In this document: positions 1 through 64,000 of the stretch, piece after piece | Layout of the letters: every line of letters begins with the position of its first letter | Position numbering within the stretch: the first letter of the stretch is position 1 | From: a virus | Virus record (IMG/VR): IMGVR_UViG_3300025778_000010 | Span: 1 to 64,000 of that record | Direction: 5' to 3' (one strand) | Length of the DNA stretch: 64,000 nt | The notes under the pieces: generated by a model | Told to the model about the DNA's origin: nothing | Databases searched by the model: none | The model's input: only the letters and a program-made list of their open reading frames with translations | Translations under genes and position numbers: made by a program

Positions 1-524
1 TAAGCTTCTGTAGGAGGATATTTTCTACATACAAAATACCTGTAATTATTTGAATCTGTACTATCTGATCCAGTTACCCCAGTTGTTGTGGTATTTGCAG
101 TAATTGTTCCAACAACATATAGTCCGTCATATATTGAACTAGTTAAAGTTTCTTGTGCATAATTTATTAAACTTCCCGAATCATATGTTGTAGTACCACC
201 AGTTCCAGGCGTTGAGTTGCTGCTTGTTCCAAATGTGTAAGAGTATGAAGATATTGTATAGCCGTTTCTATTCCATGTTCCTTTTTGTAAATAAACTGTA
301 CTACCAGTATTTAAGGTGTAGCCAGAAGGTTGGTTATTGCCTGCAGAATCTAATGATATATAAGGTGCCGTTGTTGTATAAGGACCAGCTTTTGGCCAAA
401 ATAATGTCCATACTGAGCCTATTTTTACATAAGCATATTTTACAACTTTCCAAACAGTTCCTTGTTTAACAAAAAGATTAGTTAATGGCTTCCAGGTGCT
501 TCCCTGTTTTACAAACATGCCCAT
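1..524 (-). CDS. minor tail/virion protein, N-terminal part (runs off the window edge)
   Basis: ATG at 524 directly after the stop of 525..3971; open frame MGMFVKQGSTWKPLTNLFVKQGTVWKVVKYAYVKIGSVWTLFWPK...; Thr/Ser/Gly-rich like its neighbours. Confidence 0.65.
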   Translation of the reverse strand, partial: MGMFVKQGSTWKPLTNLFVKQGTVWKVVKYAYVKIGSVWTLFWPKAGPYTTTAPYISLDSAGNNQPSGYTLNTGSTVYLQKGTWNRNGYTISSYSYTFGTSSNSTPGTGGTTTYDSGSLINYAQETLTSSIYDGLYVVGTITANTTTTGVTGSDSTDSNNYRYFVCRKYPPTEA

Positions 525-3500
525 TTAAATTTGTACCCAAAAATCTCCACTAAAACCTGTGCCAGTAGAACCTACAGGTGAATGATTTCCATAATATACA
601 GCAAATCCAGTTACCGCATCTCCACCAATCATTTGAGTGTTTCCGTAAGTTTGATTTTGTGGTGCATACTGAATAACTCTTGTAAATGGAGAATAAGAAC
701 TTGAAATGCTTGAAAGTCTTGTATCATCTCCGTACACGCTTAAACCATTAATATGAAGACCGCTTTGACTTAAAGATAATGTTTGTGTTTGTGGTTGACT
801 ATGATAATTTCCATCTGAACCTACATAATACCCTGATGGAATAGTTGTGGTCATATAAATTGGATTTCCACTTCCTGCATATTGAATATAAGTATTTGCT
901 TCACCTAAAATAAATGAGCCATCAGCATTATTAAAATAATAACCTGGCAGAGATGAGGTGGTTGATCCTGTTGCTGACGCACTAGATTTTAAAACACCAT
1001 TAATTATTGCACCCGTTGCGGTAAGAGTTCCTTTATGATCTACTGTAAAGTTTGGATTACCTGTTAGTCCTGCTTGAATTGCATAACCTGTTGGTATTCC
1101 TCCTGTACCGCCTGCTGCTGTAGCAGCAGCACTTAATGTAACGCCGTATCCATTATTATCTCCTGCAAGAACATTAATTGTTTTTGCACTTGCATCTAAA
1201 GTAATTTTTCCATTACCTGATTGTATTGTTGAATCTTGAACAATCCATCCCGTGCCTTCTGACGTTCCTAAAAGTGCTGCATTTGTTTGAAATGTAAAGC
1301 CAGTTGTTCTTCCATTTAAAGTAAATGGAATTGGTTTAGATACAATCCATGTTGTAATATTGTGTGATGTATCATAAGCAAAAAGTCCACCATATATTGA
1401 ACGACTTAATTGATCTGTAAATCCTCCGCCACGAATCTGAACACTTGATCCTGTTGTTTGTGTTGCTGCTGTTGTTCCATCTGCAAGCGTTCCAAATGCT
1501 GAAAAAATTCCATTTGAAGTCATATTAATATTAGAATCAAATGTTGAAGGCAAGCTTACATTTAAAGTACCAGTTATTGTTGCATTTGAAGCAGTTACCG
1601 ATCCATCACCTTTAACTGTAAATGTTCCTGATCCTGCACTTATAAGGGTGTCGGTAGATATTCCCGTACCATAAATACTAATTTTTCTTGCTACAACAGC
1701 ACCTTGAGGAGTTACTGAAAAGTTTGCAAGAGCGTCTCCACCACTTGTTGATGATCCCGCCCAAAACGAATACGTGCCCGTTGCAGACATTCCAACATAA
1801 TTAGATGCTGAATTTAAAGTATTTTGAATTGAACTTGATCCAATTACCCAATCTGCAATTTTTGCATTTGTTGTTTCAAAAGTATAACCGCTTGCACCTG
1901 GATTTGTAATAATTGCTGTGCTTGCTGCAGTGCTTGATGCTGATCCGTAGTCAAATGCAAATATTCCTGAATAAGCAGATGAACCGTCAGGACCTTTATT
2001 ACCTGAAGGTCCTAAAACTATTCTTGACCCTGTTGTTGCTGATGCACCTACATAAATTGCACCACCTGAGCCAATTTGAACAGAATTAGAAATAACGCTT
2101 TGTGCAGGATTAATTGGATTTGCTATATAAGAATATGTTGGGTAAGAGTTATTAGTTCTAAATCCGCCGTATGTATAATAAGCTACAACTATGTATAAAG
2201 AGTTAGTGTAAAGAGTATTATAAACAGAAGCTGGTCCAACTCCTGAATATACCAAAGATTGCATATGATAGTTTCCAGTTGCGGAGGAAAGAAAGTATGG
2301 AGTTAATGTACCGCTTGAATTATAATATGAAAGACTTAAACTATATTGTTGTGTTCCAGAATTATAAGTAATTGCGGATACAAAAACGTTTGCACTTGAT
2401 GGCAAATTAGAGCCAGTAATTTGATAACCAAAATATTGAGTTGGATCTGTTGCTGAAGGTATTGACATTCCGCCACCTTCATAAGTTAAATTATTTACCA
2501 CAAGTGTGCTTGTACCTGATCCAGATACGTATGTGGCATCTATGTAATCTGGTGGATCTAAAACAGAAATTAAAAATGTTGGATTTTGATAAAATTGATA
2601 AACTTCTCCATAATCGGCACCTGTTGTACCTAAGCTAAAATTAACTCCATATCCATCTACAGTATTAACTATTGATGCTGTTGGAGTTACTCCCGCCAAA
2701 GTATTTGTTTGTGAGAATGTAGCAATATCTATTGTTGTAGTACTTGGAACATTTTGTTGAGAAGTTGTATATACGTGAGCTTGAAAAGAAATGTAATATT
2801 GCCCAAAATACCCTAACAGTTGTTGTTGATTAATTGTAAAAGTAGTTGCCCCAGAAACCAAAGGTTTAGTAAATACACCAAAAATAGTTGTACTTGCATT
2901 ACCATTAATAACTGGGACAAGACTTACATTTATATTTGACCCAGGATTACTAGATGCTTGTGCAAATGTAATTACAACATTATTACCACTCCATGCAGCG
3001 GTTGCAGATGTTACGTTATTTGGTGCAGTTAAATTACTTGGGTTTAAAGCATCTGGAGTAACATCAACATAATTTGATGCTGGAGATTGCCCACCAGATT
3101 TTGATTGTGCATAAGCACGAACCCAACGATGATTTCCGTCTGCTGCCAAAATTGTTTCTGTATTAGTTATTGTGTAAGGACCTGCTTGATTCCAAATTGA
3201 TGTTTTTGCAGTATCCTCTGCTTGAACTTGAGACAAAGTATCATTACTAATAAATTCTTGAATTATTACATCATAAAAATCCGAATATGTTTGTAAAGTT
3301 GCAAAATTTGTAATTGTTACTGTATAAGAAGCGACTGAATGAGATACTGTAATAACTGGTGCTGGAAGATCACAGACATATGAAAAAGTATTAGACTGAA
3401 CATATCCATTTGTAAATTGTGCTGCAAAAGTTGCAATTTCAATTTGGGTAAATATAGTAAGGTTTGAAAGTCCTGTATAAGAAAGCTGCGAAGGATTAAT

Positions 3501-3971
3501 TGTTAAAGATTGAGAAGAACTTGATTTATTTAAAGACTCTGGAGAAAAAGTTTGTAGCGGAATCCATGAGCTTGTGTTTGGGTTATAAACTTGAATAATA
3601 AATGAAGAAAAATAATAGTTTGCTAAGTCTGTTGTATCAAATGTAAAAGTTGTAACAATGTTATCTCCAGAGTAATTAGCTGTAAGATTTGTTACTTGTA
3701 ATGGAGCATTTGCTTGAGTTACATTTCCCCCACCACCGCTATTACCGCTGCCAGGGCTTGAAGGCAAATTTATACTTGCAGATGCTGAAGACGATAATGC
3801 ACTTAATGAAATAGATTGTAAATTAAAATTATTTAAAGTTTGAATTTCAGCATTACTTTTTGAAAAAGCATTTGCTAAAGCAAGTGGTGTTTTTAAACGT
3901 GGGTCACCTGCAGGAATAAAAAGCGTTGGCTTTTTAGGAGCTGCATTATCAGATTTTGGCGTTGACTGCAT
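525..3971 (-). CDS. minor tail protein / tail tip-fibre protein (FN3-like N-half, beta-helix-like C-half)
   Basis: 1148 aa, S/T/G-rich, FSVTPQG/FTVKGDG/FTVDHKG repeats typical of siphovirus tail tip proteins; located downstream of the tape measure. Confidence 0.7.
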   Translation of the reverse strand: MQSTPKSDNAAPKKPTLFIPAGDPRLKTPLALANAFSKSNAEIQTLNNFNLQSISLSALSSSASASINLPSSPGSGNSGGGGNVTQANAPLQVTNLTANYSGDNIVTTFTFDTTDLANYYFSSFIIQVYNPNTSSWIPLQTFSPESLNKSSSSQSLTINPSQLSYTGLSNLTIFTQIEIATFAAQFTNGYVQSNTFSYVCDLPAPVITVSHSVASYTVTITNFATLQTYSDFYDVIIQEFISNDTLSQVQAEDTAKTSIWNQAGPYTITNTETILAADGNHRWVRAYAQSKSGGQSPASNYVDVTPDALNPSNLTAPNNVTSATAAWSGNNVVITFAQASSNPGSNINVSLVPVINGNASTTIFGVFTKPLVSGATTFTINQQQLLGYFGQYYISFQAHVYTTSQQNVPSTTTIDIATFSQTNTLAGVTPTASIVNTVDGYGVNFSLGTTGADYGEVYQFYQNPTFLISVLDPPDYIDATYVSGSGTSTLVVNNLTYEGGGMSIPSATDPTQYFGYQITGSNLPSSANVFVSAITYNSGTQQYSLSLSYYNSSGTLTPYFLSSATGNYHMQSLVYSGVGPASVYNTLYTNSLYIVVAYYTYGGFRTNNSYPTYSYIANPINPAQSVISNSVQIGSGGAIYVGASATTGSRIVLGPSGNKGPDGSSAYSGIFAFDYGSASSTAASTAIITNPGASGYTFETTNAKIADWVIGSSSIQNTLNSASNYVGMSATGTYSFWAGSSTSGGDALANFSVTPQGAVVARKISIYGTGISTDTLISAGSGTFTVKGDGSVTASNATITGTLNVSLPSTFDSNINMTSNGIFSAFGTLADGTTAATQTTGSSVQIRGGGFTDQLSRSIYGGLFAYDTSHNITTWIVSKPIPFTLNGRTTGFTFQTNAALLGTSEGTGWIVQDSTIQSGNGKITLDASAKTINVLAGDNNGYGVTLSAAATAAGGTGGIPTGYAIQAGLTGNPNFTVDHKGTLTATGAIINGVLKSSASATGSTTSSLPGYYFNNADGSFILGEANTYIQYAGSGNPIYMTTTIPSGYYVGSDGNYHSQPQTQTLSLSQSGLHINGLSVYGDDTRLSSISSSYSPFTRVIQYAPQNQTYGNTQMIGGDAVTGFAVYYGNHSPVGSTGTGFSGDFWVQI

Positions 3972-3983
3972 TTATCCCTCCCA

Positions 3984-4481
3984 CTATGATGATCTTGGAC
4001 CGATTGCCATCCAATTAATATAAACGGTTCCAGTGACAAGTTTTGCTGTTCCAGTTCTATAAAGTCTATAATAAAATCCTGTTGCATTTACGTTATAAAC
4101 TTGAATAACAAGGTCATCTAGTGTAGTGCCCACTACTCCGCTTGGGGGGTTTCCTGTAAAAATTGTTGCAGTTACAATAGGGGTATCAGAAAAAGAATTT
4201 GTTCCTGTGTTTGAATCAGCAAAAGTAACAGACCCATAATAAACCGTAGGTGTATTGGAGTTGTCTGGTGTATAAGATGATGCACGACCAAAAATAATAG
4301 CTTGTGAGGCAGGGTCGTACTGATGTGCGTATTGTGTTGCTGACCACGTAATGGAACTGGTTATGCCAAAATTATTAGTAATAGATGCAAGACTATCGCT
4401 ATGTTGATTTACAACATTAATAACTTGGTGCCAGGCAGCCAAATCAATGATATTTGGATCTGAAATCTTAATATACGCCAT
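3984..4481 (-). CDS. small minor tail protein (H-type lectin/gp53-like C-terminus)
   Basis: 165 aa; FSDTPIVTAT...NVNATGF...INWMAIG pattern; tail module context. Confidence 0.55.
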   Translation of the reverse strand: MAYIKISDPNIIDLAAWHQVINVVNQHSDSLASITNNFGITSSITWSATQYAHQYDPASQAIIFGRASSYTPDNSNTPTVYYGSVTFADSNTGTNSFSDTPIVTATIFTGNPPSGVVGTTLDDLVIQVYNVNATGFYYRLYRTGTAKLVTGTVYINWMAIGPRSS

Positions 4482-4531
4482 TTATTAACCTCTTCTTATT
4501 TATATATAAATTATACCATTTTTGAGCCATT

Positions 4532-7500
4532 TTAGTAAGATACCCCCTTGTCAATTTGATTAAGGACTAATGTGGTTTTAAGTCCCTGATTAAATGCTTG
4601 GGAAACTGAATGTACGGCATATTTTTGTTGATTAATTTTAGACAAAGAATAATTAATTGTTATAACATCTCCTACTTGAATTAAAGGGTTGCCAAATAAT
4701 TGTATAGTTGTATCTTTTGCAAACCCGTCAAATCCTTTAGCCATTAATGATATAAGTTTATTAGCTGATTCGGCAGATTGAATCCATGAAGAGTCTACCT
4801 GTGCAACTTCTGTAGCATTTGACGGATCAGTTACAACCTGTAAAACTTGAGGGTCAGCGGGACCAACAATTTCATGAGTCCAAATAGTAAATCTTGAATC
4901 AACATTAATGTTTGAGTCTGGCTTATGAGCTAAATAAATCATTTGATTTTTATTGTTTGTTATAGCCATTTTTGCTCTAAAACCTGTATTTAAAACTGTT
5001 GAAAAAGACAACCCATATTCATCAATAACTTGTTGTTGCTTATATGCTTGATCATAAACTTCTGTTCCAGGGTAGTACTGTAATAAATAACCTCCCCAAT
5101 AACTATCTGATGTTACTGCTGCAGGATTAGAATATTGAAGATCATAAACATTAACACCCACAATCTCTGGATTTGTTTGCATTATATAACTTCTATATTT
5201 ATTAAAAATATTTTCTTTTTGGACGATTGCATTTAAAAATTCTCTATCTTGATACCAATAATTTACACTACGCTCCCAAAGAATTTTTTCGTTAGCATAA
5301 ATTTCTCTTAAGTTTGCAGGAACTACAGTTGAAGAAACGCCCCCAGATACGGTTTGACTTCCTGCAATACCAAATGGGTATGTTGATGTGCAAAAACCAA
5401 AATATTTATTAGTTGTGTTAAATCCTGTTGAGCTTAATACAACATTTTTTCTTAAGCCAGTAGATGAGTTTTTATCTGTGGCTTTCCAGTTTGGTGTAAG
5501 TAAGGGGGTAGTTACTGTAGCAGGAACTTGAAACCCTGTTACTAAACAATTATTTAAAAATACTTTAATTAATTGACCGCTGTCTTCTCCTGTTGAGTTT
5601 GTAGCATCTGTTCCGTCTGAAGTCCAATGTACTACTCTTAAATTAAATACATTATCAGATACAGTTGTATAACTTACAGCTCCTTTAGAACTTGTTTGTT
5701 TTGAAAAAACTTGTTGATTATTTAAAATAAGATTGTTAACTGTTCCTGTTACATCAGCCCAGGCGATCTGGGTTAAAGTTCCTGAAATAATCTTTGAGAT
5801 AGAAATTAAATATGTATATACAGGAGGGTTATATACAGTATAGAATGGTCCTGCTGTTTTATTGTTAATGGTATTAAATTGTACCAACTCAACAAAATAT
5901 CCGTCAGATGTTGATCCGTTATTGTTAAAAAACAGTCCTGCAGTTGCCATTTGCTGGTTTGTTAAATCAAACTTAACGGAATATGTGTGGTAACCAACAT
6001 CTTGTTGAGATGGGTATACCAAACATTTTGTAGCTGATGGAGCAGATACTGCAAGTTTAGTTATAGTGGGAAGAGGTGCTGTTGCTGTAACAACTGAAGT
6101 TCTTGTTGTTCCAGTAGACATGACGTTACTTGAATTAATTGATGCTTCTAGTAAACCTTTTGAACTTGCTGATGATGCAAGAGAATGTGCTTTAGGAACT
6201 GTACCAAATAAACCTCTTTGTACATTTGTTACTCTACCCGTTGGTTGAACCAATATATCGTAGTCTGAGGATACTGTGGCTTGCCCCCCAGAAACATAAG
6301 AACTGGTGGTTACACCGCTTACTGTAAATGTTGAAGATGTTGCAGATAAAATTTTACCCGTGCCATTGTATCCTGCGGGAATAACACCTACAACAGAAAC
6401 TTTTTGTCCTGTTTGAAAAGAATTATTTGCAGTAAATGTAATAGTTGAACCGTTCCCAGAAGCACCTGTAATTTGAGAATAATTTGAGGATAAAAGTCCA
6501 ACAGAATATTTTTTAATAAAACGATTTACTTCTGCATTTAACTCTATATCATTTTTAACAGAAACATATGTAGAGTTTGATTGATTGGAATATTGAGATA
6601 ATTTATATTCTTTATATACAAATGATACAAGTTCATCCTCAATTACCGCATAGCCATTATTGCTTAAAGTAAATGTATGGAATAAATCAAGAAGATCGTT
6701 TGTATTAATTGTGTAAGCATTATCTGTTTCTGCCATATTAGAATATAAATAATTAAATCCTACAGAGTCTGCCGTTTCTTGTGACCACATAATGTCATTT
6801 GATGTTGTTAAAACATATGAAGGACTATTTCTAGCACTTGGATCAGTTGCATTTTGCATGGCCAATGTTTGTTTAATTTTTGGAACTTGATATCTTAAAG
6901 AAAGTTTTCCAGGCTTTGCTTTATTTAGAACTGTATATCCACCTTGTAAAATTGATGAATCAGATATAGTAATATTTGAGCTTTTAGTATTAAGAATTTG
7001 TGAAAGGCTTTTAAATCTCATAATGCCATATTCATCAATATATGCACCAATTTGATATGCTAAGAATATCTCTGATAGTACATCTACTATTGTTGAATCC
7101 CGCCCGTTTGCATAAAAATAGGAAAGATCAAGTGGGGTCGTATAATCGCTACAAACATCATATAGTGAGTCAGCATCATAATCGCTAAATCCAGATAGCT
7201 CTAATATGTTTGATATAACATCAAATACTGGCTTTAAATTGGCAGCGTAGTCGGATACGGGGGTTGTTTGAAGATATCTGGTAATATCATAAGCGGTGAT
7301 TTTAACATCTTTAATATCTGTTTCATCCCAAGAATCTGAATAAAATACTCCCCCAGGGATATATGTGCCTGTTGATCCATTTGGTTGAACAAAGTTGTTT
7401 GCAGTAGAATCAAAATAAGATTTTAATGTCCAACCAGTATAAAACTTAATATTTTTTCTAAGCATGTTAGATAATACATTTGTAGACAAATTACTTTGAC

Positions 7501-8908
7501 TTGAAAAAATAGGTACAAAACCATTACTTAAAGCAATTGGAATAGCAGAAAGATTAATTGTGGCGTCATCTGCGTTAATTGAAGAAATTGGCACAAAATT
7601 GTTTTTAGAATCTAAAGATTTATTAATTGTAACATCTTTTACAAAATCTGTTAAATCAATCTCTAATCTTGGAGAAACCTCAATTAATTGCATTCTTGAT
7701 AAATCAGAAGTAAAGTTTGAATTACTATATCCTGAAAAATCTGTTGTTGCAGTTGACGAAAGTTGTTGAACAGAGATCCAGTTAACTGTAGTGTATGTTG
7801 TTAAGGCACCTGATGAATTAAACTTTGGCATAGTAGTCCAACGAGTTTTGGTCCAAGCAGACCCATTCCAGTACAGGGTGACTACGCCATTTATATACCC
7901 GTCTGCATTTGCTACAGGAGTAATTGTTGTTGATCCGTCTACTATGACTGCAGAGCCATTAATATATAAAGAAAATTGAGGGTAACTCATCAATGTATTA
8001 AATTTAATTACAATTTTATTTACATTAATATTTTGCGAATACAATGCAGCTATTTGTTGGCTTGATGTATCAGAAACAAAATATTTATATGTTGCCATTT
8101 CGTTTGGCAATGAATTTTTGTACAAAGGAACTGGCTGTTTTGCCATTGTAAATGATGGTGATTGAGATATTGCACTTACAGGTGAATATGCTGATCCTGC
8201 ATATCCATTCAAAATATTAGATGAACGATTAATTTTTCTAAAAGTAGAAGGCACTGGAGCATTTGAATTACCAGTTGTTACATAAGATTCGCCTGGTCTA
8301 AAATAAGTAAATGCACTATCTGTTGGCCATAGCGAGTGATACTGATAGTCAAAAAATGTTGTTGCAAAAAATTGCGGAGGAGTAAAGTAAACGGTTGTTG
8401 CTGTAGAATCCGAGTTTAAAGAGTTAGCAGAAATTGTATAGTTAAGCGTTGTAATAGTATCTGATGAATTATAGCCACCAATATATGTTTCAAGCTTTGT
8501 CCATCCGTATGAATTTGTTTCTATATATGATGAACCGTACTGTGTATTTGACTGACCTTTTCCATACCCATTAATTGATATTGGTAAATTATTATTAGTT
8601 TTAAAATAAATAACAACTTTATAAGCTGGAGAGCTTAAACCTGAAGCTGTATATACTACATTGCCCGAAGCTGTTCTATTTCCTGCAGCTAGTGTAAAAC
8701 TATTTACACTAAACCCAGGAAGCTGGCTGTCAATCCCTCCTGTTGTAATTGATCCTGATTGAAGTGTTGGATTAACAGGAGTACCGCTACCCGCTACAGT
8801 AATGTATGGAGCATTAAATAAATTATGATTCCATTCAGCAGAAATTACTGGCTGAAGTTCAATAGAATTTGAGTTTAAAAAAATATTTGAGTTGACATTA
8901 GATAGCAT
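4532..8908 (-). CDS. large minor tail / tail hub (Tal-like) protein
   Basis: 1458 aa; AYIDEYGIMRF and C-terminal GNPLIQVGDVITI motifs typical of tail hub proteins; two genes after the tape measure. Confidence 0.7.
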   Translation of the reverse strand: MLSNVNSNIFLNSNSIELQPVISAEWNHNLFNAPYITVAGSGTPVNPTLQSGSITTGGIDSQLPGFSVNSFTLAAGNRTASGNVVYTASGLSSPAYKVVIYFKTNNNLPISINGYGKGQSNTQYGSSYIETNSYGWTKLETYIGGYNSSDTITTLNYTISANSLNSDSTATTVYFTPPQFFATTFFDYQYHSLWPTDSAFTYFRPGESYVTTGNSNAPVPSTFRKINRSSNILNGYAGSAYSPVSAISQSPSFTMAKQPVPLYKNSLPNEMATYKYFVSDTSSQQIAALYSQNINVNKIVIKFNTLMSYPQFSLYINGSAVIVDGSTTITPVANADGYINGVVTLYWNGSAWTKTRWTTMPKFNSSGALTTYTTVNWISVQQLSSTATTDFSGYSNSNFTSDLSRMQLIEVSPRLEIDLTDFVKDVTINKSLDSKNNFVPISSINADDATINLSAIPIALSNGFVPIFSSQSNLSTNVLSNMLRKNIKFYTGWTLKSYFDSTANNFVQPNGSTGTYIPGGVFYSDSWDETDIKDVKITAYDITRYLQTTPVSDYAANLKPVFDVISNILELSGFSDYDADSLYDVCSDYTTPLDLSYFYANGRDSTIVDVLSEIFLAYQIGAYIDEYGIMRFKSLSQILNTKSSNITISDSSILQGGYTVLNKAKPGKLSLRYQVPKIKQTLAMQNATDPSARNSPSYVLTTSNDIMWSQETADSVGFNYLYSNMAETDNAYTINTNDLLDLFHTFTLSNNGYAVIEDELVSFVYKEYKLSQYSNQSNSTYVSVKNDIELNAEVNRFIKKYSVGLLSSNYSQITGASGNGSTITFTANNSFQTGQKVSVVGVIPAGYNGTGKILSATSSTFTVSGVTTSSYVSGGQATVSSDYDILVQPTGRVTNVQRGLFGTVPKAHSLASSASSKGLLEASINSSNVMSTGTTRTSVVTATAPLPTITKLAVSAPSATKCLVYPSQQDVGYHTYSVKFDLTNQQMATAGLFFNNNGSTSDGYFVELVQFNTINNKTAGPFYTVYNPPVYTYLISISKIISGTLTQIAWADVTGTVNNLILNNQQVFSKQTSSKGAVSYTTVSDNVFNLRVVHWTSDGTDATNSTGEDSGQLIKVFLNNCLVTGFQVPATVTTPLLTPNWKATDKNSSTGLRKNVVLSSTGFNTTNKYFGFCTSTYPFGIAGSQTVSGGVSSTVVPANLREIYANEKILWERSVNYWYQDREFLNAIVQKENIFNKYRSYIMQTNPEIVGVNVYDLQYSNPAAVTSDSYWGGYLLQYYPGTEVYDQAYKQQQVIDEYGLSFSTVLNTGFRAKMAITNNKNQMIYLAHKPDSNINVDSRFTIWTHEIVGPADPQVLQVVTDPSNATEVAQVDSSWIQSAESANKLISLMAKGFDGFAKDTTIQLFGNPLIQVGDVITINYSLSKINQQKYAVHSVSQAFNQGLKTTLVLNQIDKGVSY

Positions 8909-9426
8909 TAGATCTCCGTAAATTCCGCTGTTAGATTTACGTAGTCAAACCCTGACCTTCTTTTTGTGACATCATATGTAAATGTTGTCATAAATGCATT
9001 ATAAACTTGACCTGTTGTACCTTTAGAATCAACATAACTATTTGCAAGCGGAATTGAATTTGTTTGCGGTGTATCAAGAGCATACATTAATTTAACATAA
9101 ATTGGATTAAATGAATTACCTTCATAAAAAGCTTTTAACCACGCAGCACCATAGGATCCGCTACTGTAGTCTACAAGATTTGAATCTTGTGTTGGAAAGT
9201 CTTTCCATTCAATTTTAATAACAAATTTACGGGCTACAATAAATTTTCTTAATGTTCCATTAGCCATTCTATCTGTAGATTCAACCAAAGTATATGTAAC
9301 ATTAATTGGTTGGCGATTATGATCTGAAAGCTTGTACCAAACCATATTTTCAGGTATTGTTGTAGCAACGCCATTTGAGTCAAAACCTAGTGATATTTGA
9401 ACTCCTTGTGGAATCGAATATGTCAT
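8908..9426 (-). CDS. distal tail (Dit-like) protein
   Basis: 172 aa immediately after the tape measure; RMANGTLRK motif. Confidence 0.6.
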   Translation of the reverse strand: MTYSIPQGVQISLGFDSNGVATTIPENMVWYKLSDHNRQPINVTYTLVESTDRMANGTLRKFIVARKFVIKIEWKDFPTQDSNLVDYSSGSYGAAWLKAFYEGNSFNPIYVKLMYALDTPQTNSIPLANSYVDSKGTTGQVYNAFMTTFTYDVTKRRSGFDYVNLTAEFTEI

Positions 9427-12400
9427 TTAACAAGCCCCCCAGTAATTTTTTGGCTTGCTCCGTGTGGTACCGTTGGTGCTTGTGGTTTTTTAGTACTTAC
9501 GCCCATGCCATTTGTTTGAGTTTTAGCTTTTGCAATCGCATCTAATGTTCCAGACTGTGCGCCCTTTGCAACTGCTGCTGCAATTGATACAGGGTTATCT
9601 AAACCGCTAATAGCAATACTATTCTGTACAGTAATTGTACCAGTTCCTGATGCATTACTTGCAAGTCTAGCAAGATTAGCAGTTTTAGATACTGAAGAAT
9701 CAATGTTGTGGCTTTGATTAGCAATAGCATCATTTAAATCAGCAAGAGCTTGTGAGAATTGATCTGCCCTTAATTGAATGCTATCAATAGTATTTTGCAT
9801 TTGATTTTCTTTTGTAGTTGTAGCAAAATCAATACCTAATGCTGTTGCTGCTTGACCTGCTTCAGCAGCTCCCAAATAATTACCACTCATTAAAGCAGTT
9901 TTTTGATCTTGCATTAAACTAAAACGTTTATTTTCATAATCAAGAATTCTTTGAGCTTCTGTAGCTTGTTGTTTATAAATTTTAAGTTGTTCGTTTAGAC
10001 CTTTAGTAACAATATTTTCATCTCTTACTCTTGCTTCAAGAACTTTTTTAATTGCCGTTTGAGCGGAAGACGGTGTAAATGATGTTGGTGTACTTGAACT
10101 GCTTCCTGGAGGTGGTGTAGATCCTCCATTAGCTGCAGACTGTGCAATTGCAATTGCATCTTTATATTTGTTATAAAGATCAGTAATTCCAGAATCTCCT
10201 TTTGCTAAAGCTGCTGCTACTTGATCTTGAGTAACAAGTGAGCTTGTTAATAATGCCCCAGCTTTAATTAAATCTAAAGTCGTTCCATTTCCTTTTCTAA
10301 GCTTATCTGTATAAACAGAAAGTCCTGGAGCTTGTTTATTTAAGTTGTTTGCAAAAGCTTGGTAAACTTGATCAGTATTAATTGTTTTTAAAGCTAAATC
10401 TTTATTTGCACCTGACATTTGAGTAATAACGTTTGTAACATTTTTTGCACCACTATTAGCTAAATTATTTAAGCTAGAAACAAGTCCGTCTACCGCTGCT
10501 TGAGTTTGTTGGAATCCCGCATCTCCTGCTTTTTGTCCTGATCCTGCATTAGCAATACCTTTTGCAAAAGCATCACTAGCTCCGCCTCTAACTCCTGAAG
10601 GAATAGATGTTGATCTTACTCCAATACCTTTAGCATATTGTTGTTGTGCTAAACCTATTTGGCTAATAAACGCAGTTCCCGCATCTGCACCTATATTTTT
10701 TAATGCTGCATTTGTTTGAGCAATAACAATTGGGGATGTTCCTGCAGCTAACATTAAGGAATTGGCATTTTGTAAAGCTTGAGATTGAGTATATCCTGCA
10801 GCAATATCAGAACTATATCTTTTTTGCATTTCAAATTTAACGCCATTTGCATCTTGGCTTCCTAAGTTTTTAATATAATCTTTTGTCATTTGATCTGAAG
10901 CATTTAAATATGCTTGGGTTAAAGCATCTACTGCTGCTTTGTTATCTGAAACAGATTTAATATGCTTATCTAATCCGTCTGTGGTTTTTGAAAAATCATA
11001 ACTTGACAATGGCTTAAAGCTAATTCCAAAAGCTTGATTAGCGACTGCTGTTGTTTGGAAACTTTGTGTTAATGCATTTGTACTAATTCTTGCACTTTCT
11101 GATGCTTTTTTAAATATATCAACTAATCCTGTTACAGCTAATCCAAGTCCAGCTCCCGCCCCTAAGCTCATGCCAGGTATGAATGAAGCGATCATTGCTC
11201 CAGTTGTGGCTGCATCAATACCGCTTTTTACTGCTCCGCCTACTCCAGTTGATGGTAACACAGCATTTGCAGCCATTTGAGCACCAAATAAACCTATGCC
11301 ACTAGCTGGTCCACCACTTGTAACCTTAGATAATGTTCTGCCCAAAAAGCCTTTAATTCCAGTTGCTGCTTTTTCTTCTACAATAGGCATTGATCCAAGT
11401 GTCTCTTCTGCACCCTTGGCTATTGAAGTTTCTGCATTTTTTGCAACATTTACCGCAATTGCTTGACCTGCTGCTGCAGTAGCTTCATCTACTGATGCAC
11501 TATAAGAAGCACTTCTTGCATATGGAGAATAACCATTTTCTTTTAATGTAGGGTTTCTATTTACTGTTCTAACCTTATTACCACTTTTTCTTGCAACATC
11601 TTCGCCTGCGTACATAACTTGTGAACCATTACCCATTGTAAGTTCACCGCTTGCAAGACCTTCATTAATTACTGATGTTGGAATTTGTAATCTTGCTTGA
11701 CCAATTTGAGTTGCAGCTACGGCCATAGCTCTAGCAACTTGACCTTCTGCTGTTGCTAACTCTTTATTTGCAGCAATAACTTCCGTTGTTGCTTGGCTAA
11801 GAATTCCGTCAGTAACTTTTTGTTCTTCTGTAGCTGTTGCAATCTCAACTGCTCTAGCACCAATTTGTTTTTCTAAATTATTTGTTGCTGCAACAATTAC
11901 TGGATCTGTTATATTTGCTCCGCCTTGACCAACTGAAAATAATGTTTTGTTTGTGCGGGAGTTCCATTGTGCAATAAATTTATCAATTTCAACTCCACCT
12001 TCTTTAAGTGCTTGGTTTATGCCAGAAGGCAGCTCTGCAATTAAATTAGAAACTCCACTAATATAAGGTGCAAATCTAGCTTGAACTTCTGGGCCAAACA
12101 TTGCCATGGCTGCTTGTGCCCCAGCAGAACCTGGTTCAAATGCGGTTACTAAGTGAGATCTTTCTAATCCTTGTTCTTTCATTCCCAAACCATTTGCTAT
12201 TCCAGCAACAGAAGGAATCCCACCAGGTGCACCAGCGTTCATCGCTGCTACCATTTCTGTAAGACTCTTAGTTAAATCTTGAACTGCTCTATCTAATACT
12301 GTTGCTGCATCTGCATCGCCCAACATTTTATCTTGGAATAATTGTGCTGCATTCTTAGATGCAATTAATTCTGGAGTTAAATATTCTTTAAGGCTTTTTG

Positions 12401-14129
12401 TTCCTGTAATTAAATTTTTAAGTGCAAAACCACCTTTTAAAACATAACCAGCAAAGTTAGCCATTAAACCAGTAAGCATGATAACTGGACCAGAGAGTGC
12501 AACACCTGCTGCTAAAATGCCAAACAACATCTTTAGTGGACCTGGAAGTCCTTCAAATACTTTAGAAATTTTATTTGCAAAATTAAGCAATACTGTTCCA
12601 ATTTTAACAATTTGTTGACCAACTGGGTATAAATCTGCCTTAAAAGTATTAAGTGCAATTTGCCACTGGGCTGTTGGTGATGATGTCGCTTGCTTCATTT
12701 CTTGGTTTGCAAGATCTTGAAGTGCAGAAGATGTTGCACCAGCGACTTTAATAGCATTGGCAGTTTGAGAGCCTGTTCTATTAAAGTTTTCAAGCAATGC
12801 TGAAATTCTTGAGAATTGATATTTACCAAATAATTTTTCAATTAGTTGTTCTCTAACAAGTGGAGAAAGATTTTTTAATGATGCTTGTAAAGCTTCAATC
12901 ATTTGAACTGGACCGCCTGCATTTTTTAAAGCACTTACATTAATACCAAATTTTGCAAACTCCTTTGTTGCTGCAGAAGTTGGAGCAATAATAGATGCGA
13001 ATGCAGATTTAAGTGCGTTAGCAGCTTGTGCTGCAGGAACACCTGCTTCTTTCATGGCAAGAATCATAACAGCAGTATCTTTATAGCTTCCTCCAAGCTG
13101 ATCAATAATTGGACCAACTTTACTTTCTGATTCAATTAAGTCAGTCATAGAAAGAGATGTTTGCTTCTGAATAGATGCAAAATAGTTAACAGCATCAGCA
13201 AGTTGAGTTTGATTTAATTTATAAACATTTGAAAGACCAATAACACCACGTGTTGCTACATCTTGTGTTAGGTTTCCAAGTTTTGCAAGTCTTACTGTTT
13301 GTTCTGTGGCTGTAGTAAGATCAGAACCCATTTTGCCCATAGCAGCAAATGATGAGGCAACGCCTATTGTAAATTCTTGAGCAATACCTGTTGTAGCAGC
13401 CATTTTTCTTCCAAGATCCAAAACTTGGTTAGAAATTTGATCAATTGAATTTTGGCTTGGAGGAGTTAATCCTTCTCCGTATACTTTTTGTAATTGAGTT
13501 AATGCACCATTTGTAGCATCAAAAGCCTTAACTGCATTAGATGCAAATATTGTCAATGGTACAGACATACCTACAGTTAATTGACGACCCGCCCACTGCG
13601 TATTTTTACCCCAGTTAATAAGAGACTGAGTTCCTTTATCAACAGCAATGTTATATAAATTTTGATAATTAGCTGCTATTTTAGTAGCATCAGCAACTGC
13701 ATTAATTTGTGTGGGCGTATAAACTGAAAAAACGCCTTGTTTGCCAGGCTGTTGCATGATTATTGAATTTTGTAATTTTGTTTGTTCTACGGCCAAAGCC
13801 TTCATTGATGTTACTGCTTGGCTAGATTGGTTTTTAATAATATTAAAATAATCAGTAAGCTTTAATTTTCCTGTTGTTAAAGCATTACCAAAATTATCTG
13901 TTTCTGTTTTTAATTTAACAGTTTGCTCTGTAAATTGCCCAGAGGCAACCATGGCATTTTTAAAATTAGTATTTAAATTATTTAATTGATTGCTAAGATC
14001 TGATGTAAGAGAAGTACCTGCAAGTGATTTTTGTAATGCAGCAACTTGTGTTTTAAGTGCAGTAAGTTTAGCGTTAATATCGCTAAAATCGCCAAGTCCA
14101 ACTATATTTAATTCAATATTAGCAGACAT
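9423..14129 (-). CDS. tape measure protein
   Basis: 1568 aa, Ala-rich helical; WGKNTQWAGRQLTVG and TP901-type core (AANALKS...LFGKYQ); follows the tail assembly chaperones. Confidence 0.93.
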   Translation of the reverse strand: MSANIELNIVGLGDFSDINAKLTALKTQVAALQKSLAGTSLTSDLSNQLNNLNTNFKNAMVASGQFTEQTVKLKTETDNFGNALTTGKLKLTDYFNIIKNQSSQAVTSMKALAVEQTKLQNSIIMQQPGKQGVFSVYTPTQINAVADATKIAANYQNLYNIAVDKGTQSLINWGKNTQWAGRQLTVGMSVPLTIFASNAVKAFDATNGALTQLQKVYGEGLTPPSQNSIDQISNQVLDLGRKMAATTGIAQEFTIGVASSFAAMGKMGSDLTTATEQTVRLAKLGNLTQDVATRGVIGLSNVYKLNQTQLADAVNYFASIQKQTSLSMTDLIESESKVGPIIDQLGGSYKDTAVMILAMKEAGVPAAQAANALKSAFASIIAPTSAATKEFAKFGINVSALKNAGGPVQMIEALQASLKNLSPLVREQLIEKLFGKYQFSRISALLENFNRTGSQTANAIKVAGATSSALQDLANQEMKQATSSPTAQWQIALNTFKADLYPVGQQIVKIGTVLLNFANKISKVFEGLPGPLKMLFGILAAGVALSGPVIMLTGLMANFAGYVLKGGFALKNLITGTKSLKEYLTPELIASKNAAQLFQDKMLGDADAATVLDRAVQDLTKSLTEMVAAMNAGAPGGIPSVAGIANGLGMKEQGLERSHLVTAFEPGSAGAQAAMAMFGPEVQARFAPYISGVSNLIAELPSGINQALKEGGVEIDKFIAQWNSRTNKTLFSVGQGGANITDPVIVAATNNLEKQIGARAVEIATATEEQKVTDGILSQATTEVIAANKELATAEGQVARAMAVAATQIGQARLQIPTSVINEGLASGELTMGNGSQVMYAGEDVARKSGNKVRTVNRNPTLKENGYSPYARSASYSASVDEATAAAGQAIAVNVAKNAETSIAKGAEETLGSMPIVEEKAATGIKGFLGRTLSKVTSGGPASGIGLFGAQMAANAVLPSTGVGGAVKSGIDAATTGAMIASFIPGMSLGAGAGLGLAVTGLVDIFKKASESARISTNALTQSFQTTAVANQAFGISFKPLSSYDFSKTTDGLDKHIKSVSDNKAAVDALTQAYLNASDQMTKDYIKNLGSQDANGVKFEMQKRYSSDIAAGYTQSQALQNANSLMLAAGTSPIVIAQTNAALKNIGADAGTAFISQIGLAQQQYAKGIGVRSTSIPSGVRGGASDAFAKGIANAGSGQKAGDAGFQQTQAAVDGLVSSLNNLANSGAKNVTNVITQMSGANKDLALKTINTDQVYQAFANNLNKQAPGLSVYTDKLRKGNGTTLDLIKAGALLTSSLVTQDQVAAALAKGDSGITDLYNKYKDAIAIAQSAANGGSTPPPGSSSSTPTSFTPSSAQTAIKKVLEARVRDENIVTKGLNEQLKIYKQQATEAQRILDYENKRFSLMQDQKTALMSGNYLGAAEAGQAATALGIDFATTTKENQMQNTIDSIQLRADQFSQALADLNDAIANQSHNIDSSVSKTANLARLASNASGTGTITVQNSIAISGLDNPVSIAAAVAKGAQSGTLDAIAKAKTQTNGMGVSTKKPQAPTVPHGASQKITGGLVK

Positions 14130-14449
14130 TACTCACCCCCAAATTGCATAAATGCTAAACCTTCTCCTGCTCCGAACCCTTCCTCTGTTGCATGATAACC
14201 AGAGTTCATTGTAATATCTGGTGCTTCTTCATCTTCTGCATCAAGGTCAATTCCTTGAATTGCTGCAAGGAATTTTCTGTGTTCGTTAACCTGTTTCCTT
14301 TGAACTTCTAGCAAAGCTGTAAGTTCTTCAAGAGACAAATTACTTTCTAGCTCGTCAAAGTTTTTCCAATGACCAAGCAAGAAAACTTCGGACTCTAAGG
14401 AGCGAAGATCTAGTTCGTCCCAACTAGAGCTGCTCCCAGAAGGTTTGGG
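14129..14449 (-). CDS. tail assembly chaperone, -1 frameshift extension (gpGT-like)
   Basis: the -1 frame is open from the slippery site CCCAAAC (14449-14443): PKPSGSSSSWDELDLRSLESEVFLLGHWKNFDELES... to the stop at 14129. Confidence 0.8.
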   Translation of the reverse strand, partial: PKPSGSSSSWDELDLRSLESEVFLLGHWKNFDELESNLSLEELTALLEVQRKQVNEHRKFLAAIQGIDLDAEDEEAPDITMNSGYHATEEGFGAGEGLAFMQFGGE

Positions 14450-14742
14450 TCTGTGAGCTTTAGACCGCCTGCAACTTCAAGAATTTTCATCATAGTAGGA
14501 ACTTCAATTAACTCTTCAAATTTATCTTTATCTGAAGCAAGTTCTGGTCGTGTTGTTTCCAAGCAAACCATGGCTCCTTTAATAAAGAAATCCATTGCTT
14601 CTTGTTCTGAAGCGTTATCTGCGTCCATGCCTTGTATAATAGTCATAAATTTTCTTAATTGTTTAATAGGTAATGGCTTGAGGGTAATCGTTGTACCATC
14701 AGCTAATTCAATTTCTACTACATCATATACTGTTGTTGCCAA
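14410..14742 (-). CDS. tail assembly chaperone (gpG-like)
   Basis: 110 aa between major tail and tape measure; ends over a C CCA AAC slippery heptamer. Confidence 0.85.
   Translation of the reverse strand: MATTVYDVVEIELADGTTITLKPLPIKQLRKFMTIIQGMDADNASEQEAMDFFIKGAMVCLETTRPELASDKDKFEELIEVPTMMKILEVAGGLKLTDPNLLGAALVGTN
14443..14449 (-). other. programmed -1 ribosomal frameshift slippery site C CCA AAC
   Basis: X XXY YYZ heptamer in the correct phase (GAC CCA AAC), followed by the stem-loop TCTAGTT-GGGACG-AACTAGA. Confidence 0.8.
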
Positions 14743-14798
14743 TTAATAGCTCCTCTGTTTGTTAGTTAAATTATACCAATAAAATCAGTATAAACAAA

Positions 14799-14831
14799 TT
14801 CAAGACCCCGCCATTTCTGACGGGGCTTGAA
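14799..14831 (-). terminator. intrinsic terminator after the major tail gene
   Basis: TTCAAG-CCCCG...CGGGG-CTTGAA hairpin followed by TTTGTTT on the minus strand. Confidence 0.7.
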
Positions 14832-14862
14832 ATTTTATATTAAGTTGTATATTAAGTTATAT

Positions 14863-15612
14863 TTAGATTGTGCCGTATACTCGGTCAATTACAACGCCGT
14901 ATTCTGCACCTGCGTATGATGCGTCAGCATCATCTGGGAGACAACGGAAGTTGATTGGGAATACAGTAGCAGCATCACGCTTTAAAGCATGCATTGTTGT
15001 ATCAATTTGAACAACACGACGAGCAATGTAAACACGCTCTTTTTGCTTAAGATCTGAGGTATGTGGAAGACCTGTTGATCCACCTGCACCTGCAGACTGT
15101 GATGGATCGTATTGTGATCCGATTTGACGTGAGGCAGAACCTACGAAAACAACTGTACGCTCAACAGGAGTATCTCCTACTGCACCTGCAACTAAGTTAA
15201 GGGTTGCTGTAGATGAACCTGTATTGTTCAAAGTATAAACTGTTGAACCTGCTGAAGTTGTAACATAATCTGATTGTCCCCATGAGACGTTAAGATTTTC
15301 AAGAGTTCCTTCTGCAAGTTCTGTCTTAAGCATAACCTTGAGAGTTTGCTTGAATAGACGAGCTGCATCAAGAAGCTGGTCAACCAAAATTTCACCGTAT
15401 ACTGGTTCGTATGAAACTTCAAGTCCAGCAGATGTAAAACCTACTTGACGAAAATCTGATCCTGCATTAAGTTGAGCATTAGCTGAAGAGCCTGCTGCAA
15501 CAATATTGCTTGAAATGTAACTTGGTGTTGTTAGTGGTCGGTTTGCACCATTCTTGTTAGAGATGTATAGGTTTGCTGCACCGACGATAACGTTTCTAGT
15601 ACTTGTAGCCAT
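14863..15612 (-). CDS. major tail protein
   Basis: 249 aa; NVIVGAA, VGFTSAGLEVSYEP, VDQLLD, TELAEGTLENL motifs; strong AAGGTGGTG RBS; flanked by terminator and promoter. Confidence 0.88.
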   Translation of the reverse strand: MATSTRNVIVGAANLYISNKNGANRPLTTPSYISSNIVAAGSSANAQLNAGSDFRQVGFTSAGLEVSYEPVYGEILVDQLLDAARLFKQTLKVMLKTELAEGTLENLNVSWGQSDYVTTSAGSTVYTLNNTGSSTATLNLVAGAVGDTPVERTVVFVGSASRQIGSQYDPSQSAGAGGSTGLPHTSDLKQKERVYIARRVVQIDTTMHALKRDAATVFPINFRCLPDDADASYAGAEYGVVIDRVYGTI

Positions 15613-15709
15613 TTATTTATTTCACCACCTTATTTATTTTAAAATTAACAAAGATGACAATTTACTTCCTCGGGATTAATCATAGCATTAATTAGATATA
15701 AAACAAACT

Positions 15710-16225
15710 TTAGATATATCTGCCAGTAAGAGGATCGGTTTGACGAGTATAAGCGTAATGAAATGTTAGCATTCCAGTCATAAATCCACCTTCTGTTTGA
15801 AATGGTTGGATTGGGTCAGCTGATTCAAGATGAAACCATAGAAAGGTAAATGGACTTGTTGGGTTTACCTCTAAATTAATATCTTTTGCAGAAAGATCAT
15901 ATCTACGAACTAAATCAATTAAAAAGTTAATAATTGTTTGGACTTCTTCTGATGAGGTAGATGTTATCTCTAGGGTCATAGATTCTTCAGAGATCCACCA
16001 TTGAACTCCCCGACTTTTTTGAATAACATCATAAATAATGTATGTTTTAGCTGGCAGCAAATTGTTAAATTCTGGAACCTGTTGAGCAGGAATAATTGGG
16101 ATTAAAGGCGTAGTAAATCCATCTGCAATATATGAATTTAAATTAATTAATTTAGCATTAACTAACTCTTGCAATATTGCTTTTCTTACGTCATAGGACG
16201 CAACTCTTGTGTAATCTGCTGTCAT
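15710..16225 (-). CDS. tail terminator / tail completion protein
   Basis: 171 aa just upstream of the major tail gene; PIIPAQQVPE, YIIYD motifs. Confidence 0.65.
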   Translation of the reverse strand: MTADYTRVASYDVRKAILQELVNAKLINLNSYIADGFTTPLIPIIPAQQVPEFNNLLPAKTYIIYDVIQKSRGVQWWISEESMTLEITSTSSEEVQTIINFLIDLVRRYDLSAKDINLEVNPTSPFTFLWFHLESADPIQPFQTEGGFMTGMLTFHYAYTRQTDPLTGRYI

Positions 16226-16944
16226 TTGATTGCTGTTACTCCCTTAGAATATTCTTCTGAAACTGCTTTAACTACGCTTCTAACACCCGTAACACCTATC
16301 CTGTTATTTGCAGTCAAAGCTAAAGATACATCATTAACTATTTTCTCATATAACCCTGACGAATTCATAATTGAATCGGCATTTGTTGTATACCACTCAA
16401 CCATAAAGTTGTAAAAAGAGTTTTTTGTTTGCATACCGCCTGGATTGTTAATTGTAATAACAGTTCCTGGCTTTATAAATACTTGTCCCTCTGATCCCAA
16501 AAATGTTAAAATTTTACTAGATTGAATAGTTACTGGTCTTCCTTCTTCCATAACTTGAGCTTTATATCTAAATACACTTTGTGATGTAACAGATTTTCCT
16601 GTGGGTCCAGGAATTTGAAGCTCTGGGTTTACTGGTACAGGAACCCTAGATAAATTAAAATTTGTGTTTATATCTAAAACGCCATTTAAAATACTTGCTC
16701 TTTCAATAACAAAAAGTCTAGCGTTTGGATTACCTAATCCGCCCCATTCATAAACGTGATGCATTCTTTTTGGGTTTTGTACAGCAAACCTATCTACTGC
16801 AAGTGCAAATCTTTCACCTGTTATTGTAAACACAGCTTTTGCTATTTCTTGCAAGACTGTAGGTCGTGAAAGTTCTTTGGCACTATTAACAACTTCTTCT
16901 ACACGGCTAATTAAATTATTAGCATTAATGTTCAGTGTTATCAT
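16222..16944 (-). CDS. virion morphogenesis / neck protein
   Basis: probable start ATG 16944 (MITLNIN); MHHVYEW...ARLF motif; connector-module position. Confidence 0.55.
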   Translation of the reverse strand: MITLNINANNLISRVEEVVNSAKELSRPTVLQEIAKAVFTITGERFALAVDRFAVQNPKRMHHVYEWGGLGNPNARLFVIERASILNGVLDINTNFNLSRVPVPVNPELQIPGPTGKSVTSQSVFRYKAQVMEEGRPVTIQSSKILTFLGSEGQVFIKPGTVITINNPGGMQTKNSFYNFMVEWYTTNADSIMNSSGLYEKIVNDVSLALTANNRIGVTGVRSVVKAVSEEYSKGVTAIK

Positions 16945-17374
16945 TGCTTTGTACTGGAACCCTTTGTAGAACTGCTTCAAAATAAGAAACTTTGCCAAAC
17001 GGATCTAATACTGGATGTGAAGAAAATATTTCAAAAATAGAGTCTGGCTCACCGTATCTGTCAAGCTCAATAAAAACTTGTTGACCATCGCTTGAGCGAA
17101 TATCATTTAATCTCCAACGCTTACTAAGTAACTCTAAAGATTTTACACGAAGTTGAAGTTTTTCTGCATACCCGCCGTAAGAGCCTTTGTCAAATTGTTT
17201 GCTATCTCCTCTGGTTGAAGCTCCGCCAGATTTAATTGGTTCTACTTTACAAGGAATAGTTTTACTATAAACCCATTCTCTTGTAATAGCACCAGTGTCT
17301 GGGTTTTGAGCATTTTGCTGAACCCAAACTTCTGCTGACATGTTCATAATAGAACTCATAAATGAATTAAACAT
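16925..17374 (-). CDS. head-to-tail stopper (head closure) protein
   Basis: 149 aa after the adaptor; QNPDTGAITREW...TIPC pattern. Confidence 0.65.
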   Translation of the reverse strand: MFNSFMSSIMNMSAEVWVQQNAQNPDTGAITREWVYSKTIPCKVEPIKSGGASTRGDSKQFDKGSYGGYAEKLQLRVKSLELLSKRWRLNDIRSSDGQQVFIELDRYGEPDSIFEIFSSHPVLDPFGKVSYFEAVLQRVPVQSNDNTEH

Positions 17375-18324
17375 TAGATAATTACAATATTAACGTGACG
17401 GTATTGGTCCAAGATATTATCTACGGTTACATTACCAGTTCCGTTAAACGCTCCCTTTGCCATTTCAAATGAAATCTCACTAAGATCAACTTTTTGTAAG
17501 TACTTGTTTCTCCAGTTAAAGTCATTTGCTAAGATATCATTAATTAAAAGCATTGTTGCAATTTTAATGTCATCTGGCACATACTTGTACCCAATTTGAC
17601 CTTGAAATTTGTATCTTGCATTATCTTGAAAACGTCCGTAATAAAGGACTGCTGGATCTACGTTATTGTCGTATCTTACATCCCAGCCTTGATCATAAAT
17701 TCTTACTGCAAATCCTGTTTGTGTAATTTCAAGAGGGAAACCAAATGTGTTGACATAAGGAGTAACAGTGTTATCAATAACAAGAATATCGTTCTCCCAT
17801 ACCTTGTCAATTGTAAGCATTCTTTCAGTAAATTGTAGTGCATCTGAGCCTTTACCAAACATTTCTTGGCTTCCATAGTAGCACCAAAACTTTTGTCCTG
17901 TGTACCCGTCTACAATTGTTCGTGCAACTTTTTCAGCTGCAATAATTTTATTTTCATCTTGATAATTTAACTCTGAAGGAGTTGATCCATACTGAAAGAA
18001 ATCAATAACATCTGAAGGCGTAGCATATACGCTATCTACAGAATAATATTCATTTTGTGTTGCAGAAACTCCGTTAACAATATATGTCCAGCGTAGCTCT
18101 AATACTCTATTAATGTTGGTAATAGCAGGTGTCAGCAAGTAAGAATATATTCCAGAGGGTACCTCGTCAACTGGTGTGCAATTTTCATAACCAATAATTG
18201 GTGCAGAATCATTATCTGCGTCATAGATTGCTAAGGTTGGCAGGGAGTCTGCTTGTGATAATATGCCACTGTTAAAGACATTTAGAAGAACCTTGGCTTC
18301 TTGATTTCTGGTTATGTTTTGCAC
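17374..18324 (-). CDS. head-to-tail adaptor protein
   Basis: YATPSDV...ARTIVDGYTGQKF...VPDDIKIATMLL...ILDQYR, gp6/gp15-like. Confidence 0.75.
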   Translation of the reverse strand: MQNITRNQEAKVLLNVFNSGILSQADSLPTLAIYDADNDSAPIIGYENCTPVDEVPSGIYSYLLTPAITNINRVLELRWTYIVNGVSATQNEYYSVDSVYATPSDVIDFFQYGSTPSELNYQDENKIIAAEKVARTIVDGYTGQKFWCYYGSQEMFGKGSDALQFTERMLTIDKVWENDILVIDNTVTPYVNTFGFPLEITQTGFAVRIYDQGWDVRYDNNVDPAVLYYGRFQDNARYKFQGQIGYKYVPDDIKIATMLLINDILANDFNWRNKYLQKVDLSEISFEMAKGAFNGTGNVTVDNILDQYRHVNIVII

Positions 18325-18334
18325 TTATTGCCTC

Positions 18335-18733
18335 CTAAGCGTAAAACTCCTGAGCTTCTCTAGGAGTTGCTAATCTGAATCCATCTTGATGGTCAAAAAT
18401 AGCTTGAGCTTCTGATTCGGACATTGCCACGAATGGGTGCTCTCTGGTAAATGTATAGTTCATTGTATTGTAAGAGTGATTATCTCTTTCCATCTTAACA
18501 AGAACTGACTTTGTTGTCTTCATGATCCTTTGTTCTCTTTTCTTCTTTTCAAGCTCAGAGATTTCAATATCTTGCTTTTCAACATTAGTAAACTTTTGAT
18601 ACATATCATATGAGATTCCTTCTTCTTGAAGGACTGCAATGATTTCTGGTTTTGTCTTATATTCCTCTGAATCAATACCAAAAGCTTCTGCTGCTTTTCT
18701 TAATTCTGCGATTTTTAGATCTGTAAATGACAT
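18335..18733 (-). CDS. hypothetical protein with an N-terminal Rho-N/HeH-like motif
   Basis: probable start 18733 (MSFTDLKIAELRKAAEAFGI...KPEII); own extended -10 at 18756-18764. Confidence 0.55.
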   Translation of the reverse strand: MSFTDLKIAELRKAAEAFGIDSEEYKTKPEIIAVLQEEGISYDMYQKFTNVEKQDIEISELEKKKREQRIMKTTKSVLVKMERDNHSYNTMNYTFTREHPFVAMSESEAQAIFDHQDGFRLATPREAQEFYA

Positions 18734-18773
18734 TTTTATACCTTTCGTCATGTTAATTATATCAGATAATGAC

Positions 18774-18801
18774 TAAGGGCAGGATTTGACTCCCGCCCTT
18801 A
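18774..18801 (-). terminator. hairpin / putative terminator after the major capsid gene
   Basis: TAAGGGC-AGGA...TCCC-GCCCTTA inverted repeat; weak U-tract. Confidence 0.5.
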
Positions 18802-18820
18802 ATCTTGCAACTAATTAATA

Positions 18821-19951
18821 TTAGTATGTATTTCCGTTTACGCCACCTGTAACGTTTGCACCGTTTGTAACGGAACCGAACGCACCTGAAGCAACAGAAC
18901 CAGCAACCTTGACGTTCTTCACGATAACGTGAGCGTCATAGTTTTCCATTTGTGCACCAACACGGATGAAAAGTGTATATTCGATTGTATCCTTCTTTGG
19001 TTGGAACAAACGATACACAGTTACATCACGCTTAATACCAATGATAAAGTTCTGTGGGAATGTTAAGTGTACATCGCCATGATAGCCTGTAGCACCGCTG
19101 TAATCTCCTGCAACGGTTTCTGTGATCAACGGAACGTTGATAACTGGAATACCAAATGCGTATGGAGTTACAGAACCTGGACCACCATCGTTAGCAGCGA
19201 CATCACCACGAATGATACCTGAAGCGATATCAAATGGGTTGAAGCCAGAGCTTGTCATAGCGGTTAGGTTGTACAAGTAATCTTGTACCAAGTTCGATCC
19301 TGTGAAGAAACGAAGTTGATTACGGCGTTGCTTGTACTTACGTGGGAGTGTCTTGATTGCAAGGTTGAATACAGCCTTGTCAAGTCCAACACCTTGTGCA
19401 TCAACAACGTGTGCGTTGTCGAGAGCGAGCTGACGGAATCCCTTAAATGCAGAAAGAAGACCAGATCCAGTACCAGTACCATTGATTAGAACATCCTCAA
19501 TGTCGTTACCAGCTTGGGTAGCCATCAAACGTGCAATGTGATCTTCTAGATCTGGACCCTCAACGTTGTCCTCTAGGGACTCTGATGAAAGTTCCCAGTC
19601 AAGACGCAACTTGCGTGTTGTTAGAGAGATCTTGTTAAATGTTGCAGCAGCAGATGCGAAACCTGCTCCTGTTGAGTTAGTATAATCACGTGGATTATCT
19701 TCTTGTGCAACTGTCATGATACGTTGTCCAACTGCAACACGATCAATTTCGGTTGTGTTTGAACGCATACGAATTGTACGAGCTGCCTTAGCTAGGATTG
19801 TCGCATCCCACATGTAATCCAAGAAGCGATTAGCTTGATCTGGATATAGAAGACCGTTACCTGAAAGGGTAGCAGAATCTGTAGAAGCGTTGACTGCTGA
19901 GGAACCGAGGTTCGTAGTATCAATTACTTTTTGTAGAAGTTCATTACTCAT
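18821..19951 (-). CDS. major capsid protein (HK97 fold)
   Basis: 376 aa; GLLYPDQANRFLD, LSSESLEDNVEG, GNDIEDVLINGTG motifs; biased codon usage; strong RBS. Confidence 0.93.
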   Translation of the reverse strand: MSNELLQKVIDTTNLGSSAVNASTDSATLSGNGLLYPDQANRFLDYMWDATILAKAARTIRMRSNTTEIDRVAVGQRIMTVAQEDNPRDYTNSTGAGFASAAATFNKISLTTRKLRLDWELSSESLEDNVEGPDLEDHIARLMATQAGNDIEDVLINGTGTGSGLLSAFKGFRQLALDNAHVVDAQGVGLDKAVFNLAIKTLPRKYKQRRNQLRFFTGSNLVQDYLYNLTAMTSSGFNPFDIASGIIRGDVAANDGGPGSVTPYAFGIPVINVPLITETVAGDYSGATGYHGDVHLTFPQNFIIGIKRDVTVYRLFQPKKDTIEYTLFIRVGAQMENYDAHVIVKNVKVAGSVASGAFGSVTNGANVTGGVNGNTY

Positions 19952-19985
19952 TTTTTTATTTCACCACCTTATTTTTTTTATAGAT

Positions 19986-20480
19986 TTATTTTGTTATGCT
20001 TGATAACCCGAGGAAGGTTCCTTGCCATAGACTTTTTTGTATCTTTGTTTCTTCCAATGATCCATTAAGGTCACTGGACTTCTTAACTGCGGTTGCGGAT
20101 TCAAATCCTTTTAGCTGATGATCAACATAGTCAATCTTGCTATACATGTCCGTTACCGACTTTTGTAGTGCATCGTACTTCTCTGTTAAATCAGAGATTG
20201 CCTTTTGAATACCTGATGTTGTTTCCTCAAACATCTTGGTAACTGCTAGTACTGCATCATTATTTTCATTTAAATTCTTTGATAGAGATTCTCCAAGGAA
20301 GCTCTTAAGGTCATTGACCATCTTCTCAAAGTCAATTGTATCTTCAACCTCTGAAATAGTTACAGCTTTTTCAATTGATTCCCCAGCATCAACTGATGCT
20401 ACTTCTTCAACTACCGCAACTTCTTCGGCTGGAGCTTCTGCAACAACTTCATTAGTTGTTACTTCTGTATCTTCTGCCAT
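19986..20480 (-). CDS. nested in-frame scaffolding protein
   Basis: internal AAGGAGGT SD (20494-20487) 6 nt before ATG 20480 (MAEDTEVTT...), acidic coiled-coil product. Confidence 0.7.
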   Translation of the reverse strand: MAEDTEVTTNEVVAEAPAEEVAVVEEVASVDAGESIEKAVTISEVEDTIDFEKMVNDLKSFLGESLSKNLNENNDAVLAVTKMFEETTSGIQKAISDLTEKYDALQKSVTDMYSKIDYVDHQLKGFESATAVKKSSDLNGSLEETKIQKSLWQGTFLGLSSITK

Positions 20481-21350
20481 TTCATTACCTCCTTCAGCTT
20501 TCTTGATTTTTTGTCCATCATTGAACAAAACCTTTTGTTTTTCATTTTGATCAGGATAAAGATTGATTCCAACTGTGCTATCAATTACATTACCACTTGC
20601 ACCAGGGGCAGCAGTTTCTGTTGCTTCATGTGCAGCTGTTGGTGCATCATCTTTTTTAAAATATGAATCAATAACTTTTTCAATTGATTCAAACTTTTCT
20701 GAATCAGATTGTTCTACCCAACCAATTGTTGACATACTGTCTCCACAAACAACACAACTTTTTGTTGTTGCTGTTGATGTTGATGCAACTTCATCTGTTG
20801 CACACCAGAATACATTTTCTGTTGGAGTATTTTCTGCCATTTTTTGAATAGAAAAAATATTTGCAAGTGGGTTTGCTGGAGAATCTACAAGTGATAGTTC
20901 ATGCAAATCATAATCATGAATAACTCTTCTTGTATCTTCTTCTCCGTCTACCTTTTCCATCTTTGCATCATTGATGTTACCACCAATTGAAAATCCGCCG
21001 TATGTTCCATCCAAGCACTTCTCCCATGCATCGGGTGCACCTTTAGAGATATATGCCGTTACATAAATTCCATTATACTTTTTGCCTGTTGACTTATCAA
21101 AAAATGAATCTTCTTTAAAATTAATCATTTTTCCAACAGCACTTGGTCCGTGCATCTCACGGATATTTCCTCTAAATCTTTCAAAGGCTTTCTTGCTTGC
21201 TTCTGCTGTTACAACATCCCCATGATGATCAACGTTATCTAATGAAGCAAATCCTGACACAGTTCTTTTTTCCTTATTGACTTTTGCAATAGGAAAGGCA
21301 AGAGTCATTGTTGACTCGCTATTTTGCCAATAAGTTTTTTGAATGTCCAT
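19986..21350 (-). CDS. prohead (capsid maturation) protease fused to a scaffolding domain
   Basis: VSGFASLDNVDHHGD, IREMH, GFSIGG, ELSLVDSPAN motifs of HK97-type proteases; acidic coiled-coil C-terminus. Confidence 0.88.
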   Translation of the reverse strand: MDIQKTYWQNSESTMTLAFPIAKVNKEKRTVSGFASLDNVDHHGDVVTAEASKKAFERFRGNIREMHGPSAVGKMINFKEDSFFDKSTGKKYNGIYVTAYISKGAPDAWEKCLDGTYGGFSIGGNINDAKMEKVDGEEDTRRVIHDYDLHELSLVDSPANPLANIFSIQKMAENTPTENVFWCATDEVASTSTATTKSCVVCGDSMSTIGWVEQSDSEKFESIEKVIDSYFKKDDAPTAAHEATETAAPGASGNVIDSTVGINLYPDQNEKQKVLFNDGQKIKKAEGGNEMAEDTEVTTNEVVAEAPAEEVAVVEEVASVDAGESIEKAVTISEVEDTIDFEKMVNDLKSFLGESLSKNLNENNDAVLAVTKMFEETTSGIQKAISDLTEKYDALQKSVTDMYSKIDYVDHQLKGFESATAVKKSSDLNGSLEETKIQKSLWQGTFLGLSSITK

Positions 21351-21391
21351 ATGTAAATAAATAGTATCAGTTTTTATGAATAAAACATAAT

Positions 21392-21733
21392 TTAACTAAT
21401 ATTTTTTTCTTCTTTTGGAACAATTTTGACGTTCTGAAATTGTTGATTTTGTGGGTTTCCTGGGATTGTAAATTGAGGAGGAACCCCTTTGTCCCCATCA
21501 TTTATGTTATTAACATAGGGGGTTTCTATATGAGATTGTGGCATTACATTGGGAGATGCTGTTGAATTATGTGATACTAGACCGCCAGTTATAAACCCGC
21601 CAAATGTATACCAAAGGGTTGCTGCATCATGGGCAAAACCACGGCATGCCCACGGGATACCCGCTGATATCATGGCTATACCAAGCTGTTTAGCGTCCCC
21701 AATATTAAATTTAAAGTGATGATGTAGATTCAT
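21392..21733 (-). CDS. putative holin / small membrane protein
   Basis: two hydrophobic segments; overlaps the endolysin stop codon. Confidence 0.5.
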   Translation of the reverse strand: MNLHHHFKFNIGDAKQLGIAMISAGIPWACRGFAHDAATLWYTFGGFITGGLVSHNSTASPNVMPQSHIETPYVNNINDGDKGVPPQFTIPGNPQNQQFQNVKIVPKEEKNIS

Positions 21734-22590
21734 AATGATCCCTTTAAAGTATCATAAACTATTTGGGGTACTTGTCCTGCTTTTACTATAATACCCGCTT
21801 TTTTATCAAATATAACAAGTGCTGCCTGTGTTTGAGTATTCATTGTTCCCGTAGCATATTTTGCTACAAGTAAGCCTTTTTTAACTAAAGCTTTTTGAAC
21901 TGTTAATACTGCATCATTAGTTTGACCTAATGTAAAAGAATTTGATGTTGATGGAAATGGTGGAGCATAAAATGCAGTGGGTGTAGGTGTCGGAGTTGCT
22001 GTTGAATTATTAGCAGTGCCAGTATGTGACATTCCAAGTGCTCCTGCAACTCCTGTTCCAACAGTAGCAACTGTTGCCGTTGCTTTTTTACTTGTAGCAA
22101 TAGATTTTGTTGGTTGAACAGTTACTGGATATTTAGGTCTTACAATTGCCATAACATAAAGATATGGACGATGTTCCCTATAACATCCTCCGCCATTTGC
22201 AGCAGATTTTCCTGTTGAATCACTAGTATTAAAACCAATTGTAGTTAATCCATCGGCACTTGCTGCCTCAACAATTTCTACATGTTCTGCAACACCTGTT
22301 CCCCATGAAAAGAAAACAAGATCACCAGGTTGTGCTTGATATTTATTTACAACTAAGCCTTGACGTTGAAACCAATTTAATCCTGCAGGACAATATGCAA
22401 AACCTTTTTGAGTTTGAGCTGCAACAAGATTTGATAATCCAACTTGCCCAAAACACCAACTGATTCCCATTGCACAATAACTTGCGTTTGGAATGCCATA
22501 CCATATTCCGTATGGGTTTTCATTCATAGGTCCTTCAATAAAACCTATTTGACTTCTAGCAACATTTAATACATCAAGTGGCGTTGCCAT
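21730..22590 (-). CDS. endolysin: CHAP amidase + peptidoglycan-binding domain
   Basis: ARSQIG...YCAMGISW...GDLVFF...HVEIVE...GFNTS CHAP signature; C-terminal VLTVQKAL...G.M...TQAAL PG-binding motif. Confidence 0.85.
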   Translation of the reverse strand: MATPLDVLNVARSQIGFIEGPMNENPYGIWYGIPNASYCAMGISWCFGQVGLSNLVAAQTQKGFAYCPAGLNWFQRQGLVVNKYQAQPGDLVFFSWGTGVAEHVEIVEAASADGLTTIGFNTSDSTGKSAANGGGCYREHRPYLYVMAIVRPKYPVTVQPTKSIATSKKATATVATVGTGVAGALGMSHTGTANNSTATPTPTPTAFYAPPFPSTSNSFTLGQTNDAVLTVQKALVKKGLLVAKYATGTMNTQTQAALVIFDKKAGIIVKAGQVPQIVYDTLKGSL

Positions 22591-22593
22591 TTA

Positions 22594-24177
22594 TTAATCC
22601 TGTTGTCTTCCCTCTCCTTGTGGGTTACGTCCAGTACCCATCTTGTCAGGAGCATTTAATGTTCTATCTTGACTACGTGTTTTATTTCCACTTGCATCAG
22701 ATGCTGCATCTTGTGCTGCTTTAGGATTAATAATAAGCACTGCATCACCGCCTTCAAGCGGTGCCATGCCACGACGAGCACGAACTTCGTTAGGAGTAAT
22801 AACTTGATCCTTAAGATAACGATCATCAATGCGTGATTGTGTTTCTTCGTCTGTAAGTGCAAGTTCATTAAATCTAAGAACAAATGCGTCTGTAAATTCT
22901 TTAATAATCAAGTTAATCTTAAACTCAAGCTCTTCTTGACGTGGACGACATACTTGTTCTTTAAATGTTTTGTCAGCATCTTTAGCATTTGCCAAAGAAA
23001 CATTTGCAGGCATACCAAGCTTTGATACTGGTACACGGTGGGCCAAAAGAATACGGTCTCTATTTTCAATAGCATAGTTTTTAAATGAAGAATCTTGAAC
23101 TCCAGCTTCAATAGGTTTCATATCAAACTCTACACGACCTTGTTCACCATCAGATGGTAGAGGAATGTAAAGGGTTCTGTGATTTCTTCCACGCAGTCCT
23201 GTTTGGAAAAATTCAAGCAACTTACGCTCAGAATCAGCTGTAAGCTTTGCACCCTTTACAGTAATAATATAACGTGGTACCGCTTTATTTTCAAAGTAAT
23301 CTAAATTAAATCTTTGTGCAAATTCATCGCCTGCTACAGCATTTTTTGCTGCAAGGATATCTGGTACGCCATAATAGGTGTTTGATGGAGTAAATACTTT
23401 AAAATGAATTACTTCATTTGGCTGTGGATCTGTACCAATTTGATCAGGAGTTTCTGTGTCTCCAAAATTTCTAAAAAATGTATAACGGTTATAAACAACT
23501 TGTACAAAGCCATCACGGTGACGACGAATACGCATAGTGGTTGTAGGAATATGTCCAAGATAACCAATTTTTCCTGTTGATGTACGTCCTACTTCAAGAT
23601 AAGCATTTCCTGTTGACTCAAGATCAATAAAAACTTTTTTCATATTTTCAATAAATGAATCATCTGAGTTCATTGATTCAAGATAATTACGCAACTCTTC
23701 TTTTGCTTGCTCTAACTTGTTACGCAATTTATCAAGTTTTTTTGGGTTATCCATAACCTCTTCAATTTTAGATGTTGTGTTCCAAGTATTATCAAACTTG
23801 TACCCCAAACCAACCACGTTTGCTGCTTTAGCATTTACTGCAGAGTGATGATATGGAGATACATCATAAAGTTGTGCTAGATAAAGCATATTGTATGGAG
23901 GTTGAACAATTTGAAATAATGAATATCCTGTTAAATCTAATGGGTCAAGCTTTTTAGATTTAGCATCTTGAATACCAGTAAAGGATTTTTCTAGTCTTGA
24001 AGCATTTCTTCTAAAGTTTGCACTTAATCCTTCTGACTTTTTAATCTCTTCCCATGGCTGTGAAAATGGATCAGGAAATTCTTGTTCTCTTTTTCTAAAA
24101 ATGCCAAGATCAGCATCTGAGGTAATCTGTACCTCATCGCCTTCATCATCATTCATAATTGTTACATTGTGTTCCAT
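22594..24177 (-). CDS. portal protein
   Basis: 527 aa; DLESTGNAYLE, EVIHFK...YYGVPD, YFENKAVP, ITPNEVR motifs. Confidence 0.92.
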   Translation of the reverse strand: MEHNVTIMNDDEGDEVQITSDADLGIFRKREQEFPDPFSQPWEEIKKSEGLSANFRRNASRLEKSFTGIQDAKSKKLDPLDLTGYSLFQIVQPPYNMLYLAQLYDVSPYHHSAVNAKAANVVGLGYKFDNTWNTTSKIEEVMDNPKKLDKLRNKLEQAKEELRNYLESMNSDDSFIENMKKVFIDLESTGNAYLEVGRTSTGKIGYLGHIPTTTMRIRRHRDGFVQVVYNRYTFFRNFGDTETPDQIGTDPQPNEVIHFKVFTPSNTYYGVPDILAAKNAVAGDEFAQRFNLDYFENKAVPRYIITVKGAKLTADSERKLLEFFQTGLRGRNHRTLYIPLPSDGEQGRVEFDMKPIEAGVQDSSFKNYAIENRDRILLAHRVPVSKLGMPANVSLANAKDADKTFKEQVCRPRQEELEFKINLIIKEFTDAFVLRFNELALTDEETQSRIDDRYLKDQVITPNEVRARRGMAPLEGGDAVLIINPKAAQDAASDASGNKTRSQDRTLNAPDKMGTGRNPQGEGRQQD

Positions 24178-24178
24178 A

Positions 24179-24517
24179 TTAACCTAACTCCATCTCCCGC
24201 ATTTCTTTAACGTATTCCATCATTGCTGGTAAATCTTGAGGGTCTGGAACTAAACCTAATTCTGCCCGAGATTTTTGTTCTTCTAATTCTTCATCGGTAA
24301 CGGGTCTGTGACCAGAAAAGAACAGGGGCTGACCTTCATCTAAATCATATTCTTTTGCCGCTTTTTTTAATTTATTAATTTGCCTGATGTCTCCACGCAT
24401 TGAAGGAATGCTTAAATAAGCTCCTTCTTCGTCTCTTACAACAGAACCGTCTGGCATCTGCCAAACATACATGCCCCAATTAACTTCATCAACTGGTGTT
24501 ACTTTCATCTTACCCAT
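24179..24517 (-). CDS. conserved hypothetical protein upstream of the portal
   Basis: 112 aa; leaderless start 7 nt after TGGTATTAT. Confidence 0.7.
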   Translation of the reverse strand: MGKMKVTPVDEVNWGMYVWQMPDGSVVRDEEGAYLSIPSMRGDIRQINKLKKAAKEYDLDEGQPLFFSGHRPVTDEELEEQKSRAELGLVPDPQDLPAMMEYVKEMREMELG

Positions 24518-24584
24518 ATGCTTATAATACCATTTCTACTAGGTAAAGCCTAAATATTGAACAGTTACCTGCCAAAATTACTTA

Positions 24585-25313
24585 CTATCTATATCTTTTT
24601 GGTACCCAAAGATGCTTTTTATAATACCCAACAATGTATTTTTTCTTTCTTTCCATTGCCCAATGTGCACTTTGTTGCAGATCTTTGTTTACTTTACTTT
24701 CCCATTCAGCTCTTTTAACTGGAAGTACATGCATATATGGCGTACCCGCTGGGATTATCCCTTCAAAACCTTCTTTAATGTGAAATGTGACGTTTCCAGC
24801 ACCCCAGTATTGATCTGTATCCATAATTCCTGAAACTGTCGTAAAAGGTAAATCTGTTCGATTTAAGGGGTGTGTAAAAAGAGTAGACCAACCTTTTGGC
24901 GTTTTTACACCCCAATGCATATTCCAAGAAAAGTGTGCGTTGTAATGCCCTGGTGGTGTAGGATATTGTTCTACATGTCTAACAGCTAAAGGCGATAGCG
25001 TATCTGGCCTCCAAGTTAATTGTGGAATACCTCTGACATTTTTAACAACAATATCACACCAAGTTACATAATGGTAGCCACCTGTTAGTGCATCTAAATA
25101 AACCATGCAGTGTTTTAGAGATGCATTTACACTTTTATTATCTAATGGACCTAAAACAAGTTCATCTCCTCTATGATATTTTGGCATTTTTTTCCAAAAA
25201 TCAGGAACATTTTTAATTGCTGAAACAGGACCGTCAACTATCTGAAATACGTCTTCTGTCCAAGGATAGAATTCAATTAACTGTTTTTGATCTTTATTTT
25301 TTTTACCAAACAT
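24585..25313 (-). CDS. hypothetical protein (dUTPase-like beta-fold family common in aquatic phages)
   Basis: KHC...DALTGGY, W..KTPKGWSTLFTHPLNR..LPF...SGIMDTD, IPAGTP motifs. Confidence 0.55.
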   Translation of the reverse strand: MFGKKNKDQKQLIEFYPWTEDVFQIVDGPVSAIKNVPDFWKKMPKYHRGDELVLGPLDNKSVNASLKHCMVYLDALTGGYHYVTWCDIVVKNVRGIPQLTWRPDTLSPLAVRHVEQYPTPPGHYNAHFSWNMHWGVKTPKGWSTLFTHPLNRTDLPFTTVSGIMDTDQYWGAGNVTFHIKEGFEGIIPAGTPYMHVLPVKRAEWESKVNKDLQQSAHWAMERKKKYIVGYYKKHLWVPKRYR

Positions 25314-26322
25314 TATAACTTCTTTCTAAATCATAAATATGCCTTGCTCTAGTATATTCGGCTTTATCAGTTTTGGCAAATTGCTCCATTTGCTCATAAA
25401 ATAATTTATAATTAATTCCTGATACTTCTTCATAATCATCTAAATCTTGTTGAGATGGGGCACCCCATTTACCTAAAACTTTACCCGTCAAAAGATCTTT
25501 ATTTCTTAAAAGCCCTTCTATTGCAAGATGATAAAATGTTACGTTATTTTTATCTTTTACAGAAAGCATGTTTCTCCAGGAATTTTCAGGCATAGTTTTA
25601 TTATGCATGGCTCTTGTCCACATTGTGTCTTCTTTGATTGCAAAAAATTGATAACCTCTAGTCCAAGATCTCATAGCAGTTATATTTTCTTCATGGTATT
25701 TAATTTTTACATCAAAAGGAATTTCTTCAAGATACGTGCCTTTTGTAAAAAGAAAATTTGCTGCAATTAAATATTGCTCATGATAAAAAGTTTTAAAATT
25801 TATTTTTTGAGGATGTGGTGTTGGTAATCCAGTGTTGGCAAAAATATCTTCATTAATCTCTCTAAAAGTCATGCCCCAAGGTTCTATATCAGACATATCT
25901 TTTTTATCATCTTGATTTAAAATATTGCCAAAATCGTCTTTTGACCAAGTTGGTACAAGAGTTGTTATAATGGGTTTATAAAAAAGTTTATTTAATTCTT
26001 CATGCCTTTTAATAAGTATTGTATCCCAATTACTTTTAAATATTGTATGAGCATCTATTTGTAAATAGTAATCTTCGTCTTCATATAAAGACGCAACAAT
26101 TTTTCTTGATTGCCCAGTGCCTAATCCTATTGAATAATCTGATTTAACATATTTAACATTTGGATACATTGATATATCTGGAAAGTTGCCGTCAGTATAA
26201 TGTAACAATATTCCAAAATGAACATTTTCTGGGTACTTTGCATTACTTAAAGCTGTTGTAATTGTTAAATCAATATCTTCTTCATTATAAGCTGGAAAAC
26301 CAATAAAAATAGTTTTTTTCAT
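25303..26322 (-). CDS. glycosyltransferase, GT60/Skp1 hydroxyproline GlcNAc-transferase-like
   Basis: TIFIGFPAY...T...A..P; YYLQIDAHTIF..NWD; ANFLF; EE...AMRSWTRGY match the GlcNAc (PF11397-like) family pattern. Confidence 0.78.
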   Translation of the reverse strand: MKKTIFIGFPAYNEEDIDLTITTALSNAKYPENVHFGILLHYTDGNFPDISMYPNVKYVKSDYSIGLGTGQSRKIVASLYEDEDYYLQIDAHTIFKSNWDTILIKRHEELNKLFYKPIITTLVPTWSKDDFGNILNQDDKKDMSDIEPWGMTFREINEDIFANTGLPTPHPQKINFKTFYHEQYLIAANFLFTKGTYLEEIPFDVKIKYHEENITAMRSWTRGYQFFAIKEDTMWTRAMHNKTMPENSWRNMLSVKDKNNVTFYHLAIEGLLRNKDLLTGKVLGKWGAPSQQDLDDYEEVSGINYKLFYEQMEQFAKTDKAEYTRARHIYDLERSYNVW

Positions 26323-26331
26323 ATAAAAACC

Positions 26332-28539
26332 TTATTGTTTTGTTGGTGGTCGGTAATTATGAACTAAAATATCATCTGCGTAATAAAGGTGATCTGGGCC
26401 AGTTTCTAGTGTAACTACCATAGTCATCTTGCTGTCATAAGTTATAGTATTAATTGGTATAATGCTGTTATCTTGAAAAGACATTAAGTTATCTTTTACT
26501 TTTAAATCTTGTGCTTGTAAAAATTGCCACTCGCCATTTCTTTCTACAAATACATAATGTTCCCATGTTATTTTTAAAAATTCATTAATTGTATAATACC
26601 CCTGATTAATTCTATGCTTAACTGATTTAACAAATGTTGTAATTGGAACAATTCCTTCTAAAGTTTTTGTTGACCAAACAGACGCTGGTGACCAATCTTG
26701 TGGATCTTCAGTTTGAGGATAGTTTGGAATATAAGCAGTATCTAGCTCCATCCCAACTTTTAATCTTTCAATTTCAACAGAACTTCCATTAGAGAGTCTT
26801 ATCATTGTTCCATAAGCTAAACACCCTCCCCCTCCAACACCCACTCCAACACCAACACCCACTCCAACACCCACTCCAACACCAACACCCACTCCAACAC
26901 CCACTCCAACACCAACTGGTGGATTAAAGAAACAATAATATGGTGAGACACCCACTCCAACACCCACTCCAACACCAACTGGTGGATTAAAGAAACAATA
27001 ATATGGTGAGACACCCACTCCAACGCCCACTCCAACACCAACACCCACTCCAACGCCTACTGGCACTGGTATAACAGTTAATGTAGCAGCAGATAATAGC
27101 GGAACTTCTCCATCAAAAGCTTGAATTGCATATGTTCCATATGATGAAGGTGCAGTAAAAGATGCATTTAATGCACCAAAAATTGTTTGATTTACTCCAT
27201 TAACAGAAATATTTGTAAGTGGTTGGGGTCCACTAATATTTAGTGTAACTGTTCCATTTGGATATGCAGTATAAGAAGTTGAACCTATGCTATCTTGTTG
27301 TGCTGGGCTTACACCTACACCAACTCCTACGCCAACACCAACTGGTGAGACACCAACAGGGGCGGAAGCCGAATAAGAGTAATAGCTTACATTTACTGCT
27401 GTTCCACCTGTTACGACTGTTCCTGGATTAACTGATTGTGAAAAAACATATTGATCTTGACTTGAATTTGAAGTTGTTTGAGATGTTGTTGTTCCTAATA
27501 CTAAACCTACTTGAGTTAAAGCATTTTGAGCATTATTTAAAGTTAATCCCACAATATTTGGAACAGTAGCTGTTGGAGGTGTATAAATAATTAAAGTTAA
27601 AGTAATTGCTAAAATATTAATATAAGGGCCAGGTAGGGGTGATTGGCTTAATACATAACCACCTAAAGCATTGTATGGTTGATATTGTGATTGTGTAGAA
27701 GAAATTACAGATGTATAAACTGTAAGACCTAAAGATTGTAGTTGATTATAAGCAGTATTATAATCTAATGTTGTTACATTTGGTATTACAACTGTTGTGC
27801 CAGTTATTGTTAAAGTTGTTGGTTGTGAAGTAATTAAATTATTATTAACATCATAAGCGGTTACAGTAATGTTTGCTACCCCTGGCACGGTTGCTGCAAA
27901 ATTAGTCGTTCCTGTATAAGATATTGCAGTTTGTACATTTTTAGAAAAATCTTGAAAAAATATTTTATAATATGAAGCAGCATTAAATGTATTCCAAGAT
28001 ACTGTAACATTTAAACCCGAACCTTGCACTGCTACTGGATAAAGATAATATTGTGTTACAGAACTACCACTTGTGCCATACGATTGAGATATGAATTGAA
28101 CGGTAGACGGAGGAAGAGCAGTTTGTGCAATAAAAGGTGAAGTTTTATTTAAAGCAATATTAATATACTGACTAATATAAGCATCTGTAGTTGAAATTGA
28201 TGATTCTACAGAACTTGTAGATTGTGCTTGTGCTTGAACACTATTAATATCTTGCACATTAATTTGAGCAATAATAGAATTAGTTAAATAATTAAAACCT
28301 TGATTATAAAAACTATTTGCTTGTGTAGGGCTATTTGCTGACGAAATTAATGAAAAAAGATATTGTGCTTGTACAGCATTATTTAAAGAAATATTATAAG
28401 TATTTGTTTGATCAGGTATATTAGTTAATTGTGCTGCTGTACCAGGAACAAGGTTATTTGCTGAAATTACGCCATTAGATCTGGGATCATTTGTCGCATT
28501 ACCCGTTGCTGGGTATTGTGAAAAATCATTTACTGCCAC
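26332..28539 (-). CDS. virion appendage protein: two PASTA domains, (Gly-Val)n repeats, C-terminal Hint domain
   Basis: VIPNVTTL..AYNQLQSLGL..VLSQSPLPG and VPNIVGL..AQNALTQVGL..VFSQSVNPG = PASTA; GGGG|CLAYGT...ITWEH...ILVHN = Hint. Confidence 0.8.
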   Translation of the reverse strand: MAVNDFSQYPATGNATNDPRSNGVISANNLVPGTAAQLTNIPDQTNTYNISLNNAVQAQYLFSLISSANSPTQANSFYNQGFNYLTNSIIAQINVQDINSVQAQAQSTSSVESSISTTDAYISQYINIALNKTSPFIAQTALPPSTVQFISQSYGTSGSSVTQYYLYPVAVQGSGLNVTVSWNTFNAASYYKIFFQDFSKNVQTAISYTGTTNFAATVPGVANITVTAYDVNNNLITSQPTTLTITGTTVVIPNVTTLDYNTAYNQLQSLGLTVYTSVISSTQSQYQPYNALGGYVLSQSPLPGPYINILAITLTLIIYTPPTATVPNIVGLTLNNAQNALTQVGLVLGTTTSQTTSNSSQDQYVFSQSVNPGTVVTGGTAVNVSYYSYSASAPVGVSPVGVGVGVGVGVSPAQQDSIGSTSYTAYPNGTVTLNISGPQPLTNISVNGVNQTIFGALNASFTAPSSYGTYAIQAFDGEVPLLSAATLTVIPVPVGVGVGVGVGVGVGVGVSPYYCFFNPPVGVGVGVGVGVSPYYCFFNPPVGVGVGVGVGVGVGVGVGVGVGVGVGVGGGGCLAYGTMIRLSNGSSVEIERLKVGMELDTAYIPNYPQTEDPQDWSPASVWSTKTLEGIVPITTFVKSVKHRINQGYYTINEFLKITWEHYVFVERNGEWQFLQAQDLKVKDNLMSFQDNSIIPINTITYDSKMTMVVTLETGPDHLYYADDILVHNYRPPTKQ
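26356..26823 (-). other. Hint (intein-like/BIL) autoprocessing domain
   Basis: Cys1 (CLAYGTMI), block B TxxH (ITWEH), terminal HN followed by Tyr and only 7 residues. Confidence 0.8.
26830..27062 (-). repeat. tandem hexamer repeats encoding (GV)n, including a 63-bp unit duplication (VGVGVGVGVGVSPYYCFFNPP)
   Basis: ccaaca/cccact arrays; actggtggattaaagaaacaataatatggtgagaca recurs at 26915 and 26978. Confidence 0.95.
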
Positions 28540-28546
28540 GATACTA

Positions 28547-28873
28547 CTACGAATTCACTCCGCTAATAGTTACATTTAATCCATTTGTTATGTTAGCAAG
28601 ACTATACAAAGAGTCGCCTACATAGCAAACTAGCGATAAATTAAATGCAGAGGTTGTATTAGCTGGCACAACCACATTGCCGTATATTAAGTTTGAAAGA
28701 CTTCCAACTTGTTGCCCCGAAGGAATTAAATATAAACTAAAGTTTAAGTTACCATTAGTTACATTTGTAATAAGAATTTGTTTTACAATAGAATTAGAGC
28801 CAAATGTATAAAGGTTTGTTGGCTGTGTTGTTAAGGCCGTTGGCCCTACAAATCTGTTTAGCGAATATGCCAT
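28547..28873 (-). CDS. small virion structural protein (paralog of 33825..34142)
   Basis: RF.GP..L.T....LYT....IVKQI.I.N...ISGV pattern shared with 33825..34142. Confidence 0.6.
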   Translation of the reverse strand: MAYSLNRFVGPTALTTQPTNLYTFGSNSIVKQILITNVTNGNLNFSLYLIPSGQQVGSLSNLIYGNVVVPANTTSAFNLSLVCYVGDSLYSLANITNGLNVTISGVNS

Positions 28874-28876
28874 TTT

Positions 28877-29605
28877 TTACCCCGTAATAGACCATTTAGA
28901 AATCAATGTTTGCTCAAGTTGTAGAATTTCATAAGGTGTTAAAACACGGTTATACAGAAGAAATTCTCCTAAATTAAATTGACCGTATGATGTTAAATAA
29001 CGGCCTAAAGCTTGTCCACTCATACCAGATAAAGATCCGCCAGAAGAGGATTGTCCTACAACAACACCATTTCTTCTTACAATTCTTTGGTTATTTACGG
29101 TATTATAAGTAATTCCATAAATCTCTGGTTGTCCTGCAGATACTGTATTTACAACAGTCTGGGTATCATCCCCACCAAATACTAGTTTAAAAGTATTTGA
29201 AGCAGCATATCCAGCAGCTAGGTTGCTTCTTGTTGCTGCACCCTGACCACCAAAAACGTATGAAGGTGATGATGGAGTCTTTGTTGCAACAAAATAGATT
29301 GTAAATGAAGATGCATTTAAAAATGAAAGTGTTTGATCTGAAAATGTCATAAATGAAGAGGTTCCGTTAAATGCTACGGAAGGCAATCCATTAATAGATG
29401 AAGGAGTAAATACAGGTTGATTTGCTTGTGTTGCTTGAGTAAAATTTCTTCCATTTACAGAACGATCTTTCCAAACGCTTACGTATTGAGTTCCTCCTGA
29501 AGGAACTACAGTAATGTCTGTAGTAGCAGTAGCATCAAGCCAAATTTGTTGACCAAGAATCGTATAGCGGGACTTTCTAAAAATAGACCTTTGATTACTT
29601 AGCAT
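28877..29605 (-). CDS. LamG/concanavalin A-like lectin-fold virion protein
   Basis: WLDA...VSVWKDRSVNG...QAT..NQP...INGLPSVAFNG...GEFLLYNRVLT...KW. Confidence 0.75.
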   Translation of the reverse strand: MLSNQRSIFRKSRYTILGQQIWLDATATTDITVVPSGGTQYVSVWKDRSVNGRNFTQATQANQPVFTPSSINGLPSVAFNGTSSFMTFSDQTLSFLNASSFTIYFVATKTPSSPSYVFGGQGAATRSNLAAGYAASNTFKLVFGGDDTQTVVNTVSAGQPEIYGITYNTVNNQRIVRRNGVVVGQSSSGGSLSGMSGQALGRYLTSYGQFNLGEFLLYNRVLTPYEILQLEQTLISKWSITG

Positions 29606-29909
29606 TCTTCTTACCCCCGCTTAATAAAGCATCAGATTTAATTGAATCTGCATATTCAGTAGCTTCAGATTCTGTATAATCAACAACTTTAACTCCATAA
29701 ATTTTTGTATCTTTACCAATATAAGGATCACATGGAACAACTTTTTGCTTTGTTTCATCATGATCAAGAGTCATAATAACTTCTTGAGCATTTGCAAACT
29801 TTAACCATTCTGGATCTACTCCAGTTTGTGGAAAGCTTACATTTGGAAACACTTGGGCTAAGGTGCCAAATTTATCAATTTTTGCATCCTTAATAGTTGC
29901 GTATATCAT
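29595..29909 (-). CDS. fibre-associated small protein (resembles the N-half of 39350..39859)
   Basis: MIYA.I.D...VFPNVSFP...KQKVV pattern. Confidence 0.5.
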   Translation of the reverse strand: MIYATIKDAKIDKFGTLAQVFPNVSFPQTGVDPEWLKFANAQEVIMTLDHDETKQKVVPCDPYIGKDTKIYGVKVVDYTESEATEYADSIKSDALLSGGKKNAK

Positions 29910-29912
29910 TGA

Positions 29913-31448
29913 TTATCCGTTCGTCCAGTGCTCAGGAGAAATTAATCCTGGATAGTTAGTTGATGTATATCTTGTATCAAACATATAAAGTTGAGTTGGA
30001 GGACTTGTAAGTGCCATAGACGCACCATTTGCTATTGTATTTTGTGCCCAGTCCTTACCATTTAAATACCAGCCACCGACATCTTGAATCCAAAATCTTG
30101 AACCAACGTTACCGTCTGAGTTTTGATCTGCAGTATTAAACAAGAACTTATCTTGCTTAAATGGTGCAAGCTGTCCTCCACTACCCGTACCTTGATATTG
30201 TACTGTGTAGTAATATGCTGGGTTTGCAGTATTAGAAATAATACCAATCAAACCGCATCCATAGTAGTAGTATGGTGAATATGCTGCAACCCATTGATTA
30301 TCCCAAGTTTGAACGTGACGTTGGCCATACTGGCTACCTGAGTCAATTCCGTATGAGGTTGTTGTTCCCTGTGCGTTTAATGTTGTCATTGTTCCTGCAG
30401 TTCCTGCAGTTGTTACAACTGGAGCAAAATATCCGTAACGCATCTCGGTTGATGGTGTAAATCTTGACAAACCAACTTGTCCATTATCACAAGGAATAAC
30501 TGTCATGCGATAACGAGATTCTGTATAAGATGTTGAGTTGGTTGTTTGCCATTGAAAATCGTTATATGTGTAATAAACACCAGATGCGGTAGATAAAGGT
30601 GTACCAGCAGCTTTAGCTTCTGCCATAAAGTTATAAAGAACACCAGTAGGCAAGTTTGTGTCATATAAAGATCTGTTAGCATTTGTATTACGCCAAATAT
30701 GCATGCGGTAATTATTGTTATTATCTTTACCTTCAAGCATTACTAATGTGCGGGTTCTATCATTGTATCCAATTGATCCGTATCCATTACCGCCATACCA
30801 GGTGGCAAATAAGGAGTTGTTAATTGAATAGCCTTCATAGCCTGCCATTCCTCCAAATGGAAAAATATAAACGTTAGAATCAGATGTATACAAAGACCAT
30901 TTTTGTCTAATTCCTGATGCACCAATCATAACTCCAAAACGAGCATATGCACTTGCAAGTCCATCTTGTTGTTTTCCATAAGGTGCGTTGTTTCCAGCAT
31001 TAACCATACCTGGAACTGTTACTAACCAGTTTCCTTCTGCTTGATGGAATGGAGTTGCGTTAACCCAATAGTTTGTAACACCACCTGAACCAAAGTTTGA
31101 TGTTGTATAGTTTTGACCAGTGTACGCTTGACCAATTTCTGAGTTAGTTGTTAATGCTCCACCGTCAATAGGTTGCATATCATTGTCATAAATTGTGTAG
31201 CCAGGCGTGTTTTGGTAGTTAGAAAAATTTGCAAATGTTGGTAGTGGTTCTACCTGTGGCAATGACGATACTTGTGCTTGAACAGCTGCAAGGTTTGTAA
31301 TGGATGCACTAATACCTGAAGTTGTTGCAGATGAAGTTAAAATGCTAAGAATATTAGCATTTGTATTTAAAGCTGCAGTCATTTGTAGCTGTTGGTTTGT
31401 ATCTTGACCTGGTAGGTACAAAAATGTTGCACTTGATGAAATTGCCAT
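29913..31448 (-). CDS. aromatic-rich fibre/receptor-binding protein (paralog of 32315..33799)
   Basis: extensive identity with 32315..33799 (IGYN.RT.TLV.LE.KD.NNNYRMHIW; YYDFQWQ; ESRYRM; TTSYGID; YTSTNYP). Confidence 0.6.
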   Translation of the reverse strand: MAISSSATFLYLPGQDTNQQLQMTAALNTNANILSILTSSATTSGISASITNLAAVQAQVSSLPQVEPLPTFANFSNYQNTPGYTIYDNDMQPIDGGALTTNSEIGQAYTGQNYTTSNFGSGGVTNYWVNATPFHQAEGNWLVTVPGMVNAGNNAPYGKQQDGLASAYARFGVMIGASGIRQKWSLYTSDSNVYIFPFGGMAGYEGYSINNSLFATWYGGNGYGSIGYNDRTRTLVMLEGKDNNNNYRMHIWRNTNANRSLYDTNLPTGVLYNFMAEAKAAGTPLSTASGVYYTYNDFQWQTTNSTSYTESRYRMTVIPCDNGQVGLSRFTPSTEMRYGYFAPVVTTAGTAGTMTTLNAQGTTTSYGIDSGSQYGQRHVQTWDNQWVAAYSPYYYYGCGLIGIISNTANPAYYYTVQYQGTGSGGQLAPFKQDKFLFNTADQNSDGNVGSRFWIQDVGGWYLNGKDWAQNTIANGASMALTSPPTQLYMFDTRYTSTNYPGLISPEHWTNG

Positions 31449-31461
31449 TTTATTTAATCTC

Positions 31462-31911
31462 CTAGATTGTTAAATCAGCAAAGGCGTATCCGCCATATAC
31501 TGTTGTTCCACCATTTCTAGTGTAAAAGTTTAATACTGTTGTGTTAAGTGAAAGAACTGGTGCAGTATTTGAAGCTCCGCCACCGTCCCAAATAATTGAA
31601 GCAGGCCACGTGATCGTATATGAACCACCTGACTTAATTTCTACCTGCCAAAACTGACCGTTTGAAATACCGTTGTAAGTTGCTGGTGCAGTGTTTGAAA
31701 AAGCAATTGTAATATTACCTGCTGCAGTTAAAGAAAAAAGATTTGCTGTAGAAAGGTTTAATGTTGCAGTACCTGAAGATACTGTTCCAAGTGCCGTATA
31801 AGCAGATGGAATATTGTAATATCCATTACCCTGCCCATTTAAAGGTGCCTGAATATAAGTTGTTGTCCAAAGAGCTGGAACAATTGCATCAGGCGACATT
31901 GTAACGCCCAT
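31462..31911 (-). CDS. virion fibre adaptor-like protein (paralog of 39856..40257)
   Basis: LGT...LNLS..N.F...GGSYTITWP...P.L...GGTTVYG pattern. Confidence 0.55.
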   Translation of the reverse strand: MGVTMSPDAIVPALWTTTYIQAPLNGQGNGYYNIPSAYTALGTVSSGTATLNLSTANLFSLTAAGNITIAFSNTAPATYNGISNGQFWQVEIKSGGSYTITWPASIIWDGGGASNTAPVLSLNTTVLNFYTRNGGTTVYGGYAFADLTI

Positions 31912-31913
31912 TA

Positions 31914-32318
31914 TTATTTACCTCCTGCTACAGCTGCTGCTGGAGTTGCTGTAAATTCTGGTGTTAAAGTTGCAGCAAACTTATTATGCTCTGGGTCAAG
32001 AGATGGCTCAGCAAGTGTTGCTTCTGGAACTGGGTCTCCTGGTTTATGATCATCTGGTGCAACCCATCCTAGTGGTGGAGGTGGAGTTAATGGTGCTGGG
32101 TTTCCTTCATGATCTGTCCAATTAAGTGCTGTATGAATAGCATTAATGTGATCTTGAACTTGAACCTGCTCATCACTAATTCCGTTGTATTTGTCTACAA
32201 CTTTTCCATCTTTTAATTCAAAGCGATGTGGGAGAGAGGATTCAAAAGGTGCTTCGTACTCTCCCGACTCACTAAAGCTTCCCGCAAAGCCTTCGCCTGC
32301 AAAATGCATTTTTTTCAT
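31914..32318 (-). CDS. hypothetical Pro-rich protein
   Basis: start 32318 (MKKMHFAG), AGGAGA SD, ATGA overlap with the upstream stop. Confidence 0.6.
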   Translation of the reverse strand: MKKMHFAGEGFAGSFSESGEYEAPFESSLPHRFELKDGKVVDKYNGISDEQVQVQDHINAIHTALNWTDHEGNPAPLTPPPPLGWVAPDDHKPGDPVPEATLAEPSLDPEHNKFAATLTPEFTATPAAAVAGGK

Positions 32319-33799
32319 CGTATTTCTCCTCTTCTCCAGTGTGCTACTGGTACTAAGTGTGGATAGTTTGTGCTTGTATACCAAGTATCAAATAATCCGT
32401 ATTGTTGATTTGCTGTTAAGTTAATTGTTCCTCCATTGGTAATTGTACCACTTGTAACACGTCCGTAGGTTTTTGCACCTTCTGGATCAATTACATAAAG
32501 TCTCATACCAATGTTACCGTCTGAGTTTTCAATAGAACGGTTAAACATAAATTTGTTTGATTTAAATGGAACTAACTGCTGGCCATTACCAGTGTCGCCA
32601 TTTTGTCCAATAAAGTAATTACGTGGGTCACGGGAATCAATAAAATAAACATTCATTCCAGAACCGTAGTAGTAATATGCATTGTATGCTGCTACCCAGT
32701 TATTATCCCAAGTAATTTGATGACGCATACCGTATTTGTTTCCATTATCAATTCCATACGATGTTGTTAAAGAAATTGTGTTTAGCTGGGTTAAAGTTGA
32801 TGATGATGGTGTGTAGTAAGCATAAGCTGATACGTTTGAAGGCACCATTCTTGCAAGACCAACAATGTTGTTATCACCAGGAATAACACGCATACGATAA
32901 CGAGATTCGTTATAGTTTTGAGATGAGTTTGCTTGCCATTGGAAATCATAATAGTTGTAAGATCTTCCAGAACCACCAAGCTTTGCTTGTGAAAGGAAAA
33001 GATTTAAAGTTCCAACGTGATAATTTGCATCATTTAATGAAATAGAAGTGTTTACCCAAATGTGCATACGATAGTTATTGTTACCATCTTTTGCTTCAAG
33101 AGCAACAAGGGTAGAGGTTCTTTCATTATAACCAATCATTCCATAGGTTGTTCCGCCATACCAAGTAGAATAAGAACCGCTGTTAATACCAACTTGTTCC
33201 ATAAATCCAAAAGCACCTCTTGTAGCAACAGCTAAAGTAGTACCATTTAGGTAAAGAGAAATTTTTTGTCTTTTACCTGATGTTCCAACTACAACACCAT
33301 AGAAAGGCATATAAGATTCTTGAGCATCTGGGTTTTTATGATAATAGCCATAGTTAGCGTTTGAAATATTAAACATCCAATGGCCGTCTGCTTGGTTAAA
33401 TGGTGTTGCACCTGCCCAATAGCTTGTCCAGCCATTTGAACCAATATTACCATTTGTATAGTTGTTACCTGTCCAAGTTGAATGCATTTCTGCGTTTGTA
33501 TCATATTCTGCAGAACCAGAATATCTCATATTTGAATCCCAAATAGAAGCATATGGTTGGTTGTTAAAGTTTGAATATGTTCCAAAATATGGATAAGGTT
33601 CTGATGAAGGTAATGCTGAAAGGCTTGCACCAAGTGCAGCAATATTTGTATTTAATGTGGCAGGAGAACCAGCTAAAGCAAAGTTTGAGATAATCTGAGC
33701 AATTGTAGCATTGCTATTAATTGCAGCATTTAAATTTGCTTGTGCGTTGGCATCAATACCTGGTAATACGATTTGAAATGTACTATTAACTACAGCCAT
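32315..33799 (-). CDS. aromatic-rich fibre/receptor-binding protein (paralog of 29913..31448)
   Basis: 494 aa, Tyr/Asn/Gly-rich; see paralog. Confidence 0.6.
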   Translation of the reverse strand: MAVVNSTFQIVLPGIDANAQANLNAAINSNATIAQIISNFALAGSPATLNTNIAALGASLSALPSSEPYPYFGTYSNFNNQPYASIWDSNMRYSGSAEYDTNAEMHSTWTGNNYTNGNIGSNGWTSYWAGATPFNQADGHWMFNISNANYGYYHKNPDAQESYMPFYGVVVGTSGKRQKISLYLNGTTLAVATRGAFGFMEQVGINSGSYSTWYGGTTYGMIGYNERTSTLVALEAKDGNNNYRMHIWVNTSISLNDANYHVGTLNLFLSQAKLGGSGRSYNYYDFQWQANSSQNYNESRYRMRVIPGDNNIVGLARMVPSNVSAYAYYTPSSSTLTQLNTISLTTSYGIDNGNKYGMRHQITWDNNWVAAYNAYYYYGSGMNVYFIDSRDPRNYFIGQNGDTGNGQQLVPFKSNKFMFNRSIENSDGNIGMRLYVIDPEGAKTYGRVTSGTITNGGTINLTANQQYGLFDTWYTSTNYPHLVPVAHWRRGEIR

Positions 33800-33824
33800 T
33801 TATTTGTTCCCCTTTAAATTAAAA

Positions 33825-34142
33825 TCAAGATGATGTTACTTTTACACCAGAAACAAACACTGTTACTGATGAAGCTGCGGTAGCTGAAAGCTGAATTGAA
33901 TCTCCTGCATTCATTACCTGCTTAAAATCAAGGACCATAATCTGGCGAGGTGCTAGATCAAGATTCTGATAAAAACCAACGCCAGCAATAGACATTGTTG
34001 TCTGAAGTGCTCCGTTAGTTGAATTATTAATTGTTACAGATGTAATAACATCTGTTTCACCTGCTGGTACAGTATAAACTGTTCCGAGTGAAGTTCCGAG
34101 TGTTCCAGCATAAAATCTAGCTGGTAAGCTTACGACTGCCAT
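33825..34142 (-). CDS. small virion structural protein
   Basis: TVYTVPAG..DVITSVTINN...MNAGDSI...VFVSGV pattern. Confidence 0.6.
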   Translation of the reverse strand: MAVVSLPARFYAGTLGTSLGTVYTVPAGETDVITSVTINNSTNGALQTTMSIAGVGFYQNLDLAPRQIMVLDFKQVMNAGDSIQLSATAASSVTVFVSGVKVTSS

Positions 34143-34145
34143 TTT

Positions 34146-34478
34146 TTAAAATACCCCCATGTTTGCGTATAGTGTGTAATTTGAAACTGCGGTATTTACA
34201 TTTGAAATAGCTGCAGTACCTGCTGTATTAACAGCAGAAATTTGTGTTGCTCCCGCAGAGGTAACTGCGGTAATTTGACCAGTTCCCGCATTTTGTACAT
34301 TCAGGATTGATGTATTGGTAGCACCAAGTACATCATTAACGCCTAAAAGATTTCCTAATGATTCTAAAGATTTTGCAAGAAACACAATGTCTTGTGCTAC
34401 AAGCGTTGTACTTTGAAGAGCATCAATTTTTGATTTTACAATAGCTACTTCTGAGCCAAGTGTTGAATAGTCTGTCAT
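34146..34478 (-). CDS. coiled-coil fibre anchor protein (paralog of the N-terminus of 40257..40928)
   Basis: MTDYSTLGSE..KSKIDALQ..DIVFLAKSL..LGVNDVLGATN vs MTDYTSLGSE..QNRIDALQ..DILYLSEAL..LGVNDVVGATN. Confidence 0.6.
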   Translation of the reverse strand: MTDYSTLGSEVAIVKSKIDALQSTTLVAQDIVFLAKSLESLGNLLGVNDVLGATNTSILNVQNAGTGQITAVTSAGATQISAVNTAGTAAISNVNTAVSNYTLYANMGVF

Positions 34479-34568
34479 GTTTGGTCCACCTCTTTGATTA
34501 TTGTATCAGCAAATCTTAAAAAGTAATAATATATAGACCGCTAACTTCATTAATTATAGCATTAAATT

Positions 34569-35480
34569 CTATAAACCAGTAGTTAGGGTGTGGATAAAAC
34601 CAACCATTACTACTACTCCACAAATTGCAGCCAATGTCCTATAATAGTCTTTCCAAACCGCCCCAAAATACCTTTGCCCTAAAAGCATGCATTTATGGAG
34701 TGGTGACAACATATAGCCAGACCAGCCAATTGCAAACAAGACTGGCAAATAGGTGATGCCAAAAATTGATGCTGTAAGAGCCACAACTCCAGTAAATTTT
34801 TCGCTGCTTCCAAAGGCCCAGCTCATAAAAAATACTAAAAGAAGTATTGGGAACAACAGAACGTGCTTATCTGTATTAGCTAACAAATGATCAAAAAACC
34901 CTGAGTTATAATAAATTATATTGCCAATAATATCCAGAGCTAGTACAAAAAGTACTGTAAAAATTCCTTCTTTAAGATATTTGATTCCATCTAAATTTTG
35001 ACGTTCTCTATGGCCTCGAACAACAATATCTACATCTTCTTCTTTAACTACCCAAAAATCATAAACTAAACTACAAATAATTGCTGCTGTAAGAATTGGC
35101 CAAATACGTCCAAAAAAACTCCAATACCCAATATGTAATGCAGCCATAGGTAATATAACTGATGCTTCTAATGGGGACCAAAAATAAAAATGATGTGCAT
35201 TTAGATAATCAACAATAGCAAATTTTTTACGTTTATTTGGATCTTCTGGTGCAATAGTTCTTAGTACCCCGCCAGAAATAACTGTCCTACCGTTAATTGG
35301 CATTACAGCGGTAGTTGCAGAAGTTAATACCATGACCGCTCTTTTTGATTTAATTCTATTTGCTAACCAACCAAAAACTGGTTGAAAGACATCATATTTT
35401 GTAGCATAATATGAAAGTACAAGAACAAACGCTAATGCTGCAACATATTGCCAATCTGTTAATAAATAACTAAGTGTCAT
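34569..35480 (-). CDS. polytopic membrane protein, DUF401/ion-transporter superfamily-like
   Basis: about 9 hydrophobic segments; MPINGRT.IS, HHFYFWSPLE, GYMLSPLHKC motifs. Confidence 0.65.
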   Translation of the reverse strand: MTLSYLLTDWQYVAALAFVLVLSYYATKYDVFQPVFGWLANRIKSKRAVMVLTSATTAVMPINGRTVISGGVLRTIAPEDPNKRKKFAIVDYLNAHHFYFWSPLEASVILPMAALHIGYWSFFGRIWPILTAAIICSLVYDFWVVKEEDVDIVVRGHRERQNLDGIKYLKEGIFTVLFVLALDIIGNIIYYNSGFFDHLLANTDKHVLLFPILLLVFFMSWAFGSSEKFTGVVALTASIFGITYLPVLFAIGWSGYMLSPLHKCMLLGQRYFGAVWKDYYRTLAAICGVVVMVGFIHTLTTGL

Positions 35481-37120
35481 TTTTCAACTACCAATACATA
35501 TATGCCATTCCACCAATCTTTTTCAGATTCAGTAGAATTTAGGACTTTCTTTGAATATAAAACCTTAAGGTTAGATTTTACTATTCCTTCATTTGCTCCC
35601 GCCACAACATTAGTTCCGTTAGCATCATCAAATATCATTATAGCGTTTTTAGCAAAAGATTGTGAATAATATAAGACAGCTTTTGCTGTAGTTTCTTGAT
35701 CATGTGGTCCGTCATAAAAAAACAAATCAATATTTTTAATTAAAGATAAATTTACATCAAACAAATCTGTATTACATACAAAAATTTTGTTTTCTCCAGC
35801 ATATGGCTTGATGTTTTTTTTAAATTCTTCTAAACTATTAATATTTGGAGTTAATATATCTAATCTTTCAGGTTGTGGTGCAATTTCCCATTTATCAACA
35901 AAATAAGCATTTAATTTATTATCTTTAAGGGCTGAAGCTGCGGTAGCACCTAAATATGATCCTACCTCTAAATAATTACTTGATTCTTTTGCTAAAGAGT
36001 TAATTAAAGATTGCACTCTTGAACTTGTTAACCCTGGAACATCAATATCAAGGTCCACATTTACAGAATCAACTAATTGATTAATTACAAGAGTAACTTT
36101 ATCATTTTGTTTTTCTGGATATTTAGCTTTAATAATTTTGTCACAAAATCCACAATCCCAGCAATCAAACTTGCAGTTTTTAATTTTATTACGCCATACA
36201 TTAATGGGTTTATCAACAAGATTTGTCTCTTCAATAAAATCGTTAAAGCCATCAAAAAGTATTGGTTCGTTTGCCACATACTTTTTAATAATATCCATAG
36301 TCTCACGAAGCCTTACATGAGACTCTCGCCCATGCATCTTAATTACATCAATTCCTAAATTATCCAAAAATTCCTGCCAATCTTCACGCCATGGTGGAAA
36401 ATTAGCTACCTTAAGGGATGTAGCAGCATCTTCTTTTTGCCATTTAGGGCATGATACACGACTTATTGGATCATTAAAATATTGTGGTCCTTCTGAACGG
36501 GTATTATTAAATTGATAATGCTCATCCATCATAATACAACCGCCATAGCAGCCTTCATTTGCAAGTAAAGATAGTTTAACGCCATATTTTTCTTTAGCTT
36601 TTTTAAATCTTAAAAGCTTTTCATGATCTCTCATAAGATCTCTGTCAAGATTAATATAATCAAATCCTGCTTTAGATAACTTTTCAATATCTCTAGGTTC
36701 TGATACATTTCTAAGAATTGTATTTTTTACAAACAACTTTGGGAATTTAGATTTAATTTGTCCCGTTGACATCCAGTGGGTGTGAGGAATTGTAGCTGAT
36801 CTAATACCTGCATCATATAAAGGCTTAAAGTTTTTAATCCATAGGTCTAAGTTATCTTGTGAGGGCCTTACCTCTATATTGTTAAAAACTGCTGATGCGG
36901 TTACACCAGTAAATTCTTGAATATTTAAAGCTAGATCAATTAAATATTTATGATCTTCTTCTCCACCAATAAAATTATCCCCCATAGCATCTTGTGTAAA
37001 TGGGGGTATTCGGCAGGTAAAATAAAAATCATAGATAACATGATTGTACTCTTTAAGGAATAAGATAAATTCCTCAAGCTTATCTGGAGCAAGCTTGGGG
37101 TTTAAAGGAACACTAAACAT
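35477..37120 (-). CDS. peptidase U32-family (Fe-S) domain fused to a class I SAM methyltransferase
   Basis: INLDRDL, LLANEGCYGGC, RVSC, IKMHGRE and CKFDCWDCGFC Cys cluster; C-terminal YLEVGSYLG...FFYDGPHD...IFDD (Methyltransf_24-like). Confidence 0.75.
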   Translation of the reverse strand: MFSVPLNPKLAPDKLEEFILFLKEYNHVIYDFYFTCRIPPFTQDAMGDNFIGGEEDHKYLIDLALNIQEFTGVTASAVFNNIEVRPSQDNLDLWIKNFKPLYDAGIRSATIPHTHWMSTGQIKSKFPKLFVKNTILRNVSEPRDIEKLSKAGFDYINLDRDLMRDHEKLLRFKKAKEKYGVKLSLLANEGCYGGCIMMDEHYQFNNTRSEGPQYFNDPISRVSCPKWQKEDAATSLKVANFPPWREDWQEFLDNLGIDVIKMHGRESHVRLRETMDIIKKYVANEPILFDGFNDFIEETNLVDKPINVWRNKIKNCKFDCWDCGFCDKIIKAKYPEKQNDKVTLVINQLVDSVNVDLDIDVPGLTSSRVQSLINSLAKESSNYLEVGSYLGATAASALKDNKLNAYFVDKWEIAPQPERLDILTPNINSLEEFKKNIKPYAGENKIFVCNTDLFDVNLSLIKNIDLFFYDGPHDQETTAKAVLYYSQSFAKNAIMIFDDANGTNVVAGANEGIVKSNLKVLYSKKVLNSTESEKDWWNGIYVLVVEK

Positions 37121-37681
37121 TTATAAATCTATCTTTGCTTCTTTTTCAGGGTACTTTTGAATACCAAAATTATAATGCATTAAATCAGATGTCTCTTCCA
37201 TATCTTTGCACTCGTCAATTCTTTCTTGCATACCTTTTTTTCTTGCATAAAGATCTTCTAAGGAAAGGTATCCCATTTCTGCTTTAAAAATATCTGGAGT
37301 ACCTAAAAACATGTAAAGTTTGTTATTATAATATTTATTTAACATACAATGCATGATAGCTTTTTCAAATAAATGAGCATTATATTTATCTTCTTCTGTA
37401 AGCGTATATCTTAATTTTTCGCCAACTTGCTCTAATTTATCTTTATCTGTTTGATCATATTGATTGGTGTCTGGCCTTACATTAAAATAACCTTTTCTAC
37501 GTCCAGCAAACTTATAAGCTAAAGCTACTTTTTCTGGAATCACCATGCACTCTGGCAGAGTATCTCTGTAAACAATAAATTCTTCTGTTCTTCCAATAAG
37601 AAAACCTGCATATTGACCAATTTCTTCAATAAAACCTTTTCTTTCATTTACTAAAGAATGCTCATAAATAAAATAAATCAT
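37121..37681 (-). CDS. hypothetical protein
   Basis: probable start 37681 (MIYFIYEH); tightly coupled between the coiled-coil and U32 genes. Confidence 0.65.
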   Translation of the reverse strand: MIYFIYEHSLVNERKGFIEEIGQYAGFLIGRTEEFIVYRDTLPECMVIPEKVALAYKFAGRRKGYFNVRPDTNQYDQTDKDKLEQVGEKLRYTLTEEDKYNAHLFEKAIMHCMLNKYYNNKLYMFLGTPDIFKAEMGYLSLEDLYARKKGMQERIDECKDMEETSDLMHYNFGIQKYPEKEAKIDL

Positions 37682-37682
37682 T

Positions 37683-38417
37683 TTATAAATCCAATTCTGC
37701 CCAACCAGCTTTATCTGAACTTTCAAGTTCTAACTTATTCATAACATCTTTTTGTACTAATTCAAGTGTTTTTTGAGTAATAATTGTTTTTTCAACAGCA
37801 TTTTCTAATGCTTTCATTCTTACTTCTTCTGGAAGTTGATAGATAGCTTCAAGATTACCACCATTAATTCTTCCATAGAACATTAAATCATAAGCAGCTT
37901 GACCGCCAAGGCGGGTTGCCCAAAGTTCTGCCTCTAAACGCTCTTCTTCATCATAATCACCAATAATGTCTATATAACGTCTGCCATCTGGCATTTTGCC
38001 TTCTTCAGATTCATTAAACTTAGTAATTAAAGCCATATATTTATCACGTTCTTCGTAAACCATTGTAACTAAATTTTTTGTATTGTAAATAGATCTTTCT
38101 TTTTCACGAATTGTAATATTATGAATTTTCTTTTGAGCAGGAGAATCTGTTTTTTCTAATAATTCTTTTTCTAATTCTACTTCTGCTTGCAATTTTTCAA
38201 TTTTAAATTCATATTCAACAATATTATCTTCTCTTGATTTTAATTCAAGAAGAAATTGTCTTAGCTTTCCAAAATTGCTATATTGTGCTCCTCCAACAAA
38301 GTTATCAATCTTAAATGTTGGAACGCCCCAATTTCTATTTACTGCATATAAAAGCATATCTCTTTGTTCTTTTGAATAGCCGTCAACACGACTTGTAATA
38401 TCGTTAATATATCTCAT
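37683..38417 (-). CDS. coiled-coil hypothetical protein
   Basis: heptad-rich centre; W..RLG.QAA.D...GRI.GGNL.AI motif. Confidence 0.65.
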   Translation of the reverse strand: MRYINDITSRVDGYSKEQRDMLLYAVNRNWGVPTFKIDNFVGGAQYSNFGKLRQFLLELKSREDNIVEYEFKIEKLQAEVELEKELLEKTDSPAQKKIHNITIREKERSIYNTKNLVTMVYEERDKYMALITKFNESEEGKMPDGRRYIDIIGDYDEEERLEAELWATRLGGQAAYDLMFYGRINGGNLEAIYQLPEEVRMKALENAVEKTIITQKTLELVQKDVMNKLELESSDKAGWAELDL

Positions 38418-38432
38418 TAATTTATCTTTCTT

Positions 38433-39350
38433 TTATGATCGTTGTGAGTTGTATGCAGAACTTCTGCCTGCGGGTCCTTGAGGTTGCATTGAAGATCCGC
38501 CCTCGTACCCTGAATCTGTTATATAGCTATAACGCCAAGCTCTTCTGTTTTGTGATCCATCGTAATTACCCATGCAGTATTGATGGTCTTGACCCATATC
38601 AAAGTTTTCTTCTCCGCAGTTACCAATTGGTTTTGAAACGTTACCTACGTTTGTTTCTGTTGCAACTGACCAACGACGTAAATAATAGCCTCCATTATAA
38701 CCTCCTTCATTACCTGCATAAAGGTAATTTAATTTAGAGGAAATACCTTTTTGTTGACCCCAATATCCACAAACGCTTGATTGTGATTGTGTTTCTGTTG
38801 CAAAAACAAATTTCATACCAATATTATTGTCTGCCCATGTATAACCAACATATTCATGATAAAAAGATGAACCACCCGAACCACCAGTAGTGTTTGAATA
38901 AGCATTTGACAAAGATGTTTGCCAAGTTGCATTTATCATATTAAATTTTACGATAGTTGTTGAAACATTTGCATTACCGTAAGCAAATTGTTGTTCTTTT
39001 TGCATAAATACACCTGAATTACCCAGTGAAACTGGAGCTGAAGCAGCAGTTGAGCCAACTTCTGTTCTCATATTAAACTGCATTACTGCTGGATCTGAAC
39101 CACCTACACCATTATTAGCTTTTGTAATCCAAGCTACGTTGTCATTGGCAAATCCTCCTGGATAACCCGTAGCTGCTGTAAGCACATCTCCTAAAGAAAC
39201 TGGAGTATCATTTGAGTGTAAATATCTATTTACATTTTTCCAAGGTGAGCTATTTTGGTATCCAGAGTGAACATACCCTGTTGTGATAACAGTTCTTAAT
39301 AAAAAACTTACTCTTGGATTATTGTGAATAGTACTTTGTGGAAATGGCAT
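38433..39350 (-). CDS. kelch-like/beta-propeller repeat virion protein
   Basis: repeated ..F..ATE.. / GY..GG blades (KFVFATET, RWSVATET, YSYITDS). Confidence 0.55.
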   Translation of the reverse strand: MPFPQSTIHNNPRVSFLLRTVITTGYVHSGYQNSSPWKNVNRYLHSNDTPVSLGDVLTAATGYPGGFANDNVAWITKANNGVGGSDPAVMQFNMRTEVGSTAASAPVSLGNSGVFMQKEQQFAYGNANVSTTIVKFNMINATWQTSLSNAYSNTTGGSGGSSFYHEYVGYTWADNNIGMKFVFATETQSQSSVCGYWGQQKGISSKLNYLYAGNEGGYNGGYYLRRWSVATETNVGNVSKPIGNCGEENFDMGQDHQYCMGNYDGSQNRRAWRYSYITDSGYEGGSSMQPQGPAGRSSAYNSQRS

Positions 39351-39859
39351 TATGAACTCACAATGTAGCTTAATTTAACCCCTTGAACGTTAAGAGAAGG
39401 ATATTTTACGTCAAATGGATCAGCAATATTATCTGGCAAATCTCTTAAAGCTTGGCGATATTCAATAATTTTTTGTTGATCTTCTGCAGAAAATTTAGAA
39501 AAATAATCTGAAAGTACAAGATAGTCTGTTTCCTTAATCATATTATTTCTATTATATCTAATAGCATTAATTTGAGTATTAACTGATTCTAATTTTTCAT
39601 CATCAGTCATGTCAACTGCAACAACATGTGATGTTGGAACATTATTTTCAACAACTGTTACATACTCTAATTTTTGATTTTTTGGATCATATCCAGGTAA
39701 TGTTGGGTTAGATACAACTGGTTTCCAATCATCAAAACCAATTACATGTTCTTCATTAATATCTGCTGGAAATAGCGTTGATGGATAAAGAGATCTGAAT
39801 TCATATTCAGAAATAACTTGACCCAAAGAACCATCTGAGTTAATTTTTGCAAAGTTCAT
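39350..39859 (-). CDS. tail fibre assembly chaperone (Tfa/gp38-like)
   Basis: IRYNRNNMIKETDY...EYRQALRDLP motif; start 39859 by ATGA overlap. Confidence 0.8.
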   Translation of the reverse strand: MNFAKINSDGSLGQVISEYEFRSLYPSTLFPADINEEHVIGFDDWKPVVSNPTLPGYDPKNQKLEYVTVVENNVPTSHVVAVDMTDDEKLESVNTQINAIRYNRNNMIKETDYLVLSDYFSKFSAEDQQKIIEYRQALRDLPDNIADPFDVKYPSLNVQGVKLSYIVSS

Positions 39860-40257
39860 CGTGTATCCTTCATTACTATATTGCCTCTCCAAGTTGTACC
39901 ATTATCATAACTTACAAATGTTAATGTGTCAACTCCTGTGCTTGTTAGTGTTGGTGGGGTTGCTGATGGATATTTTGAACCCGCAAATGTTAATGTATAC
40001 TGTCCTCCATTTGTAATGGATATTGAAAATGATACTGTACCTGAAGATGGAACGTTAATTGGGGTTAATGTAATTGAAGCTCCTGCTGTAAAAGTAAAAT
40101 CATTATATTGAGAAAGATCTAGGTTTGTATTAGTTGTTAAAGTTCCAAGATCTTGTCTCTTTGTATTATAACCAGCAAGTGTAAATGTGTTTGCTGTTAA
40201 ACCTGTAACAGTTGCACCTGTAAAACTGGCATTAATTACATCTGATAAATTTGTCAT
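39856..40257 (-). CDS. virion fibre adaptor-like protein
   Basis: start 40257 (MTNLSD); paralog of 31462..31911. Confidence 0.55.
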   Translation of the reverse strand: MTNLSDVINASFTGATVTGLTANTFTLAGYNTKRQDLGTLTTNTNLDLSQYNDFTFTAGASITLTPINVPSSGTVSFSISITNGGQYTLTFAGSKYPSATPPTLTSTGVDTLTFVSYDNGTTWRGNIVMKDTR

Positions 40258-40928
40258 TAGAATACTCTCCATCCATATGTGGAGTTAGAGTAAATAAATC
40301 TTTTACCCGCTCCATTTACGTTAAAGTTAAATGTTGTTATTGAACCTTGAATAATACCACCTGCACCTGCAGTAACAGTAAATGGAGTTGATGCTGATGT
40401 TCCTGCAGCATCTACAATAATAACTTCTGCTCCAATTGATGGGGCAGAAGGTAGAGTAATTGTAAGTCCTGAAGCTGGAACCACAAAATATCTATCTCCA
40501 TTTACAGCAAGTTTATTTGCAGTAATAATTTGCCATGGATTATAGGAAGCTAAAGCTGAAACTGCAGCAGATGCTGAGTTTGCTGTTGCTGCAATATTAG
40601 AAGAAACTGATTCAAGAGAAGCAATGCGACCATTGTGGTTTGTATAAAGAATATTTAAAGCATTGTATTGGCTTGATAGTGATGATACAGCAGAACCATT
40701 TGATGTTCCATTTACAACGTTAATTGTTGAAGCTCCTGCAGCTGCTACTTGAGCAATTCCCGCATTTGTTGCACCAACAACGTCATTAACACCCAAAGAT
40801 GTTCCTAAAATTTGCAAAGCTTCAGAAAGATAAAGAATATCTATAGCAGCAATAGTGCTACCTTGTAAAGCATCAATTCTGTTTTGAATAGTTCTAGTTT
40901 CACTACCCAGCGATGTATAGTCTGTCAC
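40257..40928 (-). CDS. fibre protein: coiled-coil anchor + T4 gp9/gp34-like repeat
   Basis: AVNGDRYFV..TITLPSAPSIG..V.IVD...Y.NSTYGW pattern. Confidence 0.6.
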   Translation of the reverse strand: MTDYTSLGSETRTIQNRIDALQGSTIAAIDILYLSEALQILGTSLGVNDVVGATNAGIAQVAAAGASTINVVNGTSNGSAVSSLSSQYNALNILYTNHNGRIASLESVSSNIAATANSASAAVSALASYNPWQIITANKLAVNGDRYFVVPASGLTITLPSAPSIGAEVIIVDAAGTSASTPFTVTAGAGGIIQGSITTFNFNVNGAGKRFIYSNSTYGWRVF

Positions 40929-40940
40929 TTTATCTCCTTA

Positions 40941-43900
40941 TTATGCTTGTGCTTCAGTCCAAGACAAACGAGCCAAAATATTAGCCGATGTCAAACCAAT
41001 GTTTGTTGCTGTAATTGTAAGAATATCTGGTCCATTAGGAAATGCTGGCCACGCTTGGTTTCCATTACCTGAAAGAATTGATGTTCCTAAATCTCTAACT
41101 TGTGAAAGATCAAATACGGTAGAGTTATAAGCTGTACCACCGCCGTTATCTGAGTAGAAAGCAAACGCCTGATCTCCGCCAGAAACTGTAGTTATTGGGC
41201 TGGTAACTGGAACGCCAGTTACACCCGTATTATCATGGTAAATAACTTGTGCAAGTGAACCTGCACCTACACGAAGTAATTCCCAATCGTTAGGAATTGT
41301 TACGCCTGTTGGAAATGATGCTGGGTTATGAAGTCCCTGAATTAAGAATTGTCCTTGAGCAAGCACACCAACAGATGATAGCTTTAATTGCATGGTATTA
41401 ATAAGTTCACGAATACCATAGTTTCTTCCAATACCATTATCTACTGAAGGAGCAATACGAATTGAAATAAGTGGGTATGCTCTTTGTACGTTACCAAAAC
41501 TTTGTGTTACAACACCTGCAGGTGTAACAATAGAAGAAGGTAATGTAGATGTATTTGAAATTGTATAAGTAATATTTTGACCTGAAGAAGAAATAACGTT
41601 AAATGTTCCGTTATAAGTTGTATTTTCAGTTACAATTGCAGATGTTGAGCTAACTGAAGTAGATACCACGTTAACTGCTGCTTTATTATAAGTAAATGTT
41701 GTAGATGATGGAGCAGATGTAATTGTATATGTTCCATTAAATGTTGTATCAACACCTGAAACTGTTACTGTTTGTCCCGCAACAAGGTTGTGAGCACCAG
41801 AGGTAGTAAGTGTTGCAACTGTTGATGTTAAAGATTTATTTACAATTTGAGCAACTGTATTAACACCAGAAACTGTTATATTGTATCCAGCTTGGATGTT
41901 GTTTGTTCCTGATAATGTTAAAGTTGCAGTTCCTCCTGTTGCAGACTTAGATGCTACAGAACCTGTTACAGAACCAGAACCTGGAACCTGCATAAAGCGT
42001 TGCATACCTGCTGTAAACAAAAAGTTTTTATCGTCATCAAAACGTCCATCCATAATAACAGATGAACCCCAGTGGCTAATTACTGGTGCACAAGTATTTG
42101 TAATTGTTTGTACTGATACTTGAGCGTTACCTGTTCCATTTTGAATAGATGAATCTGGAATAAATGCAACGTTAGCTGATGTAGCAGACAATGTTGTTGC
42201 AACACCAGAAATGTAAGTTGTCATAGGTTGTCTGCGGTTAATATTAACTGCGTACCCACCTGCTGATGATACATAAGATGTATTTGTAATTGTATAAGAA
42301 CAAATTTCAGTATTTTGATCATCTTTAATAATCAAATATCCTGATGTTGGCCAATATTGAATGTTATCTACATACATAACAATTTCTGTAGGGTTAAGTG
42401 TAGAGCCTACAACTGCAGATCCGCCTGAAACTAAACGGGCATTAAAGAATGGTGAGTTAATAGCCTCATAACGTGCAGGTAAGTTACCTGAACGCATATA
42501 AGCTTCTGTATTAATGTTATTGTTAGCCATTTTGTGGCAATAAAGAATATTTCCTTCTGTAGTACGGAAACCAAAACGAATAAATCCTGCACCATACCAT
42601 GTATAGTCAATATAAACCATCTGCATCTTTGATGGGTCAAGTGTATATTGTGATGGACCTGTTCCATCCATTCTATCTACGTTCCACTGAGTTTGTGGGA
42701 CACGAATTTCTTGAGTTAAAATATAACGACAGTTAGCATTTGTTGAACCTTTATATGATGGAGAAATTTTCATTGTTGTATCGTTATTAATTTCAATAAC
42801 AGTATAGTTGGCACCTTTAATAACAATTTGGTTTCCAACCACAAGCTGCTTACGGAATCTTGTTCCTGTTCCTGTTACAACGTTAGAATACTGTGTAACA
42901 GCAACTTGTCCGTAAAGTTCTTTCTTTGAAAAACGACGAACTACATATAAGTATTGTCCATCGTATTCAAAAAAGAATCCATTTTGATCATTATATAGTC
43001 CGCAACGAGTTGCTGCACCTGTCCAAGAAAGAGCGGTAATCTTTGTATCAATACCGCCTGGCTGAGCATCTGTTGCAAGCATATTTTGTGTTAAATTCAT
43101 TACATAAGTAAAAGAATTTGGCCCTGTTACTGTTGCTACAGTAAATGAACCATTCCATGGGTTGTAAGAACCTGCGGTAGTTAAACCTTCAACCAAAATT
43201 GTGGCACCTGGTTGTAATCCGTGTGCTTGAATTGTAGTTGTTGTAACTGTTACGTTACCAGCTAGGTAGTTGGCTGCTTGAATTGAGTCAATATCATATG
43301 TTGGTGTAAATTTAGCACCAGTTGAAAATTGAATTGCTTTACCTGCTTGATAACGGAAATTACGTCGAGTTTGACGAATAACACGGGTTCCACATACGTT
43401 ATCTTGTGTTGAAAGAATTACACCACCATCAAATGGACGGTGTTGAACGAATCCGTTTGGCTTAGCATATAAACCAGTATTTGTTGTAGTAACAGGATTT
43501 GTAATTGTTTGATTTGCATAAAATTTAAACGTTGTTGGATTTGGAACGTTAATAATTCTATATTGACCTTGAATAGTACATGCTGCATTTTGATTACCAA
43601 TAAGAATTGGTTGTCCTGGAAGCAATCCATGTGCTGTTGGAGTAATTACAGTAATTGTAGAATTTGCTGCACCGTCTGAAAATGCTGTCCATGCATTAAG
43701 GCCAGCGGTTGTAGTGCCTCCTGGGATGTGAGCAGAATCATAAATTCCACCACCCGAAACGTTTGTTAAAGTTCCATCTTTAATTGAACCTGAAACAACT
43801 CCAGAGGCTTTGTACGTAAAGGTATATCCATCTGCAGAAACAGATGCTACTGGGTAAGTTCCTTCAGCAAGAGTATTTGTAGCTTCTTGTATAGAGATAA

Positions 43901-44453
43901 TATCTCCTACGTTTAAGTTTGATTGTGGGAAAGAAACAACGCAAGTAATTAATGAATATGGTGCTGAGCCATCTCCAGTAATAGAAACTAAATCAAAAGA
44001 GTTACCACCTGTTGATTTAGCAAAAAATGATGGGTAATTAGCAGCAAGAACTAATGCTTCCCATTTAGAACCTTGAATACCATATTCAAAGTCAGTATCA
44101 ATAAGAGACTGAGGTGCTGCTACACGCAACTTATTAACTGGATCAAGAAGTGTTTCTGTAAATGTCATTACTTCTGCTTCTTCATCAACAATAATGGCAA
44201 GTGAATCAGTTGACGACATAGCAGAACAATTGTATTTAAGATTAATGGTTGTTGTTGGAGTGTTTGTTGAACCACCAGTAATAGTAAAAGAGTTTGCATT
44301 TAATGTATTATCTGCAAAATTATAGATTACTGTGCCACGTGTAGTGTTAGTAATCAACATTAATCTATCTTGTCTAACAATACGAGGAATTACAATCGTA
44401 TTTGTTGCTGGATTAAAGGTGTAGTATACCTTTTCAATCATTCTTCTTGCCAT
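40941..44453 (-). CDS. large virion structural protein (baseplate/fibre-like)
   Basis: 1170 aa; YTFNPA..RLMLITN..IYNFAD, DPVNKLRV..PQSLIDTDFEYG, RYQAGK, WYGAG, SGNLPARYE motifs seen in aquatic phage virion proteins. Confidence 0.65.
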   Translation of the reverse strand: MARRMIEKVYYTFNPATNTIVIPRIVRQDRLMLITNTTRGTVIYNFADNTLNANSFTITGGSTNTPTTTINLKYNCSAMSSTDSLAIIVDEEAEVMTFTETLLDPVNKLRVAAPQSLIDTDFEYGIQGSKWEALVLAANYPSFFAKSTGGNSFDLVSITGDGSAPYSLITCVVSFPQSNLNVGDIISIQEATNTLAEGTYPVASVSADGYTFTYKASGVVSGSIKDGTLTNVSGGGIYDSAHIPGGTTTAGLNAWTAFSDGAANSTITVITPTAHGLLPGQPILIGNQNAACTIQGQYRIINVPNPTTFKFYANQTITNPVTTTNTGLYAKPNGFVQHRPFDGGVILSTQDNVCGTRVIRQTRRNFRYQAGKAIQFSTGAKFTPTYDIDSIQAANYLAGNVTVTTTTIQAHGLQPGATILVEGLTTAGSYNPWNGSFTVATVTGPNSFTYVMNLTQNMLATDAQPGGIDTKITALSWTGAATRCGLYNDQNGFFFEYDGQYLYVVRRFSKKELYGQVAVTQYSNVVTGTGTRFRKQLVVGNQIVIKGANYTVIEINNDTTMKISPSYKGSTNANCRYILTQEIRVPQTQWNVDRMDGTGPSQYTLDPSKMQMVYIDYTWYGAGFIRFGFRTTEGNILYCHKMANNNINTEAYMRSGNLPARYEAINSPFFNARLVSGGSAVVGSTLNPTEIVMYVDNIQYWPTSGYLIIKDDQNTEICSYTITNTSYVSSAGGYAVNINRRQPMTTYISGVATTLSATSANVAFIPDSSIQNGTGNAQVSVQTITNTCAPVISHWGSSVIMDGRFDDDKNFLFTAGMQRFMQVPGSGSVTGSVASKSATGGTATLTLSGTNNIQAGYNITVSGVNTVAQIVNKSLTSTVATLTTSGAHNLVAGQTVTVSGVDTTFNGTYTITSAPSSTTFTYNKAAVNVVSTSVSSTSAIVTENTTYNGTFNVISSSGQNITYTISNTSTLPSSIVTPAGVVTQSFGNVQRAYPLISIRIAPSVDNGIGRNYGIRELINTMQLKLSSVGVLAQGQFLIQGLHNPASFPTGVTIPNDWELLRVGAGSLAQVIYHDNTGVTGVPVTSPITTVSGGDQAFAFYSDNGGGTAYNSTVFDLSQVRDLGTSILSGNGNQAWPAFPNGPDILTITATNIGLTSANILARLSWTEAQA

Positions 44454-44465
44454 TTTATATCTCCT

Positions 44466-45083
44466 TTAAAATAAGTAGCTGCTTGCTGCAAACTTACTTG
44501 TTAATTGTGATTGTGTTAAGGTACTTGTGTATTTTGGATACCAAATTCCTAAATTTAATTGTGCATCATTTGCATACAACTGCATTGCTGCATATGTTGA
44601 GTTTGCTAATGCACTTCCTGAAGGTCCCGTTGGGCCAGTCGCACCAGTTGCACCTTGTGAACCTGTTGGTCCTTTAAGATTTCCCTGCAATGTCCATGTA
44701 GGTGTAGGTGTTGCACTATATTGAAAATAATTTCCTGTTGTTGTATTTAAATATGTATCTAATGCTGCTGGCGATGCTGGATTTGTTCCAACTACTGGGT
44801 CAGCGATTCCTGTATAAGCATATGAGCCACGTTGTCCCGCAACACCCTGTGGTCCTTGTGAACCAGCTGCACCCGCTGGAATTGAAAAATTAAGAACTGC
44901 AGCTGAAGCAGTTCCAGAGTTTGTGACTGATGCATTTTGTCCTGATGCAAGAGTTGTTGTTGTTCCAATTGCAATTGTTGCAGAGGAACCCGCTGGTCCT
45001 GTTGGACCTGTTGGGCCTTGTGCACCTGGTTGTGAGCCAGCAACGACTACCCAAGCACTACCGTTCCAATATTTTAAAGACAT
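44466..45083 (-). CDS. collagen-like fibre protein
   Basis: Gly-X-Y runs (GAQGPTGPTGPAG; GSQGATGATGPTGPSG). Confidence 0.75.
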   Translation of the reverse strand: MSLKYWNGSAWVVVAGSQPGAQGPTGPTGPAGSSATIAIGTTTTLASGQNASVTNSGTASAAVLNFSIPAGAAGSQGPQGVAGQRGSYAYTGIADPVVGTNPASPAALDTYLNTTTGNYFQYSATPTPTWTLQGNLKGPTGSQGATGATGPTGPSGSALANSTYAAMQLYANDAQLNLGIWYPKYTSTLTQSQLTSKFAASSYLF

Positions 45084-45138
45084 TTATTACATCACACTCC
45101 TTTTAGAATTATATCACCTTAAGCTTAAAAACCTAATA

Positions 45139-45942
45139 TTATACTAAACCTGCTGACATCCATTCTAATGCTGAATTATCTAAGTTTTTTAAACTTAGGT
45201 TATATGCAAAATTTGCTGTTTGATTAACTGAATCTAACAAGTAGTTAGCGTCAGAAATTGTTGAAAGTCCCACCCAGTTTCCATTATATGCATAATAAAC
45301 TTTTCCAAACTGTGCTTCTTGAACAATTCTGCCAGGGACTGTTGAAGGGTCTGGAAAATTAGAAAATGTTGTATAAATCTGAGCATATTGAGCTACATTA
45401 GTTGTATCTGTTGGATCTGCCCAAAACTCATAAATAGTAGGATCTGGAGCAGTTGTAGCAATAGTAACAGCATTATTGCTTGTAATATCATTACTTGCCC
45501 AAAACTCTCCAACATATGGATTTGTTGGTGCAACCGATGAAGTATAAAATAATGCTCCACCATAATCTGATGGGTCTGCCCACAATTGATATTGTGTTGG
45601 GTCTGGAGCAGATCCTGCTCCTTGATACAAAAGGTTTGGTGGGATTGTAGATTGATCATCTGTAACAATCCACATATCTCCAACAAGAGGTTGAGCTGGA
45701 GCATTTGTTTTTGACCCTATAACAAAATATTGATTATTAACAATTGAATTACCTTGATAATTAACAAATATTTGTCCAGTTCCACCGCCACCGCCTGAAC
45801 CTGAACCTAAATCTTGCCAATATGTTGTATACCCACGAAATTTATTTGTAGTTGTATTAAAATAAACTTGACCAGGAAGTCCCACAGATGGATCGGTAGT
45901 TAAACGAGCTACTTGCAAAGCTGTTAAATATGATTTAGCCAA
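45139..45942 (-). CDS. virion fibre protein
   Basis: repeated AP....G..W motifs; GQVYFNTT. Confidence 0.55.
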   Translation of the reverse strand: MAKSYLTALQVARLTTDPSVGLPGQVYFNTTTNKFRGYTTYWQDLGSGSGGGGGTGQIFVNYQGNSIVNNQYFVIGSKTNAPAQPLVGDMWIVTDDQSTIPPNLLYQGAGSAPDPTQYQLWADPSDYGGALFYTSSVAPTNPYVGEFWASNDITSNNAVTIATTAPDPTIYEFWADPTDTTNVAQYAQIYTTFSNFPDPSTVPGRIVQEAQFGKVYYAYNGNWVGLSTISDANYLLDSVNQTANFAYNLSLKNLDNSALEWMSAGLV

Positions 45943-45956
45943 GTGGGACTCCTAAA

Positions 45957-48371
45957 TTATCCAGTAATTACTACGTTGTAAAGAATTCCTGTTGATGGAG
46001 CAGATGCAAATCCAATTGTTACCGTATTTGTATCTTTGTGAGTAATATCTACTTCAACTTCAGCCCATTGAGTATCTGGTGATGCTGAAGCTTGATAAAC
46101 AGCAACTGTAACATCTCTTGTTGATAAGTTATGAACAATATCAAAGCTAGATGCTGAGTTATTACCCGTAATTGTAGCAGATAGTTTTTGGATTCCATAT
46201 GTTCTTGCTCCACCGCTAACACCTGTTGCAGTTTGTGAAACCGTATCAGATGAAAGAATAATGTTATTGCTTGAAATTGCAAGACCAGTTCCAACATTTA
46301 CCTTTAATCCGCTATTTGTTGTTGACAAACCACCTGCGGGATTAAGATTTAATTGAAGTGTTCCGTTGTAAAGGGAAAGACCTGAATTACTTGTAGGTCC
46401 CGTGCTTGTTGTGTCAGAAGAAGAACCTAATGATACTGAAACTTGTGAACCAACAACCAAAATACCATTTCCAGCTGTAATTGTTCCAGAACCAGAGAAC
46501 TGTGTCCAGTTAATTGGATCAGTTCCAATAACAATAGATTGTTTGTTTCCTGTTCCTTGGGTGTTCATTACCCAACCAGTGTTATTTTGTGTTGGTACTG
46601 TTACATACTCGCTTGTGTTTACAGCAACGAATACTAAGTCTCCAGGTGCTACTTGTCCAGCAATATGGTTATCTGAATCTACTGCACGAGTAAGTACCCA
46701 CTTGCTTGAAGAACTACCAGTATTTGTTACAACATAAATACCGTTCCATGTTGCATTTGTTTCATTCTTAATAAGAACACGATCATATTGATCTGGTGTG
46801 TAATTATCAATTGTAAATACACCGTTAATTCCAGATGTAAGTGTTGCACCTACACCGTAACCTCCGCCATTATCAGCTGTTCCAGCAGTATAAACTACTG
46901 TTCCATAAGTTGATCCTAATGGTGCTGTGGTTGCTGCCTCTACTGCATCGTGTGAGTTAAATCCTGTTCCTAAGTTATCAACATATTGCTTTGTAGCAAC
47001 TTGTAGAGCTTGACTTGGATCTGCAGAAACATATACTTGAGCAAATGTTGGTGTAGCTGTTGATCTAATATCTTGAGCTGTATCAAGAGTAATTGAACCG
47101 CTGCCATTTGTAATTGTTACGCCATTTGTTGCACCTTGTGAAAGTGTAGCAACTGCATAAGTTCCATCTGCTTTACCGATTAAAATCTTTCCTGATGTAG
47201 GAGTTGTTGAGGTACCTGTGCCACCTTGTCCAACTGAAAGAGCTGTTGTTAAACCTGAAAGGCTTGTAATACTTGAGTTAGCTCCAGATTCTGCTGCACC
47301 CAAGTTAGTACGTGCACCAGCTGCTGTTGTTGCTCCAGTACCGCCATTTGTAACACTAAGAGCATTTGTTAAGCTAAGTGTTGGAATTGTTACTGTTCCA
47401 GTAAATGTTGGAGATGCAAGTCTTGCAACAGATGCAGGAATATCAGCATCTACAAGAGACCTAAATGTTGGTGTTGCATCTGAACCAGTTGCTGGGCCAG
47501 CAAAAACTGTATTCTTTGCTTGAGTATTAAGTGTTGCTGTAAGTGTTCCAGTTGTTGTTACTGGTGAATTACTTACTGTAAAGATTGATGGGAGTGACAA
47601 AGCAACGCTTGTAACACCTGTATTAGCAATAGTTAATGTATCGCCAAGATTTGTTGTTACAGTTGATGTACCACCATTTACAGAAATTCCAGTTCCTGGG
47701 GTTACTGTAATTGAAGGGTGTACAAGTGCTGAGTTAGGAATATTTGTAAATGTATTTGTTGATCCTGACAAAGATTTATTTGTAAATGTTTGTGTTGAAT
47801 CAAGATCAGCAATTGTATGTGTTCCTGAGTTGTAATAAGCCTTAAATCCTGCTGTTGAATCTAACCAAATATCACCAGCTACTGGTGCAGTTGGTGCAGA
47901 TGTTGCAACTGGAATATTAATTGATGCTCCACCTGTAGTTGAAGCAGTAAATGTTGACTTACCGCCTGTTACAGTAAGAGTTCCGCCCAATGTTGTTGCT
48001 GAACCGTTTGGTACAGCCAATGATCCTGGTAATGTAAGAGCAGAGGCAAGAGAAATAGTAACTGTATTTGTGGCATTAGATACAACTACTTGATTGCTTG
48101 TTCCTGCTACTGTTACGGCTCCAGTAAAGTTGTTTACAGAGCTTACTGTATTGTAGGTAGAGCTAATTTGCTCCCAAGCATAAGTTGCTGGGGTTGTTGG
48201 GTAGTTTGACCAATATGATTGGTAAAGGGCACCACGATTGTTGTTTGCGGTGGTGCTAAAGTATAGTTGACCTGCATTATAAATTGATGGTGCAGATGAT
48301 GCTGAATGGATTACAGCATTTAATAGCTGATTTCCTTTAAGATTAATATTTGTTAAAAACGTTTTTGCCAT
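45957..48371 (-). CDS. tail fibre protein
   Basis: 804 aa; GGTGATTAAGARTNLG, ATKQYVD, DRVLIKNET..NGIYVV, HNL.TRDV motifs. Confidence 0.75.
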   Translation of the reverse strand: MAKTFLTNINLKGNQLLNAVIHSASSAPSIYNAGQLYFSTTANNNRGALYQSYWSNYPTTPATYAWEQISSTYNTVSSVNNFTGAVTVAGTSNQVVVSNATNTVTISLASALTLPGSLAVPNGSATTLGGTLTVTGGKSTFTASTTGGASINIPVATSAPTAPVAGDIWLDSTAGFKAYYNSGTHTIADLDSTQTFTNKSLSGSTNTFTNIPNSALVHPSITVTPGTGISVNGGTSTVTTNLGDTLTIANTGVTSVALSLPSIFTVSNSPVTTTGTLTATLNTQAKNTVFAGPATGSDATPTFRSLVDADIPASVARLASPTFTGTVTIPTLSLTNALSVTNGGTGATTAAGARTNLGAAESGANSSITSLSGLTTALSVGQGGTGTSTTPTSGKILIGKADGTYAVATLSQGATNGVTITNGSGSITLDTAQDIRSTATPTFAQVYVSADPSQALQVATKQYVDNLGTGFNSHDAVEAATTAPLGSTYGTVVYTAGTADNGGGYGVGATLTSGINGVFTIDNYTPDQYDRVLIKNETNATWNGIYVVTNTGSSSSKWVLTRAVDSDNHIAGQVAPGDLVFVAVNTSEYVTVPTQNNTGWVMNTQGTGNKQSIVIGTDPINWTQFSGSGTITAGNGILVVGSQVSVSLGSSSDTTSTGPTSNSGLSLYNGTLQLNLNPAGGLSTTNSGLKVNVGTGLAISSNNIILSSDTVSQTATGVSGGARTYGIQKLSATITGNNSASSFDIVHNLSTRDVTVAVYQASASPDTQWAEVEVDITHKDTNTVTIGFASAPSTGILYNVVITG

Positions 48372-48393
48372 GTTTTGTTACTCTCCCTTTTGA

Positions 48394-48948
48394 TTATGAT
48401 AAATACGCATAGCCTGATACAGGTGTATTGAAATCTAATTCAATATTATTTGCATCAATTTGCGTGATATCACATTCTAAATTATTCTGACCATAATCCG
48501 TGACTTGCACATTTGGGCGATAATGCAGGTTATGGTTTATATGCCAGGTCGTGCTGTTTGTTTGCTGCTCGTAAATATAAGAAAAATTTGATGGATTTAC
48601 AAGAACTTGTCCTGCATTCCATGAGTCACCTAGTTTTGTATAAACAGTATTGTTTGACGAATCAATAAAAATATCACTAGGATATCCTATTGTGTTTGAT
48701 GGTGTAGTTGTTCCAATGTAGATCTGTTGTCCACCAATTGGAAAATTTGGTGTTCCCCAGCCATTTTGGGTTTTTGGCCCATAAAATTGTTTTGAAGCAG
48801 AATCAATATAGTAATCACCAACAACTCCTAAAGTTGAGCTTGGTGTACCAACATTACTATAAATAATGCTTCCACGAGGACCTTGGACTCCTGTAGAAGA
48901 AATGTTAGCAATGTTATCTTGTTTGATAACTGTTACATTTTCTGCCAT
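48394..48948 (-). CDS. virion structural protein
   Basis: GVQGPRG..G.P....G..GDYYID; W.INHNL...P.V motif. Confidence 0.6.
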   Translation of the reverse strand: MAENVTVIKQDNIANISSTGVQGPRGSIIYSNVGTPSSTLGVVGDYYIDSASKQFYGPKTQNGWGTPNFPIGGQQIYIGTTTPSNTIGYPSDIFIDSSNNTVYTKLGDSWNAGQVLVNPSNFSYIYEQQTNSTTWHINHNLHYRPNVQVTDYGQNNLECDITQIDANNIELDFNTPVSGYAYLS

Positions 48949-49304
48949 TACATAATCACCCCTGGTTCAACTAAAAGCCAACCTTGAAGAATTGTTTGAG
49001 CAATTCCACCACTGCTGGTAAGTTGTATTTGATAAGCACTTCTTGGAAGAACAAAGTTTTTTGTCATTGAAGGTGGTAGATTAATTTGAATGATACCTGA
49101 TTGAAGATTTGGAATTGTAATTCCACTTCCAATTATTCCCGTTGCACAAACAATTTTACCGCCTGGCTTATCTCTTACTTCAATAGTTGCGGTATATCCA
49201 GTTAAATCAATAGGAATATTATTTGAGTCTGTATAGGTAATACTCAAAGTGAATGAATCACCCTGAATAACATTATAGTTGACTTCTTTTTGATTCACGG
49301 ACAC
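48948..49304 (-). CDS. BppU-like / Ig-fold virion protein
   Basis: QGDSF...PIDLTGYTA...R...G.I.I...YQIQL...ILQG. Confidence 0.6.
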   Translation of the reverse strand: MSVNQKEVNYNVIQGDSFTLSITYTDSNNIPIDLTGYTATIEVRDKPGGKIVCATGIIGSGITIPNLQSGIIQINLPPSMTKNFVLPRSAYQIQLTSSGGIAQTILQGWLLVEPGVIM

Positions 49305-49361
49305 ACCTCTATATTAAAGTATTTCAGTATTGATTATAGCATTTTAATTTGTTAATTCATA

Positions 49362-49401
49362 GAAAAACCCCTGCCACGTATTCGCCGTAGAAACAGGGGT
49401 T
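49362..49401 (-). terminator. intrinsic terminator after nrdJ
   Basis: AACCCCTG...CAGGGGTT stem followed by a T-tract on the minus strand. Confidence 0.65.
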
Positions 49402-49417
49402 CTTAAATTAAATTATA

Positions 49418-51352
49418 TCAGTTTTGACCAATATCAACAATTTCACATTCTCCAGATACGCAAGCTAATGCTTGTGTCCCTGTAGTACTATCTTCAAGTT
49501 CATACATTGACAAAGCAGCCCAATTAATTGATTTTGGCATCTTTGCAACCATTTCTTCATATGCAGCCTTATTAACTTCTTGATAAGGAGCTTGTACATA
49601 AGTATGTTCTGAATATGGCAAAAATGAAATTCCTGAGCATTCATCAAAATGCTTGTACACCCAAGCACCTACTTCCATCCACTCATCTTCTTTTACAGAA
49701 ATTGTTACAGATGGCTTATGTTCGCACCAATGGCGTTGGTAAACAAGCCAAATTTCAAGTTGTTCTAATGCTGAAACTTTATCTCTTGTAATAGCATTTT
49801 TTGGTGCTTTTACTGGAAATGAAAATACAGTAGTAGCGTCTGGTTTCATTACATCATCTTCTGCAGGAATACCTGAATCTTGTAAGAACTGGGTGATAGG
49901 ATCTTTCTTGTCACCACGAACTGTGCGAATATAATACTCTGAATGCCATGCATGCATTCCTGAAGACACCCCGACCAATTGAGATACTGTGCCCGAAGGC
50001 TTAACGCAAGTAATTGCTGCTGAGGCGGGAATCCCAATTTTCTCTGCCTCTTCAATATTTGTTGTAACTGCATATTCACGAAGTCTGCTTAAAACATCTC
50101 CGAGTTTATCTAATCCTTCTTGTCCAGAAAAGAACTTATGTCCAAACTGTCCAGTAAGAGAAACTCCTAATAAACGCTCTTCTTCTGTATTGTCTTTCCA
50201 AATTTTACGAATGTACTTAAAGTCTGTAAGAGTTGATTGCCATGTCCCAAGAATTGTTGCAAGACGGACTTTATTAGCAACATCTTCAACTGTATCTTTT
50301 TCACGAAGTACGACTTCTGAAAGATTACAAAACTGGTAAGGACGTAAAATAATTTCTGAGCAAGGGTTAGTTCCATAGTGAATATCTGCACTACGTCTTC
50401 CGTACTTTGCTGCTTGAGCTTGGGCTGCTGCCACATTGTAGATACCTCTTTCGCCCGACTTTGAATCATATAAAGACTTCCATTCTGAAATAAATTGTGC
50501 CATCTCTGGTTTGCGAGAATAAGCAACAGAGTTATTTGATAAAGCACGTTGGGCATTTGATTCCCACCAGTTACCAGCTTTTGCTGCTGCCATTTCAATA
50601 TCATTAATATTAGAAAGAGAAATTAATGCTGAACGACGAACTCCTCCAACAACTACAACTTCTCCAATTTTACACATTATGTCATGAGCTTCAATTGGCT
50701 TAAGTTGACGACCAAGTGCTCCTTTAAAAACTTTAATTGTAAAATCAAAAAGATTAACTAATGGTTGTGGTCCTGAAGATCTTCCTCCCATTGTCTTTAA
50801 GCGAGCACCTGAAGGACGAACTTTACTTATATCAACTTGAGGAATATGTCCTGCCCATAAAAGTCCAAGGAGTTCACGATAAGCTTTAGCCCAACCTTCT
50901 TTTGAATCACTAACAATAATTGTTGTGTTTGATTTGTCTAATGTTTCTGGAAGAACGGGGAGTTTATTAACATATTTATATTCAACAGAAAAACCAACAC
51001 CAGTGCCACACATAAGAATATACATTGCTTCATCAAATGATCTAGGATTATCAACTGGAATAAATGAACAATTATATCCAGCAACATTTTCTCTTTCTAG
51101 TGCTGGACCAGCAGTCATAATAGAACGCATAGATGGCATTACATTACGATTAAATACTGCATCACGTAACTCTGCAACAATCTTTGGGTCAGGAGAATAA
51201 TTATTATTTTCTTTTAACTTTGAGACCATAAAGTTAAAGTAACGATCTACTGTTTCACCCCATGTCTCACGACGATTTTCGTGTTCTAACCATCTTGCAT
51301 ATCGAGATAAAGCAATAAAATTTTCATATGGATTTTCGATAGTATTAGACAT
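49418..51352 (-). CDS. nrdJ: class II (adenosylcobalamin-dependent) ribonucleoside-triphosphate reductase
   Basis: MPSMR, YNCSF, GTGVGFSVE, GGVRRSA, TNPCSEI, CVKPSGTVS and C-terminal ACVSGECE; no beta subunit nearby. Confidence 0.92.
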   Translation of the reverse strand: MSNTIENPYENFIALSRYARWLEHENRRETWGETVDRYFNFMVSKLKENNNYSPDPKIVAELRDAVFNRNVMPSMRSIMTAGPALERENVAGYNCSFIPVDNPRSFDEAMYILMCGTGVGFSVEYKYVNKLPVLPETLDKSNTTIIVSDSKEGWAKAYRELLGLLWAGHIPQVDISKVRPSGARLKTMGGRSSGPQPLVNLFDFTIKVFKGALGRQLKPIEAHDIMCKIGEVVVVGGVRRSALISLSNINDIEMAAAKAGNWWESNAQRALSNNSVAYSRKPEMAQFISEWKSLYDSKSGERGIYNVAAAQAQAAKYGRRSADIHYGTNPCSEIILRPYQFCNLSEVVLREKDTVEDVANKVRLATILGTWQSTLTDFKYIRKIWKDNTEEERLLGVSLTGQFGHKFFSGQEGLDKLGDVLSRLREYAVTTNIEEAEKIGIPASAAITCVKPSGTVSQLVGVSSGMHAWHSEYYIRTVRGDKKDPITQFLQDSGIPAEDDVMKPDATTVFSFPVKAPKNAITRDKVSALEQLEIWLVYQRHWCEHKPSVTISVKEDEWMEVGAWVYKHFDECSGISFLPYSEHTYVQAPYQEVNKAAYEEMVAKMPKSINWAALSMYELEDSTTGTQALACVSGECEIVDIGQN

Positions 51353-51401
51353 TGGTTCTCCTAGTTAGATTGAATTTAGAACTTAATTGTAGCACATTTT
51401 T

Positions 51402-52406
51402 TTAATTGAAATATTGCTTTTCAATTTCTTGAAGCCTTTTAATAGCTGGCTTAGAAACTTTTTCCCAGTTGTAATCTTTATGAATTAAAAATGCATTTTT
51501 ATAAGTTTGTTCTGCATATTTTTCATAATTTTTTACAACATCTTTCATGTAAAATTTTAAATCATCATATTTTGGTTTTAACATAGAGCCAGGGTGAGTT
51601 TGTTGCCAAGGAGATGGGTGCCAATCTGAATCTAATGGCATAATGATAAATCTTTTATATGTTGCCCAGCCTTCGGTGCAGATAGTTGGCATTCCTGAAG
51701 CCATTGATTGTAAAGGGTTAAAACCAAAACCTTCTCCCCAAGATGGATAAACAAATACATCACATAAATCGTATAGACCTTTCATTTGTTCTACCGATAA
51801 AAATGATTCAATAATTTTAATATTTTTATAAAATGCATTTGGTGAACCAATTACTGCTTTTGTAACTGGGTCAAAAATTTTTGTTGTATTTAAATTGCTG
51901 CATTTTAAAACAAGCTCGTAATTTGGATCATCGCCATATAGTTCAATAAAAGCGTTGACTACTGATTGAGCATCTTTTCGAACTGCTGGCTCACCAATAT
52001 GTAAAAATCTAAAAGGGCGGGAAGGATCTAAAACTCTTTTCTTAGGAATCCATTCATCTTCAATACCATGCTCATATACAAATACAGGAGTTGTAGTTTT
52101 AGATCTATATATTTGAGCTACCCATTCAGATGTTGCCCAAATTTCATTACACACTTTATTAAAAATATGATCCCAGCCAACATAAAGATCTGTTGATTCC
52201 CATGGGGTGTATCCGATTTTAAATTGATTTAATCCAAATTTATAATCTTGTGGTTGAGAAAATGCTATACCAATATTTGGTTTTGCAGAATTAATTAAAC
52301 ATTCAATTCCATTTTTAGTAAATTCATTATATACGTGAAATGATGCTTCACCATAGCCTACATTGCGATCCATATACTCTGGAGCACCAGTAAAAGATAC
52401 TTTCAT
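51402..52406 (-). CDS. glycosyltransferase family 4 (GT-B)
   Basis: RK motif and FVYPSWGEGFGFNPLQSMASGMP; start 52406 (MKVSFTG). Confidence 0.88.
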   Translation of the reverse strand: MKVSFTGAPEYMDRNVGYGEASFHVYNEFTKNGIECLINSAKPNIGIAFSQPQDYKFGLNQFKIGYTPWESTDLYVGWDHIFNKVCNEIWATSEWVAQIYRSKTTTPVFVYEHGIEDEWIPKKRVLDPSRPFRFLHIGEPAVRKDAQSVVNAFIELYGDDPNYELVLKCSNLNTTKIFDPVTKAVIGSPNAFYKNIKIIESFLSVEQMKGLYDLCDVFVYPSWGEGFGFNPLQSMASGMPTICTEGWATYKRFIIMPLDSDWHPSPWQQTHPGSMLKPKYDDLKFYMKDVVKNYEKYAEQTYKNAFLIHKDYNWEKVSKPAIKRLQEIEKQYFN

Positions 52407-52429
52407 TGATTTCCTGACTTGTTTTTCCC

Positions 52430-52447
52430 AGTATATCATGATACGAT
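52430..52447. promoter_or_regulatory. back-to-back divergent extended -10 promoters
   Basis: TGATATACT on minus (52438-52430) and TGATACGAT on plus (52439-52447) at the strand switch. Confidence 0.55.
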
Positions 52448-52481
52448 AGATTTTACTACTCTTTCCTCAAGGAGGTTCAAA

Positions 52482-53165
52482 ATGAACAATGAGAACAAAA
52501 CAAGGATAAGAACAGCATGGGTAATGATTGGTGTGAGTATTATCACAATGATTTTTGGCATCAATCCCGCACATGCAGCACAAATGCAAGAAGCAATAGT
52601 GTATAATAAAAATATATTATATATTAATAAATATACTAATTTAGTTAATATTAAAAATATTATTAATATAGATATATTAAATAATAATAAAGAAAAAAAC
52701 AGTAACACAGATTATTTAATTAATGATCTGTCTTCTGGAAAAACTTTTTTAATGCCCGCTTATAGCATCAAGCTAAATTTAAATCAAAGAGTAGATCAGC
52801 GAGTAATAATTTCAAGACTAGCAAATGCAATCAAGTCAGTGGAAACTGGCGGGGTTAACGCATATTATCGCAAGTCTTATTCCAGTAGTGCATGTGGTGC
52901 CTATCAGTACATGCAAGATACGTGGAACAACTTTATGGGATATAAGAGTGCATGCGATGCACCAGAATGGGTACAGGATCAACGTATGATTGCCGAACTA
53001 AAATCGTCATATAAAACTTACGGTTCTTGGCCCGCTGCCGTCGCAGCCCATCTTTGCCCATCAAGGGCGGGCAATGTAAAGACTTGGTTCAAACCAGTAC
53101 CAGGCAATCCTACTGTCTTCCAATACGTCTCAAGTATTTTTCAACAGGCAAATATCGCATTCTGA
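52482..53165 (+). CDS. exported lytic transglycosylase / lysozyme-like protein
   Basis: GGAGGT SD; N-terminal TM/signal; AIKSVETGG...SSACGAYQYM..TW...AP..VQD motif. Confidence 0.78.
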   Translation: MNNENKTRIRTAWVMIGVSIITMIFGINPAHAAQMQEAIVYNKNILYINKYTNLVNIKNIINIDILNNNKEKNSNTDYLINDLSSGKTFLMPAYSIKLNLNQRVDQRVIISRLANAIKSVETGGVNAYYRKSYSSSACGAYQYMQDTWNNFMGYKSACDAPEWVQDQRMIAELKSSYKTYGSWPAAVAAHLCPSRAGNVKTWFKPVPGNPTVFQYVSSIFQQANIAF

Positions 53166-53401
53166 TGAAGATACAAGTCTTTTCTCAGTATTACAATTTG
53201 GCTAGGGCAGGCAAAGTTAAACCTTTGTACTGCCCTAATCATCAAAGTGAGTATGCTCACAACGATGGGTACCTTTATTGGCTAGTTCACAAAATGGTAA
53301 GTGAAGATATCGTGTTATACTGTACAGCATGTGGGTATGAACAAAAAGCAGGCCTACAACTTTACGAAAACATTTTAAAGGAGATAGTCAATGTCACATG
53401 A
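53165..53401 (+). CDS. small zinc-binding protein
   Basis: TGATG overlap start; CPNH...CTAC. Confidence 0.65.
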   Translation: MKIQVFSQYYNLARAGKVKPLYCPNHQSEYAHNDGYLYWLVHKMVSEDIVLYCTACGYEQKAGLQLYENILKEIVNVT

Positions 53402-53870
53402 ACCAGTTGTTGGAGATTACTTTGTAGTACATACTACAGGTTGGGCAGCAAAGTTAATTCAATTAGGTACATGGTCTAAATGGAATCATGCTGGAATCTA
53501 TATTGGCGATGGCAAAATTATTGAGGCCCGTCCGACGGGAGTTTCAATTCAAAATCTTTCAAAGTATGATGGCAAGCCACTTATGTGGAGCGATGAACCA
53601 TCTTTAACAGAAGATCAAAGACATAATATTGTAGAATTTGCAAAACATTTTGAACATTTTAAATATGGCGTTTGGTCAATTATTGCTCTTGGCTTTAAGT
53701 GCCTTGGAATTAGCTTATTTCCTGCTGTAAAGAGAGCTGAAGCTGAGAATAGCGTTATCTGCTCACAACTAGTAGCCTGGACCTATTCGCACGTAGGAAT
53801 TAAGCTTTCAGTTAAACAACATGCTTTAGTAACACCTAAAGATTTGGCCGAACGATTGAGCCGAAAGTAG
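53391..53870 (+). CDS. permuted papain-like NlpC/P60 (YiiX/YebB-like) protein
   Basis: WNHAGIYIG..IIEA...ICSQLV...VTP motifs. Confidence 0.8.
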   Translation: MSHEPVVGDYFVVHTTGWAAKLIQLGTWSKWNHAGIYIGDGKIIEARPTGVSIQNLSKYDGKPLMWSDEPSLTEDQRHNIVEFAKHFEHFKYGVWSIIALGFKCLGISLFPAVKRAEAENSVICSQLVAWTYSHVGIKLSVKQHALVTPKDLAERLSRK

Positions 53871-53876
53871 GATCTC

Positions 53877-54389
53877 ATGGATTTTCTACCTATAGTTGAA
53901 GGTAGGTCCTGCGGGGACTGTACAAAATGCTGTGAAGGGCATTTGAGGGCTGATATCAACCTAAAAGATGGAACCCCTACAGTCTGGATGGGTATAGATG
54001 AGGTTGGTCGTAAACCTTGTGCATTTGTAAAAGTTGGAGAAGGATGCACAGTATATGAAAAGCGTCCTGATAGCCCTTGTGCAATATTTAGATGCGACTG
54101 GTTAACAAATCCCGATATGCCTGAATCATTTAAACCGTCAAGAAGTAATTCTATATTTACTACTCGGTCAGTACGTGGAGTTCAATACACAAAATTGATT
54201 GAGGCGGGACGGAAACTGGATTCAGAAGTACTATCTTGGGCATTTGAGTATTATATGGGCAATGCACTCAATTTTTCTTGGAATGTGCTCGAAAATATTT
54301 TTTGGCTCGGATCAGAAGAATTTAATAATATGATGGAAGAAGATTATCCTTTGCTGGCTAATCCTGGACATGGCAAAGATTCGCATTGA
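53877..54389 (+). CDS. YkgJ-like CxxCxxCC cysteine-cluster protein
   Basis: CGDCTKCC...CAF...GCTVYEKRP..PC..FRC.WL. Confidence 0.78.
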   Translation: MDFLPIVEGRSCGDCTKCCEGHLRADINLKDGTPTVWMGIDEVGRKPCAFVKVGEGCTVYEKRPDSPCAIFRCDWLTNPDMPESFKPSRSNSIFTTRSVRGVQYTKLIEAGRKLDSEVLSWAFEYYMGNALNFSWNVLENIFWLGSEEFNNMMEEDYPLLANPGHGKDSH

Positions 54390-54615
54390 AAGAGCTTATA
54401 TCGAGCCTCATGACAAGTATGAAGATAATTTTGCCATTACTTTAGAGATAAAAGATGGAAAAGATTTAATTTTGGTGGGGAAGATAGATTTGGATAATCC
54501 CAAGCCTTGGCTATATACTATGAATAACGAAGATAATGATCTAGTGATCAATAATTCGGCGGGAATGGAAGCCAACAAATGGGATTATATAACCAAGGAG
54601 ATATTAGGTGGGTAA
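54370..54615 (+). CDS. hypothetical protein
   Basis: 81 aa, overlapping operon-like arrangement. Confidence 0.6.
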   Translation: MAKIRIERAYIEPHDKYEDNFAITLEIKDGKDLILVGKIDLDNPKPWLYTMNNEDNDLVINNSAGMEANKWDYITKEILGG

Positions 54616-54841
54616 TTTGGGGGAAGAGATTATAAACCAGGAAGCCTTTGATATATTAGTTAATATGAGAGAGCTATTAGGGGCTATATTTATTCAAAGC
54701 CAGAGGAATTATGATATGTTGTCCATTATTGCTGATAAGCTAGGTGCTGATGCTACTGCTTTGACTAAATTGCACGAATCTGGACAGATTCTAGCTCCCG
54801 CCCCATCTTTTGTATTTGAAGAAGATGAAGAAAATGCCTAA
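54608..54841 (+). CDS. hypothetical protein
   Basis: 77 aa, acidic C-terminus, GGAG SD. Confidence 0.6.
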   Translation: MGNLGEEIINQEAFDILVNMRELLGAIFIQSQRNYDMLSIIADKLGADATALTKLHESGQILAPAPSFVFEEDEENA

Positions 54842-54956
54842 AAGATATTTTTTAAAACACGCTAAGCAGATACACTATCGTGATCTGCCTCGTTTTCAGA
54901 AGATCTCATCTTTTGAACGCATGATAAACAAAATCGCAAAGTTTTTCCATCTTTAA
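54834..54956 (+). CDS. small basic hypothetical protein (40 aa)
   Basis: MPKRYFLKHAKQIHYRDLPRFQKISSFERMINKIAKFFHL; overlaps the upstream stop. Confidence 0.45.
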   Translation: MPKRYFLKHAKQIHYRDLPRFQKISSFERMINKIAKFFHL

Positions 54957-54997
54957 TACTTAAAAATCTAGCTTTAAAATAACCACATCTGTTACAA

Positions 54998-55666
54998 TTA
55001 TTTGTTTCTTGAGATAAAGTCATTTAAGATAGCCTCCGTTGCTGTTAATCCAAATCTTGTAGCTCCTGCATCATATAATTCTAGTAAATAATCTAAACTT
55101 CTGATCTTCCCCGCAGCTTTTACCTCTACTTTTTCAGATACCGACTCTTTCATGAGCTTAATATGCTCAACTTTAGCACCTTCAGGAGCATATCCTGTTG
55201 AAGTTTTCACAAAATTAGCTCCAGCTTGCTCAGATAACCAGCATCCTTGCTCAATTTCTTCATCTGTAAGGTATGCAGTCTCTAAAATTACCTTTAAAGG
55301 TCTCATTTCTACTGCTTGCTTTACAGTTTCAATGTCTTTTACCACCACATCATACTGTTTTGACTTCAATGCAGCGATATTTAAGACCATATCAAACTCA
55401 TCTGCTCCATGCATTACCGCAATTTTAGCTTCTAACATCTTTACTTCATGAGTATTATAGCCAAAAGGAAATCCAATGACTGTTCCAATTTGTAAACTAC
55501 TCGATTGACTGAGATTTTTTGCAAATTGTACATGTGTTGGTCTTACCATTGCTAATTTTACACCATATCTTAAGGCCAAATTAATGCCTTCTGCAATTTC
55601 ATACTCAGTTAAAGTAGGTTGTAGCAATGAATGGTCAATCATATTTGCTAATTGTGTGTAATTCAA
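54998..55666 (-). CDS. deoC: deoxyribose-phosphate aldolase
   Basis: IDHSLL, TVIGFPFG, GADEFDMV, LKVILET, FVKTSTG (Schiff-base Lys), VKAAG, GATRFG. Confidence 0.92.
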   Translation of the reverse strand: MNYTQLANMIDHSLLQPTLTEYEIAEGINLALRYGVKLAMVRPTHVQFAKNLSQSSSLQIGTVIGFPFGYNTHEVKMLEAKIAVMHGADEFDMVLNIAALKSKQYDVVVKDIETVKQAVEMRPLKVILETAYLTDEEIEQGCWLSEQAGANFVKTSTGYAPEGAKVEHIKLMKESVSEKVEVKAAGKIRSLDYLLELYDAGATRFGLTATEAILNDFISRNK

Positions 55667-56218
55667 TTAATATCTTTCTAATGTAGTAGGATTTAAGTTC
55701 TTAATTTGGTCATTTGACCAACCAGTATAAATCATACCAGCTCGGGGAGCTTCTAATGTAATAACTCCATGTTTCCATCCTTCAGGAATATAGATTACAT
55801 CTCCTGGTTCCATAATATACTTAACTTCCTTGCCATTTTCTATAACTGTCCATAATGCTTTTCCTATGCAATTCCAGTGAATTTGCTTACCAGGATCAAC
55901 ATGCATAAAAAGTCCCGACCCATGCTCTGTTGTTTGAGAATAGATCATTACTGGTTCGTTCCAAAGATAGAGTCCAAAAGCTTTGAGCATTGCATCCTCA
56001 AATTCTTTAAACCCATTAAAGGCATAAAGCATAGGAAGCTTTTCTCCAGTGTAGTAAATTGTCAAAAATTCATTTTCTTTTCTAAGCTTACTTTTTGGTA
56101 CCATCTGACTGCTTTTTACAAAAGTTTCAAAATTAGGCACAACAGGAAAAGCGTTCTTAAAATGAACAACTTTGTCGTCTTCTAATCTTGCTTGTTTCAT
56201 TCTTTCTATAAAACTCAT
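55667..56218 (-). CDS. cupin/JmjC-like Fe(II) oxygenase
   Basis: H-x-D (MHVD) and MEPGDVIYIPEGWKH; leaderless start. Confidence 0.75.
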   Translation of the reverse strand: MSFIERMKQARLEDDKVVHFKNAFPVVPNFETFVKSSQMVPKSKLRKENEFLTIYYTGEKLPMLYAFNGFKEFEDAMLKAFGLYLWNEPVMIYSQTTEHGSGLFMHVDPGKQIHWNCIGKALWTVIENGKEVKYIMEPGDVIYIPEGWKHGVITLEAPRAGMIYTGWSNDQIKNLNPTTLERY

Positions 56219-56454
56219 ATGCTATATTGTAGCACATTTCCACCAATTTTTTACAATGTAACGTGTATCACACTAAATTAGATTTGATCAAAATGTTAAT
56301 GGATTTTTAAAATGCATGATTCACTTTTAAAAACAAAAAATCAAATTTGAATAGTGCGCCCGAAATGTCCAAATTGCCCTGGTATGTACCCTAAAGATGT
56401 GGTCTATCTCACAAAGTTTTTTTAAAAGATGTCCGATTTGTACGCATTTTGGAG

Positions 56455-56483
56455 TTGAAAATGTCAGTGGTGTGTGTTATAGT
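56455..56483 (+). promoter_or_regulatory. sigma70-type promoter with TGTCAG spacer motif (first of 10 copies)
   Basis: TTGAAA-17-TATAGT with TG extension; other copies start at 56799, 57423, 58867, 59392, 59970, 60519, 61050, 61693, 63222. Confidence 0.75.
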
Positions 56484-56539
56484 TACACTATAAGAAATTA
56501 ACAAAGGTTGTTAGTTTAACTTAAAGAAAGGAAGTCAAA

Positions 56540-56764
56540 ATGACTTCACTAAATAACTACTATAATGAAATCCGTATGGATATTGCTAAAGATTTTGGTC
56601 TAGAGGCAGGTGGCTATGCTCCCCGCCCTAAGTTAATGCCTATCACTATCGCTCAGCGTATTAACGCTAAGTATCCTAGTGTAGATAATGGCTCTCGTTG
56701 GGGTCAGCCTAATCCAAAGGCTATCCTAATCGCTAAGCGTTATCACGCTCTGTTTGTGGCGTAA
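56540..56764 (+). CDS. hypothetical early protein
   Basis: AAAGGAAG SD, 74 aa, first ORF after the promoter. Confidence 0.7.
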   Translation: MTSLNNYYNEIRMDIAKDFGLEAGGYAPRPKLMPITIAQRINAKYPSVDNGSRWGQPNPKAILIAKRYHALFVA

Positions 56765-56850
56765 GTCACAATCACGGCACGGCGTGTCGAGTTGATTTTG
56801 TCAGCCCTATCTGATAGACTTCCAGTCATACAAATTAAATAAAGAAAAAT

Positions 56851-56924
56851 CCTAGTTGAGCCTCTGAGCCTTAGCAAATAATCCGAAAGGTGAGCCTAAG
56901 CAAATAAGAGCAAATAACACTAGG
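56851..56924 (+). ncRNA. candidate structured RNA with three TGAGCC/GCAAATAA modules
   Basis: CCTAGT/ACTAGG closing stem, CC-GAAA-GG hairpin, triplicated motif; downstream of the promoter at 56792-56820. Confidence 0.45.
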
Positions 56925-56975
56925 CAAGGAAAGATAGATAAAAGGTTTATCTATAAAAAAAGAAAGGTGACTAAT

Positions 56976-57122
56976 ATGTCATACTCATTCGATAATAATA
57001 ATAAAGACCGTTGGTCAGAACTAGCAGACAATTATCAATCAATGCTAGATGAACTAGCAGAATCAGAATCAGAATCTGTATTTATCCCCGTACCTGCGTT
57101 TGATGTAGACGAGGTGCTCTAA
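56976..57122 (+). CDS. small acidic hypothetical protein (48 aa)
   Basis: GAAAGGTGA SD; MSYSFDNNNKDRWSELADNYQSMLDELAESESESVFIPVPAFDVDEVL. Confidence 0.65.
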   Translation: MSYSFDNNNKDRWSELADNYQSMLDELAESESESVFIPVPAFDVDEVL

Positions 57123-57215
57123 TGACTATAAATAGTTTAACTCTCATTTCACTATTGCTAGTGTCGTACCTATCTGCTAAACTACTAACCGATAAAGAAT
57201 GGGGAAAGAATAAAA

Positions 57216-57422
57216 ATGAAAACTAAGATTATCGTACTAGGATTAGCACTCGCTCTAATTCCCGCCGTTGCTAACGCTCGTGGCACAAGCCATCATTCTT
57301 ATAGCCTGTCTAGTGTAGGTCGCTACACTTATCACTATCACAAGCCTAGCCATATCTATTGCCCATATCAAGGCTGTAAAAAATCGTTCTCTAGTTTCAC
57401 TAGCACTAGTGGCGGAAACTAA
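57216..57422 (+). CDS. small exported His/Cys-containing protein
   Basis: signal-peptide-like MKTKIIVLGLALALIPAVANA. Confidence 0.55.
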   Translation: MKTKIIVLGLALALIPAVANARGTSHHSYSLSSVGRYTYHYHKPSHIYCPYQGCKKSFSSFTSTSGGN

Positions 57423-57479
57423 TGTCAGTGGTCTATGGTAGACTACTATTAACAACAACAAGAAAAGGAAAATAAATAA

Positions 57480-57644
57480 ATGACAATCGAAAATCGTACT
57501 TACCAAATCGGTGACCTATTCACCACACAACGCTCAAAGGTAACAGGAACAATTAAGGAAATTGTAAATGTAAAGCCTAACCAATCTCGTGTGAAGTTGG
57601 AAGTTGACGGCAAAGACCGCTGGACAACTGTCACAATCAAGTAA
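57480..57644 (+). CDS. small beta-barrel-like protein, paralog 1 (54 aa)
   Basis: AAAGGAA SD; MTIENRTYQIGDLFTTQRSKVTGTIKEI...; not in the ORF track. Confidence 0.8.
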   Translation: MTIENRTYQIGDLFTTQRSKVTGTIKEIVNVKPNQSRVKLEVDGKDRWTTVTIK

Positions 57645-57723
57645 AGTTTAGCAAATCGCTAAACGACCTGAGCAAGTCGGAAAAAGGCTCAACTAATACC
57701 CAACAAAGAAAAGGAAAAAAAGA

Positions 57724-57894
57724 ATGACACTACACGGATACACTTATCAAATCGGAGATTTATTCACCACATCAAAGACAGGCGTAACTGGACGAATTAA
57801 CTCGTTCTCTCCTGTATCAAATAAAGTAACTCGTGTTGGTCTAACTTTAGCAAATGGCTCAAAGCGTATTGCTATGGTAAAGACAACGAAGTAA
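57724..57894 (+). CDS. small beta-barrel-like protein, paralog 2 (56 aa)
   Basis: AAAGGAA SD; MTLHGYTYQIGDLFTTSKTGVTGRINSF... Confidence 0.8.
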   Translation: MTLHGYTYQIGDLFTTSKTGVTGRINSFSPVSNKVTRVGLTLANGSKRIAMVKTTK

Positions 57895-57975
57895 AAATAA
57901 AATAAGTTTAGGCGGGACTGCACACTAATAACGACACTCCCGCCTAATTCACAAAACACGAAAGGAAAACTAATT

Positions 57976-58158
57976 ATGTCAATGTCACGCAAGGACTATG
58001 TTTCAACCGCTGAAATTATTAATTCTTATGCTTCAGAAATTAAACTCGAAGTGCTAGAAGATCTAGTAAATGATTTCATCGAAATGTTCGCATCAGATAA
58101 CGAGCGATTCAATAGCGATAGATTTTGGGACGAGTGTTTTAAAAACACAAATCACTAA
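57976..58158 (+). CDS. hypothetical protein
   Basis: MSRKDY...F..DNERF...RF...C pattern, AAAGGAA SD. Confidence 0.75.
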   Translation: MSMSRKDYVSTAEIINSYASEIKLEVLEDLVNDFIEMFASDNERFNSDRFWDECFKNTNH

Positions 58159-58172
58159 ATAAAAATAAAAGC

Positions 58173-58207
58173 TTAGGCGTAGCAAAATTGCTACGCCTAA
58201 TTTTATT
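58173..58207 (+). terminator. intrinsic (probably bidirectional) terminator
   Basis: perfect inverted repeat TTAGGCGTAGCAA/TTGCTACGCCTAA, T-tract after, A-tract before. Confidence 0.8.
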
Positions 58208-58226
58208 AAAAAATAAAAAAAAATAA

Positions 58227-58267
58227 CGGCGTGTCGGCTTGACAAAGCCGAGCCGAGGGGCTGGCCC
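58227..58267. repeat. composite intergenic element CGGCGTGTCG..TTGACA...GGCTGGCCC (copy 1; others near 59874, 61539, 62916)
   Basis: direct sequence recurrence. Confidence 0.8.
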
Positions 58268-58302
58268 AAAAAATCGGACATTTACGGCATTTAAGACATT
58301 CG

Positions 58303-58335
58303 ATATACACAGATTTATCCACAAGCTGTGGATTA
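58303..58335. promoter_or_regulatory. DnaA-box cluster
   Basis: TTATCCACA (58315-58323), inverted TGTGGATTA (58327-58335), ATATACACA (58303-58311). Confidence 0.55.
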
Positions 58336-58437
58336 TTGTTCATCTTAAATTAACCTAAAACTTACGGCGTGTCGCTTGATTTTTTCGATTTTATCTGATA
58401 AACTTCCAGTTATAAAATTAAATAAAGATATAAAAAA

Positions 58438-58453
58438 TGTGATGTACTTCACA
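58438..58453. promoter_or_regulatory. CRP/GlxR-type box TGTGA-N6-TCACA
   Basis: perfect TGTGATGTACTTCACA; seven near-matches elsewhere in 56.2-63.0 kb. Confidence 0.65.
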
Positions 58454-58562
58454 AAGTACACGCTCCAAATATTGAGACTACTCCCCAGTATACTCGATAG
58501 TAGCGAAAAAGTATGTTAAACTAGCGATAGTTAAACAGTTAAAAAAGAAAGGTGGTCATAAA

Positions 58563-58862
58563 ATGGCTACACTAGAAGTAAAAGTAAATGATAGTTTTGT
58601 TCCGCTTGAGTATGCTCCAAGCGATGTAAAGATTTCTCTTGAGTGGGCGTTAATGAATAATGCTCCAATGGTAGTAAAATCCACTACCCCCGCCGTTGTT
58701 CGTGTTTGCAAAGTTTGCGAATATGCACACGAAGGTTTGTATTGCACAAATTGTTTCACGGGTGAGCGTGTAAATTGCTCCCCTGCTGGCAAGTTTAATA
58801 AATGGTCAAAAGTGATGCGAATCACACCAACTACTTGCAACAAATCTCGGCGTGTCGCCTAG
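58563..58862 (+). CDS. hypothetical zinc-binding protein
   Basis: AAAGGTGG SD; CKVC...CTNC. Confidence 0.6.
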   Translation: MATLEVKVNDSFVPLEYAPSDVKISLEWALMNNAPMVVKSTTPAVVRVCKVCEYAHEGLYCTNCFTGERVNCSPAGKFNKWSKVMRITPTTCNKSRRVA

Positions 58863-58922
58863 ATAATGTCAGTATAATCTGATATAATTCCAACTATCAA
58901 CAAAAAGAAAGGTGGCAACTTA

Positions 58923-59147
58923 ATGCTAATCTCAGAAGCCTTAGAAGGCAAATATGTAAAGTCCTCAAAAGGACAAGGCATAATCCAATATGCAGATTTC
59001 CGAAAGGATATGCACCACTCTACCCCTGAGGGTTATCTTGCTTATGCTTGCAAGGTTCGCCCTACTTATAACCCTGAAGTGCATAAGTTTATTCCAGAAG
59101 ATTTCTGGACAACAATTTATGTCGGATTGGATAGTGAATTACTATGA
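58923..59147 (+). CDS. hypothetical protein
   Basis: AAAGGTGG SD, own promoter. Confidence 0.7.
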   Translation: MLISEALEGKYVKSSKGQGIIQYADFRKDMHHSTPEGYLAYACKVRPTYNPEVHKFIPEDFWTTIYVGLDSELL

Positions 59148-59350
59148 CAATTAAAATTGGTGGGCTAGGGCAGACAATTTCTGCCTATTGCCCAGTATGC
59201 TCTCAAAAGATGACCCATATGTGTATCGCTACACTTGGAACGGGTAAAACAATTCGCTATGAGTGGCAATGCCAGCCTTGCGAATTATCTCTAAAGTCTG
59301 ACTCAACAGGCTATGCTCATCTACTCACAGAAATGGCTTACTATGTCTGA
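59144..59350 (+). CDS. small zinc-ribbon protein
   Basis: CPVC...CQPC; ATGA overlap. Confidence 0.65.
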   Translation: MTIKIGGLGQTISAYCPVCSQKMTHMCIATLGTGKTIRYEWQCQPCELSLKSDSTGYAHLLTEMAYYV

Positions 59351-59459
59351 TAAAATTTTCATATGTGATGAATGTGATACCCTTGCCACAATGTCAGTGC
59401 AAGGTGATACAATAACTATAAATAAATGTAAGTGCTTAACTTTAGAATGGAGCAACTAA
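59343..59459 (+). CDS. small Cys-containing protein (38 aa)
   Basis: MSDKIFICDECDTLATMSVQGDTITINKCKCLTLEWSN; contains a promoter copy. Confidence 0.5.
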   Translation: MSDKIFICDECDTLATMSVQGDTITINKCKCLTLEWSN

Positions 59460-59665
59460 TGTACAAAATTACAACAACCTATGACGGAAATCCCGTCCCA
59501 CACTCTATTCACTCTTATGCTGATGCACTTGATGCGTTTGACTCGTTTGGTCGTTGCACCGATTGGGGATTTGCAGATGAATATGCAACCTACAATTTAA
59601 CTTTACCTGATGGAAAAATGTACACAAAGATTTTTTATCGTAGCGGAAAAGTTGGTGGAAAGTAA
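59459..59665 (+). CDS. hypothetical protein
   Basis: start 59459 (MYKITTTYDG), GGAG SD. Confidence 0.7.
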   Translation: MYKITTTYDGNPVPHSIHSYADALDAFDSFGRCTDWGFADEYATYNLTLPDGKMYTKIFYRSGKVGGK

Positions 59666-59737
59666 TGGCAACAACAATTCACCTTGGCGGAATAGAATCA
59701 GAATGTGAGAAGTGTCGTGAAATTGCGGGAGAAAATA

Positions 59738-59848
59738 ATGAATAAAGTAAATCGTGTTCAAGAGTTGCGGAGATCAAATGCTGCAACTCCAATTCGTAAC
59801 AAGAAAAAATATACACGTAAAAATAAATATAAAAATAAATTTGAATAA
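59738..59848 (+). CDS. small basic protein (36 aa)
   Basis: MNKVNRVQELRRSNAATPIRNKKKYTRKNKYKNKFE; GGAG SD. Confidence 0.6.
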   Translation: MNKVNRVQELRRSNAATPIRNKKKYTRKNKYKNKFE

Positions 59849-60021
59849 ATATTTATAACATTGCATAGCTATGCGACACGCCCGAGTGCGGCTGGCCCCT
59901 GTCAACTCGACACGCCGATTACGGGGTGTGATTTTAATCTCCCAAATACTGGCGGGTACAACTAGATAATGTCAGTGGGTTCTGCTATACTTCCGATATC
60001 AAGAAAAGAAAGGGGCATTAA

Positions 60022-60249
60022 ATGTCTACTGTTGCCACATATTGCAAAGATTGCAATAAGCGTTTATCTGATATTTCAGTATATGACGCTCCCTATACTT
60101 CCGATTCTACTTGCTGGGAGTGTATCTTCAAGTCCTGCGATAACTGCTATGGTCAAGGAATTACTGGATGGGTATCTCCAGATGGTGATTTTGATTTTGA
60201 TTATTGCGAGTGCAACCCACTTTGCCTAACACTAGAAGAGGTCAAATAA
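60022..60249 (+). CDS. Cys-rich zinc-binding protein
   Basis: CKDC, CWEC, CDNC, CEC motifs; AAAGGGG SD. Confidence 0.7.
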   Translation: MSTVATYCKDCNKRLSDISVYDAPYTSDSTCWECIFKSCDNCYGQGITGWVSPDGDFDFDYCECNPLCLTLEEVK

Positions 60250-60440
60250 TGACTAATGAAACTATTTTTGAAGTAGCCTGCCTATACTATGAAGTATGCG
60301 GTACAAGCGAAGTATTCTACTCTGAAGAAGAGTATGATATCTATGGCGATGATTATGTCTGCCCTGAGTGCTATTATCAGATGGCGGAAATGGAGTCTGA
60401 TTCCTTCCCGCTATCTTTAGAATATGATGAGGGGGAATAA
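60249..60440 (+). CDS. small acidic zinc-binding protein
   Basis: start 60249 (MTNETIFEVAC), GAGG SD; CPEC. Confidence 0.65.
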   Translation: MTNETIFEVACLYYEVCGTSEVFYSEEEYDIYGDDYVCPECYYQMAEMESDSFPLSLEYDEGE

Positions 60441-60574
60441 TGTCTGACAAGTCTGCTCAAGATCTATTTAATGAAATGGATACCCTTTGGGATAATTTCA
60501 AGAAAGCCACATGGCAAATGTCAGTGGTGCCTGCTACAATAACATCCTTAACCCAACCAAAGAATGGAAACTAA
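60440..60574 (+). CDS. small hypothetical protein (44 aa)
   Basis: GAGGGGG SD; MSDKSAQDLFNEMDTLWDNFKKATWQMSVVPATI... Confidence 0.5.
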   Translation: MSDKSAQDLFNEMDTLWDNFKKATWQMSVVPATITSLTQPKNGN

Positions 60575-61049
60575 CATGACAACAACCCTAACCCGTGGCG
60601 AAGCCAAAGATACAATTGATTTCGCAATTGAACAATTTATCAACGAGATTGAAGTCTCTGATGATATGCTATTAACGATTACCTATGCCGTAAATAATGA
60701 CTTGCAGATTCGTGATTACTTCCTTGGGCTCCCGTCCGATTATGGTATGCAGGTATGCGTTGATTTTGTCAACTATCTTTCACGAGTAACTAATGCACGA
60801 GAAGGATATGCATATGACACAATTTCTGCAATGTATCATATTGAACAAGGCAACACAGACTTGGCTAAGTCTCTGCTAGAAATTGCAGAAAAAAATAATC
60901 CTGATTATAATCTCATGAAACTTGCGAAGAGAATTCTTTCAGCAGGTTGGCCAGGTTCCGAATTAACTAGAATGCGTAATGAATTGCATTCTTCAGTTGT
61001 GGATACTATCACCGAAGAGCCAAATATTTTAATTGAAGAGGTGGCGTAA
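60564..61049 (+). CDS. DUF4192-like protein (C-terminal helical portion)
   Basis: DLQIRD..L...A..L......PDYNL.KLA.RIL.AGWP pattern. Confidence 0.5.
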   Translation: METNMTTTLTRGEAKDTIDFAIEQFINEIEVSDDMLLTITYAVNNDLQIRDYFLGLPSDYGMQVCVDFVNYLSRVTNAREGYAYDTISAMYHIEQGNTDLAKSLLEIAEKNNPDYNLMKLAKRILSAGWPGSELTRMRNELHSSVVDTITEEPNILIEEVA

Positions 61050-61207
61050 TGTCAGCACCATATGCAACAATTAACGGCGTTGAGGTTCATGAGGACCTCA
61101 ACGGCTATGCCGTGGTCATGAAGAATGGCAAGGTAATTAAAAAGTATACCAACTCAAGAGAAGACGCATTAGGCAAAGCAATGCACTATGCACAGGAGAT
61201 TAAATAA
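61049..61207 (+). CDS. small hypothetical protein (52 aa)
   Basis: GAGGTGG SD; MSAPYATINGVEVHEDLNGYAVVMKNGKVIKKY... Confidence 0.6.
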   Translation: MSAPYATINGVEVHEDLNGYAVVMKNGKVIKKYTNSREDALGKAMHYAQEIK

Positions 61208-61423
61208 ATGGCAAAGCATCCACCAGTCAACAGTGCACAATGGCATTCTGTATTTGCAGATGATCAATGCAAAATTTATCAAGACGGTAACGATGATATT
61301 TTTTTCAAGGTCATGATCAAGGGCCAACGTGTTAAATATTTTTATAATGAAACAGCTCATAGCGACGTTGCACGTTACTGCAGCGACGAGCTTGGAATTA
61401 GCTATTGGTCCGTATTAAATTAA
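61208..61423 (+). CDS. hypothetical protein
   Basis: AGGAG SD; KYFYNETAHSDVARY. Confidence 0.7.
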   Translation: MAKHPPVNSAQWHSVFADDQCKIYQDGNDDIFFKVMIKGQRVKYFYNETAHSDVARYCSDELGISYWSVLN

Positions 61424-61745
61424 TTTAACTTGGGTGGGGAATAAAATGCAAGCGGTAGCATATGTATTGGTCTATGGATCTGCATTCGCTATCGCATGCA
61501 TTTTTTATTTTATATTTTCTAAAAAAGATTTTTAAATGCGGTGTGTCGAGTTGACAACCGTTGATTTTTGGGCTGGCCCGTCAAGCCGACACGCCGTTTA
61601 CGGGGCGTGATTTTAATCACATGGAATGGGCGGGGACAAAACGGACATATCAGACAAATCATTATTTAACTTAGGCTTTACGGGTAGACAGATGTCAGCC
61701 TTATCTGCTAGAATAGGCATACATTAACAGAAAGAAGGAAAAAAT

Positions 61746-62786
61746 ATGACTAACCCAATGTCACAGGTTCATCGCTCAGAAGTTGAGGATGGTTCTGTAT
61801 CTCTTGCTGTATCACTTCGCACAAATCCTGCATGGCACTCTTTTGCTAACAAGGTATTTGCTAAGGATGAGCAAGTCACAACCGCACAAATGCTAGATGC
61901 TGCTAAACTCTCAAATTGGAATGTTTCTCTTGAGTCTGTTTCAGATTTATTGCCAGACAACTATGATTCTGTTAGCGAGAATTTTTTGGTTGTTCGTGAT
62001 AACCCTTACACAGCAGGACAAAAAGATGTTCTCTCAGTTGTAGGCTCACGCTATAAGGCTGTTCAGAATGAAGAACTCTTTTCTTTTGCAGATAACCTAC
62101 ATGATGGAAACCCTGATGTAAATTGGGAAAGTGCAGGTTCTCTAAAGAATGGTCGTGTTGTATTTGGCACAATGTCAATTCCCCGCACTATGGTTCTTGA
62201 CCCTAATGGTGCTAATGACACTACCAATCTTTATCTCGTAGTTTACACTTCACACGATGGTTCAGTTGCGGTTCAATCTGCAATTACCCCTGTTCGTGTT
62301 ATGTGTCAAAACACTCTTAATTTCGCTATGCGTAAGGCTAAGCAATCTTTCAAGATTCGCCACACTCAGACAGTAGATGGAAAAATTGCTGCTGCTCGTG
62401 AGACTCTAGGTCTAACTCTTGCGTACATGGATGAATTCGAAACACAAGCAAAAGAACTTTTCTCTCGTGAAGTGACAAATGCTAAGTTTAGCGAAATCAT
62501 TAACAAGATGTATCCTAAGCCAGAGGCAGATGTTAAGGGTTCAATCAAGAAGTGGGAAAACAAGGTTGTTCTGCTTGATGACCTTTACCATAACTCTCCT
62601 ACTAATGCTAATATCAAGGGTACAGCATGGGGCGTTGTAAATGCTCTAACCGAACGCCTTGATTACTATCGCACAGCCCGCAAGGGAAACAGCGATTCGC
62701 TAATGGCAGGTGCAAGCGGATTTGACCCTGTTATCACAGCAGAAAAAAATAAAATTGTTAAGCAGGTTCTTGCACTTACCGCTTAA
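61746..62786 (+). CDS. DUF932 / LGT_TIGR03299-family protein
   Basis: PAWH, Y..VQNEELFSF, ESAGSLKNG, TSHDGS, TPVRVMCQNTL, IRHT, GTAWG.VNA.TE motifs. Confidence 0.88.
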   Translation: MTNPMSQVHRSEVEDGSVSLAVSLRTNPAWHSFANKVFAKDEQVTTAQMLDAAKLSNWNVSLESVSDLLPDNYDSVSENFLVVRDNPYTAGQKDVLSVVGSRYKAVQNEELFSFADNLHDGNPDVNWESAGSLKNGRVVFGTMSIPRTMVLDPNGANDTTNLYLVVYTSHDGSVAVQSAITPVRVMCQNTLNFAMRKAKQSFKIRHTQTVDGKIAAARETLGLTLAYMDEFETQAKELFSREVTNAKFSEIINKMYPKPEADVKGSIKKWENKVVLLDDLYHNSPTNANIKGTAWGVVNALTERLDYYRTARKGNSDSLMAGASGFDPVITAEKNKIVKQVLALTA

Positions 62787-62792
62787 TAAATT

Positions 62793-62814
62793 GTGAGGGG
62801 CGAAAGCCCCTCAC
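62793..62814 (+). other. GC-rich GNRA hairpin between the DUF932 gene and the tRNA
   Basis: GTGAGGGGC-GAAA-GCCCCTCAC. Confidence 0.7.
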
Positions 62815-62821
62815 CTCTCTT

Positions 62822-62895
62822 GATTCCATAGATCAATTGGTTAGATCGCTACCCTGTCACGGTAGAGGTTGCGGGTTCAAGTCCCGTTGGAATCG
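62822..62895 (+). tRNA. tRNA-Asp(GTC)
   Basis: acceptor GATTCCA/TGGAATC, D arm GATC/GATC, anticodon arm CTACC-CTGTCAC-GGTAG, T arm GCGGG-TTCAAGT-CCCGT; no encoded CCA. Confidence 0.95.
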
Positions 62896-63082
62896 CAAAG
62901 TTTAAATGGTCATCACGGCGTGTCGAGTTGACAAAACAGCTGGGGCGGGCTGGCCCCATAAAATCCATAATGTCAAGTCTTTACGGATGTGATTATAAAC
63001 ACATTTACGGATGACCGATATGTCCGATTTGTCTGCGTGTCTAAATTGATTACTCATGGGTAACTTGCTATAATACTCACCT

Positions 63083-63724
63083 ATGGAAAATGTAAAAGAA
63101 ACTTGGTTCAAATGGGATTATGTATGCCCAAATTGCGATGCACATATTGAGATGACTATTAAATCTAATGGTCATCCACATAGCGAGATTTGTTCTAAAT
63201 GCTATGAGCGTCTAACTCTGATGTCAGTGGTAGATGCTACAATATACCCAACTCAAAAGAAAGAAGAACAAACTATGGAAACAACAATCGCTGAACTTTA
63301 TAACCCAAATATGTTGGTTACATATAAGAAGATTACTGATGGTAATACTGAATATATTACTGATAAGGTAACTGATATTGAGTGGGCTCTTGCTCAATCC
63401 CGCCGTAACTATGAGAGCCTTACAGAGCAACAAAATAATTGGTATCTCAAAGAGTCAAAACTACGCACTTTGCTAAATGATGTATTTCACGATTCAGAAG
63501 ACCAAGACACACTTGAAAAAATTGCTGATATTTTTGATGTTCCACTAACTAAGGAAATCGAAGTAACCGCTTGGGTCAATGTCAATATGACTATCGAAGT
63601 TGATATGCGTGAAGGCGAATATGATGTTGAAGACCTTGTTCGCAATAATCTCACAGTAGATGCCTATGGTGGAGAAATCACAGTTCACGACTTTGATGTA
63701 GACCGAGTAGAGGAGCAATACTAA
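63083..63724 (+). CDS. hypothetical protein (zinc-ribbon N-part; probable second start at 63275)
   Basis: leaderless ATG after TGCTATAAT; CPNC...CSKC; internal promoter at 63222 and in-frame ATG 63275. Confidence 0.65.
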   Translation: MENVKETWFKWDYVCPNCDAHIEMTIKSNGHPHSEICSKCYERLTLMSVVDATIYPTQKKEEQTMETTIAELYNPNMLVTYKKITDGNTEYITDKVTDIEWALAQSRRNYESLTEQQNNWYLKESKLRTLLNDVFHDSEDQDTLEKIADIFDVPLTKEIEVTAWVNVNMTIEVDMREGEYDVEDLVRNNLTVDAYGGEITVHDFDVDRVEEQY

Positions 63725-63996
63725 TGGCAGTAGCAGTTATTGAAGTCCCGTCCCCTGCTCGTATGGCGAACGGGATTAGCAAATGCCTAACCGCTGGAAT
63801 TGAATATGAGATGCTGGGTGGGATGCAGGTAGAGATTACTTGTGCTGATGAGATGAAGTTAGCTAGAATAATTACAGCCTTTGGCGGTAAAATCCTAAGT
63901 GCTTTTAATCATAAACCAATCACACCAGATGCCCCTAAGCACGAAGTCCAATATGCTAGGACACATAGACCAATTCAGACACGCCGAAAGAATTGA
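63724..63996 (+). CDS. hypothetical protein
   Basis: GAGGAG SD, TAATG overlap. Confidence 0.6.
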   Translation: MAVAVIEVPSPARMANGISKCLTAGIEYEMLGGMQVEITCADEMKLARIITAFGGKILSAFNHKPITPDAPKHEVQYARTHRPIQTRRKN

Positions 63997-64000
63997 CATA

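What the first reader, a model, noticed from the sequence alone, without database searches (positions are those of the whole stretch)
24585..28539. Candidate virion-decoration system: PASTA-(GV)n-Hint autoprocessing protein with a dedicated GT60-like glycosyltransferase
Seen: a 735-aa protein with two PASTA domains, long (Gly-Val)n tracts punctuated by SP and by an exactly duplicated SPYYCFFNPP peptide, then GGGG directly before a Hint domain (C1, TxxH, HN). The Hint is followed by Tyr, not Cys/Ser/Thr. The next genes are a Skp1-type GlcNAc transferase and a conserved beta-fold protein. Known: Hint domains lacking a +1 nucleophile cleave or trans-acylate instead of splicing (Hedgehog/BIL); PASTA domains bind peptidoglycan fragments; GT60 enzymes glycosylate Hyp/Ser/Thr in proteins. 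Inference: the Hint forms a Gly-thioester that is hydrolysed or ligated to another molecule, while the repeats are modified RiPP-style, giving a glycosylated cell-wall-binding appendage. (GV)n could form beta-sheet fibres.
Basis: partly seen in the sequence, partly recalled or inferred. Interest (0 to 1): 0.78.

Follow-up and report, generated by a model that had tools for sequence, protein, structure and literature searches.

The report
Phage fibre protein with self-cleaving cap
An uncultured lake-type phage, probably of Actinobacteria, encodes a cell-wall-binding fibre-like protein that ends in a self-cleaving (Hint) domain, followed by a sugar-transferase gene pair that travels with such repeat proteins in other phages, so the phage probably trims and decorates its own appendage, though no chemistry has been shown.

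Summary
Three tightly packed minus-strand genes encode: (1) a 735-aa protein with two PASTA domains, (Gly-Val)n tracts, two SPYYCFFNPP copies (a recent 63-bp tandem duplication), then GGGG|Cys and a 156-aa Hint domain with a 7-aa tail; (2) a PF11397 (GT60-like) glycosyltransferase; (3) a DUF6065-like protein with a dUTPase-like fold.

The Hint belongs to a large, unnamed metagenomic family. The Hint ends 1-15 aa from the C-terminus in 112 of the 151 matched proteins. Cys1 and His-Asn are almost invariant. The +1 residue is almost never Cys/Ser/Thr, and 107 of 112 tails hold a Lys. Its nearest solved relatives are bacterial intein-like (BIL) domains.

In viral contigs the closest Hint proteins all read binding domain, low-complexity repeat, Gly run, Hint. 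All 14 loci have either this glycosyltransferase or prolyl-hydroxylase-like oxygenases within 6 kb. Six of 25 glycosyltransferase clusters sit just downstream of an aromatic/Pro-repeat protein.

This supports self-processing and a tailoring link. The acceptor residue, the sugar and the fate of the thioester are unknown.

The scan already found the sister class (repeat-Hint plus hydroxylase arrays plus DUF6065) in at least eight other genomes. This window is the PASTA/(GV)n/glycosyltransferase variant.

The parts
26332..28539 (-). 735-aa fibre-cassette protein: N-terminal part, beta domain, 2 PASTA domains, repeat linker 1, Ig-like domain, repeat linker 2, Hint, 7-aa tail
27388..27792 (-). two PASTA domains (about residues 250-384)
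   Evidence: Pfam PF03793 E 1.6e-16, two stretches
27304..27366 (-). repeat linker 1 (APVGVSPVGVGVGVGVGVSP, residues 392-412)
27049..27303 (-). about 85-aa beta domain between the two repeat tracts (residues 413-497); a similar inter-repeat domain is seen in relatives P0002, L003 and L083
   Evidence: AlphaFold confidence low
26824..27048 (-). repeat linker 2: (GV)n with two SPYYCFFNPP motifs (26980-27009 and 26917-26946), ending in GGGG
26356..26823 (-). Hint (BIL-type) domain, C573 to N728; T658xxH661, H727-N728
26335..26355 (-). 7-aa tail YRPPTKQ after the Hint; holds the Lys that 107 of 112 family tails carry
25303..26322 (-). PF11397 (GT60-like) glycosyltransferase, invariant D90-x-H92, no membrane segment evident
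24585..25313 (-). DUF6065-like protein, dUTPase-like fold, invariant Cys69; conserved partner of the glycosyltransferase

Best explanation
The 735-aa gene closes the phage's fibre-gene block and encodes an accessory appendage protein. Two PASTA domains and Ig-like domains bind the host cell wall (inferred). They are followed by a flexible low-complexity spacer and a C-terminal BIL-type Hint domain that removes itself. Inferred chemistry: an N-to-S acyl shift at Gly572-Cys573 gives a thioester, and cyclisation of Asn728 cuts off the 7-aa tail. The thioester is then resolved by water, by an amine of the released tail (alpha-amine or Lys734), or by another amine. The mature protein therefore ends at or just after the GGGG run, without the 156-aa Hint. 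The next two genes, a GT60-like glycosyltransferase and a dUTPase-fold DUF6065-like protein, are translationally coupled to it and form a conserved pair. They most likely modify this repeat-bearing protein in the cytoplasm before assembly. Shown: domain identities, family-wide conservation of the catalytic residues, and gene linkage. Inferred: cleavage, its product, glycosylation, and presence in the virion.
For: Hint identity and type. The Hint ends within 15 aa of the C-terminus in 112 of 151 matched proteins. Cys1 is present in 86 of 89, Gly at -1 in 46 of 89, and terminal HN in 111 of 112. No tail has length 0, and Lys is in 107 of 112 tails against a 3.5% background. The invariant Asn, together with a tail that is always present, argues that the C-terminal cut is used, as in A-type BIL domains (PMC7765530). 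Context: the gene lies between fibre-like genes and the portal. N-terminal parts of the family are fn3, PASTA, PKD, BACON and collagen. The same C-terminal Hint ends 'virion structural'/'tail fibre' proteins of jumbo phages NCTB, Erwinia Alexandravirus and Yersinia fHe-Yen9-02. Tailoring link: the glycosyltransferase-DUF6065 pair is adjacent in 11 viral loci, and the gene directly upstream is a repeat protein ending in Hint or in a Cys-rich tail. Distant glycosyltransferase homologues (27-34% identity) also lie 0.5-1.5 kb downstream of (PPVFT)n, (FPPY)n or (FFPP)n proteins. All 14 loci of the closest Hint subfamily have this glycosyltransferase (5 loci) or PF13640 oxygenases (9 loci) within 6 kb, together with APS kinase, cupin, methyltransferase and DUF6065 genes. 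Precedent: capsid and tail-tube subunits of mycobacteriophages are glycosylated (Freeman 2023, as cited in PMC12619734).
Against: No experiment exists for any member. The window's own Hint is below Pfam cut-offs. Nineteen of 25 glycosyltransferase clusters have no repeat protein nearby, so the family is not restricted to such substrates. The window's tracts are mostly Gly-Val, with few residues that could accept a sugar. The N-terminal part has no detectable similarity to neighbouring fibre genes, and its model is unreliable (pLDDT below 50), so attachment to the virion is assumed. Part of the synteny comes from close relatives: L003 and L086 share the portal neighbourhood.
Confidence: 0.6

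Rival explanations
1. The Hint self-processing is real, but the glycosyltransferase and the DUF6065-like protein act on something else: another virion protein such as capsid or tail tube, the host cell envelope, or nucleotides/DNA. On this reading they sit here only because the slot between fibre genes and portal collects accessory late genes.
For: Nineteen of 25 glycosyltransferase clusters lack a nearby repeat protein. PHROGs files the glycosyltransferase family under 'moron/auxiliary/host takeover'. DUF6065 has a dUTPase-like fold and a motif resembling dUTPase motif III, which would suit nucleotide chemistry. DUF6065-like genes occur in haloarchaeal viruses apart from any such repeat gene. 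Known mycobacteriophage glycosylation targets capsid and tail tube (PMC12619734).
Against: The pair follows a repeat protein in several unrelated neighbourhoods where the portal is not adjacent (L005, L007, L010, L008, L009, L016, L017). This also holds for glycosyltransferases only 27-34% identical. The three genes are translationally coupled. PF11397 is a protein-glycosylating family, not a DNA one.
Confidence: 0.22
2. The thioester is not simply hydrolysed but used for ligation. The fibre's C-terminal Gly is joined by an isopeptide or peptide bond to an amine. That amine is either the conserved Lys or the alpha-amine of its own tail (a minimal splice), a Lys of another virion protein, or a free amine of the peptidoglycan that the PASTA domains bind.
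For: Lys is present in 107 of 112 tails and at +2 in 46 of 106, against a 3.5% background. The nearest solved relatives include Tetrahymena BIL2, which links its N-flank to Lys side chains, and a Clostridium BIL domain (PMC8616854). A-type BIL domains cleave both ends without a +1 nucleophile (PMC7765530). A flexible poly-Gly run precedes Cys1 in many members.
Against: No product has been observed. Lys may serve solubility or folding only. In a thiol-rich cytoplasm hydrolysis or thiolysis is the default fate. The window's Lys is at +6, not +2.
Confidence: 0.15
3. The Hint is an inactive or selfish intein remnant with no role for the phage.
For: Its own Pfam scores are below the cut-offs. Inteins are common in phage genes.
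Against: There is no homing endonuclease, no conserved host protein interrupted and no C-extein. The catalytic Cys, TxxH and HN are kept across hundreds of diverged representatives attached to unrelated N-terminal parts.
Confidence: 0.03

Closest known systems
Bacterial intein-like (BIL) domains, A-type (Amitai 2003 and Dassa 2004, as reviewed in PMC7765530; structures 2lwy, 6y75/6tmm)
   Same: Cys1, TxxH and C-terminal His-Asn are present. The +1 residue is non-nucleophilic. They occur in variable, non-conserved surface-type proteins. They are the best sequence-profile and fold matches.
   Different: Here the domain is always at the very C-terminus, with only a 1-15-aa Lys-bearing tail. It follows a low-complexity repeat and a Gly run, in phage fibre-module proteins. 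No activity data exist.
Hedgehog/Hog C-terminal autoprocessing domain
   Same: It is C-terminal, has a Gly|Cys junction, and releases the N-terminal part through a thioester. 1at0 is a fold match at E 5e-6.
   Different: There is no sterol-recognition region after the Hint. The intein-type terminal His-Asn is retained.
Self-cleaving C-terminal intramolecular chaperone domains of phage tail fibres and spikes (Peptidase_S74 type; own knowledge)
   Same: The logic is the same: a C-terminal domain of a fibre protein that is removed after folding or assembly.
   Different: The fold and chemistry are unrelated (Ser-Lys protease versus Hint thioester). No chaperone role is shown here.
Skp1 prolyl-hydroxylase/Gnt1 (GT60) pathway, and chlorovirus PBCV-1 prolyl 4-hydroxylase acting on viral Pro-rich repeats (own knowledge; the Skp1 pathway appears in PMC3515798)
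   Same: Both use a cytoplasmic PF11397-type transferase. In sister loci, Pro-rich repeats sit beside PF13640 hydroxylase-like genes.
   Different: No hydroxylase is adjacent in this window. The target is a repeat tract, not a single Pro. Neither sugar nor acceptor is known.
Mycobacteriophage virion glycosylation (Freeman et al. 2023, cited in PMC12619734)
   Same: An actinobacterial phage with glycosyltransferase genes beside structural genes, implying glycosylated virion proteins.
   Different: The glycosyltransferase family and the target are different: an accessory repeat-Hint protein rather than capsid or tail-tube C-termini. Nothing is shown experimentally here.
Cyanophage Syn9 dioxygenase array with a 'dUTPase-fold protein with a conserved cysteine' (Iyer et al. 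2010, PMC2938197)
   Same: The DUF6065-like protein here has a dUTPase-like fold and an invariant Cys. In sister loci it sits among 2OG oxygenases.
   Different: That paper proposed secondary-metabolite synthesis. Here the partner is a glycosyltransferase and the neighbour is a repeat-bearing fibre-module protein.

Membership tests
HINT superfamily, BIL type | N-terminal nucleophile (Cys1) | tested here: met
   C573 follows GGGG. Cys is the first residue in 86 of 89 family members with a full N-terminal match.
HINT superfamily, BIL type | Block B Thr-x-x-His | tested here: met
   T658 and H661 are invariant in A4 and A6.
HINT superfamily, BIL type | C-terminal His-Asn (A-type BIL and inteins) | tested here: met
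   H727-N728 in the window. HN is present in 111 of 112 members.
HINT superfamily, BIL type | Hint fold | tested here: met
   Model residues 571-731 have pLDDT 75-90. Foldseek gives 2lwy at E 5e-9, TM 0.81, then 6y75 and inteins.
HINT superfamily, BIL type | Score over a curated Pfam cut-off | tested here: not met
   The window's domain scores PF14890 16 bits (cut-off 35.8) and PF14623 15.9 bits (cut-off 27). Family members do reach PT-HINT, Intein_splicing and Hint at E down to 6e-11, and a family profile hits solved BIL domains at E 4e-10.
HINT superfamily, BIL type | Autocatalytic cleavage | not testable with these tools
   Needs expression and mass spectrometry.
Splicing intein | Cys/Ser/Thr at +1 and a real C-extein of a conserved host protein | tested here: not met
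   +1 is Tyr and only 7 residues follow. Across the family +1 is C/S/T in 5 of 112 and tails are 1-15 aa.
Hedgehog/Hog domain | Sterol-recognition region after the Hint | tested here: not met
   The protein ends 7 aa after the Hint.
PF11397 / GT60-like glycosyltransferase | Score over Pfam gathering cut-off | tested here: met
   81.7 bits against 21, covering profile positions 98-284 of 352. All 31 homologues found carry PF11397.
PF11397 / GT60-like glycosyltransferase | Metal-binding Asp-x-His/Asp motif of GT-A enzymes | tested here: met
   D90 and H92 are invariant in 20 homologues. That this is the catalytic motif rests on general knowledge of GT-A enzymes.
PF11397 / GT60-like glycosyltransferase | Transfer of GlcNAc to hydroxyproline, Ser or Thr of a protein | not testable with these tools
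   No solved sequence relative exists. An enzyme assay is needed.
DUF6065 (PF19541) | Pfam match | tested here: inconclusive
   The window protein itself has no Pfam hit at E<=0.01. Fifteen of 36 aligned homologues match PF19541, and the window protein matches phrog_7084 at E 3.6e-30.
dUTPase/dCTP deaminase superfamily | Fold | tested here: met
   The top 11 VIA hits are all dUTPases, Z 8.4-9.6 over 112-126 residues. Unrelated chains score at most 3.4.
dUTPase/dCTP deaminase superfamily | The five dUTPase sequence motifs, including the C-terminal Gly-rich motif V | tested here: inconclusive
   Only a motif-III-like 'SGI.DTD.Y' and a few others can be read in A2. No motif V is evident, and no residue-level structural alignment was available.
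PASTA domain | Score over Pfam cut-off | tested here: met
   60.5 bits against 23.2, two copies.

The most novel reading that the evidence does not exclude
The C-terminal Hint is a ligation device, not a disposable cap. Its Gly-thioester is captured by an amine, so the fibre becomes covalently joined through its last Gly. The amine could be the near-universal Lys of its own short tail (a branched mini-splice), another virion protein, or a free amine of the peptidoglycan held by the PASTA domains (covalent, irreversible adsorption). The glycosyltransferase/DUF6065 pair, or hydroxylase arrays in sister phages, turns the preceding repeat into an extensin-like modified rod.
Probability: 0.1. Interest if true: 0.9.

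Novelty: new variant of a known kind. Interest (0 to 1): 0.62.

Why it matters
Three points would matter if this is true.

First, it would define a widespread class of phage appendage proteins that mature by Hint (thioester) chemistry. The library holds 615 representatives at 50% identity. That chemistry is known from inteins, Hedgehog and BIL domains but, as far as I could find, has not been described for virion fibres.

Second, it gives candidate substrates to phage glycosyltransferases, to the very abundant 2OG oxygenases of aquatic phages that have no known function, and to DUF6065.

Third, self-activating C-terminal thioesters next to modular binding domains are of practical interest for protein ligation.

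The claims are cheap to test by expression and mass spectrometry.

Tried and rejected
1. DNA-level search of the region against GenBank phages found no match.
2. Pfam on the Hint alone gave only sub-threshold hits. Single-sequence search against PDB gave E 0.7-1.2.
3. The whole-protein word-based search was swamped by repeat words and gave one hit only.
5. A glycosyltransferase single-sequence locus search found nothing. The wide Hint alignment was too diverse for pattern search. Narrower alignments worked.
6. I tested whether the 242-aa protein is the missing prolyl hydroxylase and rejected this. It has a dUTPase-like fold, and only one conserved His is present in the alignment.
7. The glycosyltransferase profile has no sequence relative in the PDB.
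8. The N-terminal 260 aa and the mid domain show no significant similarity to other window proteins.
9. The full-length AlphaFold model was uninformative outside the Hint: mean pLDDT 42.9 from an 8-row alignment.
10. The narrow Hint subfamily was not found in 185,579 species-representative prokaryote genomes by pattern scan. This is weak evidence only, because the scan depends on two motifs.
11. No promoter or terminator signal separates the three genes, and overall counts are not above shuffles.
12. Literature searches found no paper on DUF6065 or on Hint-capped phage fibres.
13. PMC10527164 (Freeman 2023) is not held and is cited second-hand.


Full report
**What is there**

The window is part of a 108,356-bp IMG/VR virus record that CheckV rates complete. 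It has about 35% G+C. Its late genes all lie on the minus strand: portal, prohead protease/scaffold, capsid and large fibre-like proteins. The genome carries a WhiB gene, which points to an actinobacterial host.

The finding covers three genes:
- 26332-28539, 735 aa
- 25303-26322, 339 aa
- 24585-25313, 242 aa

The first two are 9 nt apart and the last two overlap by 11 nt. No promoter or terminator signal lies between them. The block sits between a run of fibre-type genes (28547-40928) and a small conserved gene followed by the portal (22594-24517).

**The 735-aa protein**

Pfam finds two PASTA domains (60.5 bits). After them comes APVGVSPVGVGVGVGVGVSP, then an ~85-aa beta domain. A 75-aa tract follows, made of Gly-Val dipeptides and holding two SPYYCFFNPP motifs. 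The tract ends in GGGG directly before Cys573.

The duplicated motif reflects a 63-bp tandem DNA repeat at 98% match, so the duplication is recent. The motif itself is older. Two relatives, a 1070-aa metagenomic protein and viral contig L003, are 46% identical to the window's protein in their best-matching segments. They carry (VSPVG)n in place of (GV)n and have two or three Y-Y-C-[FY] motifs.

**The Hint domain**

On its own the last 163 aa score below Pfam's cut-offs. An exhaustive phmmer search of 1.84 billion representatives found 615 relatives at E<=1e-3 and 64 at E<=1e-10.

Of the 151 proteins with a match in the local re-scoring:
- 112 have the Hint ending 1-15 residues before the stop, and never 0 residues.
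- The first Hint residue is Cys in 86 of 89.
- The residue before it is Gly in 46 of 89.
- The domain ends in His-Asn in 111 of 112.
- The next residue is Cys, Ser or Thr in only 5 of 112.

Members of the family reach PT-HINT, Intein_splicing, Hint and Hint_2 in Pfam. A 15-row profile hits solved BIL domains (6y75, 6tmm, 2lwy) at E 4e-10 to 6e-10, with inteins weaker. The full-length AlphaFold model is poor overall but confident for residues 571-731. Foldseek places that part on the Clostridium BIL domain 2lwy (E 5e-9, TM 0.81), then on Tetrahymena BIL2, inteins and Hedgehog.

This is therefore a genuine Hint of the bacterial intein-like kind. It sits at the very end of the protein and has no C-extein to splice to.

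One feature I have not seen described: the short tail almost always holds a Lys. Lys occurs in 107 of 112 tails and at +2 in 46 of 106, against 3.5% Lys overall. The window's tail is YRPPTKQ.

The invariant terminal Asn, and the fact that a tail is always present, suggest that the C-terminal cut by Asn cyclisation is used as well as the N-terminal thioester. This is what has been reported for A-type BIL domains (PMC7765530).

**What these proteins are**

The parts in front of the Hint are unrelated to one another. They are typical surface-binding modules: fn3 in 14 of 75 members, PASTA in 6, plus PKD, BACON, Ig and collagen.

In GenBank, the same cap ends proteins annotated 'virion structural protein', 'tail fiber protein' or 'intein domain protein'. 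These lie in the fibre clusters of phage NCTB, 19 Erwinia phage records and a Yersinia jumbo phage, again after a Gly run.

The closest subfamily gave 14 IMG/VR loci. Every one reads: binding domain(s), low-complexity repeat, Gly run, Cys-Hint, short tail. The repeat is (VSPVG)n, (IIATPV)n, (YNNPPP)n, (YYAAP)n or (PPYVP)n. They follow tail-fibre-like genes. The narrow subfamily was not found in species-representative prokaryote genomes by a pattern scan, which is weak evidence. Cluster members come only from metagenomes and are unnamed.

**The two downstream genes**

The 339-aa protein matches PF11397 (81.7 bits) and a PHROG glycosyltransferase family. Twenty homologues keep an invariant Asp-x-His.

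The 242-aa protein matches phrog_7084, and 15 of 36 homologues match DUF6065. Its AlphaFold model (pLDDT 92) has a dUTPase-like fold. The top 11 VIA matches are all dUTPases at Z 8.4-9.6, dCTP deaminases score 6-7, and unrelated chains score at most 3.4. It keeps an invariant Cys and an 'SGI.DTD.Y' stretch that resembles dUTPase motif III.

It is therefore not the hydroxylase that a Skp1-like pathway would need. Iyer et al. [quoted passage not shown] That protein matches what I see here.

**Linkage**

Among 79 viral loci holding a glycosyltransferase homologue, the glycosyltransferase and the DUF6065-like gene are adjacent in 11. In those loci the gene just upstream is a repeat protein that ends in one of two ways:

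| Ending | Loci | Repeat |
|---|---|---|
| GGG\|Cys-Hint | L003, L005, L007, L010 | (VSPVG)n in L003; Tyr-Tyr-Ala-Pro type in the others |
| Short Cys-rich tail | L006, L008, L009, L016, L017, L024 | (YYAPPV)n or (YYAAPQ)n, some behind a PASTA-like domain |

In most of these the portal is not adjacent, so this is not just shared synteny of close kin.

Glycosyltransferases only 27-34% identical to the window's also lie 0.5-1.5 kb downstream of (PPVFT)n, (FPPY)n or (FFPP)n proteins. After clustering at 60% identity, 6 of 25 glycosyltransferase clusters show this arrangement. Such repeats occur in about 2% of all ORFs in the same loci, shadow frames included.

From the other side, all 14 Hint-subfamily loci have candidate protein-tailoring genes within 6 kb. 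Five have this glycosyltransferase. Nine have PF13640 (prolyl-hydroxylase-type) oxygenases, often as the very next gene. Cupin/JmjC, APS kinase, methyltransferase and DUF6065 genes accompany them.

In the window's own genome the single PF13640 gene lies far away, at 103920-104174, behind a giant fn3 protein. In relative L088 the protein at that position carries (VSPVG)n-Hint.

**Reading**

The best-supported account has three parts:
1. It is a fibre-module appendage protein that binds the host wall through PASTA and Ig-like domains.
2. It carries a flexible spacer. (VSPVG)n and (GV)n are close in composition to elastin's VPGVG repeat; this comparison is my own.
3. It sheds a C-terminal BIL-type Hint, while a coupled enzyme pair tailors it in the cytoplasm.

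What remains open:
- The fate of the thioester: water, its own tail, or a foreign amine. The BIL2 precedent for Lys isopeptides is in PMC8616854.
- The acceptor residue. Pro is the only residue common to all glycosyltransferase-linked repeats, but most such loci have no hydroxylase nearby, and Tyr or Ser are possible in some.
- The sugar.
- The role of the dUTPase-fold partner.
- Whether the protein is in the virion at all.

**Relation to earlier scan results**

A word search of the scan's notes, made after my own analysis, returned eight earlier findings on other genomes that describe the sister arrangement: FN3-(Pro/Phe repeat)-Hint, followed by prolyl-hydroxylase-like arrays and DUF6065. 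My results agree with them.

One note states that hydroxylases accompany only Pro-Pro repeats. In my small set L083 (IIATPV) and L088 (VSPVG) also have such oxygenases, so that rule is not strict.

This window differs from the earlier cases in four ways. It has PASTA domains instead of FN3, and a mostly Gly-Val spacer. A GT60-like transferase takes the place of the hydroxylase array. The glycosyltransferase also links to repeat proteins that end in Cys-rich tails rather than Hint.

**Verdict**

Every component is of a known kind, but I found no description of this combination in the literature. I class it as a new variant of a known kind. It is of moderate to high interest and is testable by expression and mass spectrometry.

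Noticed in passing
Hint family tails (e.g. window 26335-26355; proteins P0005-P0153): The 1-15-aa tail after the terminal His-Asn holds a Lys in 107 of 112 family members, and Lys is at +2 in 46 of 106, against a 3.5% Lys background. No member ends exactly at the Asn.
   Followed up: partly
L006, L008, L009, L016, L017, L024, L053, L054, L058 (ORFs upstream of the glycosyltransferase): A second class of glycosyltransferase-linked repeat proteins has no Hint. After (YYAPPV)n, (FPPY)n or (FFPP)n these end in a 25-60-aa tail with 4 to about 10 Cys, as if a disulfide knot replaces the Hint cap.
   Followed up: partly
L083:6429-8989 and L084:2399-4245: An APS-kinase-like gene (PF01583, E 4e-17 in L084) lies directly after Tyr/Pro-repeat Hint genes. 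Beside it is an unassigned gene whose N-terminus reads like a sulfotransferase PAPS loop. This hints at sulfation in some members. The second gene had no Pfam hit.
   Followed up: partly
G000:C1:103920-108356 (locus L099): The genome's only PF13640 oxygenase follows an fn3-rich structural protein of about 1000 aa or more (its ORF runs off the record end). The downstream gene order matches L088, where the structural protein ends in (VSPVG)n-Hint.
   Followed up: partly
window 21730-22590 (-): A CHAP-domain endolysin-like gene (286 aa) sits between the portal and the prohead protease/scaffold genes, which is an unusual place for a lysin. L003 also has a lysin-like gene right after its portal.
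   Followed up: no
L007:7768-8040, L008:5673-5981, L010:7741-8037, L017:5712-5987: A small conserved protein of about 90-100 aa with CxxC...CxxC motifs (zinc-ribbon-like) accompanies the glycosyltransferase/DUF6065 pair in several loci. It lies before the pair in some loci and after it in others. I did not look for it in the window.
   Followed up: no
L001 (phage NCTB, LT598654.1 96419-103678): Three separate genes of one fibre cluster each end in this Hint cap. One of them is only 153 aa and is essentially a Hint alone.
   Followed up: no
window 26817-27053 (-): A 78-aa alternative-frame ORF (LEWV repeats) is only the shadow of the Gly-Val repeat DNA and is not a gene.
   Followed up: yes

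Follow-up and report, generated by a model that had tools for sequence, protein, structure and literature searches.

Proteins of the U32 superfamily bind a [4Fe-4S] cluster through conserved cysteines arranged in the motif CX6CX15CX3/4C (PMC6747719). The U32 hydroxylases TrhP1 and TrhP2 share an operon with TrmR, and TrhO-TrmR fusions exist (PMC6599085), so that the hydroxylate-then-methylate logic proposed in a preliminary description of the phage locus studied here has clear precedents. In B. subtilis yrrMNO (TrmR, TrhP2, TrhP1) and in eukaryotic TrhO-TrmR, a hydroxylase is coupled to a catechol-type SAM O-methyltransferase and the pair acts on tRNA U34. The phage module resembles these systems in this coupling and, by analogy, in the order of steps (C-H to C-OH to C-OCH3), but it is a late module whose partners are a propeller, a coiled-coil and a membrane protein, and it has no evident RNA-binding module.

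The genes themselves have been on record since 2010, when the cyanomyovirus clusters T4-GC351 to 354 were catalogued as hypothetical proteins only, with neither domain assignment nor function (Sullivan et al. 2010, PMC3037559). Of these, the propeller corresponds to GC351 (annotated 'similar to sericin 1 precursor'), the coiled-coil protein to GC353 and the fusion described below to GC354; P-HM2, P-SSM4 and further phages carry these genes in colinear arrangement, and the cyanophage fusions are ~45% identical to ours. The gene block is widely shared but unstudied, its literature entry being the hypothetical proteins T4-GC351-354, and the earlier statement that no such system had been described holds for the function but not for the genes. 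All P-HM2 orthologues (PHM2_098-101) were classed as late genes (PMC5082946 supplement).

The window, a 64,000-nt stretch of a 108-kb freshwater virus, contains the block at 34569-39859 (Table 1). As first described, it consists of six tightly packed genes; all ORFs are on the minus strand, at the positions originally assigned to them. Neighbouring genes overlap by 4 bp or 1 bp, abut directly or are separated by at most 15 bp, and the last gene is followed by an AT-rich gap of 90 bp.

Table 1 Features of the block, in order of transcription
Feature	Coordinates	Strand	Basis
Tail-fibre assembly chaperone-like gene, 169 aa from ATG	39350..39859	-	PF16778, PHROG
Kelch-like beta-propeller protein, 305 aa	38433..39350	-	phrog_1417, ESM Atlas model
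Coiled-coil accessory protein, 244 aa	37683..38417	-	phrog_1409
Small acidic protein, 186 aa from ATG	37121..37681	-	matches no family
547-aa fusion, whole gene	35477-37120	-	
Fusion N-domain (residues 1-340), predicted divergent U32-superfamily (beta/alpha)8 barrel	36100..37120	-	AlphaFold, Foldseek, VIA
Fusion C-domain (residues 346-547), class I SAM methyltransferase, Methyltransf_24	35480..36085	-	PF13578, VIA
DUF401-related multi-pass membrane protein, 303 aa	34569..35480	-	PF04165

Across 82 related loci (fusion identity 54-80%), the order propeller, coiled-coil, small protein, fusion and DUF401-like protein was conserved. The triad of coiled-coil, U32-like and DUF401-like genes also recurred in Ralstonia jumbo phages (RP31) and on one Leptospirales chromosome, in agreement with the expectation that the genes are co-conserved. 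Because this gene order recurs in 82 loci and seven cysteines of the fusion are invariant in 61 homologues, the features of the cassette are not due to chance. The fibre chaperone, originally counted as part of the cassette, did not follow this pattern: it was kept in only 32 of the 82 loci and, like the flanking anchor genes, was conserved only in close relatives, so we regard these genes as flanking the module, not as belonging to it. The chaperone-like gene matched Phage_tail_APC (E 4.4e-10) as well as PHROG tail-fibre-assembly families. Its ATG at 39859 overlaps the stop of the upstream gene; the program-made ORF list begins at an upstream TTG (39892).

The fusion protein carries every motif previously quoted for it (NEGCYGGC at 188-195, SC at 223-224, KMHGRE at 261-266 and CKFDCWDCGFC at 316-326). 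AlphaFold modelled the N-domain as a TIM barrel (pLDDT 92.9), for which Foldseek ranked 5d88 (Mk0906) first (E 2.1e-7, TM 0.71), as did VIA (5d88_A; Z 16.7, rmsd 3.1, 223 of 247 residues aligned; second rank at Z 12.9). To our knowledge, Mk0906 is the only U32 protein with a solved structure. The Pfam model PF01136 gave no match to residues 1-340 at E up to 10 and none in the whole genome. Intermediates linked the two families: a profile of the N-domain family found spirochaete proteins (E 1e-13 to 1e-27), three of which exceeded the PF01136 cut-off of 22.4 bits (43, 40 and 28.8 bits) while six remained below it (12.6-20.7 bits). Alignment of the N-domain family to four E. coli U32 proteins with hhalign was in register but weak (E 0.0088, probability 4.6%). 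C191, C195 and C224 align with C169, C176 and C193 of UbiU, with a 3-residue deletion, and the TrhP cysteines are likewise covered; K261-x-x-G264-R265, within KMHGRE, aligns with the U32 motif KIEGR.

The modelled fold, the transitive Pfam matches and the motif alignment place the N-domain within the U32 superfamily (UbiU/UbiV, TrhP (YegQ), RlhA (YdcP), Mk0906) as a very divergent member, with a cysteine pair predicted right after a late barrel strand and a third cysteine downstream. The earlier U32-like assignment therefore stands at the superfamily level, on Foldseek, VIA, the intermediates and the motifs. Canonical PF01136 membership was rejected, as the Pfam model is blind to the barrel and the cysteine pattern is not CX6CX15CX3/4C but C191-X3-C195-X28-C224, followed by C316-X3-C320-X2-C323-X2-C326. 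All seven cysteines are invariant in the 61 homologues at a mean column identity of 22%, and the last four form an extra CX3CX2CX2C knot specific to this U32-like branch. Since this spacing differs from the U32 motif, cluster type and chemistry may differ as well. Around the barrel, D31, D44, K132, R160, R164, E189, H201, K261 and R265 are also invariant. In further distinction from known U32 proteins, the phage protein is encoded in a late structural region and carries a fused methyltransferase; stand-alone forms of ~330-450 aa occur in this branch too. Membership in the radical SAM superfamily was likewise rejected: PF04055 did not match, and the CX3CX2C (316-323) sits after the complete barrel rather than after strand 1.

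The C-domain matched PF13578 with 35.2 bits (cut-off 26.3) and was modelled with a pLDDT of 94.6. Its best VIA folds were 5x7f (Z 17.1), MeT1 (16.8), SpnH (15.9) and TrmR (5zw3, 15.5); the first six matches were all O-methyltransferases (Z 17.1-15.9), followed within 1.5 Z units by tRNA m1A58 methyltransferases and CbiT. As the matches grade smoothly from Z 17 to 15 and include tRNA and sugar methyltransferases, they do not fix the substrate class. The sequence contains a SAM loop (LEVGSYLG at 384) and the acidic motifs YDGPHD (469) and FDDAN (497). The Rossmann fold with acidic motifs after strands 4 and 5 is shared with the cation-dependent/TylF-like O-methyltransferases CCoAOMT, Rv0187, MeT1 and SpnH, which are the top structural matches; at the sequence level, no match to solved chains was found. 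Judged from the nearest folds, the C-domain is probably of the O-methyltransferase type, putatively cation-dependent.

The fusion gene overlaps the membrane protein gene by 4 bp and is translationally coupled to it. The membrane protein scored 40.6 bits with PF04165 (cut-off 24, E 2.6e-10), the best stretch spanning residues 221-297 only, and 38.8 bits with TIGR00529 (E 6.8e-10), far under that profile's cut-off of 378. The Leptospirales DUF401 protein, encoded 3' of the U32-like gene, is 39% identical to the phage form, and its profile match falls in the N-terminal half; across the two forms, both halves are matched. Compared with canonical DUF401/TIGR00529 proteins (AF0261, ion-transporter superfamily), the phage form is shortened by ~100 residues. 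Both the DUF401 relationship and the C-terminal SAM methyltransferase had been recognised in the preliminary description, and the profile and fold matches bore them out. Invariant motifs of the membrane protein are DY..HH.Y.WSP.E, GSS.K and SP.HKC. The role of supplying an ion or substrate, proposed for this protein earlier, found no support. Its gene was present in 61 of the 82 loci, and in cyanophages it is optional, lying near the fusion in only 12 of 126 records (the S-CAM4 copy is 58 kb away).

Of all partners, the coiled-coil protein accompanies the U32-like domain most constantly (77 of 82 loci). Its middle part is helical and rich in heptads, and its invariant residues include W166, R169, Q173, D177, G187 and N188. 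In RP31, a homologue is encoded immediately upstream of the stand-alone U32-like gene (A6 profile, E 1.6e-31). The Leptospirales homologue (28% identity, E 5e-17) also lies upstream, separated from the U32-like gene by one unrelated 229-aa ORF. The small acidic protein matched nothing in Pfam, PHROG or NCBIfam and was detected in 48 of the 82 loci, always in the same position.

The propeller protein gave no match to Pfam Kelch in the profile scan, and its ESM Atlas model (pTM 0.77) superposed on Kelch-BTB proteins over ~279 residues (TM 0.80-0.81). In related viral clusters, propellers are fused to fibre-type domains, and the protein is probably a fibre-tip or receptor-binding module. Its gene precedes the fusion gene in 73 of the 82 loci, with tandem duplicates in some. 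Among cultured cyanophages, propeller and fusion each occur in 123 records and break down by host in the same way, as compared by totals. The module of the Ralstonia phage lacks a propeller, and the Leptospirales locus does not clearly contain one; the enzyme therefore cannot depend on it everywhere.

The region is best explained as an accessory module rather than a set of fibre subunits. Our preferred reading, which we hold tentatively, is a conserved late phage module built around a hydroxylate-then-O-methylate enzyme, with the propeller fibre protein or an attachment to it as the most likely target. At its centre would be a single polypeptide with two catalytic domains. C191, C195 and C224 occupy the positions of the [4Fe-4S] ligands of UbiU and TrhP and may bind a cluster here too, and the branch-specific CX3CX2CX2C knot could carry another cluster or else a metal. 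Following the precedents of TrhP+TrmR (U to ho5U to mo5U) and UbiU/V+UbiG, we propose that the barrel would add a hydroxyl group without O2, the donor probably being prephenate-like, and that the fused methyltransferase would then methylate this hydroxyl using SAM, so that C-H becomes C-OCH3 overall. In this scheme, the coiled-coil protein would serve as an obligatory partner and the DUF401-like protein as a frequent but dispensable helper, for which co-substrate transport or membrane tethering are guesses. The target, the most speculative part of this proposal, would be the Kelch-propeller fibre protein inherited together with the enzyme, or else an attachment to that protein, and the modification would take place as virions are assembled. 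In favour of this reading we counted, as peptide-directed kin, one distant homologue that carries a fused PqqD peptide-recognition domain and is encoded next to a PqqD-radical SAM-SPASM maturase. Counted against it were that synteny with fibre genes may reflect shared late regulation alone and that the bacterial relatives occur in mixed genomic contexts, among them radical SAM clusters, a squalene-hopene cyclase and an FAD enzyme.

It is possible, if rather unlikely, that the enzyme instead has a lipid or small molecule at the membrane as its substrate (a quinone or isoprenoid precursor, an envelope glycan or a sugar), with the DUF401-like protein as transporter or anchor and the propeller linked by neighbourhood only. 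The translational coupling of the fusion to a transporter-superfamily protein and the maintenance of the U32-like/DUF401 pair in three unrelated lineages agree with this, but most cyanophages have no DUF401-like gene near the fusion, and canonical DUF401 genes at 19 spirochaete loci had no U32-like neighbour. UbiU/V act on polyprenyl phenols in the membrane (PMC6747719), whereas the hosts concerned (cyanobacteria, Ralstonia, freshwater bacteria) differ in their quinones. A squalene-hopene cyclase gene adjoins two spirochaete relatives, the next two ORFs resembling DXS and a polyprenyl synthase by their N-termini only, and two sugar O-methyltransferases, MeT1 and SpnH, rank high in the C-domain fold matches; the matching cyanophage totals for propeller and fusion speak against this reading.

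We consider it improbable that the fusion is the phage counterpart of TrhP+TrmR (or of RlhA), hydroxylating and O-methylating a wobble uridine in tRNA or a base in rRNA and so retuning translation for the AT-rich phage genome. This is what the sole characterised U32/O-methyltransferase pairing does, and hydroxylase-TrmR fusions exist, but the C-terminal motif of TrhP (PMC6599085) has no counterpart in our protein because the barrel runs straight into the cysteine knot and the methyltransferase. TrmR structures are found among the C-domain folds (5zw3, Z 15.5; 8k1f, Z 14.6) and some sources label homologues 'predicted O-methyltransferase YrrM', yet none of the constant partners (propeller, coiled-coil and membrane protein) is RNA-related. 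The G+C content of 32-41% across the window (2-kb steps) would suit such a role; the only tRNA gene in the window, tRNA-Asp(GUC), is not an xo5U tRNA, and late co-expression of the P-HM2 orthologues with structural genes would be poor timing for a translation factor.

Least probable of all is a barrel that is dead or performs other chemistry (radical-type, or redox sensing by the CX3CX2C), or a set of propeller-fibre assembly factors causing no covalent change: the deviating cysteine pattern, the radical SAM-like spacing of the C-terminal cysteines (one relative gave a faint Radical_SAM match, E 0.22) and the adjoining fibre chaperone gene are consistent with it, but the invariant polar residues and the apparently intact SAM-binding domain argue for catalysis, and radical SAM enzymes carry their CX3CX2C after strand 1, not after the barrel.

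The cassette is made up of six genes that abut or overlap one another and are followed by a 90-bp AT-rich gap after the last gene. The virus record that contains the window measures 108,356 bp and is complete by CheckV, and the window has a G+C content of 32–41%. Fibre and virion structural genes lie upstream of the cassette, and a second fibre-like cassette lies downstream. Because paralogous small fibre-type genes precede the two successive cassettes, the accessory fibre region seems to have undergone serial duplication. A promoter and terminator scan inside the gene block revealed no signal exceeding shuffled expectation, the isoelectric points of the cassette proteins were uninformative on the substrate class, and megablast of the cassette region against cultured phages gave zero matches.

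Positions of the cassette genes (in transcription order), of further features in the window, and of loci holding relatives of cassette genes
Feature	Coordinates	Strand	Family or content
Gene 1, tail-fibre assembly chaperone-like	39350-39859	minus	PF16778, PHROG fibre-assembly families
Gene 2, 305-aa protein (propeller)	38433-39350	minus	phrog_1417
Gene 3, 244-aa helical protein (coiled-coil)	37683-38417	minus	phrog_1409
Gene 4, 186-aa small protein	37121-37681	minus	no family match
Gene 5, 547-aa fusion	35477-37120	minus	phrog_1458; Methyltransf_24 at residues 384-499
Gene 6, 303-aa membrane protein	34569-35480	minus	DUF401, phrog_14035
Whole cassette	34569-39859	minus	
Small paralogous fibre-type genes	31462-31911 and 39856-40272		phrog_9017 / phrog_19200
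tRNA-Asp(GUC)	62822-62896		
Tandem propeller paralogues	L083:3217-6494		
1,523-aa protein, Leptospirales	L089:2847-7418		
Barrel relatives, large phages	L090:2722-8293, L095:2613-8284		
Divergent small ORF, FAD-dependent enzyme, U32-like gene	L111:4211-6585, L114:2768-5176		
U32 protein next to cyclase, two spirochaetes	L112:5815-12481, L113:5854-12525		
PqqD-barrel fusion, spirochaete	L116:5482-8275		

The preliminary description had placed a U32-like domain at the N-terminus of the fusion (here the N-domain, residues 1–340) and quoted four motifs, NEGCYGGC, SC, KMHGRE, and CKFDCWDCGFC, all of which we recovered in place in the sequence (residues 188–195, 223–224, 261–266, and 316–326). Pfam assigned no family to this domain even at E 10, a search of the whole 108,356-bp genome with PF01136 (U32) found nothing, and PDB sequence and profile searches with the fusion, the N-domain family, the full-length fusion family, and the coiled-coil family returned nothing meaningful. 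Searching 1.8 billion representative proteins exhaustively yielded 281 clusters related to the N-domain at E ≤ 0.001, with many stand-alone proteins of 330–450 aa among them; Pfam families were found in 0 of 20 tested relatives. Across a 61-sequence alignment, seven cysteines are invariant (C191, C195, C224, C316, C320, C323, and C326), and the polar positions that are invariant or nearly so include K132, R160, R164, E189, H201, K261, and R265. AlphaFold, supplied with this alignment, modelled the N-domain as a (beta/alpha)8 barrel (mean pLDDT 92.9, pTM 0.91). Its nearest structure is the U32 protein Mk0906 (5d88), which ranked first in Foldseek against the PDB (E 2.1e-7, target TM 0.71, rmsd 4.1; runner-up barrels at TM about 0.5 and rmsd > 8) and in an all-against-representatives structure search (5d88_A, Z 16.7, rmsd 3.1 over 223/247 residues; next entry 12.9).

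Homology beyond fold likeness was traced through spirochaete relatives, which a family profile search detected in 12 of 301 Spirochaetota genomes. Three of ten re-called spirochaete relatives score above the PF01136 cut-off (43, 40, and 28.8 bits), and six further ones match it below cut-off (12.6–20.7 bits). In a joint MAFFT alignment of the window protein with proteins from phages, spirochaetes, and E. coli, C191 and C195 align with C169 and C176 of UbiU (C170 and C177 of TrhP) with a three-residue deletion, C224 aligns with C193 of UbiU/TrhP, and KMHGRE with the U32 motif KIEGR. The profile-profile match to four E. coli U32 proteins is weak (probability 4.6%, E 0.0088) and lies in the same register (residues 97–177 versus UbiU 80–157); when UbiU or UbiV was supplied as a single sequence, hhalign with the N-domain family produced noise. 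Taken together, the PF01136 matches, the aligned cysteines and KIEGR motif, and the shared register argue for common ancestry, and the earlier view of the N-domain as a U32-type TIM barrel is borne out by the model and by these three tests. The published U32 cluster motif, CX6CX15CX3/4C, provides four ligands for one [4Fe-4S] cluster (PMC6747719; review PMC11574389). Compared with it, this branch keeps cysteines at three of the four positions and has an additional CX3CX2CX2C knot behind the barrel, which is why we file the N-domain as a divergent branch of the U32 superfamily rather than a canonical member. A radical SAM reading of the CX3CX2C motif was rejected because of the motif's position and of zero PF04055 matches.

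Residues 346–547 of the fusion fold as a class I methyltransferase in the model (pLDDT 94.6). Foldseek matches of this domain were generic, while O-methyltransferases lead the all-against-representatives search (Rv0187-type 5x7f, Z 17.1; mannoside O-methyltransferase MeT1, 16.8; SpnH, 15.9; TrmR, 15.5). These scores grade smoothly into tRNA m1A58 methyltransferases. Language-model neighbours are viral stand-alone Methyltransf_24 proteins, and in some of their clusters a minority of members also carries TylF or Methyltransf_3. The modelled domain is thus best read as a putative O-methyltransferase. Hydroxylation with subsequent O-methylation has a firm precedent: the yrrMNO operon encodes TrhP1/TrhP2 together with TrmR, and TrhO-TrmR fusions exist (PMC6599085).

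The linkage of the cassette genes, which the preliminary description had put forward for a neighbourhood check, was confirmed at 82 loci with a fusion relative (54–80% identity in IMG/VR, 44–45% in two cyanophages; partners located by tblastn). With order and orientation kept, the coiled-coil gene is present at 77/82 loci, the propeller at 73/82, the membrane protein at 61/82, and the small protein at 48/82; the chaperone and the upstream anchor genes occur at only 32–33/82. Among 50,697 cultured phage records, the U32-like domain was found in 123 cyanophages and 3 Ralstonia jumbo phages, and the propeller in 123 records, with a breakdown by organism and host identical to that of the fusion's cyanophages when compared as totals and with 0 in Ralstonia. 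The fast-evolving coiled-coil protein was detected in 25 of these records and the membrane protein in only 12, lying distant from the fusion in S-CAM4. More than 1,800 proteins of the U32-like branch were counted at E ≤ 1e-5 among the candidates scored; viral loci for two stand-alone homologues were not found.

Two stand-alone settings delimit the conserved part. Ralstonia phage RP31 encodes, in order, a coiled-coil homologue, a stand-alone U32-like protein, and a DUF401-like protein, without methyltransferase or propeller. A 6.4-Mb Leptospirales contig carries a 1,523-aa DUF6519/Laminin_G_3/DUF2341 protein, a coiled-coil homologue (28% identity, E 5e-17), an unrelated 229-aa ORF, a stand-alone U32-like gene (35–37% identity to the window protein by tblastn and blastp), a DUF401 protein (39% identity, E 7e-37), and a patatin. 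Since the phage loci, RP31, and the Leptospirales locus share them, the coiled-coil protein and the U32-like barrel form the invariant core; the DUF401-like protein often joins them as a third member. The aquatic myovirus form is marked by its methyltransferase fusion and its propeller. The 1,523-aa protein that opens the Leptospirales locus (L089) shows Kelch-like repeat wording in its C-terminal ~100 residues, and its homology to the phage propeller is not significant (best BLASTP E 0.19). By ORF layout a prophage origin of this locus seems unlikely, the 18 kb upstream consisting of mixed-orientation ORFs that are not arranged as in a phage. A general pairing of DUF401 with U32-like genes was discarded, as the 19 spirochaete loci examined around canonical DUF401 genes contained no neighbour with a family-profile match at E ≤ 1.

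More distant relatives occupy varied contexts. At L090 and L095, in phages of about 160 kb, a barrel relative of ~25% identity comes after three paralogous fibre-like genes (~222 aa) and a flavoenzyme of the tryptophan-halogenase family (PF04820, E 4.5e-108); L095 also carries paralogue arrays after it, eight ORFs of about 200 aa encoded on the other strand. Spirochaete relatives were found between radical SAM genes, and one adjoins a Sortilin/BNR propeller protein. At L116, a PqqD peptide-recognition domain is fused to a U32-like barrel, with a PqqD-radical SAM-SPASM maturase encoded immediately after it, an arrangement that looks like an undescribed peptide-maturation pair using a U32-type enzyme. 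In two spirochaete genomes (L112 and L113), a small regulator-like ORF and a Pfam-confirmed squalene-hopene cyclase flank a U32 protein that has a Cys knot at its C-terminus; it may tailor an isoprenoid or hopanoid without O2. Two ORFs past the cyclase resemble DXS and polyprenyl synthase, judged from their N-termini only. At L111 and L114, the divergent ORF (71–78 aa) upstream of the FAD-dependent enzyme and U32-like gene resembles a Nif11-type leader peptide by eye and matches nothing in Pfam. Judged by gene content, these heterogeneous contexts fit an Fe-S tailoring family with some peptide-directed members and do not fix the phage substrate.

The propeller protein belongs to no Pfam family, but its model in the Atlas can be superposed onto Kelch propellers (TM 0.80). 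In related viral clusters the module occurs in fusions with glycine-rich, He_PIG, or tail-like trimer domains, as expected of a fibre-tip or receptor-binding domain. Two or three tandem propeller paralogues stand directly upstream of the coiled-coil gene at L083 (also L060, L077, L082, and L063), an arrangement expected of a diversifying receptor-binding module. Family and profile searches detected no relative of known function for the coiled-coil and small proteins.

U32 oxidases are a recently recognized class of O2-independent hydroxylases whose mechanism is unsolved. To our knowledge, their known substrates are only three: ubiquinone precursors, tRNA U34, and 23S rRNA C2501. We tentatively propose that the fusion turns C-H into C-OCH3 on a single substrate during late infection, and we regard the propeller fibre protein as the foremost candidate target because of its apparently matching cyanophage distribution, constant adjacency, late timing, and the peptide-directed relatives. 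Annotated cyanophage loci identify T4-GC351 as the propeller, T4-GC353 as the coiled-coil, and T4-GC354 as the fusion orthologue. T4-GC351 (‘similar to sericin 1 precursor’) to 354 are colinear in 5/16 genomes and all hypothetical (PMC3037559 supplement), and during P-HM2 infection of Prochlorococcus the genes PHM2_098-101 all fall into the late class (PMC5082946 supplement). No functional study turned up in literature searches on U32 together with cyanophage or, separately, on DUF401.

The main rival to this proposal, which we consider rather unlikely, has its target at the membrane or among small molecules and makes the DUF401-like protein the transporter. The membrane protein, a relative of DUF401, is shortened and has polar motifs that are strongly conserved. 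A TrhP/TrmR-like RNA target is improbable, given the late timing of the orthologues and the nature of the partner genes.

It is doubtful that the cassette represents the first U32-type O2-independent Fe-S hydroxylase acting on a protein, placing a methoxy group, through hydroxylation and subsequent O-methylation within one polypeptide, on a Kelch-propeller receptor-binding protein of aquatic phages; if it does, the new post-translational modification would tune adsorption or protect the fibre. In that case the iron at the 3-Cys site would be open to chemistry with the substrate or donor, and electron transfer would fall to a cluster in the CX3CX2CX2C knot. The U32-like branch is abundant (126 cultured phage genomes, common ocean cyanophages included) and occurs in oxic waters fused to a presumed follow-up enzyme. 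Identifying its target would add a fourth substrate class to U32 chemistry and could explain a conserved block of the cyanomyovirus hypervariable fibre region labelled ‘hypothetical’ since 2010. The system should be tractable, as a single soluble polypeptide should hold both steps, the candidate substrate is encoded adjacent to it, and cultured phage-host pairs exist. No RNA runs were among the listed sequencing runs holding window DNA. The tRNA-Asp gene is the sole tRNA gene in the window. Freshwater metagenome runs (2017) contain DNA of the window's virus, and several may be the source sample.
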